Both the position numbers and the translations under genes were made by a program. A stretch of DNA of 64,000 bases from Octopus vulgaris. Taxonomy: Eukaryota. Position 1 is the stretch's first letter; every line of letters begins with the position of its first letter. Shown here piece after piece: positions 1 to 64,000 of the stretch. The notes below the pieces were generated by a model. It did not search any database. It was not told where the DNA came from and saw only the letters and a program-made list of their open reading frames with translations. The stretch spans positions 47,492,001-47,556,000 of the forward strand of contig OX597824.1 in the NCBI GenBank assembly GCA_951406725.2. The letters run 5' to 3'.

Positions 1-1532
1 CAGCACAGCCACAGTGCATTGATTGAAACTAGTAAAGAGCAATGTTATAAAAAAGATTAAGGAAGGTTATTGGTCTTTCAAAGTTAGTTGCTAACATACT
101 GATTGCATCAGATTGGAGTGGCTTAGTTTATTAAATTGAACAATTAAGCATGAAGAGTAATTAACTCTTCACCTGTCATAACTGGGAATTACGGGTATTT
201 TTTCTCATTGCTGGATAGATGTTTCTAAAATTATATATTGTATATTTTGATGCAATAATTCTTATATATCTTATAATCAGATTATGGGAAAATGGGTTTT
301 AAACTGAAGATATATTCATTGTAGTGCATCTCAGCACTGTATGCAATAAGCTTGTTATATAATTTAGAAGGCAGTGTGCTGGCAGAATCTTTAGCAATCC
401 AGACAAAATGTTTAGCAGCATTTCTTCTGGCTTTATGTTCTGAGTTCAAATTCTGTTGAGGTCCACTTTGCCTTTCATTCTTTTGGGGGCTATAAAATAG
501 GTTCCAGCCTTGTGCCTTTAGTCAAAAGACTTATATAATTCAGTTTCAAAATGCAAGAGGCTAAATATGTAATAAACAATATTTTATGTTTTGTTTTAAC
601 TTAAACTAAAATAACATTTTTAAAACAAAATTATTATATCAGTGATAGTATATGATGGTTATATCAGTGGTAACACATAATGGAAGGAAAACCTGTATTG
701 AAGTTTAAAAATTCACTGTTAGTTCAGATTTAACAAAATTTAAAAGTTTATTGAAGGAACTAGCAAATGCACCTGTCCTTTGGATATTTTAAGTTGCTTT
801 GTTGGTATTTTATTCACCAAATAATTGAACTACCGAGAAGGTTTATGATTAACCTAGGAACGGAAAATCAAATTGAAGGCTGGTTATTGTGGAGGTTGTT
901 GCACTTAAATGATCATAGAACATATAAGTTTGCAAGCAATGCAAAGTAGAGCTACTGAAGTGTTTTGGGAGTAGATTATGGATGTGGACTACAAAATATA
1001 GTTGTTTTTTAAGCATATTTTGTTCACTCTTATTTTCATATATAACTTAAACATGTACATCTTTTTGAACATTGTCAGTTTATAAGATTTTGCTGGCAAA
1101 TTTTTTAATTAATATTTATTTACATGAAAGAAAATTACCGGAGACATAACGCATGTTATGTTATAGTTGCAAGTAGGCAGTCAAAAGAAATAATTGGACA
1201 AAATCCTTTCACTTTTATAAAAGGTATAGAAGACCCTACATACAAAAAAACTATGTCTATTTACATAGGAGCTCTGTGCAAAATATTATAGTGCACAACC
1301 ATCCTTGGGGCATAAGTAATGCATGTGTAAAGTTTGGTGAAAATCAGTTGAGAATTGTAGAAATGTATGTGTTAGTTATTATACACACACATACTGCCAT
1401 TTATATAGACTGGATGATAAATCAGTTATTTTTGATAGAACACATATGGTAAACTAATAAATAATGGGAGAATATCAGTGTCTTTTAAAGTTGTGTTCTT
1501 GTTACTGTTTTCTTAGTTTTCAATATTTTTAA

Positions 1533-1765
1533 TGGTGAGCTGGCAGAATTGTTAGCACGCCGGGCAAAATGCTTAGCAGCATTTTGTCTGCTGTTACGTT
1601 CTGAGTTCAAATTCTGCTAAGGTCAACTTTGCTTTTCATCCTTTTGGGATCAATTAAATAAGTACCAGTTACACACTAGTGGTCAATGTAATCGACTGAA
1701 AAACCCTTTGACTATCCTTGTTTGTCCCCTCTATGTTTAGCCCCTTGTGAGTATTAAAGAAATGA
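1533..1765 (+). mobile_element. tRNA-derived SINE family A (representative copy)
   Basis: ggtgagctggcagaattgttagcacgccgggcaaaatgc...ttctgagttcaaattc...tttcatcc...agtaccagt. Further copies at about 370-530, 7300-7600, 20595-20795, 23870-24230, 24995-25203, 30025-30475, 41745-42620, 46195-46470, 54500-54845, 58915-59128 and 63710-63890. Confidence 0.8.
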
Positions 1766-1813
1766 ATATTTTAAACTAATATTTTAATAGGATATTTTCT
1801 ATATTGTTTCAAG

Positions 1814-1973
1814 GCTTCAGATATAGAAAGTACTTCAAACAACGCCATGAAACCTTGTTCCACAGTAATAGACACAGAAGGGAACCAATTTTCTCCAGAT
1901 TTCAACTTCACCTGTGAAACTGATAATGACAATACATTAAATATTTTCCTTCCCAATGATGGATTGATTGTAG
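1814..1973 (+). CDS. HMG-box gene, exon A (ASDIESTSNNAMKPCSTV...NDGLIV)
   Basis: Acceptor tttcaag|G and donor G|gtacct. 160 nt open, ending in phase 1, which fits the next exon. An in-frame ATG in GCCATGA context at 1847 could be the start, or further exons lie upstream of the window. Confidence 0.7.
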
Positions 1974-2688
1974 GTACCTATACATTTAGTATTGTGACTC
2001 CAACTTGTGAAACAGGTTAGTGCTAATGAATGTTACTTTGTCTTTTGAAACACTTTACACTATTTCCTATTCATCCAATTAACAATCTATAGTTTCATTT
2101 TTATATGGGCACATAAGAAATCTGTTATTAAGGTGCGGGGTGGGCTTATTGCAATTATTAGATAAAAGATATTTAGTGCGTTTTAGATTTTTTTTTTATA
2201 AATATTTAGCATTCTAACTCTTCTGACTTAAAACAATTGCATTCAATTCATCATCATCATCATCATTTAATGTCCGTTTTCCATGTTGGCATGGGTTAGA
2301 TATTTTAATAGGAGCTGCATATGTCAAAATCGGCAACTCAGTTTCTGAATTCATAAGGAAATGCATGTGCGTGCACATCTCTTTCTCTCTCTCTTATATA
2401 TATATAGATAATCCCTACTCTCTTTTCTTACCTTCTCTTTTACTATTTATGTTGATGTGTTTCAGAATATTGCTCACAGCATTAAATTAATGATAGAATA
2501 CAAATTCACTATTCTTTAGCCAGGATACTAACACTTTCTGTTCAGCTACTATAGCTACACAATAGTTTGAGTATGCTATGATTAACTTTAATACAATTCT
2601 AATATATTGTATAGAGGGGCATAATAATAAATAAAAATATGTCTGTAATTATGTAATAGTCTCTCAATATATTTTCCTCTTTCTATAG

Positions 2689-2744
2689 AACTTAAAAATC
2701 CAGAATTAAATTTAGAACAAAAAGTTGTACTTCATGATCCTACG
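2689..2744 (+). CDS. HMG-box gene, exon B (ELKNPELNLEQKVVLHDPT)
   Basis: Polypyrimidine tract plus ctatag| acceptor; ACG|gtaaga donor; phase 1 in, phase 0 out. Confidence 0.8.
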
Positions 2745-3312
2745 GTAAGATATGTTATAATTGTCTTAATATTACTTTGATATGTTATAATTGTCGTAAT
2801 ATTACTAACAGTAGAAGTACATAAAATTACAGTATGCTCGTGCATAAGCAACTCATTATTATGAATGGTATAAAAAGATTGTTATATGACAACTTCTGAA
2901 CCACCCTGTCTATTTCAGTTTTTGTTTAAGTATCATGATAACATTGCTGAAAATTTCAAGCATCAAGCAGTAGAGTATGGAAATACAGTAAACAGATGAA
3001 CTTTATAATATATCCCTCATTGACATTGTGAACAAGCTTGAACATTGGGCAGTAAGCTCTGGAGGTCCAGGTCAGGACATTGTAGGACTTGTTATGAGCA
3101 TCAGGGGATGGAGGCTTCTTTTAAGATTCATGTTGTAATGAATTAAAGTCAGGTTGTCTGTGGCTGTTGCCAACAGCATTACATTTCTTATGCAAACTTC
3201 ATATAAATTACCTGTTTTTTATCAACAACAGGAAAACATTTCTAAAATTCACTTTAAAAAGAATACGACTAGTTTAATATGCTATTTATTCAGTTTCCTA
3301 TAAAATTTTTAG

Positions 3313-3426
3313 TTTGCTGAATCTGCTCCTGGCGAGGTTATTACAGTTACTCAAACTCCATGTTTGATATCTGAATATAAACTGAAGCACCCAGCTCTTC
3401 TTACTGGTGACCCAATGTTGCCTCAG
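3313..3426 (+). CDS. HMG-box gene, exon C (FAESAPGEVITVTQTPC...DPMLPQ)
   Basis: tttttag| acceptor; CAG|gtaatt donor; 114 nt open, phase 0/0. Confidence 0.8.
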
Positions 3427-4151
3427 GTAATTGCTTGTCTTCAATGATTTTCTTAGCAATGATTTTTTTTACCTTTTGTTTATTTACAAATTTTTTTTGC
3501 AAACTTCCATCATCATCATCATCATTTAACATCCACTTTCCATACTGGCATGGGTTAGACAGTTTGACTAGAACTGGTAAGCCGGAGAGCTGCACCAGGT
3601 TCCAGTCTGATTTGGAATGGTTTCTACTACTGGATGTCCTTCCTAATGCACTCCAAGAGTGTAATGGGTGCTTTTTTACATGACATATTGTTATATTTGT
3701 TGATGACTTCATTTGCTACTTTTTTATTATTTTGTAATTACATCTGTGCTAAAATATTAAATTTGTCCAATCATTATTGGCATGGGCTTCATAAGTAACT
3801 AAAACCAATAACAATAATAAATGCTGTTAATTGATGAGATTTACCAGTAATTTAGGTAATTTTTACTGCAAAGTCCTATATTAATATGTGCACTGTTAAG
3901 TGAGTGAAGAAGGAACATTGGCATTTGAACCAGTTGCATGAACAGTAGTTTATCACAAATTTAAATAAAAACCATTTCCACTGGGAATAGTGTTGGTAAA
4001 AATGAATAGATACAAGGTGATAATAAGATTTGTATTCTGATAAAAATAAATAGGTCATTCTGCACAGATGAGGGCTTCAGCTTCTATAATAATCTTAAAA
4101 TTAAGTGATATTCACATTTCTGAATGATTTTTATGTATTTTCTAAATGCAG

Positions 4152-4443
4152 ATCTTGGAAAATTTTAAAGGAGTTCAAGAAGGGCAAAAGTTTGAAGCAT
4201 CTGAGGAACCTGCAGAGGAGCTCAAATTTGTCTCTCCTAACACTGTGTCTCCTGTCACTTTTATGAAAGTTACCAAACAACCAACCATGCTTTCAAACCC
4301 TAGTGATCTTGGTTCATTCAAAGAGACAGCATTGATAAATCAAGCAAACTGTGATTACTCTGATAGATATTCACCAGATGATTGTGGGCAACCATTGAAA
4401 TATAGCTTACAAAGGCAGTTAAGGAGTGCCATTGTTAAAAAAG
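4152..4443 (+). CDS. HMG-box gene, exon D (ILENFKGVQEGQKFEASEEPAEE...SAIVKK)
   Basis: Coincides with ORF 4146..4448; atgcag| acceptor; AAG|gttaga donor; phase 0 in, phase 1 out. Confidence 0.8.
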
Positions 4444-6924
4444 GTTAGATTTTATTCAAAGATTTATCATCTTTATTAATATTTTACTTTTCATTCTCAT
4501 GGAGTTCTTCATATACTGAGACTGGTTCAGTTGACAGTTTCTCTCCAAATTTTTATTGACCCCAAAGTAATAAAGTAAATACTAGTTGATTAAATTAACT
4601 ACTACTCTCCCTGAAAATGTGTGGCTTAGTGTCAGAGTTAGTCATCATCTTTCTTTAAATATTGGTGTCTGATGTTATGTGTCATAACCAAAGCGATAGT
4701 ACAGACTAAACCAATTGTTTTGTGGTACTTTATATTCTAGAATCTGCTTCATATTTCATACCTATTGGATTGATGAAACAAGTAGGAGAAAACTGGGGTA
4801 TTAACTGTATTTCTTCCTTACTAGTATTTAAAAAATTATCATAATAGTTGTATACCATAATCCTAGCAATAGTGTTTCTTAATTCTCTCTGGTTCTTCTT
4901 TTAGCAATATTTAGCCGGTTGAGCAACAACATGGAGGCTCCCTTGTTAAATAATGACTTTGTCTTAGTGTCTTTTAAAATTGGATGGCCCATATATCTAC
5001 CTTCTCGTAGCTCATCATCATCATAATTTAAGATCCCTTTTCCCATGCTGGCTTGGTTTAGACTGTTCAACATGAACTGACAAGCCTGAAAGTTGCACTG
5101 AGCTCCAATGTCTGCTGTGACAAACTGTATGCTCTTCTGAATGTCAGCCACTTCACCGAGTGTACTGGGTGCTTTCATTGTGGCACCAGCACTAGTGAGG
5201 CTACGAAGTATTCTCAGCTGAGTTGGGTATGGTACTGAGGGATATGAAAGTATGATAAAAGGACATGAACAAGTGTTTTGCTAAGTGGTAAATACATGGC
5301 TTCCTTATCTAGAAAGATAGAGGGAGAGGGAAAGAGACAGAGATATGAGGTCAAGGTGAATATGAGAGACAGAAATGGGATAGAGGAGCAGAAAAGGTGG
5401 GTGGGTATATAAGCATACGAGAGTGGAATTAGTGTGACAGATGATTGAGTGAGTGGCGTGAGCACTTAATGGGCCTATTTTAATCTTTGATTGAGTAGGG
5501 TTCCTATGACACTGTAAATGCCTAAACTTGAATAATTTTGCAATATGATAACATCACCTGATCATTGGTTATCTGAGGAACTGAAGATCTTAATATGTTG
5601 CAGCAAACCATAAATTGTGGTTTTTTCCTATACATTTCTCTCCAGTTTTGCCATTTCTGCAAATGTTATAAGTGTTACCATTCCTTCTCTAATCTATGAA
5701 AGACATCATCAATAATGACTTTTCATGTTATATAATGAGGATTTCTGCAGCTGAAGATGACAGGACCTCGTTTTTCACTAACCTGCTTGTACTTCACAAG
5801 TTTTTGAAATAAATCTGTTATTTCTATCATTATGGAACAGAAATGATAACTGAAGATATGGATTGTTGAAGAAGAGAGAATTTTTTGTTATCAAAATATT
5901 TGACTTTTTTTTAGCTAGTAATTCTGAAAAATTATGCAATTGAAATGATGTAAACCTACAACAATGAGAGTAACTTCAGCAAGTGCAGTGATAATGCACT
6001 AGGTTCTGTGCATTTTCATTTTAAGTCAACTGTATATGTGAGAAGGTCAATGTTCAAAACTAGTCAGTCAATGAAATTATGAGGAAGCTGATGATATATA
6101 AATATGTATGTACACATACACACATAACCTATACTTGTAAACCACTTGCATAAGGCCCATGTGAAATGGCCTGGGCCTGTCAGAATATTGCATCCCAAAG
6201 TAATTCCTCTATGGTGAAGACTTCATGGAAAGTATGCCAGTGGAGGTGAGGAACAAATGAAGATGTTCGAGGACAATCTAAAAGCATCTCTTTTAGAGAC
6301 AAGCAGTTCCTAGGAGCTGCTTGTCTAAAACCAGAACAACTGGTGCAGTCTGAGTCACCCTTAGTACCAAAAGAGTTACACTTTACATTGTATAGAGAGC
6401 ATAAAAGAGAGATACAGAGAAAGTTGACATAAGAGGTTTAGGATGAGTGCACATACTAGGCTTAGTGACTTGCAATGAGTAAAGGATTGCTATACACATA
6501 CCCACACATTTACATATACACAGTGAAAGATATAAAGAATAATAGTGATAGAAGAGAAGGAGGAGAGGGAGTAAATGACAAGTAGTTATAGGAGGAGTTC
6601 AGATTTTGCAGAGATAGGTTTCCAGTGGAGTAGAGTGCAGTTGTGTTGATAAAATTTAGAAAAATACTTATTGCAAATATACAAATGAGAAATTTGTTTT
6701 ATTTAATTTTACCTTAAGGTAATAAATAATTTTCTTCAGAAAATTAATGTTCATTTCATCATTTTGTACATGCACCAAATAGTTAGATAAAAAGTTAAAT
6801 TCTTATTACTGTATGTATGCCATATTTCCTGATATTACACACAATAACTTCTTGATATTACCCATGGTTGTTTTCACATGAAGATGTCATTGTTGGGCTT
6901 AGGTTTTGTTATGAATTATCACAG

Positions 6925-7036
6925 ATGATGATCAGTTTGAATCCTATGAATGGAAGTTTCATGAAGTGGCCAATATACGACGTCAGAAGATGGATCAGGC
7001 ATCTAGTGATAAGGAACCATTTGACAGTTGTGAAAG
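6925..7036 (+). CDS. HMG-box gene, exon E (DDDQFESYEWKFHEVANIRRQKMDQ...DSCES)
   Basis: tcacag| acceptor; AG|gtttga donor. Phase 1 in and phase 2 out is exactly the shift needed to join exon D to exon F. Confidence 0.75.
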
Positions 7037-8103
7037 GTTTGATCTTATTTCATTTTTAGCTATTTTTTTTTTAAAGAAATATTTTTTACATCATTATATT
7101 CAGATTGTTTATTATGGGAACTAGAAAAATACCTATTTAGAGAACCTATGGTTGGCTCAATTAGCATTTCCTGTAATCCTTCTGTTGTCCCTCTATGTCT
7201 GTTCTTGTTATAATTACCTACTCAATAACAATAGCAGCTATGTGCATATATGCAACCATGGTTATAAACTTAGTGGGCTTGTTTTTCTTTTTATGATTTT
7301 TAACCAGGAAGGAAGGTAGTGCCTTTGCTGTATAACAGGCAAGTGGTTAAACTTTACCGCGCAACTAGGCCATAGCAGGATTTTATTTGAGAACACAGTG
7401 CCAGAATAAATACTGAAAGGCATCTGATTTGACATTTTTACAGTTTCACCAATCCACTACTTTCAATTGTAATTTTTTTTTTACCCCAATAGGATGAAAG
7501 GCAAAGTTGACCTTAGTAAGATTTGAAATTGTTGCACTCAGACCAAATAATGTAAAATATTCTGCCTGGTGCTCTAATGACTGCATCAATTCACCGCCTT
7601 TATATAATACTGTACCTGACCATACTCAGTTGCTCTTCCAACTGCTTATATTTCTATTCTTCTAATATTTAAAAATTTTATCGAAAATAACAATAGTGTT
7701 AAAATGTGAGGGATCCTTCCTGCATCTGGATGGGTTTCAGGAAATAAAGAGAGATGGCATCTAGGCTATAAACATTTATCTAACTGAAATAATTTGTTTT
7801 TAAAATTTGTAACATTAAGTTATATAAATCCGTGGACATTATTGTTTTTATTAGAAAACCATTTTTGTCAGTTTGGCATCCATCTTGTACTGACATTGGT
7901 TTGAAAGTCCAAACATTCAAACATTTGCATGACATTGTCAGAAACTAGCAAACTGCATATTTAGGTATACTGAAATGAAGATTGATGCACTTTTTTCAAA
8001 CCTACAAGGTACAATGTATGCATAATAATTATTGCATTACTGACTTCATATAAAGTTAAAATTGACTATTTTAGCTATCGCTATACTTTTTATACTTCTT
8101 TAA

Positions 8104-8970
8104 TCCTTTAACATTAAACTGGCCAGATCTAGCCTCTCACCTTCTCTATTATGTCATTTTAAAAATAAACAATCACATCATCTAAATCTTGAAGCTGCAA
8201 GATATCACGTGATTAATACAATGCAATGTAAATAAGCATTACATTTTACTCCACTGGCCTTCATGGTTTGCCTTGCCACCTAAATGCTAGTCGTTTTGCT
8301 TGTCACTGAGCTAAACTTAATCATTAAGTAGGCACTGACTTAGGTTAATATTCCCTTGATTCTGAAGTGATGGGAAGAAACCACATGGTCTTACCTTTTG
8401 TCCCTGGGCAAGAGGTAGGTGCCTTATCTGGGACATTGCAGTTTGTGACTCCTTTGCACTCTCCCACACCCTGGATGCTGCAGTAAATGGGAGGGTCACT
8501 ACTTCTGTAGCCGAATGGTACAAAATCCTTAAGTATCTGAACTTGTCAGTAAACCATTTCTTCTGGTCTGTGGTGTTTGAGATGTTTGGAGTAGCCGGGC
8601 CATTAACAGTGAAGTTCTTGTGATCGTTGGCAGTTCGCATTACTGTGGCATCAAGTGATGCCCATGATGGTGCTTGGCTCTTCTGATAGCTTAGCCTCAC
8701 CATCGCTCGTGGTAGGGCCATGAGTATAATGGCTTGCTTCAGTAGGTCCCGTTGAACCTTGTGGTGTACAACCAATTGAGGCACTTGGTGTTGAATAGAT
8801 GTTTTCTTTTTCTATTTCTTTTCACCTCTCTTATATTTTTGTTTTCTTCAGTCTTTGATTTGTATTTTAATGTGATTTTACGTTAAATATGGACCAAATA
8901 CATGTTATATATGTAATATAATGAAATTAATTTTTAAATACTTTTACAGAGTAATCTGAATGCTAAATGG
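8104..8970. mobile_element. Second TTAA-type MITE family, interrupted by a reversed LINE fragment (~8230-8790)
   Basis: ttaatcctttaacattaaactggcc ... ctgaatgctaaatggttaa. Related copies at ~13936-14120 (reverse) and ~34976-35141. The insert encodes DKFRYL (ORF 8317..8784), a LINE RT-like motif. Confidence 0.55.
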
Positions 8971-9055
8971 TTAAGTTATTATATTATACTTTGTGAAATG
9001 TGAGCTGTTTGCAATATGAATGTTTAACTGAAGCTGTTTTTATTTTTATTCAAAG

Positions 9056-9166
9056 TAAAATGAAAACAGATAAAATTGAATACCTCCCTAAAATAGATCA
9101 CCGGCGAGTTTCCTGGATGAATGGTTTTATGATGTTCAGTCAGATGAATAGGAGAAAATTTATTGA
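9056..9166 (+). CDS. HMG-box gene, exon F (KMKTDKIEYLPKIDHRRVSWMNGFMMFSQMNRRKFI), HMG helix 1
   Basis: ttcaaag| acceptor; GA|gtaagc donor. MNGFMMFS resembles the MNAFMV motif of SOX/TCF-class HMG boxes. Confidence 0.88.
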
Positions 9167-9759
9167 GTAAGCTAATCACTGACCTTGTTCTGTCACACAT
9201 TCCTTTGGGAATATATATCTTCCATTATTAATTCCTGTTTTGTTAATAATAAAAAACCTAATATTTCGTTGTTTAATCTTTGGGATTATCTAATTTACCT
9301 ACAATGATAATTAATACTAAATTCCAAGAATTATTATAGTATTACTTAATCTTTTATTTATTTAGAAATTACATGCTCATTATAACTAATCTGTTGCAGA
9401 ATTTTGAGCTTTTAGATTGATGGGGAGAGAGAGCAAAAGAAAACATTCAAGGACAGCCTAAAAGCATCTCTAAAAGACCTCAGTATTATGGTTGACTCCT
9501 GAGAGTTTCTTGCTCAAAACCAACACAACAGGTGCAATCTGAACCAAAATAGTTGAAAACTAAAAAAATCCTGCTGCCCAGAAAAAGCTAGTACTTTATC
9601 TACATTATTCAGTGTATCCTTTTCTAGGATAACTGTATCATTTGAGAGAGATTTTGCTGTTATTTCTAGTATCTTGACCACACACATTAACTATTAAAGC
9701 TGTTGTACTGCCAGCTTTGTAATTTACTTATTGTGATATTGTATTTTAATATATTATAG

Positions 9760-9849
9760 TGCTAACCCTGGTGTTCACACTTCTCACATTAGTAAAATGA
9801 TGGGACACACCTGGAGGAACATGTCTGAGGATAAACAAAGACCTTATAA
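9760..9849 (+). CDS. HMG-box gene, exon G (DANPGVHTSHISKMMGHTWRNMSEDKQRPYK), HMG helices 2-3
   Basis: ttatag| acceptor; AA|gtaagt donor; phase 2/2. Shows the NP-x2-H-x-S-x-ISK-x2-G-x2-W-x2-MS-x4-RPY pattern of HMG boxes. Confidence 0.9.
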
Positions 9850-12800
9850 GTAAGTAATTTTCAGAGCAATAATAATGGATTTGGTGACAGATCACTCTTC
9901 AAATGTGTTTGCTTCAGATGGTCAATGCTGTTTTCTTTTTGTTGTATACATCAGTAACAAAATACTTAAGCTTTAACATTTTGTATTAGATATTTGAAGT
10001 GGTTTCTCAATTGTATCACAACAAATGAACTTGTGACTAATTAGATCTTTTGGAACATGTGGGTGGTTGTGATTCCTTGACAGTTGGTGGTGTACCGGAC
10101 ATGTGTTCATGTTGTTGATGAATATAAATATATCTGCTACTGAAATAGGTTGACTATGTATGATGTCTATTCCAGTAATCTAATGGATGTAATCTAGTGT
10201 TGTGTGAAGTTTTAGCACCCATCTCAGGTGGAATGTTGGGTAGTGAAATAACATGGCAATATGGATAAGCATATTACTATGTTATCATCATTGAGAGTTT
10301 GGTCAGAACACTTATGTGTGTTCACACAAGAAAGATTCTTCTTCAAAGAAAGTAACCATAGACAGAGATTAAAAGTGATGAATCTACTTTGTCCTGATTT
10401 AACTCAAAATTTTCATGTGACTGGTAAGATAACTGATAGACTATTTCTTGTTGACATAAGAGTAAAAGTGAGTTTGTTACTATTTACTCAAAAACACAGT
10501 AAGGTACAACCTACTTTCATGTTATTTCAAGCTGTTAATCACTCATATCTCACTATCTTTCATTAGATATCACTAATATTTGATCTGAGTCTGTGACTTA
10601 TTTAAATGGGTATTCATTATTGCAGTGTTGCCTATCCTCACTCATCAGAGTTAATTTCTTTCATCAGTTTGATTCGTTAGTGGATATTAAGCACTAACAG
10701 CTAATAGGATTACAGAACCAGTTGTACTCTTGTTGACTGCAACATCATCAAAGCACATTTTTCTTTGACAGTTGTCAGGTATGTTATGCACAGTTACTCA
10801 CCATATTGAAGTACAAGGATATTTCATCTTTGCAGTGATAACATGCATTTAAGACTGACATTGCTTATTCTTACCATTTCTCCTACATATGTTATTGAGG
10901 ACTAGTGAAGGGCCAGGTGTTAAAGGCCATTTCTCCCACATATACTACTGATGGCAGTAATGTAGGGCCACATATGTTGAAAATAATGATAACTTCCACT
11001 ACCTTATCTTCTATTCCAATTTACAGTTCAATGGAGACATTGTCCTTTGTTGATGAGCTGTGTATTTCTCTGGAGCAATTGAAGAAATAATTGTTACACA
11101 ATGGTATAAAAGGTGTTGTCTTTTAGCAGTTGCCATAATTTTGTGTTTAGTGTAGATTTTGACCAGATGGTTGACATCAAATATAGCATTTTCTCTTGAA
11201 TAAACCTGAAGACAGGACTGTTAGGTGGAAATGGAATATGTTTTAAACTTACTGCTGCTTGACTTAACAATAGTATTTTGGCTTGAGGCATATCAGTATC
11301 TGAATCAAACATATGGGCTTAATCAGATTATAGTGAATGTGAATTAATTTCATTTTATAACTTTTAAATGTTTTGATAAATTTCGGTATTTCATGTTTCA
11401 TGTTATTTGTTCTATATTCATTTGGGTCCAATTCAAAATGTTCACAAGTTTTCTGCACTAGAATTGTATTTTATTTGTGGGGATTAGTGGATTAATAATT
11501 CATTTTACATCATGATATTTAAATTATTTAACAGTTCACTGCATTTACTTGTAATTATCAGTAATTAGAGCAGATTTGAAACAAAATTCTATCATATATT
11601 TGTGTTAACATTTTCTAAGTAGTGCTCAGAACGCTGCCTTAGAAAGTTTATAAGTGTTTTACAAAATCAGACTAAGTTCACTATTATTTTAAAATTTAAC
11701 TAAAGGATAGTATTTTAATTAGAAATATTGTAACAAAACAAGTTAAGTAATGTGTGTGTATAAATATTAGTGTCCTACATCTTACAAAAGTTAATGATGA
11801 AGATATAGGAGGAGTAGACCAACTGAACAAGAATTGAAGATACAGAACTGCTACCTGAGTGGGTAAGCAGGAAATAGTATTCAATTTTAATTTATTGATA
11901 TATTGATAAATCATACCTAGTTACGTAAAATATCACGTGTTGTTGATGATGATTATGATGGTGATGATGGAGTATGACAAATCAAAATCAGACATCAAGA
12001 TGTTATGGTGTCTTAGTCACTTGCAGAAGTGAAGCAGTTTGAATTATGGTAGCACTTGTAAGATGGTTTGCAATTAAATAGGCCAGTGCCAAACATCCAG
12101 CATTGGCTGAGGTCTATAAAACAATCAGCTTAGTTTCTTTGTAGTGAAAAAAAGCATTGCACTTCTATTGTAATTAAGAGTGATACAACAACCTTTACAT
12201 GAGAAAAGGTTTACGTGAGAAAAGTTCTGTATTCTCATTGGATATAATTATAGAAAACAAACTTATTATGTTCATTGTCATATAAGATGCTGCTGCATGT
12301 AAAATACTTTGAGATTTATCATATACATTAAAATGATGCATCTTCTTCATGACCTACAAATAGGGATATCATGTAAATTCATGGTACATCATATATTCAT
12401 GAATAAAAACTGCATGATAATGGCCATACTTGTCCTTATTTTTTATGCAAAATTCCTGAATTTGTTTGACTCAAGGATAAATATAACTAGCATCCTTACA
12501 GCTTTATAGCAAAAATAATGTCTTAGTCCCTTAGCATTAATGAAATATATCTTTAGTACAACTTCAGCAGTGTTATTCCCTAGATCATCAAGCTGATACT
12601 TACTCATAGTAATAGTATGAGTGTTCACAAGAAAGCAAGAATATTCCTGATTTAGTGCAGGCAGTACATTTTACAATCCATTCTTTTGACAGTCCTAACT
12701 GGAGATCCTACTAAATACAAGAATTTGCCTGGTGTTACACTTTGCCACTCACATTGCTAAGTTCCTGACTTCTAAACTTTAGTTTCTTGGAAATAGTCTC

Positions 12801-13556
12801 TTTTTATATACTTCAAAATAAGTCTGATTTGGCCAGATCTGTGTGACATCATCACTTGAAGCTCCAGTAATTTATGAATAATTTTATTGATTAGATTTTT
12901 GCTGACATAGTCACTCAGTCTACCAAAATTCCAGTTTACACAGAATTTTCTGATTGGAAAACAAATCCAAGGGTCAAATCAAGGTATAGACCGCTACACA
13001 TTAAATATAACACCTATGCCATTCTGCTGCTAATACTACTATGATTTGTGTGCAATTATGTATAAGCTAGAGTGAAAATAAAAGAAATGGGGGCATTGAA
13101 AATATTTCGTAGTGGCCTAAAGTTCAAACCATTGTTTGATCCCAGAAATCCAATGTGGGATTAAAATTTTTTTTTTCTTCGCAAACATTTTTATGAAGTA
13201 ACATATACAGAACATGGATTTTCAGAAGTCATTTACACTCTAAAATAAGTAGGAAACTAATCCTAAAAACTAGGGGTAAAGTTACATGGAAGCCACAAAC
13301 TAAAGAGCCTGTTATTCTGTGAAATGTTAAGATTAGCCTTTATTTTGTATGGAATTATTCTGATTTTTAAAAATCATTTGTCAATCTGCAAGTTTAAATA
13401 ACAGAAACAAAATTTAATTTCAAGGTTATACAAATATGTTACGTAACAAATGAAATTTGGTAACAATTACAATTTACCAAAGTATTATATTATTTTTGTA
13501 ATCTCTGTTTATTAACAAGTTATTTATTTCTTTGTGTCTTTTAATGATATTTCCAG

Positions 13557-13704
13557 AGAGAAGGCTCAAAAATATGCTCGAAATATGCAAGATGCTCTTC
13601 TAATGAATACGCCAGAATCAACAGTTTCATTTGAAAATATACCATCATCAGCTACTGAAGAACATAAATTAGATGAAGAAATTAGCTTCACCAATGCAGA
13701 ATGA
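13557..13704 (+). CDS. HMG-box gene, terminal exon (EKAQKYARNMQDALLMNTPEST...FTNAE*)
   Basis: ttccag| acceptor in phase 2 completes HMG helix 3; TGA at 13702-13704. The eight exons total 1083 nt (361 codons) with no internal stop. Confidence 0.85.
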
Positions 13705-13782
13705 CCACAGATCAGTTATCTGTATATCACTATGATTTGACCTTACTCAAATGTGTTAAAAGTTATAAATGAATTGAAATCT

Positions 13783-13788
13783 AATAAA
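13783..13788 (+). terminator. Candidate polyadenylation signal of the HMG-box gene
   Basis: AATAAA about 80 nt downstream of the stop codon. Confidence 0.45.
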
Positions 13789-16608
13789 AACAAAACTAAA
13801 TGCAAAAAACAAAAAAATATTTATATGGGAAATTAAATGTTGGAAGTAAAATTATGGCTGAAATTTTCAATTTATTTTCCTTATATTTCCAAATATTTTT
13901 CAACTGATTAAAAAAAAAATGAGTAAAGAAATTTGACCCTTTAGCATTTACATTACTCTGCCAGTTGCATTGTTTTAAATTAATCATGCTTGATATTTTG
14001 ATGATATGTTTGTTTATCTTTAGAAGGACATTGTAGAGTAGGTGTGAGAGACTGGATTTGGCCAGTTTGAACATAAAACAGGTGGAATATTTGGACTAGA
14101 TACAGCCGGTTTAAATGCTTTCAATTTGTTGATTGTTCTAAGAGATATAATACTGAATTAAATACCTTAAAATATTTAGTTTCAGATTCCACTGAGGTTT
14201 TGAGTCTACATTTCCATTTGTCAAAAGTCAATAAAGTAAATAAGAAATATGCTGAGAGTGACATTATTACATAATAATCAGTAACCGTTGTAAAACCGAT
14301 TATAGCAGTGACTCAATCAATTCCCAGCAAAATCTGAAGAAGGGATTTTTATATTCCAAAATATTATATCAGCCTATGAATAATTAAATTATAACAGTTA
14401 TTATAGTTCATTCTGCATTGTTGTGCCTTTCAAGATATGTTATATTTCATTACATAATTAAATTATCCCTTATGTCTAATGAAAATAAATCATTAATTAT
14501 GAAAATCTAATTCAGGAAGATGCAATTAAGTGTAAAGAGCTAATTTCCCAAATCTACAATAGAAAAGTAAATGATTTGTTTGATGGTGACTAACAGAGTA
14601 TCAAAATGAAGCCTCTGTACCTAGTGTAAGGAGTGACTTTTGGTGTTGTGTTGTATGAATGCATTTGTTATGCACCATTTGAAGTTTGTGGTGGTGTGGC
14701 ATTGAAAGACAATGCAACAGCTATCTGTGTGTTAGTACTATTCCAAGAAATTGTGGTTCATTCATTACGTATATCTCTAATGACTGGTCTTTCCCCACAT
14801 TTAATTCCTGGGATGCTTAAATATGAGGAGGATGTCCTCATATTTCTCCTGATGTGCTGAAATTTCTACTAATTTTGGACACTGCATTTGTTTAACTGGG
14901 AGGGTAGCTACTTGTCAGCAATGAGGGTAAAATAAAGTATATGTTCTTTCAACTCAATATTAATCACGACAATCCAGCAACATGAATCAAGAAATTGTAG
15001 CTTGCAAGACATACCAATGAAGATTTTTGAATGAAGCTCTCAAGGGGATAGAAGAGGACACTTTGGGATAGCATATAGGAATAAAGAAGTGGTAGTAACA
15101 ACAAGAAGTATAACCACAAGTTAGCAGCTTCATGGAATGCACTCAAAACCATTGTTATACAAATGCTTGGAAAAACACTTTGTACAATGTGAAGATAGGA
15201 TATGAATTTGAAGCAAGGGATTTTCATTGTATAGTTCAAATGGCAAGTAAGACGTTGCAGAAGATGACATGAGAATTTGACTTTAGCCAGATGCAGAGGT
15301 GGCCCAGGAGACCAAAAGGAAATGGCAGATGAAGTTGTTGATAACAACAGAAACATTGAAGATGAAGACAACAAGCCATAGCTTAAGAAACCCAAACTCT
15401 TTCTTATTATACTAGAATCCCTTCATAATGTCATTAATCATTTCATATATTGACTTGTCAATAAAAACTGATGTCCAGCAAGATTATCAACATCTCAGAG
15501 CCTTAGAGGAACTCATTATTCAGAAGCAGCATCAGCAAGGTAACCAACTAAAACTTGATTAATTTATTCAGGCCAATTTGTCCCAGTTCTGCTGCAGCTG
15601 TTAAGCCTATCGATATTCGTGACTGTGATGACCCACCCACTGCTAATTCAGTCCCTACATAGTCACCCAGACTAAGGACTGGTCTTCATGGCTCTACTAA
15701 TACATTACGACAAGTTAACACCTCTACAACTTCTTCCACATCTTCTATACCAAGTTGCTCTGTCTTTTATCACAAGTAAATGTGATAATTTATAGTTTAA
15801 CTTTTTATTTTTACAGGCATGACTGTGTGATTAAGAAGTCCACTCCTCTTCGGTGCCACTACATAGCACCTTGAACAACTGCCTTATACTGTAATTCCTG
15901 GCAGACCAAAAGCTTGGTGAATTTGGTTTTTGGAAACTATGAAGCTCATTGTGTATGTGTGTGTGTTTTAATTTGTAGCTCTCCAAAAACCACTGAACAA
16001 GTGATGACATTATTTCCTGTCAAAATATCGTTCACTGTCTTTGCACCTTTGAAGGAGTGTAGAATAAGAGATCCTTTACTTGAAAAACACAGGTTTATCC
16101 AAAAGAAGGACGTCCAGTTGTAAAACAATGCCTCAGTAATATATTTGTCTAACACATGCTAGCATTGAAAAGCAAACATTCTGTCTTTGTAAATAACTTT
16201 ATAGAATAAATATTGACATGTTTTATATAGTTATATGATGATTACAGTATTTTCTGTAACTTTGTTACTGTTTATATTCATGGTGTAGTGTATATATTTT
16301 AGATACATATGCAATATTAATACCTATCATTAGTTAACTTGGACAATCAGATAAGTAAACCAAAACAAATAGGCTAGAGATTAAGTGATTAAAGTAGAGT
16401 TTAATCTGACAACATAAGAATGAGCAAGCCAAATATTTTTATAATGATCCAGTTTAAGAAACACTTTATCAACTTTCTATCTGTTGTTTTTCAGACATAT
16501 ACCCAGGGTTACACACTAAGATTGCTTTCCATTTAGAAGCACATTTTATCTTCATGTCCTCTAAGCATTAATGTGAAACTACTGTTGCTGTATCTTGGGA
16601 GAGTCACA

Positions 16609-16856
16609 CCAACAATAATAAACACATGCACTGGTTTAGTGTCACTTTATTGTTCAGTTGGTTAATTATTTAGCCAGCTAACTTACCATTTGTTTGTTTA
16701 ATGTGTTGGTTAAACAATCAATTGGTTGTTTGCCAAAGTCCTTTCATTACTATTCACAACATCATCATTGATATCAATTAGCTGGCTAAATAATTAACCA
16801 ATTGACTTACAGTAAAGAAACGATATTGAACCACTGTGTGTGTTTATTATTTTTGG
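16609..16856. repeat. Foldback with ~75-bp imperfect inverted arms
   Basis: TTGGTTAATTATTTAGCCAGCTAA vs TTAGCTGGCTAAATAATTAACCAA; AATAATAAACAC vs GTGTTTATTATT. Confidence 0.8.
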
Positions 16857-17836
16857 CATAGTGACCATCACCACAAGAAGATTTGTTTCAACACATGAAT
16901 TCATATCAAGAATCTTGCAAACCAAATACAAAAACAAAAATTGATTAAAATTTCTATGTATAATAGAAAAATATTTTGTGTGGATTCAGCCATGTAACTA
17001 ACATTTTAAAACTTCTGTTGAATGATAAGAGGTGCAACCACATCCATTAAGTAATCTTAGCTACTAGAGTGAAGAACATGCAAATAAGCAATATAGCCAA
17101 ATATTGAGATTCTGGATAATCTGTAACAGTAAACAAGTCAATTGTATATATATTTAATTTGCAATTCAACAACATGTAGTGTATATAAAGATTTCTTAAT
17201 ATTAAATTTATAAAATTTAGAATTTTTATAATTTCATTAAATAGGATCTGATATTTTACATAATGTTCTTCCTTAGCTAGAAATTAGTTTTATGTTTAAC
17301 AGTTAAAATAGCTTATGATAACCATTTAGCATGAAATATCACATGCGTCTAAGTTGTTTTTAAAAACTGAATAAATCTGTTGGTTTGATGGAATTTTTTA
17401 AATAAAAAGTAGAAAAGGTTTAAGATCTAAAAAATTATCTGGATACATATGTACCAAGGTGTAAACATGTAAGAAAGAAGGCTCTAAAAGGCAAACATGA
17501 GTGTTTAAAGTTAATACAATTATTTTTATTTTAAACGTTTATTTTGATTTTAATAATATGTATTACAAATGAGTATTAAGAATTTCTAAGCAAGTAGTGT
17601 TTATACCAGATTAAAATACAAATACAAAAATACATTAAAAAAAATAGGAAGGTGACATAATTGTTACTCTGAAATAAATAGATATTTCACCATACAACAC
17701 TAAAATTAAAACACTATCATTAAAATAACAATCATGAAATTTAATGTAATGATTTACATTTTTTCCTTTCTCTTCTGTTTAAATAATTCTCACATTCCAT
17801 CAGTTCTTAAGCTCCCTTCCTTGTATATATCTCTTT

Positions 17837-18463
17837 TTAAAGCAAATGTGGAGCAAAATACTTCACAAATGGGTTGTCTTTATCTTCTCCAAATATAAAA
17901 TCTAGCCATGCATTTACATATTCATCCTGGCTCATTTTACCCACATGATCTTTCACCATGCATTCAAAAACTTTGTCAATTACCTCCTTGTTGTCATATC
18001 CAAAACAAGCCAATCCCTTTTCGAGTTCATCACACGTTATAAAGCCATCTTTGTCAAAGTCAAATATTTGGAAAAATAATGTTACAGCAGATTTCAGGCT
18101 GTTCCGAGCCATAAGTGGATCAACTGTCATAAGTTGTCCAATTGCACCAATATACTCATCCTCAGAGATTTTGGCACCATTTTTAATTGCTTCAGCCATT
18201 TGTGTCACCAATGGCATAACATCACCACTGTGTTCATTGTCAACCTTTTTAAACCCATCAACAAGCCACCCATAAATTTCTTTTGCTCTGTCCTCATCCA
18301 AATTGTACTGCACTGCAAAGCGATTAGCTATAAGTTCAAAGTCTTCTTTAGCCATGAATCCATCTTTTGTAGTATCCATCATTTTAAACCATACTCTTAT
18401 TTTCTCTTTCACAAAGTCAGAAAAGTGGATTTTATCAGTTGAAATCTCTTCTAAATGTGACAT
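17837..18463 (-). CDS. Sarcoplasmic calcium-binding protein (SCP)-like EF-hand protein, 208 aa, intronless CDS
   Basis: ORF 17837..18583 read from Met41 (MSHLEEISTDKIHFSDFVKEKIRVWFKMMDTTKDGFMAKEDF). EF loops DTTKDGFMAKED and DFDKDGFITCDE, with degenerate EF2/EF4. The N-terminus resembles annelid/mollusc SCPs as recalled. A splice acceptor (ctccttgttcag|) just 5' of 18485 indicates non-coding upstream exon(s). Confidence 0.88.
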   Translation of the reverse strand: MSHLEEISTDKIHFSDFVKEKIRVWFKMMDTTKDGFMAKEDFELIANRFAVQYNLDEDRAKEIYGWLVDGFKKVDNEHSGDVMPLVTQMAEAIKNGAKISEDEYIGAIGQLMTVDPLMARNSLKSAVTLFFQIFDFDKDGFITCDELEKGLACFGYDNKEVIDKVFECMVKDHVGKMSQDEYVNAWLDFIFGEDKDNPFVKYFAPHLL

Positions 18464-19088
18464 TATGTAAAACTTTTTGTTGTCACTGAACAAGGAGAAA
18501 CAAATGTGTAGTGACCTGTATGAAAGAATCCTGATCAAATGTTTACATTTCTCTGTAGGAATTATCCTTTTAAAGCAAATCATGATCAGATTATCTAGAT
18601 TTAATCAGATTAGCAATTTCATCAGCAATAAGATTAACCTCTCAAATCTGCAGAAAAAAACATTATTCATTTTTTAATTGCATCTGGGGGAAATATCTAT
18701 TACAAATCCCAAACAGCTTTGTAGTCATGGGAATATTCCAAGTATGAATCTGAGAATAAGCAGAACTCTGTGTTTGTGAAAGTGTCAAATGGTTGAGATA
18801 TTGTAGTCATGAGTTCATATTCTCATATATTCATTGTATCACTCGGTAGGAGATATTTAATTTTGTGTGGTTCTGTCTACTTTGTCCTGGAATCTATCCA
18901 AGAAGAGAATCATACTTTAATAGATTAATATCATAAAATAGAATTTGCAAGTTCCTATGTGTCATAGAAATGTGTGTTCATGTAATCCTTAAATTTTGAG
19001 GAAAAATTCTAAAGTTAACCATCTACATTAGTAACAGCTTATTAAATGAAAAGATTAAAATTTCTTTTACTAATTACTTTGTAGCTGT

Positions 19089-19497
19089 TACTCTCTTTTA
19101 CTTGTTTCAGTCATTTGACTATGGCCATGCTGGAGCACTGCCTGTAGTCGAGCAAATTGACCCCAGGACTTATTCTTTGTAAGCCTAGTACTTATTCTAT
19201 CGGTCTCTTTTTGCTGAACCGCTAAGTTACAGGGACATAAACACACCAGCATTGGTTGTCAAGCGATGTTGGGGGGACAAACACAGACACACAAACATAC
19301 GCACACACACGTGCATATATATATCCATATATACGATGGGCTTCTTTCAGTTTCCATCTACCAAATCCACTCACAAGGTTTTGGTCGACCCAAGGCTATA
19401 GTAGAAGACACTTGCTCAATGTGCCATGCAGTAGGACTGAACCCAGAACCATGTGGTTGGTAAGCAAGCTACTTACCACACAGCCACTCCTGCACCT
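19089..19497 (-). mobile_element. tRNA-derived SINE family B (representative near-full copy)
   Basis: The minus strand begins aggtgcaggagtggctgtgtggtaagtagcttgc...ggttcagtcc (A/B boxes). Copies at about 15815-16170, 32840-33200, 33245-33400, 33420-33780, 52380-52757 and 55300-55697. Confidence 0.8.
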
Positions 19498-19628
19498 ATT
19501 CAGTTCTCTGAAATATTTGAAATTGTTTTAAGGAACAATTGTTTATTTTTTTTCTGTATAGTCTTTCACTGTTCATTGTGTGTGTTGGCAACATTAAAGG
19601 TCTGGTATGTGTGTGTGATATAAATATA

Positions 19629-20026
19629 CTTAGCTGAGTAAAAAGTAAGCAATGTTTTGAAACATGAAATTCATCACAATATATTTCAACAATGTGGAAA
19701 TTTTATTCACCAAAATAAGTACCATTACAATCAACGCATTTTTGCCAAGGAGTTACAAGTTTGTTTATTCTGATAACAAAAAATCTGGAGCTGATGAGCT
19801 CTTTGAATGCACTTTCAGCTTCGGTTTGATTTTTGAACTCTATTCTCAGTAAACCATCAAGGTGCTTGAAAAAGTAGTAGTCAGTAGGAGAAAGGCCTGG
19901 GGAATAAGCTGGGTGGGGAAGAACTTTGTAGCCAACTTCTGGAGTATCATTAGTGAAATGTGTGGTCAAGCATTGTCATGAAGGCAATGCTTGACCACAT
20001 GTTGCTTACTTTTTACTCAACCAGAT
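19629..20026 (-). mobile_element. Internally deleted mariner element
   Basis: Inverted ends TGAGTAAAAAGTAAGCAA / TTGCTTACTTTTTACTCA. ORF 19703..19969 has HPAYSPGLSPTDYYFF (YSPDL motif) and WQKCVDCNGTYF. Confidence 0.85.
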
Positions 20027-21041
20027 ATTAGCAATTACATTGGTTGGTAAACACCAGTGCTGTATTTAAATGTTAAAAACCTATTGATAATATTTAGTAT
20101 CTCTATCTGTGCTAATGTTGATTGAGACCATAAGCAATAATGGTGGGTTAATTCTATTAACATTTGTCTATCATAGTTAATATTGGCAATGAGAAAATTA
20201 GTTGCAGTAAGAGCCATTAGATTCTTGGTAGGAAATGAGAAGTGAATTGTTCACTTTTCTTAAGAACTTTTAGTAACTAGATGTTAAATAAAATCAGTTT
20301 ACAGTCTAATCTTGTTCGTAACTTACATTTTCTTGCACAGCACTTGTTAATAGAAGGAAAATCATAACAATTGTTGTGGTATTAGAAGAGTTGGATGCAG
20401 TAATAAAATAGTAATATTGTCTTCAGCAAAACAACAGTGCCAGAAAATCTGATTCCATATTCTTATAGTTGTCTCTAACAAGGACCCCGTGATTTGCTTT
20501 GTCTTCTCTGTTAACAATATAAGTCTTGTGTGAACTAACATGGTAATTTAAGAGTGACTGGGAAGAAATTATAATGGTTTTCAGCACCATGTGTCTCCAA
20601 TTCTTTTCTACTCTTGACACAAGGCCTGTAATTTTTGGAGAGGGGGCCGGTTGATCTAAATTGACTCCAGTATGCAACTGGTACTTGATTTATTGACCCT
20701 GAAAGGATGAAAAGCAAAGTCGACCTTGGCAGAATTTGAATACCGCTAAACATTTTGCCCAGCATGCCAACATTTCTGCCAGTTTGCCGCCTTCCATATG
20801 TCTCCAATTATCACAGTTGTTTGTGATCTTCATGTAGCTCCAGTGGGGGGAAGTATACTTGAAATGTAGAAATGCATTGGATAAAGAGGGACTATCTCAT
20901 GCCGACACTACAAAAAGACCAGCATTCAAATTGACAGCAGACCACGAGATACAGTGATTGATTAAGTAAAATGAAGGATCATTAAAGACAGTTGCTGAGG
21001 TACTCAAAATATCTGATGAGGTAGGAAACATACATGATAAT

Positions 21042-21319
21042 ACAGTTCTATATTTAAGAGATGAGGAATTATGTACATTATTTACATTTGATGGGCATAT
21101 GGCGTAGTGGTTAAGAGCGCGGGCTACTAACCCGAAGATTCCAAATTCGATTCCAGGCAGTGACCTGAATAATAACAACATCAAAAAATACCTTAGGAAT
21201 GAGAACCCAGGTTCGAAATTTCCCCAAGACACCTGATGAAGGCTGAAGGGTATATCAGCTGAAACATTGTGTTAACAACAAACAAGATGAGGACAAATAT
21301 CCATCAAATGTAAATATGT
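21042..21319 (+). mobile_element. tRNA-headed SINE with hammerhead-bearing Penelope-like 3' part and inverted 5' tail
   Basis: A box TGGCGTAGTGG (21100-21110) and B-box-like AATTCGATTCC (21144-21154). Bases 21074-21094 are the reverse complement of the 3' end 21301-21320, extended by a ~32-nt tail. Flanked by the direct repeat ATACATGATAAT (21030-41 and 21320-31). Confidence 0.78.
21228..21273 (+). ncRNA. Degenerate minimal type I hammerhead ribozyme inside a SINE
   Basis: GACAC CTGATGA A GGCTGA-agggtata-TCAGCT GAAAC ATT GTGTT. Stems I and II pair. Stem III would be palindromic ACGT but reads ACAT, consistent with CpG decay. Confidence 0.65.
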
Positions 21320-21349
21320 ATACATGATAATCACCTGGATAATCTAGAA

Positions 21350-22665
21350 GGTGTCATACTCAATAACTGACAGCAATAGCACTGTAAACTGCTACAAAGC
21401 AAATGAGATTCTTTAGAGAGAAAATTATGAAGGCACTAAATTGTTGGATTAGGATGTGAAGGTCGTAGAGGGAATCATAGCACAATTGATCTGTTAGAAA
21501 TAACCTAGATGAGCAGTTTGGCTTTGTGCCTGGAAGAGAAATCACAAATCTTCCTAGTGAGGCAACAACAGGAAAAATATTTAGCTAAGATTAAGCCACC
21601 ATGCTTAGGATTTGGAGAAGGCTTTTGATAAGGTTCCATTTTCTGTAATCTTGTGATCATGAAGGAAACTAGGCTTGTGAAGGCTGTATAAAGGCACAGT
21701 AAGTAAAATGAAGGTCAACAATAAATTTAGTGTCAAGGTAGAGGGTCCTCAGCTCCCTCTATTCGTCAGTCTTACAGGCCATTACAGAGGAGTTTATGGC
21801 TAGTCATCCATGGAAACTCCTAAAAACTAGTAATCTTATTCTTAAGGCTGAATCTATGGAAGAATTAAGAAATTACTTAGGTGTGAGAAAAGAAGACAGG
21901 ACCCTTGGTATCATCAAGGAAATGGCTTTGATATGCAGAAAAGGAGTCTATATGCCATACCCAGTGTAAGCTATGGACACATGAGAAATGTAGTAGAACT
22001 GTTGGTAGGTTAACAGAGAAGGCATACTTGGTATGTGACATACTTTGGAACAATGCATACTAGGAGCATGCTGGAAATAGATTCTCTTGAATGCCAGTTG
22101 GCTCTCTAGAAGTAGAAGGTAACTTCCATTATCGAGGTGGCATTATTAGCCAGACAGTTGGTTTAGATAATGGGTTGGAAAAAGTTAAGGGAGATATTTC
22201 TGCTGCTAGTAACAAAGTTCTTTTTCCACCAGAAAGAAAGGCAGATTGTATGATGCTTGTGTTAGAACTCCAATGCTGCATAGTAACAAAATGGAACCTT
22301 TAAATGCATAAGACTAGAAAGAAATGATAGCAGTATGTTTTAATGGGTATGTAATATTAGTGTGTATTAACACAAGAGTATGAGTGAGGTGAGAGAAAAA
22401 CTGCATATAAGAGAAATCAGCTGTTTTATGCAAGAAAGGAGGCTGTGGAGATGTAGACATAGAAGATGATGCTACATAAGGATAATGAGCATCTGCAGAA
22501 GACAAAAACTATAAATTAATTGGCATTAGGAAGGGCATCTGGTTGTAGAAACAAAGCCGGATGATATGTTTGATGAGCAGTATTGCCCAATAAGAAATGA
22601 CTCAGACATGATAATTCATCCAACCCATGCTAACATGGAAAGAGAATGTAAAATGATGATGATAA
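21350..22665 (+). mobile_element. Old decayed copy of the same RTE LINE family
   Basis: Remnants of QFGFVPG, EKAFDKV, LQAITEEF and QCKLWTH are colinear with the 35142-37697 copy. Ends in the same (GAT)n tail. Confidence 0.7.
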
Positions 22666-24499
22666 TAACTTTTTAAAAGTGGAATTTTTTTGTTGTCTTA
22701 ACAAGAATGATATCCTACCTATTTCTACAGAAATTACAACACTGGGTAATATCTGTGTTGTTATGCAGCATGGTAGAAATAACAGCTAAATTTTGATAAC
22801 AGCATACTTTTAAGAATAACACATTAAATAATGTAGTCCAAAGCATCTAATGTCTGACAAAAAAGACAAGATAATCAGGGTTGTAATGCTTTTTTAATCA
22901 TAAGGTTGTTAATTAGGGATAAACGACAACAAAAATTTAAAAAATAGTCAAAGTGTTTTCGAAGATGGTGGATTAATAAGGATTTTGAGATTATTTTATA
23001 AAAATATACTGCATTGTAACTTGACATCTCAATTACAAGGTTTAATTCAATATCTGATGAAATTATCAACACTAATAAGATTCCAATACACAAACCTTCC
23101 TCAGAAAAAAAAAAAGTGTTTATTGATCATAACAGAGGTCGGTCAAGCTGCAATCTATGTTTGCCTGTTGTACTGAATTTTCATTACTTGGCAATATAAC
23201 AGTATTGTAACTGTGCAAAGCTTGCTTAAATTGTACTATGATTGAACTTGTAATGCATTTTCCAAGAACCTGCTGGTACTGCTACTGCTTCGAATATGAA
23301 TTATGCAGTTTGAGCTGTCCTACAAAAGTCCTGTGCCAGTGCCACATAAAAGCACTCATGTCAGTGCCACTTAAAAGCGCTCATGCTGATGCCATGTTAA
23401 AAGCACCTAGCATACATTGCAAAGTAGAAATTAAGCCAAATCAGACTGGCACCTGGTGCAGCCCTCTAGTTTGCCAGCTCTGGTCAAACTGTCCAACCCA
23501 TGCCGGCATGAAAAACAAATGTTAAAAGGTGGTGGTGGTGGCGGCGGCTGTTGTTGTTGTTGTTTAGGAGGAGTATATGCTTATATCTTTCCCACAAGGA
23601 TATTGGCAGCAAACTACCCATTTGCTCTACTACAACAAATTTAGACATATTATTATGGCCTGTAAAAATTTTTAAAAAGCTTTATTACAAATTAATAGTT
23701 CGATTCAATTCCATAGGGAGGTAGGACGGTGATCAGTATTTTGTAATACCTGGTGTGGCAAATATATTTACCCATTACAGTAATCCCTTGACTATTGCAG
23801 GTGTTATATATTGCAGGTGTAAATATATGTAGACCTGGATTTTTAGAGCTTCCTCTTTATCTATGTTACTTGCTTGGAAGTATTGTCAGTGTTGGTAAAA
23901 TCTCTTGCAGTATTTCTTCTGGCTCTTTGTATTCAGAATTTAAATCCCACTAAAATCAACTTTGCTTTTCATCCTTCTGATGTTGATAATATTCACTTAT
24001 CTCTTCTCCTCAAAATTGCTGATCTTGTTTCTAAATTAGAATCAATTCTTAAAGGCTGAAAGCTGATAATTGCTAGAGTATCAGAAAAAATTTCTTGCCT
24101 TATTTGTTCCAGCTCTTTACACTCTGAGTTCAAATCCTGTTAAGATCATTTTCTTCTTTTCATCAGTTTGTGGGGTCAATAAAATCAAGTACCAGTTGGG
24201 TGCTGGGTTTGATGTAATTAATAAACCCTCTTCTTATTATAATACAAATTACACTCTTTATAAGTTAGTAAATTCTAATCCATACAAAAGATATCAGGAA
24301 GGAAAAACAACTCAAACAGGAGTACAAAGTAATTAATTAATTAATTAATTTTACACTGTTAGAAAGAAACAGAAAAGAGTTTTTGGGCTCTTTCTCAACA
24401 ATTTATACATTTATCAATATAAAGTAAACCCAAACATTCTTGATAAAGCCCACTCAGTATGTTGACTAGAACACGTTTTCTACTGAGAAGCATCATTAA

Positions 24500-24719
24500 C
24501 CCTTTTGTTACTGTATTTATTTTGAGATGCTCTGTGTTTCTTTTAATTACTTTAAATATAACAAAGAATTTTGTAAAATAACTTAGTTATCATTAAGCTA
24601 GTTTTAGGAACATAAATTGTGACTAAGGTTTGGTGGAAGATTTAAATTCAAAACTTATGAAAGCAAGACATTTGTACTCAGAGCCAAAGCCGGTTTCAGC
24701 CAGGTTTGTAACAAAAGGG
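24500..24719. mobile_element. piggyBac-type MITE
   Basis: TTAA|CCCTTTTGTTAC ... GTAACAAAAGGG|TTAA: a perfect 12-bp TIR with TTAA target duplication. Confidence 0.88.
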
Positions 24720-25293
24720 TTAAGCACTATTGCTTCTGTTGACTTTTATCTATCATGCTTCATTAATGTCTGTTTCTTAATAAAGGATGGTCTTCTTCTT
24801 TACAGCATGAAATTGGTTACTTTGTACTTTGTGTTGTTTTTCTCTCCTGAGATCTTTTAGATATACTAGGTGCAACATATACATTTACCCATTAGGTAAA
24901 CATAATAAGTCATTCACTTTGTTTGAGAAAAAATTAAGGGCAGTGTGAAAGCAAAGGATGGCCATTTTGAATTGTAAATGTATGTAAAATATTGATTTCA
25001 AATTTTGGCACAAGACCAGCAATTTCTGGGGAGGGATAAATCCATTACATCAACCCCAGTATTCAACTGGTACTAATTTTATCAATCCTGGAATGATGAA
25101 AAGCAAAGTTGACTTTGGTGGAATTTGAACTCAAAACATAAAGACAGACAAAATGCCACTAAGAACTTTTGCCTAGGAAGCTAACAATTCTGTCAGTTCA
25201 CCATATAAAGTATACATAAAATATTGTCATAAATATAACAATCAGCCTGTAAACTTCATTAACAAAAACATAAAACCTTTCATTTTATGATTA

Positions 25294-25528
25294 CAGTAAT
25301 CACTTGTTATATCGCGGTTCACCTATTGTGGTTTATTATTTAAGCTTATGACGATTCCTCCATGGTGTTGTTTTGCATTTATAATAAAATATATATATAC
25401 AAATTATAAAAATAATTTAAAAAAAGTATGCAGTACAGTACTGTTTCTACTTTGTGGATTTTCACCTATCGCAGGGGTGGGGTTGGTGGGGTAAGAACAT
25501 AACACCTGTAATAGTCGAGGGTTTACTG
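25294..25528. mobile_element. Tigger/pogo-type MITE
   Basis: TA|CAGTAATCACTTGTTATATCGCGG ... AATAGTCGAGGGTTTACTG|TA: imperfect TIRs with TA duplication. Confidence 0.65.
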
Positions 25529-26805
25529 TAAAGGGTAAATATATTTACCACACCAGGTATTACAAAATGCAGATCACTGTCCTACCTCCCTATGGAACTG
25601 AATCAAACTATTAATTTGTGATAAAGCTTTTTTAAAAAAATTTTACTGGGCATAATAATTAATATGTCTAAATTTGTTGTAGTAGAGCAAATAGGTAGAT
25701 TGCCATAACCCCAGTGTAAATAAAGTGAAGTGAAATGGCGTTATACTAGGAGCTGAAACTAGATCATAAACCAAACTCACTGATAGCTTGATACATGCTT
25801 GTAGAAAGATAGTGGTACAGCTGATTGATGATCAATACATACCTGGTACTTATATTATCAATGATGGATATATAATAGGTAAAGTTTGAAAGTTGAACAT
25901 CAAAAATATGGTCGCAAACTGCAAGAAGAGCATCTAACCATAGGAAAATCTGTCTTAAGAAAATTTCATTTAACTAAAGCAAGCATGGAAAAGAGGACAT
26001 AAAAATGATGGGTTCTTTAAATTATCACTAGTTATTGACAGCCAACAAATGTACAGAGATGATCTTATTGATTTTTATCTTAACTATAAATATAAGCTGA
26101 TACATATCTTTACCTTCTCAGTATACTGTTCTTCCCTTTTCATTTTAGCATAAATCCTTTATCACATTCTGGGTTTTAGCAGGTTATTAATGCAAACAAC
26201 TTAGACATACCTTTATAATGGATTCCTATTTAATAAGCAGTTGTTACTTAAAAATAATTTTGTAAGTGTTATTGGTCAAGGTGAACTTGAAATCCAACCT
26301 TTTTAACCTCATCTAGCTGTAAGCAACATCTTTAGTTTTCCTACAGTAAAATCCTTTGAAATAATAGAATCCAGAGAAGTCAAAGTAGTTACGAGGGTAA
26401 GGTGTCACTCTATGTTCTTCATAATAGTTATGATTTCAAAGCAATTTATTATAACTATTGTATATTGTCCTTGGAGAAAAAGAATTACTCTATCTTCCTA
26501 TGTATGAAATAACAAATATTATTACTTCACAATTGAATAGTAGGAAGGCTACCCAGCTGTAACAGTATTTTCTCTCAGTATTCAATAATTATCAAATTTG
26601 CATTTACTAAACAGTTTAGTAAACACAATGGTTGAAACACCAAACATATATATATATATTTAGTGTCAGTGGTATGAAAACAGCATCTAGTGCATATGGA
26701 AAAGTTGTTGGCATTAGGAAGGCATCTAACAATAAAAACCATGCCAAAGCTGACACTGGAGTTCAATGCAGTCCTCTGACTTGTCAGATCCTGTCAAACT
26801 ACCCA

Positions 26806-27222
26806 AATTCTATTTTTTCTTTCTCACTTGACCGCTGGTAGGGGAGAATTTTTCTAGAATTTTTTGCTACCCTAAAATTTATTAATTAATGATTTTTTGG
26901 CTAATTTTGAAATTAAATCGGCAGTTTATATTTACTGCTGAGTAAACCATGCGAGCGTGGTGGATTTTGAAAATTTATAGCATATAGACTCGAGGCGTGT
27001 TTATCATCGCCTAGTGGATATATGTTAGTCCTTGGCTTTTCTGCTGACGAGGCAACGCCAGTGGTAAATGAATTAATTAAATTAATTTATTTACGAAAGA
27101 TTGCCGAAACTATGCATAGTCCAGAAAGGAGAGGGTAAACGTTTTTATTTCTCTTTCCATTTCAGAATTATAACTATTAGTGGTTTGGAGTTTAGCTGCT
27201 CTTTCTAGTAAGTCGGATGTCC

Positions 27223-27225
<3 letters not shown>
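26806..27225 (+). mobile_element. CpG-retaining hammerhead-bearing insertion (Penelope pLTR/retrozyme-like); boundaries approximate
   Basis: Begins where a SINE tail (26665-26805) breaks off and ends at a (TA)n tract. CpG is more frequent than in the flanks. Contains the 27036-27129 hammerhead. Confidence 0.5.
27036..27129 (+). ncRNA. Type I hammerhead ribozyme, intact, with extended stem II
   Basis: Stem I CTTTTCTG(27036-43)/CAGAAAGG(27122-29); core CTGACGA(27044-50); stem II GGCAA(27051-55)/TTGCC(27101-05); GAAA(27106-09); stem III ACTA-TGCA-TAGT; cleavage triplet GTC(27119-21). Confidence 0.88.
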
Positions 27226-27279
<54 letters not shown>

Positions 27280-27365
27280 TATATCTTATGTTATAGATAC
27301 ATGCACACAGACATACATATATATATACACACACATGCACATACACATGTGCGCACATATATGCT
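27226..27365. repeat. Compound (TA)n/(CA)n microsatellite; similar tracts at ~38465, 53105, 54432, 56240, 60478, 63030 and 63415
   Basis: Seen directly in the sequence. Confidence 0.9.
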
Positions 27366-28552
27366 TGAATGTACAAGATTTGTTAGTAGAAAATTATTTA
27401 TTCATAGTTGATGATTTACTTAGTTTCTCTCTATGTGCAATTAATCAGTTAACAAAAAAATATGAACAGCTGATCTTAGTTCAGATCTTCAACATCAAGA
27501 GCAATGCTTGAGGGTTGAGAATGATTCTCCACCAGATTTAACTTTGTGTGGACCCACACATGACTGTGTTGGCCAATGTGGGATCCACAAGTCTAGTTGC
27601 AGACCTGGCATTTGCTGTTCTCTACAGTTATGTCTATCCTTTTGATGTTTGGTTCATTCTGTGTTGAAATGTGGGCTCTATCATAAATGGTCAAAGCTGG
27701 TTGATGTCAAAAAGATTAACATATTTGAAGTGAATCAGTAATTTGTTGGTTTTTATTGCCTTTTTTCTCATGTATTTTAAATTTTAGTGGGTAACTTTTA
27801 GTCCTATCACACAGATAACGTCTCCAGAAAAGTAACAAGACAAACTGTACATTGTCCATGCTGTAAAATGGTTTGTGAATAGAAGGGTATCCAGTTGTAA
27901 AATCCATGCTTGTTTCCTAAAAAGGATGAATGAAGCAATAATTCAAAATAAATCTGATAAAGAATAGAAGCAACTCTGGTCTTGCTGCAGACAGGCAGTC
28001 TAGTGTTGCCTGTAGTGTGCTTGAGAAAATATTATCAGTTCAAACTGTAAAGTGACTGCTGATAGGAAGGACATCTAACTGTAAACCATGCAAAGAAAAA
28101 ATGTATCAAAGATTGGTAGTTTTCTCTGTTGCTCTGTGCTTGATGACAAAGGACTGAAATAAGTACTGAAACAAAATGCTATAACAACTGTCCATCTCAA
28201 GCCAGCATGAGAAAAACAGACATAAAATGATGAACTTTATTATAATATTCTGGAGTCTATTACTCTCAACCATTTTCCTCTCAATACAATTTAAACTGAG
28301 GAAACTAAGTTTTGTATCAAACCAAGTGACAATAAGTTCATTTAGAGTTTCACGACTAAATAGGCCCCTTGAGGAAACTAAGATACTTTACCAACCAATT
28401 GTCATTTAACAAGTTAATTTCATAACCAAGTAGCTTATTCATTAATTTTCTTAAGTGGAGTTAACAGGTTTATCCAAGTATTCAGTGTGCCATCTCAATT
28501 CACAAATCAAGAGACTAAGATCTTATTTCTTCTGCCACCATAATGCCTCTTA

Positions 28553-29417
28553 CAGGGTGTTAGGGCTAAATATGAGGATTACTTTGTCTCCATTTTCAGG
28601 AACAGCTTGATGTATTTGGTGAGTTGTCAATGGCATTGGAAAGAATAAAGATTAAAGTTGTAGTTGAGAAAAAGACATGAAGGACTGGAAGTCATTTGAA
28701 TATAGGAAAAGATTTATCTGTATCTTATTGTTTGGCACCAAGTATCAAAATGCCGACATCATGACTGCTGCTCAATGCTCAATGTGAACACTGCAAAGGC
28801 TGTAAGGTGTGACATGCACAACTGCAATGGAGACTACAAAGCCATGGCCAGCAAGAAGGTGATGGTCTTTGGATGTGTCTCCAGTGACAGTGATGTCATG
28901 CCGCCTCACATCTTTGAATAGGGCCCTAAGTTCAATTCAGATGCTATGTGAAGCTGCTGGAGACTGTGGTCAAACTCTGGCTGGAGAGGGTTGCTGCTGG
29001 AAGACCATATTGTGTGGCAGCAGAATTAGGATCCTTACCATACCTCTGGAAATAGTCAGAAGTGGTTGTTAGAGAATTTCTACACTTCACTAGTCCAATT
29101 TCTGGTCTCCTAATTCCCCTGATTATAATTTCATGGATTACTATGAGTGTGGCATAGTTGAGAAAGACACAAACTGCTCTTCTAGCAACATGAAGGCTGA
29201 GCTGGTGGCTAGGATCAAGGAGGTATTTGAAGATCTGCACAGAGGCACCGTGAGAATTGCATGCATCAGGTTCCAGAGACTACTTTGAGTAAACTGTTAT
29301 CTCTCAGCTATAATCTAGTTGATATTTAAAAAAATTTTTTAATATACTTTTATTTTTGAATGGGGTAATTGTTTCCTTTTCTTTTTAAGCAAACTCAAAT
29401 TTAGTCCAAACACCCTG
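28553..29417 (+). mobile_element. Internally deleted Tc1/mariner-superfamily transposon (maT/DD37D-like)
   Basis: TA|CAGGGTGTTAGGGCTAAAT ... ATTTAGTCCAAACACCCTG|TA terminal inverted repeats. Remnant FWSPNSPDYNFMDY motif near 29100-29140. Confidence 0.8.
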
Positions 29418-30942
29418 TATATTGAGACATAATGTTACAATAGAATCTGCAGAAACTACTAAAAAATTTTAGATTTAGTTTATGTTTTAAGACCTCCAAC
29501 TTCACTTTTGAAGTAAATTAAAACCAATTGAAATTTAATCTGACTTCTGTATTCCAAATAATGTTAGTTTCTTTTGTCGTATTATTTGTTTCTTGCATCA
29601 CTATGACAAAAGTGTCACACTTAATCTTTTGCAAAACTTGATACTAAATGGTTTAGCATTTAGATTATACAACCTAGAAATTCTATCATAAACTAATAAG
29701 AAAAACTGAACTAAGAATATGTTAAGCAGCTTAGTTAACATGAAGCTTGTCTTTGATTATTAGCATCTGGTTCATAGTTCTAGTCAAAGTATTTGTCAGG
29801 AATCCAATAGTCTTGCACATTGATATGTATTATGGATTCAAGTTAGCTACTAATGAGAAAAGAATTATATTTCAAACACTGATTGATGAATAGATTTAAT
29901 GTAAAGGAAGTCCTTATTGGATTAGTTTCTTAATACAGATTACTCATGTTTCAGTTGTATAGATTATGTGTGGAGTTTCTAGGCTAAAATGGTGAGAAGA
30001 ACTCTGCATCATCGTCACTACTGATCAGCTAACAGAATCATTAGTATCAGAACAAATACCGTAAAGTATTTGTTCTGGCTCTTTATGTTCCAAGTTCAAA
30101 TCCCACTGAGGCCAACTTTATTTTTCATCCTCCAGAGTTGATAAAATGCAGTACCAATCAAGTACAGGGGGTCAATGATAGTGACTAATCCCTTCCCTTC
30201 AAAATTGCTGAGCTTGTACCAAAATTAGAAACCCTTATTATTATTATTGTTGTTGTGATGATGAGGGATAGGCAAAATCATTAGTACATTGGACAAAATG
30301 ATTTGTAGTATTGCTCCTGGGTCTTCTGAGTTCAAATCCTGCTTAGGTCAACTTTGCCTTTCTTCCATTCAGGTTGATGAAATATTGTACTAATCTAGTA
30401 TTGAGGTTGATGTAATTAACTTTCCCTTTATCCTCAAAATTGTTGACTTTCTGCTTCATAGAAATAATTATTATTGTTGCGATAATTATTTAGTCATAGC
30501 ATAGATTAGAGAATGCTGCAAAACAAAATAATATTTTAGTTTCTCTGATTGTATCTGATTAAGTCATTTTCCAGGGTGTACGTCTGGTAGAAGCAGCCAC
30601 AACTAAAACCTCTCAGCACTTTTTCATGAAGTATACGTCATCCACTTGTATTAATGTCCATTCCACCATAATCAGGAAACATACAGAAAATTCTACAAAT
30701 TTGAATATTTGCAAGTTTTATTCCTAAGCACTTTTGCTTGTGGCAACTTTCAACTACACACACACATGTATATATATAAAGTGGTGGTATGTTGTCAACT
30801 TGATGTGACAGTCTCATGAAAGGGAAGAATACTACTGCTATTTAGCCTTAGGAAGCACTGCTTCCTGTTGGTCTTGAGACATTTCCTGTGTCCTTATGTT
30901 TACAAAGGGGGGGATAAGCACCTCCACTCAACAGAGCCAGCA

Positions 30943-30985
30943 GCCAGAGACTAGTTTCTGAGTCGTTGCTCATCATCAGTCTGGC
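30943..30985 (-). ncRNA. Minimal type I hammerhead ribozyme
   Basis: The minus strand reads GCCAGA CTGATGA TGAG-caacga-CTCA GAAA CTAG TC TCTGGC. This gives a perfect 6-bp stem I, a 4-bp stem II, palindromic stem III ACTAGT and a GUC cleavage site. Confidence 0.82.
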
Positions 30986-31049
30986 CATGCATTGTGTATG
31001 GATGAAGACAGCTGTGAGAAGTGTTATACTCTAACAGTAGAGGGAACCT

Positions 31050-31576
31050 GTGGAAGAGGTAGACCCAGGAAGACATAGGATGAGGTAGCAAATCATGACC
31101 TTCGAATATTGAGCTTTACAGAGGCAATGACAAGCAACCGAGATCTTTGGAGATATGCTGTGCTTCAGAAGACTTGGCAAGCCAAGTGAGATCATAACCA
31201 TGGTCGATGCCTTGTCACATAACAGGCCCATTTAAAAGTACCCTTCAATTGTCAGGCAATATGCTGTACTTGAGAAGACCCATTGAGTCGAGTGAAATCG
31301 TAGTCATGGGCGATGCCAGTTCCACCTGACTGGCACCCATGTCAGTGGCATGTAGAAACCATCATTCAAGTGTCGCCAATCCCAGTGCCAGTGGCACATA
31401 AAAATCACCCACTAGACACTTGGAGTGGTTGGTGTTAGGAAGGGCATCCAGCTGTAGAAACCATGCCAGATCAGATTGGAGCCTGGTGCAGCCTCCTAGA
31501 TTGCCAGTCCTCAGTCAAACTGTTCAACCCATGCCAGCATGGAAAGCAGACATTAAATGATGATGATGATGATGAT
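31050..31576 (+). mobile_element. RTE 3'-UTR-derived element/SINE ending in (GAT)n
   Basis: ...ggaagggcatccagctgtagaaacc...caacccatgccagcatggaaagcagacattaaatgatgatgat, the same tail as the RTE LINE. Related tails at about 2250, 3508, 5010, 23335 and 26665. Confidence 0.7.
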
Positions 31577-34534
31577 ATATATATATATCATCATCATCAT
31601 CGTTTAACGTCTGTTTTCCATATATATTTTAAATCTGGGTTTTGTCCCTGTTAATGGGAGTGGTTGGATTTACCACAATGCCATAGCAACCACCCTCACA
31701 CCATTTCGCCATCTTGCCCGGTTTTGGGCGTCTTTCCCTCTCAAGCCAACCCTCCCAATCTCCTTGGTCTACCTCACTTTCGATGTCCATTTACCTCAAA
31801 CTGTAGCACCCACTTCAGAACATACCCTTCATCCCTCCTCACACACATGCCCATACCACCACACTCCATTTGCCTTTGCCAGCCATTCCAGTGATTCCTC
31901 CAACTCTAGCATCCCCATCAAGTCCTCAATCCTCCTCTTATCAAACAGTCTCACACCACACATTTCTCTCTCAGTCCTCAAAATTGCCATCTCTCTCTCT
32001 CAAACACCATGTCTCACTCCCATACAGCATTGCCACTCTTACACAACTATAGACCTTTCTTTTCATATTCAATGAGATGAAAAAGCCTCATGATAATAGC
32101 ATGACATATATCCTTTAAGAATATGCATATTTAAGCTCCTATTTTATTATGCCAGCAACAGCCTAATGATACCGTCTGGCAAGAGCAGTTTTTTGGGGTT
32201 GCACTGAGCTGTATTAATATAATGTAGGACAAGTGTTGTAATAATAATAATAACAATCCATGGATGGAATTTATAAATATTTTAATGCATCACTATGTGT
32301 GTTTCCACAAATCACACTTTTCTTACAATCATAGTCTGTATTCCTGGGATGATTACAGTATAGTCTGTGGTATCCATGGACGTGAGATGGATTATATTCA
32401 TGTGTTCATTTTTTCAGGTGATATAGCATTAACGATGGAAGCAGTAGATGTATAAATGAGGGTTGGCTATCAATTTTGACCAATGCAAAGGTTGGTTGGG
32501 GTATATGGGCATTCCGTATTTGGTGGGGGAGAAGATGATAGAAAGAAAGAAAGGAATAGTAGTTATAAAGGAGAGGGAGGTGTGTGATGATGTTAAACTT
32601 ATTTTGATATTTGAGTATGCAGATGTCAGTAGTATAGTTCCTTAGTTTGACCTTAGTCACAGCAGATGCCCTGCTCAATGAATTCAGATGTAGTAGGGTC
32701 AACAAATATAATTATTCAGTTGTTGGAGTTCATTGTCTGAGTTGACAAATATGTATATACAAGTTACCTATTTCTCAGTTACATAAATCAGAGTAGGACA
32801 CAACACTTAAGATAGGCTTTGTAGAATGCAATGCATCTATTATCTTCAGTCATTAGACTGTGGCCATGCTGGGGTGCCACATTGAAGAATTTTAGTTGAA
32901 CTAATTGACACTAATACTTATTTTCTTTTTAAGCCTGGTACTTATTCTATTGGTTGTTCTTGCCAAATTGTTACAGGGATATAAGCACACCAACACTGGC
33001 TGTCAAGTGGTGGTGGGGAAAACACACACACATATATCTACGAAGGGCTTCTTTCAGTTTCTGTCTACCAGATCCACTCACAAAGCTTTGATCGGCCTGA
33101 GGCTATAGTAGAAGACACTTGCCCAAGGTGCCATGCAGTGCAACTGAACCTGGAATCATGGGAATCATTGGGGAGCAAACTTCCTACCATACAGCTTCAC
33201 TTGTTCCTAATACATGTAATAGTAAGGTTTGTTGAACACATTCCTTGTCATAGGGTTTGATGCCATAGTTAAATGTTTAGTTTTAGATTCAGTACCATTA
33301 CATGACATCTTGGTCAAGTATTTTCTATTATAGCCCCCAGGTCCACCAAAGCCTTTTGACTGGGTTTGGTAGATGGAGACTGAAAGAAATCTATCATATA
33401 AATATATCAACATCATCAGTGTTTTGATGTCCACTTTTCAATGCTTGCATAGGTCAGACAGAATTCATTAAAGCTGATTTTTCTATAACTGGACACCTTT
33501 CTCATCACTGACATTTTTCCAAGCAAAGTATTATTTCTTCATAGTGACATGTTTTCACGGAAGATTGCAAATGGAGATTGCTAGTATGATGGTAATGTTT
33601 GTTTACAACTGTGGTGCAATGTCAAGACAAAGAGAACATACACACACCCATACAATGGGCTTGTTAGAGTTTCCCTTCACCAAATCTACTCACAAGGTCC
33701 TAGTTGGATCAAGGCTTCCGTAGAAGACTCTTGCTCAAAGTACCAACATTGGGATTGAACCTCTCAACCACCAAGCCATACTTACATTATATAATGTGTG
33801 TGTGTGCAAATCTGTATGAATGTTTACATTCTGCACATCACATGAAAAAGCACTAAGCTACAAATGGTGAAATTTTTTGACATTCTCTCTCAACAAATTA
33901 CCTGGTAGCTCTGCAATTTGAAAGACATGAAGTAAAAAAAATCTCTTATTTGAGAAACAGTTAGGGTTAGCAATAGGAAAAGCATCTGGCTGTATAACAA
34001 TGTCTCAATATATGTATTTATCTAGCCCATGTTAACATGGGAAAACAGATGTAGAACAGATTACAATCAAAATAGTATTTAAAATTCTTTAAAAGAAAAA
34101 TATATTAATGATGTGAAAGCTTTAGAGGATGTACTTATATATATATATATGTTGTGTGTGTCTCTCCCTAATGTGCTAGCTTGACCTTGCACATTAGTTG
34201 TAAACAAATGCCACCCACATATAAGTGATGTCATTTATTTCCAACATCTGTGAAAACAGCTTAGTGTTTGTAATAGGAAGGGCATTCAGCTGTAGAAAAT
34301 CTACAGCAATGACTTCAGTATGACCTATGCAAGCATGAAAAAGCAGATGTTAGAACACTGTTGATGTGTGCATACATACATACTTCACTCACAAAGTATT
34401 GGTCACCCTACTTGCTCAAGATGTTACACATAAGAAATCCAAAATCATATGACAACAAAGTAAACTTCACAAGTATGTAGCCATTCCTGTGCCTTTTTAT
34501 ATTTCTGTAAAATTTATTTAATTATTTATTACTT

Positions 34535-34683
34535 ACATCTCCCTTCCATACACATACGAGCATATATCTGACTCATACATTGTTCACTTTCCAGACATTT
34601 GTACATTACTGCATATACTTTATACACACTTTCTGACAAGTTGTGGTGCACCTGAGCACTGTATACAATAATTTCATTATTAT
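34535..34683 (+). mobile_element. 3'-end fragment of the same CR1 LINE
   Basis: Near-identical to 45965-46110 (catacattgttc...gacaagttgtggtgcac...ttcattattat). Confidence 0.85.
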
Positions 34684-35141
34684 CATATCTTAAATTATGT
34701 CTGTAAACATTCATACAAAACACGCATACATGTGAATATTTATCTTTGTTTTCAAATTGATATTATTTGGATGAGTGATGTTATGTTTATCTCTGCCATA
34801 AAAAAATAATGCCTTGAAACTCAGTAAAATAAAAATACCTTACTTGAAAAATGGATAAGGGTATTTGACTGTATCCAACATGGAAAGAGTGGATGCAAGT
34901 AAAATGATGACACTTTAAGGGTTACATTGATTATTATTTTGCTGCAACTAGAATGTAATAAAGCATTCATATTTAAACTTTTAGCATTTAAACTGGCTAT
35001 ATCCAGCCCAAATATCCTACCTGGCCAGATCCAGTCTCTCAAACATACCCTACAATGTCATTCTAAAAAACTACATCTTCAAAATTTTGAAACTACAAAA
35101 TACTGCATGGTTAATTTTCTAAAATGTGAATAAATAAGCAT

Positions 35142-37697
35142 TCATCATTGTTTAATGTCCGCTTTCCATGCTAGCATGGGTTGGATGATTGACTGAGGGC
35201 TGGCGAACCAGATGGCTGCACCAGGCTTCAATCTTGATCTGGCAGAGTTTCTACAGCTGGATGCCCTTCCTAACACCAACCGGTCCGAAAGTGTAGTGAG
35301 TGCTTTTACGTGCCACTGGCACGGGGCCAGTCAGATGGTACTGGCAACGACCTCGCTCGAATCTTTTATACATGCCACCGGCACAGGTGCCGGTAAGGCG
35401 ATGCTGATAACGATCACGCTCGAATGGTGTCTTTTACGTGCCACCGGCACGGGGGCCGCATAGCCGCTCTGGCAATGATCAAGCTCGGATGGTGCTCTTA
35501 ATACTCTACTAGCACGAGGCTCAAGTGCCAGTAAGGCGACGCTGGTAACAATCATGCTCGAATGGTGCCTTTTAAGTGCCACTGGCATGGAAGCCAGTTA
35601 GCTGCTCTGTCAACGATCACACTCGTATGGTGCTCTTTGCACCCTGCTAGCACAGGCGCCAGTCATCAAATTTGATTTCACTTGCCTGAACAGGTCTTCG
35701 CAAGCAGAGTTTTAGTGTCCAAAGAAGGAAAAGGTACACATAAGTGGGCTGGTTACGCCCCTGAGATTATGGTCTCATTTGGCTTGCCTGGTCTTCTCGC
35801 GCACGGCATATTTCCAAAAATCTCAGTCACTAGTCACTTCCTTGGTGAGGCCTAAAGTTCGCAGGTTGTGCTTCACCACTTCATCCCAGGTCTACCTCTT
35901 CCACAGGTTCCCTCAACCGCTAGGGTGTGGCACTTTTTCACACAGCTGTCCTCATCCATTCTCGCCACATGACCATACCAGCACAGTCATCTCTCTTGCA
36001 CACCACATCTAATGCTTCTGAGGTCCAACATTTCTCTCAAGGTACTTATACTCTGTCGAGTATGCACACTGACATTATACATCCATCGGATCATACTGGC
36101 TTCATTCCTTGCGAGCTTACACATATCCTCAGCAGTCACAGCCCATGTTTCACTGCCATGTAGCATGGCTGTTCGTACACGTGTCATACAGTCTACCTTT
36201 TACTCTGAGCGAGAGGCCCTTTGTCACCAGCAGAGGTAAGAGCTCTGAACTGAACTGCTATTCTTATTCTAGCAGCTACACTTTCAGCACACCCTCCCCC
36301 ACTACTGACTTGGTCACCTAGGTTACGGAAGCTATCAACTTATTCTAGTTTTCCTCCCTGGAATGTGGCGTAAGTTGTTCTCTGCACATTTTCAGTGTTT
36401 ATTGCTCCCGAGCATCTGCCACATACAAAAACTATCTTCCCCGTTAGCCTAGCTTTGATATTACTGCACCTCTTATGTGTCCATAGCTTACACTGGGTAC
36501 ATCTTATAGAGTTTCTACCTACGCCTCTGCTACAGATCGAGCAGAGCCATCTACCTGAAGGGATTTGTGGATTGCCTGCCTTCCTACTTATTAGGACTTT
36601 GGCTTTAGCTAGGTTGACTCTAAGGCCCTTCGATTCTAATCCTTGTTTCCACACCTGAAACTTCTTTAGTTCTGATAGTGACTCAGCAATTAGAGCAAGG
36701 TCATCAGCATAGGGGAGCTCCCAGGGGCATCCTGTCTTGAATTCCTCTGTTATTGCCTGGAGGACTATGATAAATAGGAGGGAGCTGAGGACTGAACCCT
36801 GGTGGACCCCTACCTCTACCCTGAATTCTTCAGTGTACTCGTTGCCAACCCTCACCTTACTTACAGCGTCCCTGTACATGGCTTGCACAGCTCTCACTAA
36901 TCATTCATCTATCCCTAGTTTCCTCAATGACCACCAGATAAGGGATCTGGGGGACTCTGTCAAAGGCTTTCTCTATGTCAACAAAAGCCAAGTACAGGGG
37001 CTTATCTTTGGCTAGGTATTTCTCTTGCAGCTGTCTTACCAGGAATATAGTATGTGGTGCTTTTCCCTAGCACAAAACCAAACTGCATCTCATCCAAACT
37101 AACCCTCTCCATGACCTTCATTACCTGATCCAACAGCTTGATACCTCTGTAATTATTTGTATCTAAAGCGTCACCTTTACCTTTGTAGCAGTCGACTATT
37201 ATACTGTTACACCAGTCATTGGGTATGACTCCTTCGTGTATCACCTGGTTAATTATACAGGTGACTAGGGTATAGCCAACACTGTCAGATATTTTGAGCA
37301 TCTCTGCAGTAATTCCTGATGGGTCGGGGGCTTTCCCTGTCTTCATACTATTAATTGCTTTATCTACCAAGGTACTGTCAATTTGGATAGCTGGTCCCTC
37401 TGTTGGGTCGACATTCGGCAGACTCTCTTTCTCTCATTCCTTTTCTTTATTCAGCAACCTTTCATAGTGGCGTCTCCAAACCTCTCTCTTTGCATCCTCA
37501 TTTAGCGCAAGTGAACCATCATCCATGTGAACACACTTCTCTCCTACAACATTATGAATCTCTCTCACACACTGTCTTGCAACACGAAATACCTCAAGTC
37601 TTTGGTCCTCACGGCGCAGAACATTGGCAAATTTTTTCTTATCTGCTTCCCTTCTGGCTAAATAAACCTGCCTCCTAGCTTCCCTTCTGGCAGTCAA
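35142..37697 (-). mobile_element. 5'-truncated RTE-clade LINE (RT with inserted PHD-type finger; 3' UTR minisatellite)
   Basis: ORFs 37434..37697, 37002..37370 (KAPDPSGI, YKGKGD, NYRGIKLL, QFGF), 36340..36897 (GVHQGSVLS, YADDL) and 35987..36187 (MLHGSETW). Frameshifted. The 3' tail is shared with SINEs in the window. Confidence 0.9.
35300..35665. repeat. Minisatellite (~60-70-bp unit x6) in RTE 3' UTR
   Basis: CTTTTACGTGCCAC(T/C)GGCAC...GCCAGT...CGATCACGCTCGAATGG-like units at about 35303, 35363, 35431, 35495, 35569 and 35633. Confidence 0.8.
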
Positions 37698-38466
37698 GGG
37701 GTTAAGGTATACTAATATTGAAGAAAAATAAAGATCAAAACAAAATACAAGAGCTACAATTTACAAACTCAAACATTTCAGATTGTTAATAATACAGAGA
37801 AATAGCAAATGATAAAATACACATACACACTACTTAAATAGTACATATATAATTAAGAATTTTATTTAGTCTTTTAAGTTTATTTTTATTTACTCCATAG
37901 ATATGTAATTTTCAAAATAAAGGACCAAAAAAAATATGTACAGTTACCATTCATTGGTCAGTAATATAGATTTTTTTTTAAGCCAGACATTTTCAATATT
38001 GGAAAATGGACCCTCAGATATAGAACAACGTGAGATTCTTATGCAGGGCAGATTACACCACTGATATAAAACCTACACATCAAAAATTGTCATAGCCAAT
38101 CGTTTCATCAGTTTTCTCTGCTGCAGCAACTACTTTTAAATGCCAGAATACAGCTGTTAGACATAATTGTTAATTATCTGCTAACAATTACCATATACAA
38201 TCTATTTGAAGTGTAATGTTAAAGGTTGGTTTTCAAATATTCTACCACATTATTACAATATTTAAGGTGGAAACAGGTGATATATATATAGCATGTTCTA
38301 TAAATTCCATGGCCAGTAAGGCAAAAGGCTTGTATGTTACTGCAGCCACATAAACTAGGTACTTGACCCATCAACTGGTTCCATTCCAAATCAACAGCTG
38401 AGTGGTTAGTATTCACAATAGCCAAATATCACTTCACATTTTTTGGCAAAGAAAATGGCTATATAA

Positions 38467-38497
<31 letters not shown>

Positions 38498-40183
38498 TAT
38501 ATATATCAATTTATACTCTTTTACATCAATATTTTTATATTCACAAAGGTAGGGTGGTAAAATATAAATAGAAACAGAACCTTTATTTTATCAGTCAAGC
38601 AGACTGGATCAACATAATTGTTATTGTAAGATGTGATCATACAATCAGGAATCAAACAGCCATTGTACCTTACATATGTGTGTGCATGTATATAACAAGT
38701 GAGGATAAATATTCAACTGTAACCCCATCTAAAATTTCTATAACAAGTGAGTTTTGAAAGGATCCCATCCTTTAACTATCACAGATTTTGGATTGTTGAT
38801 TTGTTTCTTAGTTAATATTTCAAAGAGGCTGTAATCTGTTTTTGCATGATTTATGAAATTTCTGTACAATCTGCCGACAGTAATTCTGGTTTGGATTGTA
38901 TACATTCCACTTCATAAAATGAATTAAATTAAAATATTTTCCATTTGTGTGCATGTGTGTGCGTGTATCTGTATCTGTTACTTCAAAAGTAGAATGTATA
39001 TACCCATCATTACACAACTCAGTGCAACAGGTATATGAAGCCGTATGCCAATCACTGATGCTGGAAAAAAAAAAAAAAAATAGATGTTAGAGACGTGTTG
39101 TAATTAAATGGCAATCTGTGTTATGTTTATATTTAGTGTTTGAGAACCAAATTTTTATGTTAGTAGATGGGGATAACATTTTACAAATTTGGACAGTTGC
39201 GTGTTGTGTTTTTACATGTCAATAACCTTTCGGCCTCTAATTATTTGTGAAATCAAAGACCAGCAAAGTTATGTACCTTGTCTAGGGGTACAAATCACTA
39301 CAGTAACAATATCGTTTGAAACTTCAATCATAAGATTTACACAATAAGATATTAAAATAGCTTGCTCATGGGCAATTCAAATAAGCTGCAAGTATTTTGT
39401 TTTATTTCTTGGAAGAACACATTCCACCAAACTGCAAAGTAATGTTCAGCCTCAGACTAGAATTTGATTGTCTTGGTTCTCTTATCATTGGATACAAATA
39501 TTGATATGGCTTTTATGGCTGGTGTGCATCATGTACAGGAGGATGCCTGTACATGCTGAGTTTAACAATTCACACAGATTTTCCTTGGTCACAAGTGACT
39601 CTAATAATGATCAACCTTTCATGCTTACAGCTATATATTTTCCTTTGCATAATATATTACACTTAAAATATAGTTGTTGAGTGTTTAAGATTCTGTACTA
39701 TACAGTCTCTGGTACTGGCTGATCTACAAGAAACCTCAAAATATTTATTAGAGTTCACCTAACATAAAAGTGATATCCATTTCTACTTGTTTCAACAATT
39801 CATATAAGTATCTGAATTTGTAGAACAGTACAATGTATCTTTTCATGGAAAAATTAGTAAAAGAGTGTCATTCAGAAGTGAGTAAGTATTCACTATTTAA
39901 ATCAGAATAACAAAAACATGATTCAAATCAAAATGCCAAGTATAAAAGTTTAGGTTATGTTATATGCTAAATTTTTGAAGTAAAATTATATCAAATGAAT
40001 GGGTAGTTCTTCAGTAAATTAAAGATACAGTAACTGTACTGCTTATTGTATAAAAACATTATTCTGCTTGTTTCATCCAGCTTAGATCAGAAGTCCTCAA
40101 TCCTGAAGATCATAACCCTACTTTATTGCATTTGTATGTGTTAGTGTCTCGTAAGAGGTGTTACTTTATTCATCTTTTATTAA

Positions 40184-40372
40184 CCCTTTCGTCACTGTAT
40201 TTATTTTGAGATGCTCTGTGTTTCTTTCAATTACTTTAAATATAACAAAGAATTTAGTAAAATAACTTAGTTATCATTCAGCTAGTGTTAGGAACATAAA
40301 TTGTGACTAAAATTAATTCAAAACTTATGAAGACAAGACATTTGTACGCAGAGTCAGAGCCGGTTTCAGCCA
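40184..40372. mobile_element. Second copy of the same piggyBac-type MITE, right TIR missing
   Basis: Highly similar to 24500-24702 and preceded by TTAA. Confidence 0.8.
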
Positions 40373-42761
40373 GCAAAAGATACTCTAGTTTAAGATTCAA
40401 GTGTGTTTATTGATTAAAATAAAATAAAAATAATGTTTTAATTTTATTTGATAATTGATTGGAAATAAAGTATTTTGATGTGAGACCACCATAGCTTTTG
40501 AGAAACTGAAAGATGTTGCTTTAAAGAAAATATTAGGAGACAGTAGTTCAGATAAAAAAAAGTAACAATTGCCTTGTGAGAGTTGTTGACTGGTTAACAG
40601 TAAGGAGATCCAGGTTTACAAAGTACATTTGTTTTAATAATTCATGTTTAAATTTTCAAAAGAGGGGAGGAGTGAATCTTCATTTCTTATACTACAAAGG
40701 ATAAAATATGAGTAAACTTGTTTGTTTTAGGCACCTAATAGTAACTTAGTAAAACTAGCAAACAGAAGCATCACTCCATATTTACGTCACCTTGTACTAA
40801 GTGTACCACTGCAAAATGAGCCTCAGCTGAGTTGATAAGATGCCAGTATATTAGCTCAAGAGTTGGCAGTTCATCTCCTGTACCACACAAAGATGATTTA
40901 AGGATGCTATTCACCTATTTTTAAATATTTACCGTAAGATAGGTAGTTACTTCACACTTCTATATACAATAGAATGTAGTATTTCTAATGTAGGTATCTC
41001 TTCATTAAAATGGCCAACCTATGTCTAAGCAGCCACACTGTAGTATCTATGCAAGTTATTATGAAAGTCAATTTGCAAAATATCTGGTGACACTGAAATT
41101 CTGTATGAAATAGTTTAGAAATCAGGTCTTAGTTTCTTAATATATTTTACTGAGTACAACATTCAAATACAATGTACCTAGTTTTGCTGATCTAGCCCCA
41201 AAATGTTAAAGAAATAAATAGGCTTTGCTTTAAGTCACAGCTCATCAATAGATATTTTCACGATGACCTCTGTTTTGCTGGGTGTTCATCTCAGGTTTCA
41301 TTAATTTAATTAATTATACCAGTGTGCCATTGACACTAATTTCATCTAGTCTAAAGTAATTGGTTATGTCAAACCTGGTAAAACTCAGAATCATAAAGAT
41401 ACATATGCTTTAATGCTGAGAGATCATGTATTTTTTCAGTGAAGTCATTAACTAATAGGACAATCATGATTAGAAGCATATGCTTGGAACAAATATAACA
41501 TTTTCACCAACCTTTATAGAAGATTCCAAAAACACCCTTCTTCTCTGAGAGAAACCAATTCTTTAGACGAGGGACTCGGCTCATATAAGCACAAGTACAA
41601 ATGACCAAAAGTCCAAACACCAGCAGACCATCAAATGAGTAAACTGAAAAACAATGAAAAAAAAAAAAAATCATTCTATAATTCCATTTCATGCAAAACT
41701 CGTGGATTGCATTAATGATTCATTTAATAATAATAAAACTAATAAGTATTTCTACTCTAGGCACAAAGCTTGAAATTTGTGGGGAAAGTGGGTTGTTGAT
41801 TACATTAACCCCAGTGTTCAACTGGAATTTATTTTATTGACCTCAGTGGAATGTAATGAATGAAATGCCACTAAACATTTTGCCCAGCATGCTAATGATT
41901 CTGCCATTCCTCCACCTTAATAATAATAATAATAATAATAACAATAATAATAATGATGATGATGATGACTTCAAATTTTGGCACAAGGTCAGCAATTTTG
42001 GGGTAGGAGTAAGTTGATTACATCAACCCCAGTGCTCAACTGGTACTTATTTTATCGACTCCAAAAGAATGAACGGTAAAGTCAACCACAGCAGAATTTG
42101 AAATCAGAATGTAAGGACAGATGAAATGCTAAGCATTTTACGCAGGTCCATCCTGAAAAAATAAAGTACCAGTCAAGTAGTAGGGTTGATATAATCAACT
42201 GTTCTCCTCTCCCAAATTTCAGGCATTTTGCCTATTTTTAGAAATGGTCTTACAAAATCTTTAGAGTATCATCCAAAATGCATTGAAGTATTTCTTCTGG
42301 CTCTTAATATTCTGCATTGAAATTGCACCAAAAGCAACTTTGTCTTTCATCCTTCCAGAATTGAGTACTAGAGTTGATGTAATTGACTAACCTCATCCCC
42401 TAAAAACTGTCAGCTTGTGTTGAAATTAGAAATCATTACTTTTAGGTTGGCAGTTTGACAGAATCATTAGTGTCCAGGCAGTATTTATTCCAACTTTTTT
42501 TAGGTTCTGATTTCAAAACTCGCCTTTCATCCAGGTGAAATAAAATACATCTCATTTGAGCATTGGGGTCAATAGCCTCCTTCCCCCGAATTCCAGTCCT
42601 TGTGCTTTAGTAGAAAGGATTATTATTATTATTGCAATAACTTTGCTGAGGTAATCATAAATGATAATAATTGTTTTAAATCATATTTGATATAATAAGC
42701 ACCATGGCTGTGTGGTTGAGAACTTCACTTTTCAACCAAGTGGTTCCAAATTCAATCTCAC

Positions 42762-43450
42762 TGCGCAAAAAATTCAAAATTCAATTTTTCCCTCGCAACT
42801 TTCAGGAAAATGGATATATATTTAAAAAATAAAAAACCCAACACCCTCCCCTCCCCTCCCAATTCTACGGCCTTGGCCTTCAAGCAGGCTAGAAATAACA
42901 GCCAAATCTCAAATGGGCAAGACCGTTTTCAGTCCCATAAAAACACGTTTTGTACTGGTCAAATGATTCTCTTTAATTTCAATTTGTCACATTATTTCTT
43001 TGCTATTTTTACTTTTCTTTTTTCAAAAGAGCTTGCTGTTATTTCTGCACTCATATTTTTTGTAACTTTCAAGAAAAAAAAAAGAAAAAAGAGCACTGTA
43101 AATTCACATGAATTACTTTGTCATATTACTGAGGGAAATTACTCTGAAAGAAATCTTTGCAGAAAAGAGAGTAGATTGATTACATATTTCTTTCATTATA
43201 TTATCGCAGTTTTGTGAGATTTGGCCGTTATTTCTAGCATGTAGAATTGGGAGGGGTATTTAAAAATTTTTTTGAAAAATTGAAATTTTACAAACAATAT
43301 TTTTTCAGAATCAGATTGTCTATAGCCGAAAACGTGGGATTCCGTAAAAAAATCCATATATATCCATTTTCCTGAAAGTTATAAGAGAAAAATCGGATCT
43401 TGTAAATTTTTCGAAAGTCCTCTCCCCGTCCCAAGGTTCGTTTGCGCAAA
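42762..43450. mobile_element. Foldback/MITE-like element with nested inverted repeats
   Basis: AACTTTCAGGAAAATGGATATATA (~42797) vs TATATATCCATTTTCCTGAAAGTT (~43357-43380). GCTAGAAATAACAGCCAAATCTCA (~42888) vs TGAGATTTGGCCGTTATTTCTAGC (~43216). TGCGCAAA at both ends. Confidence 0.6.
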
Positions 43451-44519
43451 TTTTTTTTCATATTCGTTTTCTACACAGTTGTTAACACCCAGCATGCTGG
43501 TTTTGTTTTTGTTCTCGTTAATGAGTGAGGATCTTTAAATTGACCCCAAAATCTAACTTCACGAATTAATCCAACACATAAAAAATGTCTAAAACAAAGG
43601 GAGAATTCTTCGAAAACTGATTCAATTTATTTATAATATAAAATTTAGCCTTAAATTATATAATAACTTTGCTATTGTTGTTCAGACTCAAGTCAGCCAT
43701 ACTCGAGAACACCTAGGATCAAAGATATTCCAACCTTTACTGTCTTGTGCTTTATTTTAACATAGTGCATCTAGGAGTACATTTTCCAATGTGCGTTTCT
43801 TATTTTTAACATGCAGGGTATGATTTGAGGATGAGGCACTTATTTGAAGATCAAGCGCGTATGTATAGGGGTGTAGAACCTGTAGCAGAGCTAACCTCTT
43901 GCCCGCAAGTGAAATTTTGCCTACATTCAAATCTGTAGCCGCCCACTGAGGAAATTTATGATACACATTAGTGCTTTGTTTAACGTTTAATTTACAAAAC
44001 TCAAGCAATAAATTCACAGGAGTTGCATATTTATAAACTTGTATAATTTAAACACTCGTCATTTTTCTTAACAGAGACACGCACCAAAAAGTTTTTATGC
44101 ACTTGTAATTCACCTAGATATTAAAAATTCTGAAAGAGCTATTGTTGGTTCGATAAATTCATTAGCTATGGCCAAAGGTATGTAACTCTAAATATTGACA
44201 ATCTACCGATACTCTACCAATATGAACACTGACTGACATACATACACACACACATATATAAACATCTATAGATGTTGACAACTTCCATTAAACAAACTGA
44301 CAAGCATTTATGATTACACTTACACCAGTTCCTACACTTTCAACGTTTAAGCATTATTACATACACTGATATGTTTACATAGGCGCCCATAAACCCACAC
44401 TAAAAAGATAATATCAAAATATTTATAATATCTGATTCCAAATGTCATTTCAGTGGACTGTATTATGAAGACAATAAGAACAAGGAAATTAGCTTAAAAC
44501 ACACACACACACAAAAGGA

Positions 44520-44840
44520 AAACTTCAGGTTCTAAAAACGTTACAATCGTCCTACTAATGCAGACCTATAACCAGAAATTATCGACTGCGATGAACTGTT
44601 AAATGACAGGAAGTTGTTTGGATAACAAAAAAGAAAAAGGTGAATATACTTCTTACTAAACATACCGTTTGTCATAATGGAAAAGAAGTATTTTCTCGAC
44701 TTGAAAGAAATATCAAAACACTGACAGCGTGTCAATATCAGGTGAAATGCCAAGTGCGCATGACAAGTTTTCTAGAATTACCTCCCTTGATTCAACGAGT
44801 TGCTTAGTGATTTATAAAAATATTCAGATGTTACACGCCA
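44520..44840 (-). promoter_or_regulatory. Candidate promoter/first exon on the minus strand
   Basis: Apparently non-repetitive, locally CpG-rich segment. A strong donor-like site on the minus strand (ACAAACG|GTATGT) lies near 44660-44672. Confidence 0.3.
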
Positions 44841-44929
44841 AAGGTTGAAACAGAAATATATAAGATACAAGGGCTATTGCAGTATTTTGAACTGGACTTG
44901 ATTTTGAATTTAAATCCCACCAAAGTCGA

Positions 44930-46115
44930 CTATGGTGAAACTCTTTGCGTTGGGTGTAAGGGACGAACTCCATAACTGGTTGAAGTCCTTTATTTTCGGC
45001 CAAAAAGAGGTTGTCACAGTTCTAGGACAGCACTATTCACCCAATGAGATGACATCTGGTGTACTACAGGGATCTGTTTTTGGTTGCCTTTTATTTGTTG
45101 CATATGTTAATGACATAGATGCCGACTTAAAGAATGTCACAGTGCTGAAATATGCAGATGACATCAAGCTGTACCTCGAAATAAAGAGGTCAGATCCTGT
45201 ACACTATAGATCTCTATTGGAAGCAGACCTGGACACAATGCAGCAGTGGATCATGGACTGACAACTCAAGCTGGCTGTGGACAAATGTACCACCATGCAT
45301 TTTGGGAGGAGAAACCCAGCGTCCACTTACTCCCTCCACAACACTAATCTCAAAAAGACTTCGTGTGATCGTGACCTGGGTGTTATTGTCGACAGCGATT
45401 TGTGTTGGACAAAACACATCGCTAAAATTGCCAAGATGGCTGAGGGTGTCTTGGCATCACTCACCAAGTCCTTTGTGAGCTGCTCTCCGGCTATCTATCT
45501 GCGGCTTTATATAGCTATGGTAAGACCTCACCTGGAATTTGCATCACCGGTCTGGAACCCCTATCTTGCCTAGGATATTAATATCTGGAAGCCGTTCAGC
45601 GATGTGCAACCAAAAGAATACCCTCCATCAGGCATTTGCCATATTCTGAACGCCTTACTTCCCTGGGCATGGACACATTGAGACTCCGACGTCTGGCAGC
45701 TGACTTGGCAGACACCCATAAAATTATTAACCATCTTACAAACAATAACTCTGAGCACCTTTTCAAATTCCACCCGTCTAACACCCGTGGACATATTTAC
45801 AAAGTCAGAAAACTGCACAGCTCCCATGACTTTAGGAAACATTTTTTCACGCTGAGAGTTGCTGAAGCATGGAACAAACTGCCGGCATCAGTTGTTAGTT
45901 GTCGGAGCACTGCATCCTTCAAAACTTCCATGCTTTCTGAGATTCGCCAACACTACACCTGATTTTCTCCCCTCCATACACACACAAGCATGTATCTGAC
46001 TCATACATTGTTCGCTTTCCAGACATTTGTACATTACTGCATATACTTTATACGCACTTTCTGACAAGTTGTGGTGCACTTGAGCATTGTATAAATAATC
46101 TCATTATTATTATTA
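44930..46115 (+). mobile_element. 5'-truncated CR1-clade LINE
   Basis: ORFs 44932..45261 (GVLQGSVFG, YADDIKL), 45277..45573 (RDLGV, RPHLEFASPVWNP) and 45636..45962 (FFTLRVAEAWNKLP). Ends in (ATT)n. Confidence 0.9.
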
Positions 46116-46490
46116 TTTATTTTTTGTCTACTCAAAATAATAAAAACTAGTTTTAACCCCAGGTCAATTCCGAACCAGCAGACTTAACTCTTTTCAATTT
46201 TGAAGGGAGAGGAAGTCAATTACATCTATTCCAGGGCTCAAAATTTTATCGACTTCGAAAATATGGAAGGTGAAATTGACCTTGGTGGGACTTGAACTTA
46301 GCTCATCAAAAGCTGGAAGAAATAGCGCAATGTATTTTCTTCCAACGCTCTAACAATTTTGTCAGCTCTCCCCCTCAACACGAACATTTTTGAAGGAAGA
46401 GAATTAGTATATAACATCAACTCCAGTATTTGACTGGTATTTTATCGACCCTTAAAGGGTAAAATTTCAAAGTTGAATTGTACCATATCT

Positions 46491-49400
46491 TGTTGGTTGC
46501 GATCAGTTACCATCTTTGCTCTTTCTTGTGCCTGCTCCGATTATTCTGTTTTCGCACTGCCACACTCAGCAGGGAGCCCTTGTAGTGGCACAAGCAGTCA
46601 GTACTATATTGGATAAGATCTTACAGCAGCCATTGCCATCTCTGAGACTGGAGCTAGACCTCACTTGCATCCATTTGCCATGCACGAGATCACAACGAGG
46701 CTTGCAATGGCAAATTGTATATAAGGGCAAAAACAAACAGATTCAGTCTTTTCCTTTCTGCCTCTTAGCAGCAGCATTTGCTGATTGCACTCCATTGGCT
46801 AGGCCAGTCTGTATGTTGTATCTCCAGAGGCAATGTGCCCACACTAATGGAGCTACTATACAATGCACGCAGCTAAAGATGGTGGCTGAGAGCAGAACAC
46901 TTCACCAATCCTGAGAACCTGTAAATAAACCAGTTGTAAATTGCATTTGTACTTGAAGTCTTCTCTCTTCGCCTGCCGGAGCCTGAACTACATGAAGAAC
47001 AAAAAAGAGATAATGGAAGAAGGCAATATTCTCCTTATATCGTAAACTTTGCCATCCATTATAAACTTCTTCGTGAAGACATTGAGGTGAGTGGATGGGT
47101 GGAGGGAATTTCAGAGGAAGAATAGTTACTGGATAGGGGTCAGGATGGTGTGTTTGAAGAGATATCTACCAAATTCCTTGTGAACTGAAGCTGTGTACTC
47201 TGTTCTGAATTCGCCTTGAGCATTCTTATTTTTGTTCCTTCTATAAGCTATTTCAGCTCGCAGTTTATCTGTTGTAGGGATATATTTCCTTTTACTTTCT
47301 TGCCTTTCTACTGCCAACACTAATGATGGTGACAAGGTTAAGTAATAGTAATGATGCTTTGAGACCATTTGTTGGCAAAGGTGATGTGGTGGCCTGGATT
47401 AAAAAGGTGAAACTCCAGGCAAAGTTGCAGAGCATTCAAAACGTGGCTAGTCTTATGCCATATTATTTAGAGAGAAGCACCTGAATCTGTATCTAGAGAT
47501 GGATGAAGTGGATCAACTGAAAGTCAAAAAGATTGAAGAGCAACTGAAGGATGCATATACAGAAGGAGAATCTAAAGTCTACTGCAAACTTGGGATGGGT
47601 GACCAAGTTGATGACTAGGTGAGCAAGATAAGGAGATTAAGTGGGTTAGCTGGGTTTACCAGTGGGGCGATGGAGCAGATTGTGAAGCTGGCTTTTGTGA
47701 CAAGATTCTTCGATCATATCTCAGTGAGGTTGCAGCAGCTGCCAGACATCGACACAATGTCAGGATAAGATGTGAGTATTGATGCAGAATAACATGTGAT
47801 GTCACAGCTATGGTGATAGTGGACACTAGTTGGATAGAGAGGCAGGCAGCAAATAGTGAGAACATACGTTTAAGGGACCATACTTTAGGTGTTAGGATCT
47901 GCACATGGTCAGAGATAGAAAAGAACCAAACTCTGAAGCAATGTGTTACTGATGTTCCCAGCCCAAGCACATAGCTAGCTATTGCAAACCGGAAAATGCA
48001 GGAAGGAAAGTTACTTCACCAGCAGCTTCCCCATAAACTGATTAGAGGTGTACTTAAGTTCATTGCCTGTAACAACAGTGTTGGTCAGAGGCAAAGGCGT
48101 CTATGTATGCAATGCATGTACTGTATGTCTTACATTATTTCCAGGATAAATAATTTTTGTCTAATATAAAAATAATTATTGTTAATTCTTACTATCCTCA
48201 TTGTACTCAAGATATTCTTTTTTGTACTTCCCATCCCTCCATTTCTTAGTATAGATGGTAAATAATCGATATCATTTACAAAGTGTAAGTAGAGGAAGCT
48301 CCTGTTTGCTTAGCAAGAAAAGCAGTGAATTAGTTGCTTTCCTATTCTGTTCTTTTTGAGAAGGGAGCATGAAAAGGAGGCACGTAACAACCAAATGGGA
48401 GATTAAAGAAGGTAAAGTAGAATTGTTTTATGCTTGTATTTCAGTCATAGTAACAAAGAGGAGTGGTGTAAGTTTTTTTTTTTATAATCTATTATTCTTT
48501 TCAAGAAGGGAGTGTGAAAAGGGGACACAAAACAAGAGTGGGAGGTCAAAGAGAGCAAGGCAGAAAAAAGCAGAAATTTTACAGCTTGCCTTCAAGCTGT
48601 ATCAGCTGATATGCTGTCAAAATATTTTTTGAAGTGGTGTTTTTACTGCCCTGTGCAGCAGTAATCAAAGACTTGCTTATTCAAAGGATTTAAAGCTTTC
48701 TTTATTATTAAATAGATTTAGATGACAAATGAGTGTTAAGTCATGTGTGTTTTATTCTGGTTTATTTTGTACAATTATTTGATACTGAAGAGTATATACT
48801 GCTTTTTTTCAATATTTAACCCATGGAGAGCATTCTTGATTCCTTCTTAAGACAAGAATTCAGTCATGTGACCACTACATAGAATTTTCTTGACTACTTC
48901 ACACATGAAGTGAAAAGAAGCAACCAGTAAAGTTTATTTTTTGTGATTAAAAAGTAGTTTTCATCCATTTTTCCAGAGAGACTAGGATGTAAAAAGATCG
49001 TCTTGGTTATTAATTATCTTGAAGATGCAAGACTGCTGAAGCTTGTTGAAGCTTTATCATTAATTTGAGAGCCAAGTTGTGTTCTCTTCAAATGCCATGA
49101 AAGCTCTGGTTGGTTTTTAGTGCTAAACTATTTAACTGGAGAAAATAGCACAAATTTCAAGGACTCTTGAGATGATGTTCTAACTGGTAGTCTAATCTGC
49201 AAACTGATTGGTCAATAAATAGAGTGTCCACTGTAAATAATTCATGCTAGTGAACTGATAATTTAGTGAAAAGGGTTCAAATAACATGCCTCACCACAAT
49301 ATCAAGAACAGCAGGTTTGAAGAATTTTACTACTGGGTTCTGGATGGTGCAGCTGAACCACCAAAGAAGTGAGGTCAACGTCAAGAACCAGAAGCTGTTT

Positions 49401-51560
49401 TAAGAATTTTGTTTAACAGCATTTTGCATATAGTTGTTCATATTGAGTAAAGATTTAAAGCAATCATGTTTTAAAACTTCAGATTTGTAGAGCTGTTGAA
49501 TCCCAAGCATTTTCACACTTATAAAAAACATTTTCAATGGAAGTATTTTCATCTTTGGAAGTCTATAAAAACATATTGGATTTAGATGGATTGAATTGAG
49601 AGCTGAAATCAGTTTATACTGCAGATTTTGCAAAGCAAGTGTGATGCCTCCCATATTATGTTGCAGACGTAATATGGGAGCTTGAACTAAACCAAGCTCA
49701 TTAAAATGAATAAATAATTATATGAGGTATTCTTGAAGTGAAGAGAGATTGAGTAATTTGGTCTCTATTTCCATGAATAAAGATCTTTTAAAGGAGATGA
49801 AGGCAGAGTGTGGTGCTGATACATTTTATAGCTAAGTGATCAATGAATTTGCCAAAAAGTAATGAAGAATTGAACTGACTGATAAATGAATTTTAAATAG
49901 CTCATTATTTATAGCTTCTATCATTTTCTCAGATTTCTCTTGTAACTCATAATGGTCATCATGGCAGGCCTGTTGCCTGGTATTGCTAATGAGGAAACAT
50001 CAAGTCCAGTTGAGAGGAGTATCAAACCCGAAGCATGGCCTGTTGGTAGAAGTGCATCTCACATTAAAACTAGTTCATAGTAAATTTGCAGACAAGGTGA
50101 TTGGCCTGTATCATGGACTGCACACCTTGATTTACAAGTCACTCTTCATCACTGGTGTTGGTGGAGACAAGGGAAATGTCAGCTTGTCAATATGGCTTGT
50201 ACAACTCTAGTGACCATTAAAATGGTTGAGAGCTGAAGAGGAAAAACTAGCCCCAGTACGATAGAGGTTAGGTGCAGGGGCATCTATGAAACAGAGCTAA
50301 AGGTACAAGGGATGTTGATGACACTACAGGTAATTGTAGTCAAAGAGGTAGTGGATGGTTTTGGGAATGTATGTGATTGTCTGGTTGGATGGTGTTAATG
50401 AATGGCAAGACAGGTGAGGAATTTAGTGACTGTTATGCTGCATGCTGTAAATGTGGAGTAGAGAAAGAAAGCTGTAGGAGTGACAGTTTGCCTTTAGAGA
50501 GAGGGAATACTTTAGGCTATTTCAAAGATGAAGGCTTCCAGGCTGGGTTTGATGGTAAATGATGAACAGTGGAGTATTTTTGGAATGAAGAACCCACTCC
50601 AAAACTAAGAATCAGGACGATTTGCTACAAACACACTCTGAAAGGAGAGGCTTGGAACAAGTTCGACAGAAGGGTGGACAAATGGAAGGAAGTGGGCATT
50701 TTGATACTGTGGGAAGAGGAAGTAACAAGTAGTATGCTGCTGCTGATGACTGTAGTTCAGTCGATAAAGAACAAAGTTCAACTGGTGCTAAATTTTCATG
50801 AGCTGAATGAGTGTGTGTCTTGTCATATGGGTAGTGAAATGGCAGATATATGTGGGAAAATTTTTCAGGAGTGGAGGTGAACGACAGGGGCAACTATGAT
50901 TGTTGACCTCAAGTTGGCATATATCTGCAGTTTTGTGTATCTGAAGAATTGTGGAGGCACCAGCTAGTGAGGCACAAAGGTACCATGTACTGTCTGATTC
51001 AGCTGGGGTTCAGTTAAGTTCTGCACCAAAAACCATGGTGAAGGTTCTCAAGGCAATCTTGGGGAATGAGGCCAAGATGAAGCAGGCTGCTAGTTCCTAC
51101 ACTGATATCCTGGTAAATGAGAGTGTAGTATCTGCAGAGGAAATTATGGGGCATCTGAGAAGGTTCAGGCTGACTGCAAAACTGCCAGAGGCCACAGAAG
51201 GAAGCTTGGCACTGAAGCTCAAGCTTGAAAGGGATAAAGTAGGCAGGCTTGTGTTTCAGAAAGGAAGTCAGATCCCAGACTGGTGCAAGGATATGAATAG
51301 ACAAGAGCTATTGTTATAATGTGATGGTAGGACACTGCCCTGTTGCAGGATGGCTATGAGCGGCATGTAGCTACATCAAGAAGTAAGCAGAAGGAATGAA
51401 GTGGGGTGATAAAATGGGAGAGAAGACAGTCATAATAATGCAAGATGTTTTGAAGAGAGTGAGAGGGGAGAATCCAGTGAAAGGCAGCTGGTGTGTACCT
51501 CAAACAAAGAAAGGGGTGATATGGTGTGATAGAAGTAGCATAGCAACAGGAGTCTTCCTG
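46491..51560 (+). mobile_element. Decayed Ty3/Gypsy LTR retrotransposon (candidate LTR 46491-46992; gag ~47370-47800; pol ~50000-51560)
   Basis: TG...CA segment with AATAAA at 46924. Gag-like GDVVAWIKKVKL. RT remnants VQLVLNFHELN, IVDLKLAY, LSSAP and SSYTDILV. RNase H-like VIWCDRSSIATG. Confidence 0.7.
48100..49980 (+). mobile_element. Decayed hAT transposon nested in the Gypsy element; boundaries approximate
   Basis: Near 49690-49880 it translates LK.INNYMRYS.SEERLSNLVSISMNKDLLKEM...VINEFAKK, resembling the hAT C-terminal dimerization region. Confidence 0.5.
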
Positions 51561-54428
51561 GAATTGAAGCTGTATACTCTGCTCTAAATTCGTCTCTAGG
51601 TAAAAGCATTCTTATTTTTGCCATTCCTTCTACATTTCCAATGCTCTAATGATTCTGCCAGTTCAATAATGATGCGATAGTTGTTTACAGTGCTCAGGTG
51701 TCCTGTAATTCTTTGGAAAAGAGTAAAAGAAGGGACAGAAAGCAGCAGTAAGTCAAGTGAAGAAAGACAGTAATGACAACATAGCATATAGGATAAAATA
51801 GAAGACAGAAAAATGAACAGTAAAAGAGCCATGAAGAGGAAAGGATGCATAGGCACATAATAAGCAGTGTGGACAAATTTCAGGAAATTTGGAATTTTTG
51901 AATGACACAGTGTCCATTCTTTCATCAGACAGCATATTGACCATACTGTGTTTTTATTTTTCATTTCAGATAGTGTACCAAGGACTTGATTATCCAATGT
52001 TTCCTTCCCTTTTTTAATATGGCATGGTGTAATTTCAGTGAGATTTGGTTGCTGTTTCTAATAGGTCAAGCAACCACATAGAAGCTCCCTTGTTGCTTTG
52101 TACAGTAAGTAAAAGTTGTCATTGCTCTTGCTTAGCTCCAGATCAGCTCTGATGGAGCAGCACCTATGACTGAAAATATTCCAGCTATAACCCTTCTGTC
52201 TCTTTAGGAGCATGTAGAAATGCACTGTCCAATGTATCTTTTATTTAAACTAACAAAAATAATGAGCTTATATATTTTAATAAATCTTGAAAATAATCAA
52301 TAATTTGGAGTTATTTTGTTTGTACAGTAACTAACTTCTTCCTTGATTTTTTTTTTTTTGGAATAGAAAAGGTTCATCATCATAAGATGGAATTTGTTGA
52401 GGCAGATTTTCCACAAGTGGTTGCCCTTCCTGTCACTAACCTCACCTGTTTCTCAGTAAGATAATATTCCCTATGACCAGTCATGTTTTCATGAATGGTT
52501 GAAAATGAAAGATACTGCTTGCATGATAGTAACATTTGTTTACAATTATCACATGAAGTCAGGGAAAGAAGACAGTTAAACAAACACATACACACAACCA
52601 GCTTCTTTCAGTTTCCATCTACCAAATCCACTCACAAGGCTTTGGTCCACCTGGGGCTATAGTAAAATACACTTGCCTAATGTGCTGTGTAGTGGGAACG
52701 AACCTAAAACCATGTGGGTGGGAACTAAACTTCTTACCACACAGCCATGCATGCACCTTGCATAAAATTATGACAGTGCATATCATTTAAATAGAAACAC
52801 TTTAAAAATAGAAAATTTTGTATCATAGAATCAGAGTTGCTCTCAGGTTGGTATTAAGCATGGTTAAAGAAAACCTAAATCAGATGAGCATTCACAAACT
52901 GATTCTAAGAATGTGTCATTAATACACAGGAAGAAATGCTTAAGTTAAAAGTTATGTTCTCTTCTCTCATATGGAATTTCTCTGATATTTGTCTAAAACC
53001 CTGAACTATATCAACATAAGTGATCTTACAAGAATCCAGAAAGTGTAACTCTTGATATCTCAGGATAAACAAGCTTCTTCATCTCAACAAATAATGAGAT
53101 GAAGTGTGTGTGTGTGTGTGTGTGCGCACGTGCATGTGTGTATATGTATGTGTGTGTGTGTATGTGCGTGCACACACACATGCATGTGGTAGTGTGTTAT
53201 ATGTGGAATGGGTTTGAATGTCTACATATGAATATTTTTCATGAGTTCATCTGTGGTAATATGAATATGATTATTCAGTTTAAGCACTTGTAGATCTATC
53301 TCCATGAAGAAATGTGAGAACATAGCAGAGGTGATGAAAGAAGGAGAGATGAATGTTTTATGCATGTATGTAACTTACTAGTTTAAAGGAGCAGATGTAG
53401 TAGAAAACATCAGCAACAGAAAAAAGTATGTCTGAGAGCAAAATAACTTCATAAAGAATCAGCAATTGATCAAGGTAGAAATATTAGTAGTTGTTCAAAG
53501 AAGAACAAATGCTACTTGAGAATTGAATCTAATGCTGTAATTACACATTTATTCTTTTTTTCTCCATAGCCTTGAAATCTGTATTTGATACAAAGTTTTT
53601 AGTATAACAGCATCACATCATTACACCATCAATGGATACATAGTAATGTGTCTATTAATGGCTATTAATTAACCCTAAACTTACAAAAAATTGTGTGTTA
53701 AATGATGGAATGTATGTGAGTGTCTACTGAAATACTACATCATTATATCAGGGTGTGTAGCAGTTGGTAACAAAATGTGTGTAAAACAAATAATCCCACT
53801 AAATTGTGATGTTAATGTAAAATTAACAAAAAATACCTGTATTTACAAATTTTCATATTACTCACATAAGCCAATACTTATTATTGCCTTTATCTGATAA
53901 CCTGCGCTTACTTTTCTTAGTTCCCTTTCTCATCATCATCTTGCTCCTTCTACTTTCTCACCCATTCTGATACATCTAATATCTTTCTTCTTTGCTCTTA
54001 GCCTTCCCTTAGGTCACTTGAACAGGGTCCATACACATTATATTACTGAGTACTCTAGTGTTGGTAGCATGAGAAAATGCACCATCTGTAGAGGGTGTTG
54101 GCAAAGGCATCCAACTGTAGAAACCAAGCCAAATGATATACACAAGCATCAGCCTTTATAAGCAGTAGATCCCAAAATGAAATGATTCAGATAGTGACAA
54201 CCCATTCAACCTATGACAGAAACTACTGATGTGTACTCACTGAAAAAATTAATGGGGAAATTTACATTTAACATTTTACATGAGTCTGTTGAAAACCTGC
54301 TAAACGATCTTGAGGTTAAGGAACAGTGAGCACATCTGGAGATTTTTGATTTTATGTATATTGAATATGTTATTGTACTGCTGTTTGCTATTAAACAATA
54401 GTTATAACTGTAATCAATGAAGGAAACA

Positions 54429-54481
<53 letters not shown>

Positions 54482-56056
54482 CAGAAAACTGAAAAAGTTT
54501 TGGTATTACTTACTCTATATTACATGTTTAGGATATTGTTTTCTTCAGACTCTATATGTTCTGAATTCAAATCCCACCAAGGTCAATTTTGTTATTCATC
54601 CTTTCAGAATAACATGAAGAACCAGTTAAGTAGTGGGATTAATGGTATATCAACTAACTAACCTTCTTCCCTCAAAATTTCTGGGCTTGTGTCTAAATCT
54701 GCAACCCTGCTGAGGTCAACTTTATCTTTCCTTTTGGGGTTTATAAAATAAGGAGCAGTAGGGTACTGGAGTTGATGTAATTGACTATCTCCTCCCCATC
54801 CACACCAAAAATTTCAGGCCCTGTGCCTATAGTAGAAAGGATTATTTATGAATAAGTTTACATGTACCTCTCTCTTTCTATGTATCAATTAAATGTGAAC
54901 CCAACACCCTAACCTCTAGTAACATGGCTTAGAGATCAGCATGTCGGGCTCATGGTTGTAAATTCATCAGTTCAATTTTCAAATGGGGTAGCTATGTTGT
55001 GTCTTTCAGTAAGGCACCATATTTCACATTACAGCTCCTGTCCACTCAACTGAAACTAAGTATCTACAACAGGAGCTGAGGGTCAACCTTGTGACAAACT
55101 TGTTTCCCATCCAGAGGGTAGAGGAGTTTTATACTCTCAGTTGCTTATATGTCTCATAAATTGGGATAACCTCCAGTCTAAATGAATCTGTAGGTTTGAG
55201 ATGGATTAACTAATTTTTAATGAATGAATGTTAAATGTATATAATATACAAATGTGTTTTTCCACAATTCCACATTTCATATATTTTTTTCTTTTATTCT
55301 ATTACTTATTACAGTCATTTGATTGTGGCCATGCTGGAGTACTACCACAAAGAGTTTTAATTGAGCAAATCGACCCCAGGACTTATTTTTTTAAAGCCTA
55401 TTACTTATTCTATTATCTCTTTTGCTGAACTACTAAGTTATGGGGACATAAATGCACCAACACTGGTTGTCAAGCAATGAATGGGGGCAAAAACAGACGC
55501 AAAGATATGCACACAGATACACACACACACACACACACACATATATGATGGGCTTCTTTCAGTTTCCCTTCAACAAATCACTCACAAAGCTTTGGGTAGC
55601 CCAAGGTTATAGTAGAAGACACTTTCCCAAGGTGCCATACAGTGGGACTGAACCTGGAAGCATGTGGTTGGGAAGCAAGCTTCTTACCATACAGCTACAT
55701 TTCAATAAAATTGAAATAATAATAAGTGAAATATGTTTGAAAATAATATTAGACATATGTAAAATAAAATACAATTAGGAAAGTAGAGAAAAAAGACATG
55801 TTCTTTATTTGGAATTGACCCAGGCATCTGCAGACCAAGCATCTATGGTGCTATTTCATGGTTTATTTTATTTTTATTGGGAAACATTCTCATCTATACT
55901 TCAAATCAAGGTACAACATTTTACATTCATCAGCTGACAATAAACACATTACCAGTGAACAGTTGAGTTACTGAGTAAATTTCTAGATGAATCATGATCA
56001 AGTAAACTCTAAGGAAGCAGAAAAACACGCTTACTTCCAGGAAGGATGAGGTAATA

Positions 56057-56127
56057 TCCTCATAGTGAAATGCTTAGCATGCTTGCCTGGACACAAAAGA
56101 TATCCGGTTCAATTCCCTCCAGGGAGG
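56057..56127 (+). pseudogene. Decayed tRNA-like sequence (resembles tRNA-Asp) or SINE head
   Basis: TCCTCATAGTG...GCCTGGACAC...GGTTCAATTCCC...GGGAG. It has a B box and ends similar to eukaryotic tRNA-Asp, but the anticodon arm is broken. Confidence 0.4.
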
Positions 56128-56248
56128 CAAATTAAAAAACTTTTTCTTTCTTTTGAAGTATTGTTTACATATGTATGCTGAGTTATAAACATAAACACAT
56201 ACATACACACATTGTTTGTGTTTATGCTTGTGTATGTTTATATATATG

Positions 56249-56286
<38 letters not shown>

Positions 56287-56551
56287 TACATATGCATATA
56301 TACAGACATGTATATACACATATAAGTATACTTGTGTATGTTAAATGCATGTTTTTGAATGTGATTGTAATTTCAAAATGAAACAAAAAACACTAAAACG
56401 TGTTTCTCTAAGTAAACAGATTTTTCATAAAATAAATTTAGTCAAGGTCGAAGGGATGGGGGAATAAATAAAACTACTGAGTGACTAGAAGTGTCAGAAT
56501 TATAATTTTTTTTTTTTTGCTCGTTTACCTTTTTAACATATTCATTACAAA

Positions 56552-56972
56552 TTAATGATAATTTTCTTTCTCAAATACTAACTTGACAGCTTCTAGTACA
56601 TTTTGGGTAACATAGGTTGGTTTCTTCAGTTCACTGTCAAGTACAAAGTCTCGGTGATTATGGTTTGAGATTTCTTTTCCTCCATATGTTACAAAATCAC
56701 TGTCAGTTGTGTACACTCCAGTACAGACAAGTATTGACACAGATTTGTCAGTAAGGATAATACTTTCATCTGTCCCTGAAGACATCAGATCTATTACGGT
56801 GTCCTCAGTGTCCATCAGTTCGTCAACACTGGACATGTCCGAGTTGATACTAGAATTAGTCGTGTTGGCTAACTGCTGAACCTTTTTGGCTTGTTTTCTT
56901 TGTTTTGCAGATCGAGAATGCAGATATCGGTTATATAGATTCCCTCCATATATGTCAGTCTCTGGGTTATCT
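56552..56972 (-). CDS. HDHD5: HAD-like hydrolase domain-containing 5 (CECR5), terminal coding exon
   Basis: ttttgcag| acceptor, phase 2. Translates (G)DNPETDIYGGNLYNRYL...SILVCTGVY...HNHRDF...NVLEAVKLVFEKENYH*, matching the HAD motif IV GDNPxxD and the C-terminus of HDHD5. Includes ORF 56552..56836. Confidence 0.92.
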
Positions 56973-59334
56973 CTGCAAAAAATGAAATATATTTATCAAT
57001 ATGTTTTCAATATACATTTTGAAAATAATATGAAGATAGATTAAAACAATTAACCTTTTCTATTTTAAAAATGAATTTGCTTTCTTATACTGACACAAAT
57101 TGTTACATTTATAGTCAAAGGGGGTGAGATTGTATAATGTTCATGTTTCGCAAAGGCAAGAGTAATATAAATGAAGTGAAATGACTTCATCACAAAGAGT
57201 CCTTCCTCTTCAAGGTCAGAAAATACTTCATCCCTCAACATTTACAAACCCTCTACAAAGCTCAGGTGTGACCCACAATGTAATACTGCTCTCACATCTG
57301 GGATGCTGCTCTATATATACACAGACATTCAACACATTTCAATCTCTGGTTCACAAATCTGTTGTCACTTCTTTCCCCTTTCAGTCTTTTCTACTGCTAC
57401 TACTGTGGCCTCTGTTTGCCAAAGCTATCTGATCTTAAACCATCTCTTCTTGACTCATTTGATTCTTCTCGTCCCCCATATCATGATTCTAACCTCAGGT
57501 CTTACATTAACCACTCTGTTTAGTCCTTCTCTAAATGCTGGACCTCTGGAATTCCCTTTTTTGCCTATGTCTTTCTGGTAGCTGTCAACTTTAAATATTC
57601 AAGAGGAGCATTAACTATGTTGATCTCAATAATCTCAAAGAGCCTTCAAAGGTCATCAGTACAGCTCCTTCTTCCTGACCAAGCTAATAAAAAAATGCAA
57701 GAATCAAAAGCAAGTCACTAATAAATAAATTCTACCTCACAACAATGACCATAACACTATATAATAGAATATCAATTTCTAACTTTTGCACAAGGTCACA
57801 AGGAAGGATTATAGTGACTTGAACTGGTCCCAGTACATGTCTTGCAATACTGGGGAAATGAAAGTAAAATTAATTTTAGTGGAATGTGTACTGTAAATTA
57901 TGAAGACGGTACAGTTAGACATATTTTCTCTATCACTTTGCTACCATTTGTCTTACAAAATATGAATATTATAAATACTGTAAAATACAAGATACTTTTC
58001 CATGACTATATATAAATCATAGTATGAACTTTAAAAAATCATGTTTTGATATTTTCATTTTATTTATTACTATTATCAGTAAGTGCTGTGGAATGCTGAG
58101 GACAACTACAATGCTAATAATGTTAAGCAGCAGAGAGATGTCCCTACTGAATAAGATGTCAGTCTGTTACAGGTTTTGAGAGGTTTGATCTGAGCACTGC
58201 AATTTTAAAAAGATAAAAGCAGCCTAATTCCTTGCACTTGATTGCATACAATGCTGTATTGTATCTCTTCATATTTACATTTATTTAGATCTAACCATTG
58301 GCTTGTGACAGTGCATTACCAATAAACGAATATGAATAGCTGGTCCTTCAATCCACCAGCTAGTTACCTCTTACTACACACCTACCTATAACTCTCAACA
58401 AAAGTATTCCTAGAATGAGACTTCATTTCTTTGGCAGTTAAGACAAAGTTTTTAAATCTTTGGTAGTCAAATGATTTTATCTCTTGTAACTTCTCAGCTT
58501 TGATCATTTTAATGGTGAACATGTTAATAATGTTGATTCCAGTCAAGTGATGCATTTGTTGCAACCTCATTAAAATATAACCAGCTGGCTCTGCACTTCT
58601 ATTGTTTTTTTGTGCTATAAGTACAATAATGGAGTTTGCTTCATTAACTTTTAATATAACTATATCCCACCCAAGCCCATCTCTTGCATTCAATCCCTCT
58701 ACTATATATTGCTTAATACTGTACCTTTATGGAACTTCCATGACTACTATTGCCTCCAGACACTAACCTCTCACATATAACAGATAAAGGTTAACTGCAG
58801 TTATTTGTATCATTGAGTCACCTGATCTAGGATGGACTAAACACTATGAGCACTATCCCAACTTTTCTAAGAGATGGAATCTTTATGTAGTTGTTTGATC
58901 AGTTAGAAATAGTGGGTTTCAAATTTTGGCACAAGGCCAGCAGTTTCAGTGGTGGGGGTAAGTTGATTACATCGACCTAGTTTTCAATTGGTAATTATTT
59001 TAACAACCCCAAAAGGGATGAAAAGTAAAGTTGACCTTGGCAGAATTTGAATCCAGAATGTAAAGACAGACAAATGCCACTAAGCCTTTTGTCAAGCATT
59101 CTAACAATTCTGCCAGCTTGCTGCCTTGATCAGTTAGAAATAATAGCCCATCACTTTCCTGATCACATCCTTCTATTTTAGAAACAGAATGACACACGAG
59201 ATAATGTTGTTCTTGAGATACAAAAAGATGGTATGTTCACTGTCCTTAGAGTAAAACAACAACTATTAAAAATACAACAAAAACAATCCTAATCCACCCC
59301 CATTAAATAACCTGTGACACAGTTGTAGACTGAC

Positions 59335-59474
59335 CCAATGCAGTAGATTGTCTGCACTCCATTGATACCTATGCTCTGGGCCTGGAGACTCAGCAGGTAG
59401 TCAGCATGATGGTAGGTAATTTCACTAGGTTTGCCAATCAATGCTGTGTATTTCAATTCACGTCCAGTAACTTT
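59335..59474 (-). CDS. HDHD5: HDHD5 penultimate coding exon (KVTGRELKYTALIGKPSEITYHHADYLL...QTIYCIG)
   Basis: ccctttcag| acceptor; GG|gtcagt donor; 140 nt ending in phase 2; contains the HAD motif III GKP. I found no earlier exons in the window, so they probably lie beyond 64000. Confidence 0.92.
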
Positions 59475-60544
59475 CTGAAAGGGAAAAGTTTACATGATTA
59501 GGTGTCATTAGAGAGAATTTCAAAACAAACAAAATAAATATGTATATAAAATTTAAAATATAAACAACATTAACAGAATGGGAAGATGTTTTTTTTCTTC
59601 CTTTTATCTTTTAATTTTTTTATATTTTACAATCTCAACATGAAAGAGGGATCAACACATTAGACACACTATACCCATCTATATTTTTTAGTGTATAAAT
59701 GGAAATTATATTTTGTTGTTATTGTGGTAGTCACAGAAGATGGCTTGTTTTAAAATAGTATGACCTAATTATTACTGGTATGAACAAAGAAATTTGCAAA
59801 AATGGAACTAACTATTAAGAAAAAAGAGAACTAATAAAAGGAATCGAACAAAACAATATGGTTAAGTGAAATAGGAAAAATAAAAACAAAAACAAAGGAA
59901 TGTATGGTGTGATATACTGATCTAGGGACAGCAGACAAATATACTAACACTACTATAAGACATAACAGAGTCATACATTAAACTAAACTGACAACAGACA
60001 GATGTGTTTCAGTCAGGACAGTCAATATATTGTTTGTTACATGAGAATGGATATATTGATAAATATATCTAACTTAAAACTGATATATATATATATATAT
60101 ATATATATCATTGTAAGAACAGAAACAACTGGCAAAATACATTGTAGTAAGTTTACTATTAAGGATAATAGACACTATACACACACACACATACACATAA
60201 AACTCTCTAAGTTTACACACTAAACAGAAACATCTTGAATTAAATAAATCTTATATTCATTAGATACATTTTGAAAAACAGATTTCATACAAAAGAGGAA
60301 AATATGTTGAATTATTACAATATAGTTTATTGCATACAGAATTATTATAATACAGCTTATTATTGTGATATTGTTTTATTTCCCATTTAATTGAACTTGT
60401 TGGAAAAAAGGAAATAATTATCTCAAGTTTTACATAATTTGGATACCTATGATACATATTTAATGAAACCGTACGTACATACATACATACATACATGCAT
60501 ACATACATTCACACATACATACATACATACATACATACATATGT

Positions 60545-61340
60545 CATGCACCAGCCTGCCCCACAGAAGCTGTATGTGAAACCAACTATCTTTGTTGAAG
60601 GAGAAATCCTGAAGGTGGTTGATAAGTACCTCAGCAGCACGTTCTAGATCTGTGAACAATGACGAAGTTAACACATGTATCAATGGGGGAGGGGCAACAT
60701 CTGGGTGGCTGCATGAATCAGTGTGAGGAAAGGACAGACATTAGGCTGGCCACTAAGCTGAAGATGTACTGAGCAGTTGTACTGCCAGTGTGAGATTAGG
60801 CTGGTTTACCAACTGCCTGAGAAAGCTATTGAAAATCACCTGGCAAGACAAGGTCCCAGACATGGAGGTCTTCTACCAAGCTGATCTGCAAATTATTTAT
60901 ACACTGCTGAGGAGAACACAAGTCAGATGGGCAAGTCACCTTGTGCAAATGCCTGACATACATCTCCCCAAGAGACTGTTTTACAGCGAACTGGTGAAAG
61001 GCAAGTGCATGCAATGTGAACAGAAAAAGCACTTCAAGGATATGTTTAAAGCCTCACTGAAGAGCTTTGAGATCAACCCTGACACCTGGAAATGTAAGCA
61101 CAAGACTTCCCAGCTTGGTGAAGCTGCACCAACAGAGGTACACCTACAAACAGAACATGATTGCAGGGGTACAAAGAAAACATGAACTATGCAAGTTCAG
61201 AGCGAATTCCTTGCCTTCAGTCACAACAGATCACTAGTGCCCGACATGCAACAGACCCTTATGAGCATGAGTTGGATTGATTGGTCACAGTGGACACACC
61301 ATGCCCAATCTTCTTCTCCTGTGTGATGTCCTTGCTCATC
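60545..61340 (+). mobile_element. RTE/BovB-like LINE 3' fragment in HDHD5 intron
   Basis: ORF 60790..61185 contains LRKLLKITWQDKVP, RWASHLVQM and LPKRLFYSEL, the typical RTE C-terminal region. Confidence 0.8.
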
Positions 61341-61569
61341 ATTGACAGTGATAGGTGAACTAATAATATATACTAATATTTGCAAATTGATTTAAGAAAA
61401 GAAATTACAATATTCACTCCATTAAACTTCAAAACTAAGGAATTATAAATTTGTTAAGATATTCAGGAATAAGTATCACTAAGATATTTTCCTAATTCAT
61501 ATTGTAATTACTAGGTCATTGCCTGTTGTTATGCTGTTGGTAAAAATATTTGTTAATCATGCAAGTACC

Positions 61570-62180
61570 TTCATAAATTGTTCAAAGTGAAAGAATTTTT
61601 TTAAAGTCTGTGTTGTGTTGTCTGTATATGGAAAGACACAGAAAAACAGACACACACACACAAACAACAAATATATATATATATATGTATGTATGTGCAT
61701 GTGTGTGTGTGTATTATATACATATATCCATCTTTTGAAGTACGTGTTGTGTTGACAGACTTGCACTTAAAATTCTGGCATTTTTAATCAAAACTTGTTA
61801 GTTACTATGGTGACAATACTACCTCTCTCTCTCTATATATATATATATATATCTCAACAACTTTTTCTCCTTTCCTTCTATTCAAAATGAAAGTCTTTTT
61901 TTAAAGTTCGTGTTGCATTGTCTATATGTTGAAAAACACAGAAACACACACACACAACGAAAAAAAACAACTCAATATATTATATATATACATATAATCT
62001 TTTTTAGAAGTGCTGTGTTGTATTGACACACTTGCACTAAAAATTCCTGCATTTCAAATCAAAACTTGTTAGTTACTATGGTGACAACACTAATCTGTCT
62101 GTCTAACCATCTATCTTTCACACATACACAGTCTCTCACACTGTATTTCTTTCTCAACAACTTTTCTTCTCCTCTTCTAT
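61570..62180. repeat. Local tandem duplication, ~300-bp unit x2, in HDHD5 intron
   Basis: AATCAAAACTTGTTAGTTACTATGGTGACAA occurs at ~61786 and ~62057 with colinear flanks. Confidence 0.8.
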
Positions 62181-63257
62181 GCTGTGACAGACAGCCAGAT
62201 GGAGATTTGCTTCTCTTTTATAATATAAGATGTAAACAATTTATGTGTGAGTAAATATCCTTCTAAGAATGTATTTGTAGATATTAACTGAGAACAAACA
62301 AATAAGGAAGTAAAACAAATACACAAAATAGTGAGTACCAACTGAAGACTGTTGAAGTACAAAAGCCCTTAATAGCTTTAAACTTGTGCATATTTCATGT
62401 CAAATTTCTAACAGTCACTTTTCTGATATTTAAGAAAGTAAGAAAAATCTATAAACAAATAGTTTCTTTAGGTTATTTAAAAGAATTGTAAATGTAAAAT
62501 AATCCAATTGAAAAACTTGCCAGAGACAAAGCAGTATACATGTAGTTTTCTGGAAATCAAAGAATAAACTCTATCAATCACATTATGCAGCTATATCTAA
62601 AGAGTCACCTTCAGTGAATCAGAATTTCTAGAAATGTCCAGTTTACAAGGCATGCCACTTTTTACTTTCTGTCGTGATTTTTTTCTATAATTTTTATTGA
62701 AAAAATTTTTGTCTCAAAGAATACATACTGATAATTAAACTAGAAGCAATAAATATAACTTTTGGTTTATGACTATTCAACCATTCTGGGACATACATTT
62801 TATATATAGTGTTATGAAGTGTTATGAAACATTAAAAAAAATCAGTAAAGCAACATAAATAAATAATCAACAAAACAAAAGATAACAAATTCTATGAAAA
62901 TATGAAACAATTATTACAAAATGTGATCGATCAATTTTATGGTAATTCAATGAACACTAAAACAAATTATTAACTTTGACTAATTAATCTTAATTATTTT
63001 TTCTTTTATCAAACTACTTATATATAATTATATATGTGTGTGTGTGTGTGTGTCTGTACATATACATATACACACAAACACATGTAAGTATATATATATG
63101 TGTGCATGTGTGTGTGCATGTATGTCAATATTATGTGTATGTATGTATATTTTGAATTTGCTTTGCAAGATTTTTCATGCATCTTGAAATCTTGTCAAAA
63201 CAGATAATAATTTTGTCCAATATGAAACATGAAACACATGCATTGGTTCTAGTTCAC

Positions 63258-63703
63258 CAATTAGATAGCCAATTAACCAATTTACTAATCGATTACTTGA
63301 TTAATTGTTCAATCAATTAATCATTTAGCTGGCTTGTTAGAGTCCTTTCATTGCTATTCATGACCTCACTAATGACATGCTCTCATTACTTCAGGTTTGT
63401 CTTTTGTCTCATATGCATGTATGTATGCATACATATCATATATGCATACATATATATATACATATATATATATACATATATACATACATATATACATATA
63501 AATACATATATACATACATATATACATACACACACACACACACAATCACCATCATCATCCTAGAAACAGACCTAGTGTAAAGAGGGCATGTGATTTGTGA
63601 GGTTTTCAAATAGAAACAAACATTCACAAACCAGCTGATAGACTGATTGATTGAACAATTAATGAAGCAATCAATAAACTAACTGGTTAATTAGCTGACT
63701 AAT
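63258..63703. repeat. Foldback with ~80-bp inverted arms around a microsatellite
   Basis: ATTAATTGTTCAATCAAT...AGCTGGCTTGT vs ACAAACCAGCT...ATTGATTGAACAATTAAT. Confidence 0.7.
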
Positions 63704-64000
63704 AATTGTTTCTAGTTTAGGTACAAGGCCATTGATTTTGTTGGGAGGAGGGTTATTCAATACCATTGACTCTGAAAGGATAAAAGACAAAGTTGACCTC
63801 AGCGGGGTTTGAAATCAGAATGTAAAGTGCTGTAACTAAATACTGCAAGGCATTTTGGCCTATGTACTAAATGACTCTGCACCAATTTACTATTATGATT
63901 AGTTATACAAAGAATGATAAAAAGAGATGAAAGAAATAAAACCATTACATGTGTTTCTGATGGCAAGATGATTTTCCCAAGAGACAGCATATATATATAT

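Follow-up and report, generated by a model that had tools for sequence, protein, structure and literature searches.

The three hammerhead motifs in this stretch of Octopus vulgaris DNA, termed here A, B and C, belong to three repeat families that are unrelated to one another and bear the insertion signatures of Penelope-like retroelements (PLEs). Element A is the pseudo-LTR, together with the first ~40 codons, of an autonomous Poseidon-type Penelope that encodes RT plus GIY-YIG. We consider it highly probable overall that A is such an autonomous Penelope pseudo-LTR, and that B and C are non-autonomous PLE passengers. The placement of the three elements here is likely to reflect independent events by PLE enzymes. 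An earlier note on the window (the whole 64,000-nucleotide stretch that was analysed) had taken all three to be non-autonomous, which is supported for B and C and incorrect for A, whose autonomous family has copies with an ORF at other loci and of which A is the end repeat. The features are outlined in table 1.

Table 1. Features of elements A, B and C, in window coordinates.
Feature	Position	Strand	Remarks
Target-site duplication, left copy, 12 bp	21030..21041	+	perfect direct repeat with 21320-21331; partly overlaps A ends
Target-site duplication, right copy	21320..21331	+	direct repeat of left copy
Inverted, 5'-truncated second copy of A (3' end and optional tail)	21036..21094	-	PLE 5' inversion
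tRNA-Arg-like head of A pseudo-LTR	21093..21168	+	A box 21100-21110, B box 21145-21154
Penelope A ORF, first ~40 codons, through hammerhead	21199..21319	+	frame carries on in tandem-junction copies
Hammerhead A, minimal type I	21228..21273	+	ACAT in stem III, decayed from ACGT; cut predicted after 21268
Element B	26810..27228	+	419 nt of closed 458-nt non-coding unit; 96% to family consensus
Hammerhead B, type I	27036..27129	+	core 27044; long stem II insertion; predicted cut after 27121
(TA)n microsatellite	27226..27263	.	3' end of B, usual target of B family
Element C	30776..30984	-	5'-truncated 209 nt of closed ~350-nt non-coding unit; 94% to consensus
Hammerhead C, type I	30943..30984	-	core 30979; 4-bp stem II; ACTAGT; predicted cut after 30949

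Three type I hammerheads with stems unlike each other are present where the earlier note had placed them. The defining features of the type (CUGANGA plus GAAA core, UH cut site and three helices) are found in the window copies of B and C, which pass a type I descriptor, and in A at the level of the family; the window copy of A (core 21233) has ACAT in stem III, not the ACGT previously assigned to it, and fails the descriptor. Stem III among 30 family A copies reads ACGT in 4, ACAT in 10 and ATGT in 2, and the window copy is a CpG-decayed member of an ACGT family. For the A-type motif only, covariation in a set of 20 Penelope-linked motifs, six of them from family A, gave 53 double-change cells of compensatory change in stems I and II, with none of 500 shuffles as high. 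Rfam returned neither a hammerhead at E<=10 nor a tRNA in the window, with microsatellite-driven miRNA matches as its sole output. A further CTGATGA at 21013 was rejected as a hammerhead, as it is without stem II.

Strict palindromic matches number two in the window and none in 100 dinucleotide shuffles. A scan against shuffled sequence, as the earlier note had proposed for the whole genome, was made on 600 kb of genome tiles at even spacing; it gave nine matches, whereas 12 shuffles averaged 0.4. Extrapolation to the genome yields ~42,000 strict motifs (95% interval 19,000-80,000), and five motifs different from A, B and C were found in the same 600 kb, in agreement with the suggestion of a large and diverse hammerhead population. 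The three families are themselves dispersed, with 2877, 1834 and 2160 first-look candidates for A, B and C, respectively, 40 of which were scored in each. The occurrence of three motifs within 10 kb is not a special cluster: hammerhead-bearing loci occur at ~0.25 per 10 kb, which gives a probability of 0.22 for at least three per 64 kb, and ~600 10-kb tiles with three loci are expected across the genome at this density.

The unit of family A is ordered as a tRNA-like head, (AAT)n, the ATG, an ORF that passes through the hammerhead, and a tail; further downstream lie the N-terminal, RT and GIY-YIG domains, the stop and then the head again, ~30 nt past the stop in endonuclease-anchored copies. 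A single ORF encodes a PLE-type RT, for which the RT motifs and Pfam RVT_1 were found, along with a GIY-YIG endonuclease at the C terminus, recognised via motifs and collinear homologs and without a Pfam match; over 470 aa, the protein shares 40% identity with one from Anolis. In tandem-junction copies, the reading frame runs on from the hammerhead region into the N-terminal, RT and GIY-YIG domains; a complete tandem junction is found at loci L260 and L355, and 24 of 30 endonuclease-anchored loci run on into the tRNA head. The ORF of a 58%-identical relative (P0001) likewise reads through the hammerhead. A start at the hammerhead's own ATG was rejected, the ATG of A being located upstream of the hammerhead. 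In the window copy, codon 16 is a premature stop. Element A can therefore not be called non-coding, as it was in the earlier note: positions 21199-21319 encode the N-terminus of the ORF, and the inverted copy, which on the opposite strand matches the tail and the beginning of the ORF of Penelope A at 98%, carries the codons that follow. The related statement that the window holds no Penelope ORF is right in that the 64 kb contain neither an RT nor an endonuclease domain of a PLE, and wrong in that the start of the ORF is present at A.

Family A displays the hallmarks of PLEs, namely a hammerhead-bearing pseudo-LTR, partial tandems, an optional tail and 5' inversions, the last in 18 of 30 3'-anchored copies. 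Its 3' ends fall at two sites, +245-250 and the end of the tail, and two 3' ends are known from PLEs (PMC8557442, PMC11167929). The family is present in 10 of 60 random 10-kb tiles, the A ORF in none; the genome-wide estimate is ~47,000 loci (95% interval 22,000-86,000), and most copies are short solo pseudo-LTRs with the 5' end at the tRNA head. One transcript combined with internal initiation by RT could generate these solo repeats, which resemble SINEs and number in the tens of thousands. Initiation at a 5'-proximal internal site, which has been observed in vitro for the anole element (PMC11167929), would produce a head-to-tail copy and a SINE-like insert of 230-280 nt, while initiation at the downstream site would produce long copies.

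The head of A was compared with 36 real tRNAs of the genome, spanning 11 isotype-anticodon classes, and its best match is tRNA-Arg(TCG) (z = 8.3 versus shuffles); this tRNA likeness is one of alignment only, ARAGORN finding no tRNA in the window and Rfam none in the window or in four A loci. One B-box G is replaced by A in the window copy. The 5' ends are concentrated at the head, where, of the 21 copies that extend to +7, all but one terminate in the interval -9..+7 (20 of 21; binomial P 2e-23 versus the upstream loss rate), and an ORF-bearing copy (L356) has its 5' end there as well. The coding unit is depleted of T4 runs: the 2515-nt consensus contains none, with 4.4 expected by base shuffle (P 0.008) and 2.8 by synonymous shuffle (P 0.03). 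Since the merged consensus misses a short endonuclease segment, T4 runs were also counted in the unit and in natural copies. The natural copies have 0.46 per kb; a Neptune ORF from this genome has 8 runs over 1553 nt. Across 59 Penelope ORFs of other organisms the median is 4.35 per kb and none has zero, 21 of 80 loci with matches shorter than 1300 bp having been excluded beforehand.

A coding unit almost without Pol III terminators, together with 5' ends bound to the head, suggests a Pol III-driven PLE. The head would be the start site of the element and is probably a Pol III promoter. It is accordingly proposed, as a tentative model built on sequence features, that A is a coding retrotransposon that may have captured a tRNA-Arg promoter, transcribes its template RNA by Pol III, has been purged of terminators and makes its own SINE. 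The poor translation to be expected of uncapped RNA counts against a Pol III-made coding RNA. A control locus without a tRNA head (L361) has a T4 density as low as that of natural A copies. With an Anolis RT stretch as query, 30 loci of 150 matches were all family A, and no same-genome Poseidon control without the head was found among them.

A reading to which we give similar, limited credence holds that the short A copies form a separate SINE lineage of tRNA origin, re-amplified from its own Pol III masters and borrowing the Penelope protein. Short copies do have what is required of a SINE, a sharp 5' end at a tRNA-derived head that carries A and B boxes; they dominate, family A occurring in the tiles without its ORF, and the schistosome Sm-alpha, a hammerhead-bearing Pol III SINE, offers a precedent (PMC6765202). 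Yet the head belongs to the autonomous element itself, and an ORF-bearing copy begins at the head too. Short copies diverge less than long ones (0.030 versus 0.056), a difference that is at least partly a sampling artefact, because short copies were sampled by their likeness to the window copy. A separate SINE lineage lost support when 46 short and 34 long copies, drawn from this biased sample, revealed no fixed non-CpG difference and hence no diagnostic substitution.

Elements B and C are closed units that have been inserted as truncated, more-than-unit or inverted pieces, and both possess the characters of retrozymes: 150-500 nt in length, non-coding, with one type I hammerhead and a head-to-tail junction. 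Element B in the window begins inside the previous monomer and passes an AT-rich site (26885) at which many family copies begin or end. Its hammerhead (fold z = -3.5) has an 8-bp stem I, a 5-bp stem II with an inserted 14-bp hairpin and a 12-nt stem III palindrome, ACTATGCATAGT; 15 of 30 family copies fit the strict core and stem II pattern, with the palindrome identical in all. The monomer junction is crossed in 10 of 30 B loci, inversions occur in 13 of 30 (two of these being both arms of one locus) and 3' ends fall at two sites, ~379 and ~464. At locus L295, 1.4 monomers of B are joined on the same strand to a Neptune-type 3' end, with no B beyond; this locus and L316 hold the longest retrozyme-like inserts, at ~1.4 monomers. 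A second candidate B-Neptune chimera (L288) was downgraded, its B-like part being just 69-79% identical to B. Locus L156 joins Penelope A to Neptune, which indicates that chimeras cross clades and that partner assignments are weak. Element B is probably a non-autonomous PLE passenger mobilised by a (TA)n-targeting Neptune-type enzyme.

Stem I of hammerhead C comprises 5-6 bp in the family and 8 bp in the window copy, where it is partly formed by flanking sequence owing to truncation at 30984. An opposite-strand partner lies alongside 12 of 40 C hits, the monomer junction is present at four loci (L064, L068, L089 and L134), and at three loci C adjoins or sits near A ends. Element C is probably a non-autonomous PLE passenger too, possibly mobilised by Penelope A. 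Both families thus bear a PLE insertion signature without an ORF of their own, and would be dispersed retrozymes copied by PLE enzymes from tandem or circular RNA. No PLE ORF collinear with B or C was found in 90 loci (the best 30 per search), their ends have no similarity to those of Penelope A and one Neptune family, no pseudo-LTR homolog of either was found, and no target-site duplication was found at the window copies. A low-copy autonomous element whose ends resemble those of B or C could be present. Neither family has a copy in the 60 random 10-kb tiles, so both are far rarer than A.

It is improbable that all three are ordinary 5'-truncated PLE ends, with the tRNA-like part a passive old insertion and the 5' cluster a product of RT fold-back at a hairpin. 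The earlier note had raised truncated fragments of full-length Penelope elements as the outcome that would undo its proposal; this description is apt for A, which is collinear with the autonomous element, and not for B or C, in each of which the unit's 3' end is joined to its 5' start and no ORF intervenes. Truncation is also how most solo minimal hammerheads were read in PMC4209133, and an imperfect hairpin or short inverted repeat that overlaps the A 5'-end cluster could act as a fold-back hot spot. Against this, RT crosses the stronger hammerhead and tRNA stems with 9 of 30 lost, while 20 of 21 stop at the head, and the A coding strand is nearly without T4 runs.

The earlier note had further proposed that stem III palindromes are selected family codes that restrict dimer cleavage to like RNAs, an idea now weakened to the point of being very unlikely. 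A palindromic stem III allows two copies to fold as a double hammerhead (PMC4209133). Palindromes do vary from family to family in this genome, and the computed stem III homoduplexes (-1.7, -4.8 and -15.9 kcal/mol) are more stable than the heteroduplexes (-1.5 to +1.0 kcal/mol). Unrelated families nonetheless use the same palindrome: with a pattern that admitted AC..GT stems only, up to 10 nt, ACGT was found in 21 of 25 hammerheads beside Penelope ORFs of other animals (15 distinct stem II sequences), and at least four different families share it on contigs of one assembly. Moreover, stem I pairing in the double hammerhead already falls from 5-8 bp within a family to 0-1 bp across A, B and C, dimer folding needs palindromy in any case (PMC4209133), and insertion in the in vitro work of PMC11167929 did not need hammerhead cleavage. 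Restriction to the family would follow from stems I and III jointly, as a by-product of divergence and with no dedicated code.

We give equally little weight to replication of B and C as circular RNAs in a retrozyme rolling circle without PLE proteins: the units are closed and retrozyme-sized, inserts reach 1.4 monomers and mussel repeats of 350-390 bp form circles (PMC7229834), but the 5' inversions, the pair of fixed 3' ends and the targeting of (TA)n are marks of PLE enzymes, the 90 loci are without long tandem arrays, and a tandem linear template accounts equally well for more-than-unit inserts. Sequencing-run contigs aligned with B and with a Penelope A junction were uninformative on starts, ends and circles, those on B having no joint at the cut site.

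Much of this picture is known, since animal genomes hold thousands of PLE-linked minimal hammerheads and a population of such size is the published norm in animals (PMC4209133). The PLE-enzyme signatures of B and C and the B-Neptune chimera provide direct genomic support, in an invertebrate, for retrozyme-like units riding PLE proteins. Family A points to a way in which a SINE could arise without a LINE tail as its starting point, and is possibly a Pol III-transcribed coding retroelement; at ~47,000 loci, it would be a major mis-annotated repeat. Neither this support for PLE-borne retrozymes in an invertebrate nor what is proposed for family A was found in print, in a search that left Repbase, Dfam and most subscription papers outside its range.

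Octopus tRNA-derived SINEs, OK, OR1 and OR2, were reportedly described by Ohshima and Okada in 1994. OR1 and OR2 are of tRNA-Arg origin. Like these, A is an octopus repeat, ~270 nt long, of high copy number and with a tRNA-Arg-like head, and it may or may not be one of the three. OR2 has been classed as a CORE SINE (PMC4758252). In the schistosome SINEs Sm-alpha and Sj-alpha the hammerhead follows a Pol III promoter, as is predicted for A; those SINEs are tandem and non-coding with canonical active hammerheads, whereas the hammerhead of A belongs to the end repeat of a coding element (PMC6765202).

The closest counterparts of A are Penelope/Poseidon PLEs such as Poseidon_Ac of the green anole, which has RT and C-terminal GIY-YIG, a hammerhead at the ORF start, a pseudo-LTR that extends into the beginning of the ORF, a pair of RT start sites leading to the tail, AT-rich targets and 5' inversions (PMC11167929, PMC3846280). 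The ATG of A is upstream of the hammerhead and not at stem II as in the anole element. Unlike Penelope and Poseidon, the A pseudo-LTR opens with a tRNA-Arg-like A/B-box segment; among the 25 hammerheads found next to Penelope ORFs in other animals, not one has an A/B-box pair within 400 nt upstream, and the promoter of Drosophila Penelope is LINE-like and internal (PMC2377424).

Abundant and diverse solo PLE hammerheads with a palindromic stem III have been published since 2014 (PMC4209133). The metazoan minimal hammerheads described there resemble ours in forming several families with thousands of solo motifs per genome, in their palindromic 15.2-16.2 and loop 3 and in occurring as opposite-strand pairs 100-700 bp apart, and resemble A in the bulge ahead of stem II; B exceeds the usual forms of that account in its 12-nt palindrome and 45-nt stem II insert. 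Animal non-LTR retrozymes are proposed to be non-autonomous PLE derivatives; B and C differ from them in having been seen as monomers, partial dimers and inversions and not as arrays, while these retrozymes share with B and C a non-coding unit of 350-460 nt, one type I hammerhead and dispersed monomers (PMC7229834, bioRxiv 10.64898/2026.07.22.740005).

The window is AT-rich and filled with repeats, and belongs to an animal genome of 2.8 Gb. A type I hammerhead descriptor matches two motifs in its 64 kb, those of repeat families B and C, while dinucleotide-shuffled versions of the window (n = 100) give a mean of 0.02 matches and no palindromic ones. The motif of family A misses the descriptor through stem III alone, which reads ACAT. 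Among 30 copies of this family stem III is ACGT in 4, ACAT in 10, ATGT in 2 and another sequence in 2, with the pattern failing elsewhere in 12, and the ACAT is ordinary CpG decay. In 20 A-type sequences selected on the core pattern alone, stems I and II show covariation: 90.6% of cells are paired, with 53 double changes, a level that none of 500 shuffles reaches. The three hammerheads of the earlier note are real motifs, two matching the descriptor and one lying in a CpG-decayed family copy.

In 60 evenly spaced 10-kb tiles of the genome, nine strict matches were found against a shuffle mean of 0.4. Three of these are family A; the other six type I motifs come from five tiles (loci L176, L197, L204, L211 with two, and L215; example stems ACATATGT and ACGATCGT), and three of them carry B-like long stem II inserts. 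L204 is apparently another closed tandem unit, adjoining (TA)n. Family A is present in 10 of the 60 tiles and families B and C in none. Extrapolation from the tiles gives approximately 42,000 strict motifs and 47,000 A loci, and at the measured density the chance of three motifs in 64 kb is P = 0.22. The hammerhead population of the genome is large and diverse, as the note had supposed; such populations are already published for other animals (PMC4209133).

Family A is a Penelope-like element (PLE) of Penelope type, and the description of its hammerhead element as non-coding fails: an ATG at 21199 opens a reading frame that crosses the hammerhead and continues as a Penelope N-terminus, a read-through shared by an 847-aa relative. 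Five of 30 A loci reach upstream into endonuclease-coding sequence. When loci are retrieved with a piece of the endonuclease, 24 of 30 pass the stop codon and, after approximately 30 nt, enter a tRNA-like head, with reverse transcriptase (RT) motifs lying upstream; retrieval with the 5′ part of the ORF yields copies with hammerhead and tail (an optional extra 3′ stretch) upstream of the ORF, among them a complete tandem junction. Since family copies link head, hammerhead and tail to a Penelope ORF, the window copy, which has an inverted tail on its 5′ side and a 12-bp target-site duplication (TSD), is a solo pseudo-LTR, an arrangement described for PLEs in PMC8557442 and PMC3846280. TSDs of 9–14 bp accompany 9 of 30 A copies by a crude test. 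Four loci (L146, L240, L247, L248) hold Penelope A copies with internal deletions that fuse a portion of the ORF to the tRNA head or endonuclease region, and at L102 and L104–L107 a single 3′-truncated copy has been multiplied within a segmental repeat on several contigs.

The head aligns best, among 36 tRNA sequences compared, with tRNA-Arg(TCG) of the same genome (z = 8.3). In 30 A copies selected solely by their 3′ 119 bases, 20 5′ ends fall within −9 to +7 of the head, nine are truncated further down and one continues into the ORF; against constant loss, this clustering has P = 2e-23. As 20 of 30 copies begin there, the head is most likely the start of the template RNA. RT of the anole element has two internal start sites, both lying a short way into the ORF (PMC11167929), and family A has two 3′ ends that match these sites. 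RT starting at the first internal site on a head-initiated RNA would yield exactly the short A copies. A separate SINE lineage is not needed to account for them, because the short copies have the same consensus as the long ones, although re-amplification from solo copies could occur.

The 2515-nt A consensus unit contains no run of at least four T (P = 0.008 by one shuffle, 0.03 by another), and natural copies have 0.46 such runs per kb (122 kb of alignments, overlapping loci counted). A Neptune (another PLE type) ORF of the same genome has eight in 1553 nt, and LINE fragments of the window have six in 1421 nt and six in 1049 nt. Among 80 metagenome Penelope loci, such runs occur in all of the 59 long enough for counting, at a median of 4.35 per kb. 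Locus L361, which is without the head, has 0.43 per kb, as scarce as in natural A copies. The scarcity in family A is suggestive, not decisive, of its transcription by Pol III.

Family B is a 458-nt unit whose 3′ end is joined to its own 5′ start. Thirty B loci were anchored 3′ of the core: almost every one ends in (TA)n at either of two sites, 10 run across the monomer junction and 13 have an inverted partner. No collinear PLE ORF was found among the B loci examined. At L295, 1.4 B monomers are fused, in one orientation, with the 3′ terminus of a Neptune-type element, a join best read as a template switch. At L156 and L351 a Neptune copy is joined to a Penelope A copy's inverted arm, and Penelope sequence does not continue past the junction, pointing to template switching between PLE clades. 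Given that L156 joins Penelope A to Neptune too, L295 indicates a capable enzyme class for B rather than a proven partner. Family C is a closed unit of approximately 350 nt, with inversions present. It lies at or near A ends in three loci: inside a duplicated A 3′ end (L134), with its own 12-bp TSD (L083), and fused directly to the A end (L047). Penelope A is a candidate enzyme partner of C.

Stem III palindromes had been proposed as family codes, and this is not borne out. In the established double-hammerhead fold, the 3′ arms of stem III and stem I both come from the partner molecule, on its substrate strand (PMC4209133, legend of Fig. 1). Computed stem I pairing is 5, 8 and 6 bp within the three families and 0–1 bp across them, and computed stem III pairing favours homoduplexes as well. 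Heterodimers are therefore predicted not to form, but this exclusion does not require the palindrome. The ACGT stem III is common to many unrelated Penelope families, several of them on contigs of one assembly.

Features of the window
Feature	Position	Strand	Remarks
Hammerhead core, family A	21233	+	
Hammerhead core, family B	27044	+	
Hammerhead core, family C	30979	-	
EF-hand open frame, intron-free, 255 codons	17837-18604	-	Pfam EF-hand_7, E 8e-14; resembles a sarcoplasmic calcium-binding protein
Open frame, last-exon appearance	56552-56992	-	No Pfam match; resembles the final exon of a gene for a HAD-family hydrolase
Broken LINE fragment, RT + PHD-like finger	36340-37760	-	36343-36900: Pfam RVT_1 E 3e-10, PHD E 8e-6; related to 21530-22480
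Broken LINE fragment, RT + PHD-like finger	21530-22480	+	Related to 36340-37760
Broken LINE fragment, RT + PHD-like finger	30985-31200		
Broken LINE RT	44914-45962	+	Pfam RVT_1 E 2.5e-10; CR1/L2-like
Inverted repeats, 139 nt, 91% complementary	23669-23807 and 25499-25637		1.7 kb apart, other repeats nested inside; MITE or DNA-transposon relic
Near-perfect palindrome, ~80 nt	31539-31621		Recurs in other loci, where a common repeat changes orientation

A young Neptune-type family (L261–L290; 96–98%) is sited in (TA)n. Its 3′ untranslated region has GAAA followed by the palindrome ACCGGT, with no canonical CUGANGA core before them, and is possibly a re-wired hammerhead.

The literature read comprised portions of bioRxiv 10.64898/2026.07.22.740005 (whose supplements may contain matching families), PMC4209133, PMC11167929, PMC8557442, PMC7229834, PMC6765202, PMC3846280, PMC2377424, PMC4758252, PMC6962438, PMC10886601 and PMC5072296. 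Literature searches, repeat databases apart, brought up no tRNA-headed PLE, and one on Penelope retrotransposons with polymerase III and tRNA-like sequences gave no paper. The hammerhead motifs are real and part of a known system, and the tRNA-headed, terminator-poor Penelope appears to be a new variant.

Follow-up and report, generated by a model that had tools for sequence, protein, structure and literature searches.

A 43-nt stretch on the minus strand of an Octopus vulgaris contig reads as a hammerhead ribozyme, which raises the question of whether it arose by chance, serves a neighboring gene or was left there by a mobile element. Positions below are those of the window, by which we mean the whole 64,000-nt stretch of DNA that was analyzed.

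The hammerhead motif and its immediate surroundings

The minus strand from 30985 to 30943 reads GCCAGA CUGAUGA UGAG caacga CUCA GAAA CUAG UC ^ UCUGGC, an exact match to the string given in the preliminary description, with GCCAGA (30985–30980) and UCUGGC (30948–30943) as the two strands of stem I. The cut is predicted from the sequence to fall between 30949 and 30948. All parts of a type I hammerhead core are present: CUGANGA, GAAA and UH, helices I–III, and an open helix I. The pairs of stems I and II are Watson-Crick in this copy, as had been claimed, and ACUAGU at 30955–30950 is indeed a palindrome. The features of the locus are as follows.

30943..30985, minus strand: type I hammerhead motif, with stem I at 30985–30980/30948–30943, core CUGAUGA at 30979–30973 and GAAA at 30958–30955
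30959..30972, minus strand: stem-loop II, with a variable first position (U-A here), then conserved G-C, A-U and G-C, and a six-base loop
30950..30955, minus strand: palindrome ACUAGU; 1 bp plus a tetraloop in the monomer, a 6-bp helix III in the predicted double hammerhead
30776..30984, minus strand: 5′-truncated copy of a 349-nt retrozyme-like unit (unit positions 1–209), its 3′ end at the first of two preferred end sites
30926..30942, minus strand: orphan 3′ strand of the family’s extended stem I, whose partner strand (unit 332–349) is missing in the window copy
30756..30775, minus strand: TA/TG microsatellite-like 3′ flank, a target type for which the 349-nt family is enriched
30982..31370, plus strand: unrelated interspersed repeat remnant, meeting the 5′ end at a CCA microhomology of 3 nt (30982–30984)

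The motif is not a chance product. In a structure-aware scan, none of 300 local shuffles of the window contained a match as compact and as well paired; without the compactness limit 2 of the 300 shuffles matched, and 20 gave any match at all. Rfam models detected no hammerhead: neither the window (E ≤ 1), nor a 301-base stretch (E ≤ 10), nor a full family copy gave a match. The structure-aware scan of the window returned one other hammerhead (27036–27129, plus strand) and no further one. That one is also type I; its stem II is AT-rich and very long, its helix III has 5 bp, and a TA microsatellite follows about 110 nt later. Our motif had been described as the third in the window and as unrelated in its flanks to the other two. 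This held against the hammerhead at 27036–27129 (best BLAST match 12 nt, E 2.9); the remaining hammerhead of that description could not be located.

Alignment with family copies moved the host boundaries from the roughly 30780–31030 proposed earlier to 30984–30776. The window copy is thus 209 nt long, 91% identical to the family majority sequence, and has the hammerhead as its 5′ tip. G30985 is a base of the neighboring repeat, whose homologs carry the same base where the 349-nt family has T, and the outer G-C pair of stem I is borrowed from that repeat. The repeat remnant at 30982–31370 is putatively LINE-like. Further along are an abundant SINE-like repeat (31382–31621, with a palindromic stretch at 31539–31621) and decayed LINE RT fragments (37433–36343, minus strand). 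The window copy has no recognizable target duplication (best 7 nt) and no inverted arm, and there is no second copy of the 349-nt family within the 64-kb window. Its fold z-score is −0.27, versus −2.99 for the full copy at locus L008. It is probably a dead, inactive fragment.

A dispersed family of 349-nt units

A genome search with 30780–31060 gave 3226 first-look candidates. For every search we scored the top 40, and here each of these was either the window itself or a copy matching at 87–91%. Most of our queries favored copies spanning the ribozyme. Aligned copies match from 30984 downwards. A 26-letter core pattern (at most one mismatch) matched the genome 545 times and a 35-nt core pattern 128 times exactly, both with 0 control matches. 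The earlier suspicion that the motif belongs to a hammerhead-bearing repeat family of its own was therefore borne out by the 545 core matches.

In other copies the sequence 5′ of the hammerhead is the one found 3′ of it, a circular permutation, and at locus L022 the distance from hammerhead to hammerhead is 349 nt. The unit is non-coding, with 349 nt, 41% GC and one type I hammerhead. A SINE starting at the ribozyme was ruled out, since other copies extend 5′ with the unit’s own downstream sequence. The ATG in the core was likewise rejected as a PLE start codon, since every CUGAUGA contains one. Tandems with at least two hammerhead regions (L022, L233) were rare among the loci seen, and the window locus is not one of them. 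Arms of more than one unit made up 34 of 158, the longest reaching about 2.5 units. The check for copies and tandem arrays that had been proposed thus yielded copies and partial tandems; long arrays were not among the loci fetched. Locus L227 (G000:C11:34957001-34967000) holds two near-equal units, 2.3 kb from each other and sharing the same ends, which probably arose by local duplication and not by two insertions.

Arms are 90.6% identical to the majority sequence in the median, and this divergence of about 10% indicates that the family is old. Folded as a circle, the majority unit is rod-like, with a z-score of about −9 against 60 shuffles. Family-like pieces also occurred in assembled contigs of two runs that we guess to be RNA, although such contigs cannot show strand, ends or circles.

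These properties are those of animal non-LTR retrozymes, in which a low-GC, non-coding unit within 150–450 nt carries one type I hammerhead. Also shared with the described members (PMC7229834) are GC below 50%, tandem permutation and target duplications of more than 4 bp. Described metazoan members include those of coral, mussel (350–390 bp) and axolotl (330/350 bp) (Cervera and de la Peña 2020, PMC7229834). The octopus copies differ in being mostly dispersed, of 0.5–2.5 units and with inverted arms, not in long arrays, and in being known here from sequence alone. Searches of main texts on hammerheads, retrozymes or Penelope in octopus or cephalopods brought up no cephalopod retrozyme and no description of the 349-nt family, although the supplements of retrozyme papers may list cephalopod matches. 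The family is best read as a newly found cephalopod member of the known animal non-LTR retrozymes.

In some copies a module of about 1.9 kb, which contains an ORF1-like frame with a CCHC knuckle, is inserted directly ahead of the ribozyme at unit position ~330–342 (L106, at G000:C1:124212001-124222000; L107–L120; L221–L225). The order unit, module, unit recurs at many loci, also in diverged subfamilies, where the frames have about 470 codons (436–483). Such an order would be expected if the unit were a solo pseudo-LTR belonging to a larger element with coding capacity: a protein-coding retrozyme whose gene is ORF1-like with a zinc knuckle, or an autonomous PLE not yet discovered. However, the module is flanked by a duplicated 13–15-nt stretch of the unit, is often stacked two or three deep, and in 4 of 20 regions (L212–L215) follows another junction sequence, without a detected unit. 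This is the pattern of a nested site-specific half-LINE, and on the same grounds we down-weighted the module as cargo of the retrozyme. Direct unit-to-unit junctions without the module are also common. In 36 regions of 10 kb that surround copies of the unit or the module, we saw no RT frame linked to the unit, and an RT with GIY-YIG between pseudo-LTRs including the unit was found neither there nor at any of 30 GIY-YIG loci. We regard the larger coding element as unlikely. The CCHC-knuckle frame has 506 relatives and 14413 genome candidates; by eye, splice-donor-like motifs lie near both module ends. The module is absent at the window locus.

Could the window copy nevertheless have been recruited to act in cis as a ribozyme, in the pre-mRNA of the EF-hand protein SCP or in a transcript upstream of it? 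The motif is on the same strand as an uninterrupted EF-hand (SCP-like) frame at 18463–17840 (minus strand), and its core is intact. Intact cores are common in the family, however, as the 128 exact 35-nt matches show, so this one needs no selection. A contig of run X2, the only transcript-like one, is identical to window positions 17593–18535, across the SCP frame, and is unspliced to 18535 with no spliced loose end; contigs of this kind cannot show where a transcript starts, and an exon further upstream may exist. The hammerhead is 12.4 kb from the last base of that contig, has lost the distal stem I with the drop in fold z-score given above, and has no second family copy in the window to pair with. 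Nothing that we found ties the motif to the SCP transcript, and we consider co-option very improbable. The open frame at 56992–56555 (minus strand) has no Pfam match. It presumably represents the last exon of an HDHD5/CECR5-type hydrolase, which, if right, would place the hammerhead between two minus-strand genes.

Architecture and conservation of the hammerhead

The motif had been taken for a minimal one. Full copies contradict this: their stem I runs past an internal loop for about 10 more pairs, and the window motif looks minimal because truncation took the 5′ strand of that extension. The full copies match the canonical metazoan type I architecture laid out in PMC4209133, with a helix I of 6 bp, a helix II of about 4 bp, and a helix III of 1–2 bp under a small palindromic loop. 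They do not match the min-HHR of metazoan PLEs, which the same source depicts with no helix III or loop 3, a helix II of 7–8 bp and a short helix I; here helix II has 3–4 bp, helix I has 6 bp plus the extension, and loop 3 is present. Loop 1, which in the canonical form is available for contact with loop 2, lacks its closing 5′ strand in the window copy. The extra base after A9 and the palindromic helix III are features shared with PLE hammerheads (PMC4209133).

The first stem II position varied among 60 distinct motifs, with U.U in 21, C.A in 20, U-A in 9, A-U in 6 and other combinations in 4. The unusual U-A pair that had been pointed out is therefore real in the window copy and not a trait of the family. 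The second pair is G-C in 56 of the 60, so the usual G-C is present, one step up. A U.U at this position is also seen in the axolotl HHR_Amex2 (PMC7229834).

Core columns were 92–99% conserved in about 105 copies, which were partly selected on the core. Diverged subfamilies, with units 66–75% identical, keep the core but differ in paired stem bases: in stem I, 5 of the 6 positions show double-sided changes, and such changes are also present in stem II. Stem pairs were counted on a motif-anchored parse, and MAFFT alignments of the diverged motifs misplaced helix III. The pattern of substitutions suggests that the hammerhead fold is selected.

Of the 60 motifs, 50 have ACUAGU as helix III, 4 have a palindrome of 8 nt and 1 has one of 10 nt; the other 5 are non-palindromic, and 3 of these can form a short helix as monomers. 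The preliminary description expected efficient cleavage only from dimers. A 1-bp helix III under a palindromic loop, as in HHR_Amex1 (PMC7229834), fits that prediction, and the occurrence of three different palindromes in related subfamilies supports it. Nearest-neighbor energies, which ignore core contacts and are weakly informative, gave a probability of 2.6e-7 for the monomer hammerhead fold, and −25.2 kcal/mol for the double hammerhead versus −24.2 for two monomers. Double hammerheads between two copies are known from amphibian repeats (PMC7229834). The newt satellite 2 ribozyme (Forster et al. 1988, as cited in PMC4209133 and PMC7229834) likewise has a weak helix III that needs a second copy, although it is found in satellite arrays and the octopus units as dispersed fragments.

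Sister subfamilies with other helix III forms (8- or 10-nt palindromes, or 3-bp stems) are found at loci L221 (6226–6301, minus strand), L222 (5860–5935, plus strand, and 1884–1960, minus strand), L223, L224, L225 and L153. Loci L222 and L153 also carry a CCGA core variant.

The insertion footprint and the probable route of mobilization

The ends of the copies record how they were inserted. Among 158 distinct arms, 61 had their 3′ end at unit 195–212 and 58 at unit 255–275, so 119 ended within two intervals that cover 39 of the 349 positions, against 17.7 expected if ends were uniform. Our queries were biased toward arms that extend to unit ~205, but this bias does not account for two sharp peaks. 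The two fixed end positions are about 55 nt apart. The 5′ ends, in contrast, were spread out, with no spike near the cut (6 of 158 in unit 33–43, about 5 expected).

We found 43 head-to-head pairs of arms, of which 27 had both outer ends in the intervals. All 27 used one of each end site, as did 6 of 6 such pairs fetched later, for a total of 33 of 33; a seventh later pair had an end just outside an interval. Flank duplications of at least 10 nt (one mismatch allowed) accompanied 19 of the 27 pairs versus 6.6% of mismatched pairs, and the target duplications of head-to-head insertions were mostly 10–14 bp. A dinucleotide repeat was present in the 3′ flank of 45 of the 119 arms versus 8.7%. Variant sites were common to the repeats within one insertion in 483 of 2090 cases versus 175 expected.

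When 30 loci were picked by sequence downstream of the cut alone, 25 read through the cut, 1 had a deletion across it and 4 began 3–14 nt after it. None of the 30 started exactly at the cut. It follows that cleaved linear monomers were not the usual template, and that a circle or uncut tandem RNA was.

The combination of 5′ truncation, partial tandems, an inverted 5′-truncated arm, two 3′ end sites and AT-rich or microsatellite targets corresponds to the hallmarks of PLE insertion listed in PMC8557442. The stretch between the two 3′ ends resembles the optional “tail” of PLEs (PMC8557442, PMC11167929), at about 55 nt versus the 30–40 nt given for PLEs. In a lizard PLE (PMC11167929), two internal RT starts bound the “tail”, and both DNA strands are cut and extended. 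The octopus unit differs from PLEs in having no RT or GIY-YIG frame of its own. Many intact RT plus GIY-YIG frames of 781 aa are present in the genome, and none of the 30 GIY-YIG loci had DNA similarity to the unit; likewise, no sequence link joins the unit to the Neptune-type elements examined. Those at L128, L133 and many other GIY-YIG matches form one young PLE family of this type, in which many intact frames of 781 codons score identically and CCAAT/TGACGTC-rich repeats lie downstream of the frame.

Our preferred reading, to which we assign a probability of about 0.8, is that the motif is the ribozyme of a 5′-truncated copy, probably inactive, whose family is a dispersed animal non-LTR retrozyme with a non-coding unit of 349 nt, and that a Penelope-like RT/endonuclease probably inserted it into the genome. 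Partial-tandem masters would give multimeric RNA, in which pairing of their palindromes would join two hammerheads into a double hammerhead that releases 349-nt monomers. Closed by a host ligase, these would become rod-like circles, which a single weak hammerhead is not expected to reopen. In TA-rich DNA, a dimeric Penelope-like enzyme would make a staggered cut and use each of the two DNA ends to prime cDNA, at two internal positions of the RNA (unit ~208 and ~263); synthesis would read through the cut site and stop at random. The window copy would be one such cDNA, begun at site ~208 next to the TA/TG repeat and ended at the first bases of the ribozyme, which would account for its intact core, its lost distal stem I and the lack of a partner hammerhead nearby.

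The same family and a Penelope-like enzyme could also work from another template, namely an uncleaved linear tandem transcript, with the hammerhead acting at another step or rarely and with no circle. The one PLE tested in vitro used uncleaved RNA as its main template, with no reads ending at the cut in the experiments concerned (PMC11167929), and by that precedent read-through needs no circle. The absence of a 5′-end spike at the cut and of arms longer than about 2.5 units among those seen fits this as well. However, no long tandem master that could supply linear transcripts was found among the loci fetched, and the strong rod-like circular fold and the selected palindromes fit the circle route of animal retrozymes (PMC7229834). 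We judge an uncleaved template to be a real possibility, at somewhat worse than even odds. About as tentatively, we propose a dimer-gated circle: with a palindromic helix III only multimers would be cut, the 349-nt circle would be immune to its own ribozyme, and the halves of a dimeric Penelope-type enzyme would start at different fixed sites of that circle, one per DNA end. If true, this would account for two things, the puzzling “tail” of PLEs and the strict use of one end site each by inverted arms; the start region of the RNA would, in addition, serve as a landing pad for site-specific half-LINEs.

A recent study (Li, Clavereau and Pollet 2026, 10.64898/2026.07.22.740005) proposes that animal retrozymes are non-autonomous elements derived from PLEs, with monomers dispersed over the chromosomes. 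It deals mainly with vertebrates, with no octopus or molluscs in its main text, and argues from phylogeny, whereas the octopus evidence is an insertion footprint. The window copy itself is ordinary debris. The family to which it belongs adds a cephalopod example of the retrozyme. In print, the route by which ribozyme repeats are mobilized is mostly inferred, and two fixed starts, one per DNA end in 33 of 33 pairs, provide clean genomic evidence on it. The unit is also a short natural substrate for studies of Penelope-type priming and dimer-dependent cleavage.
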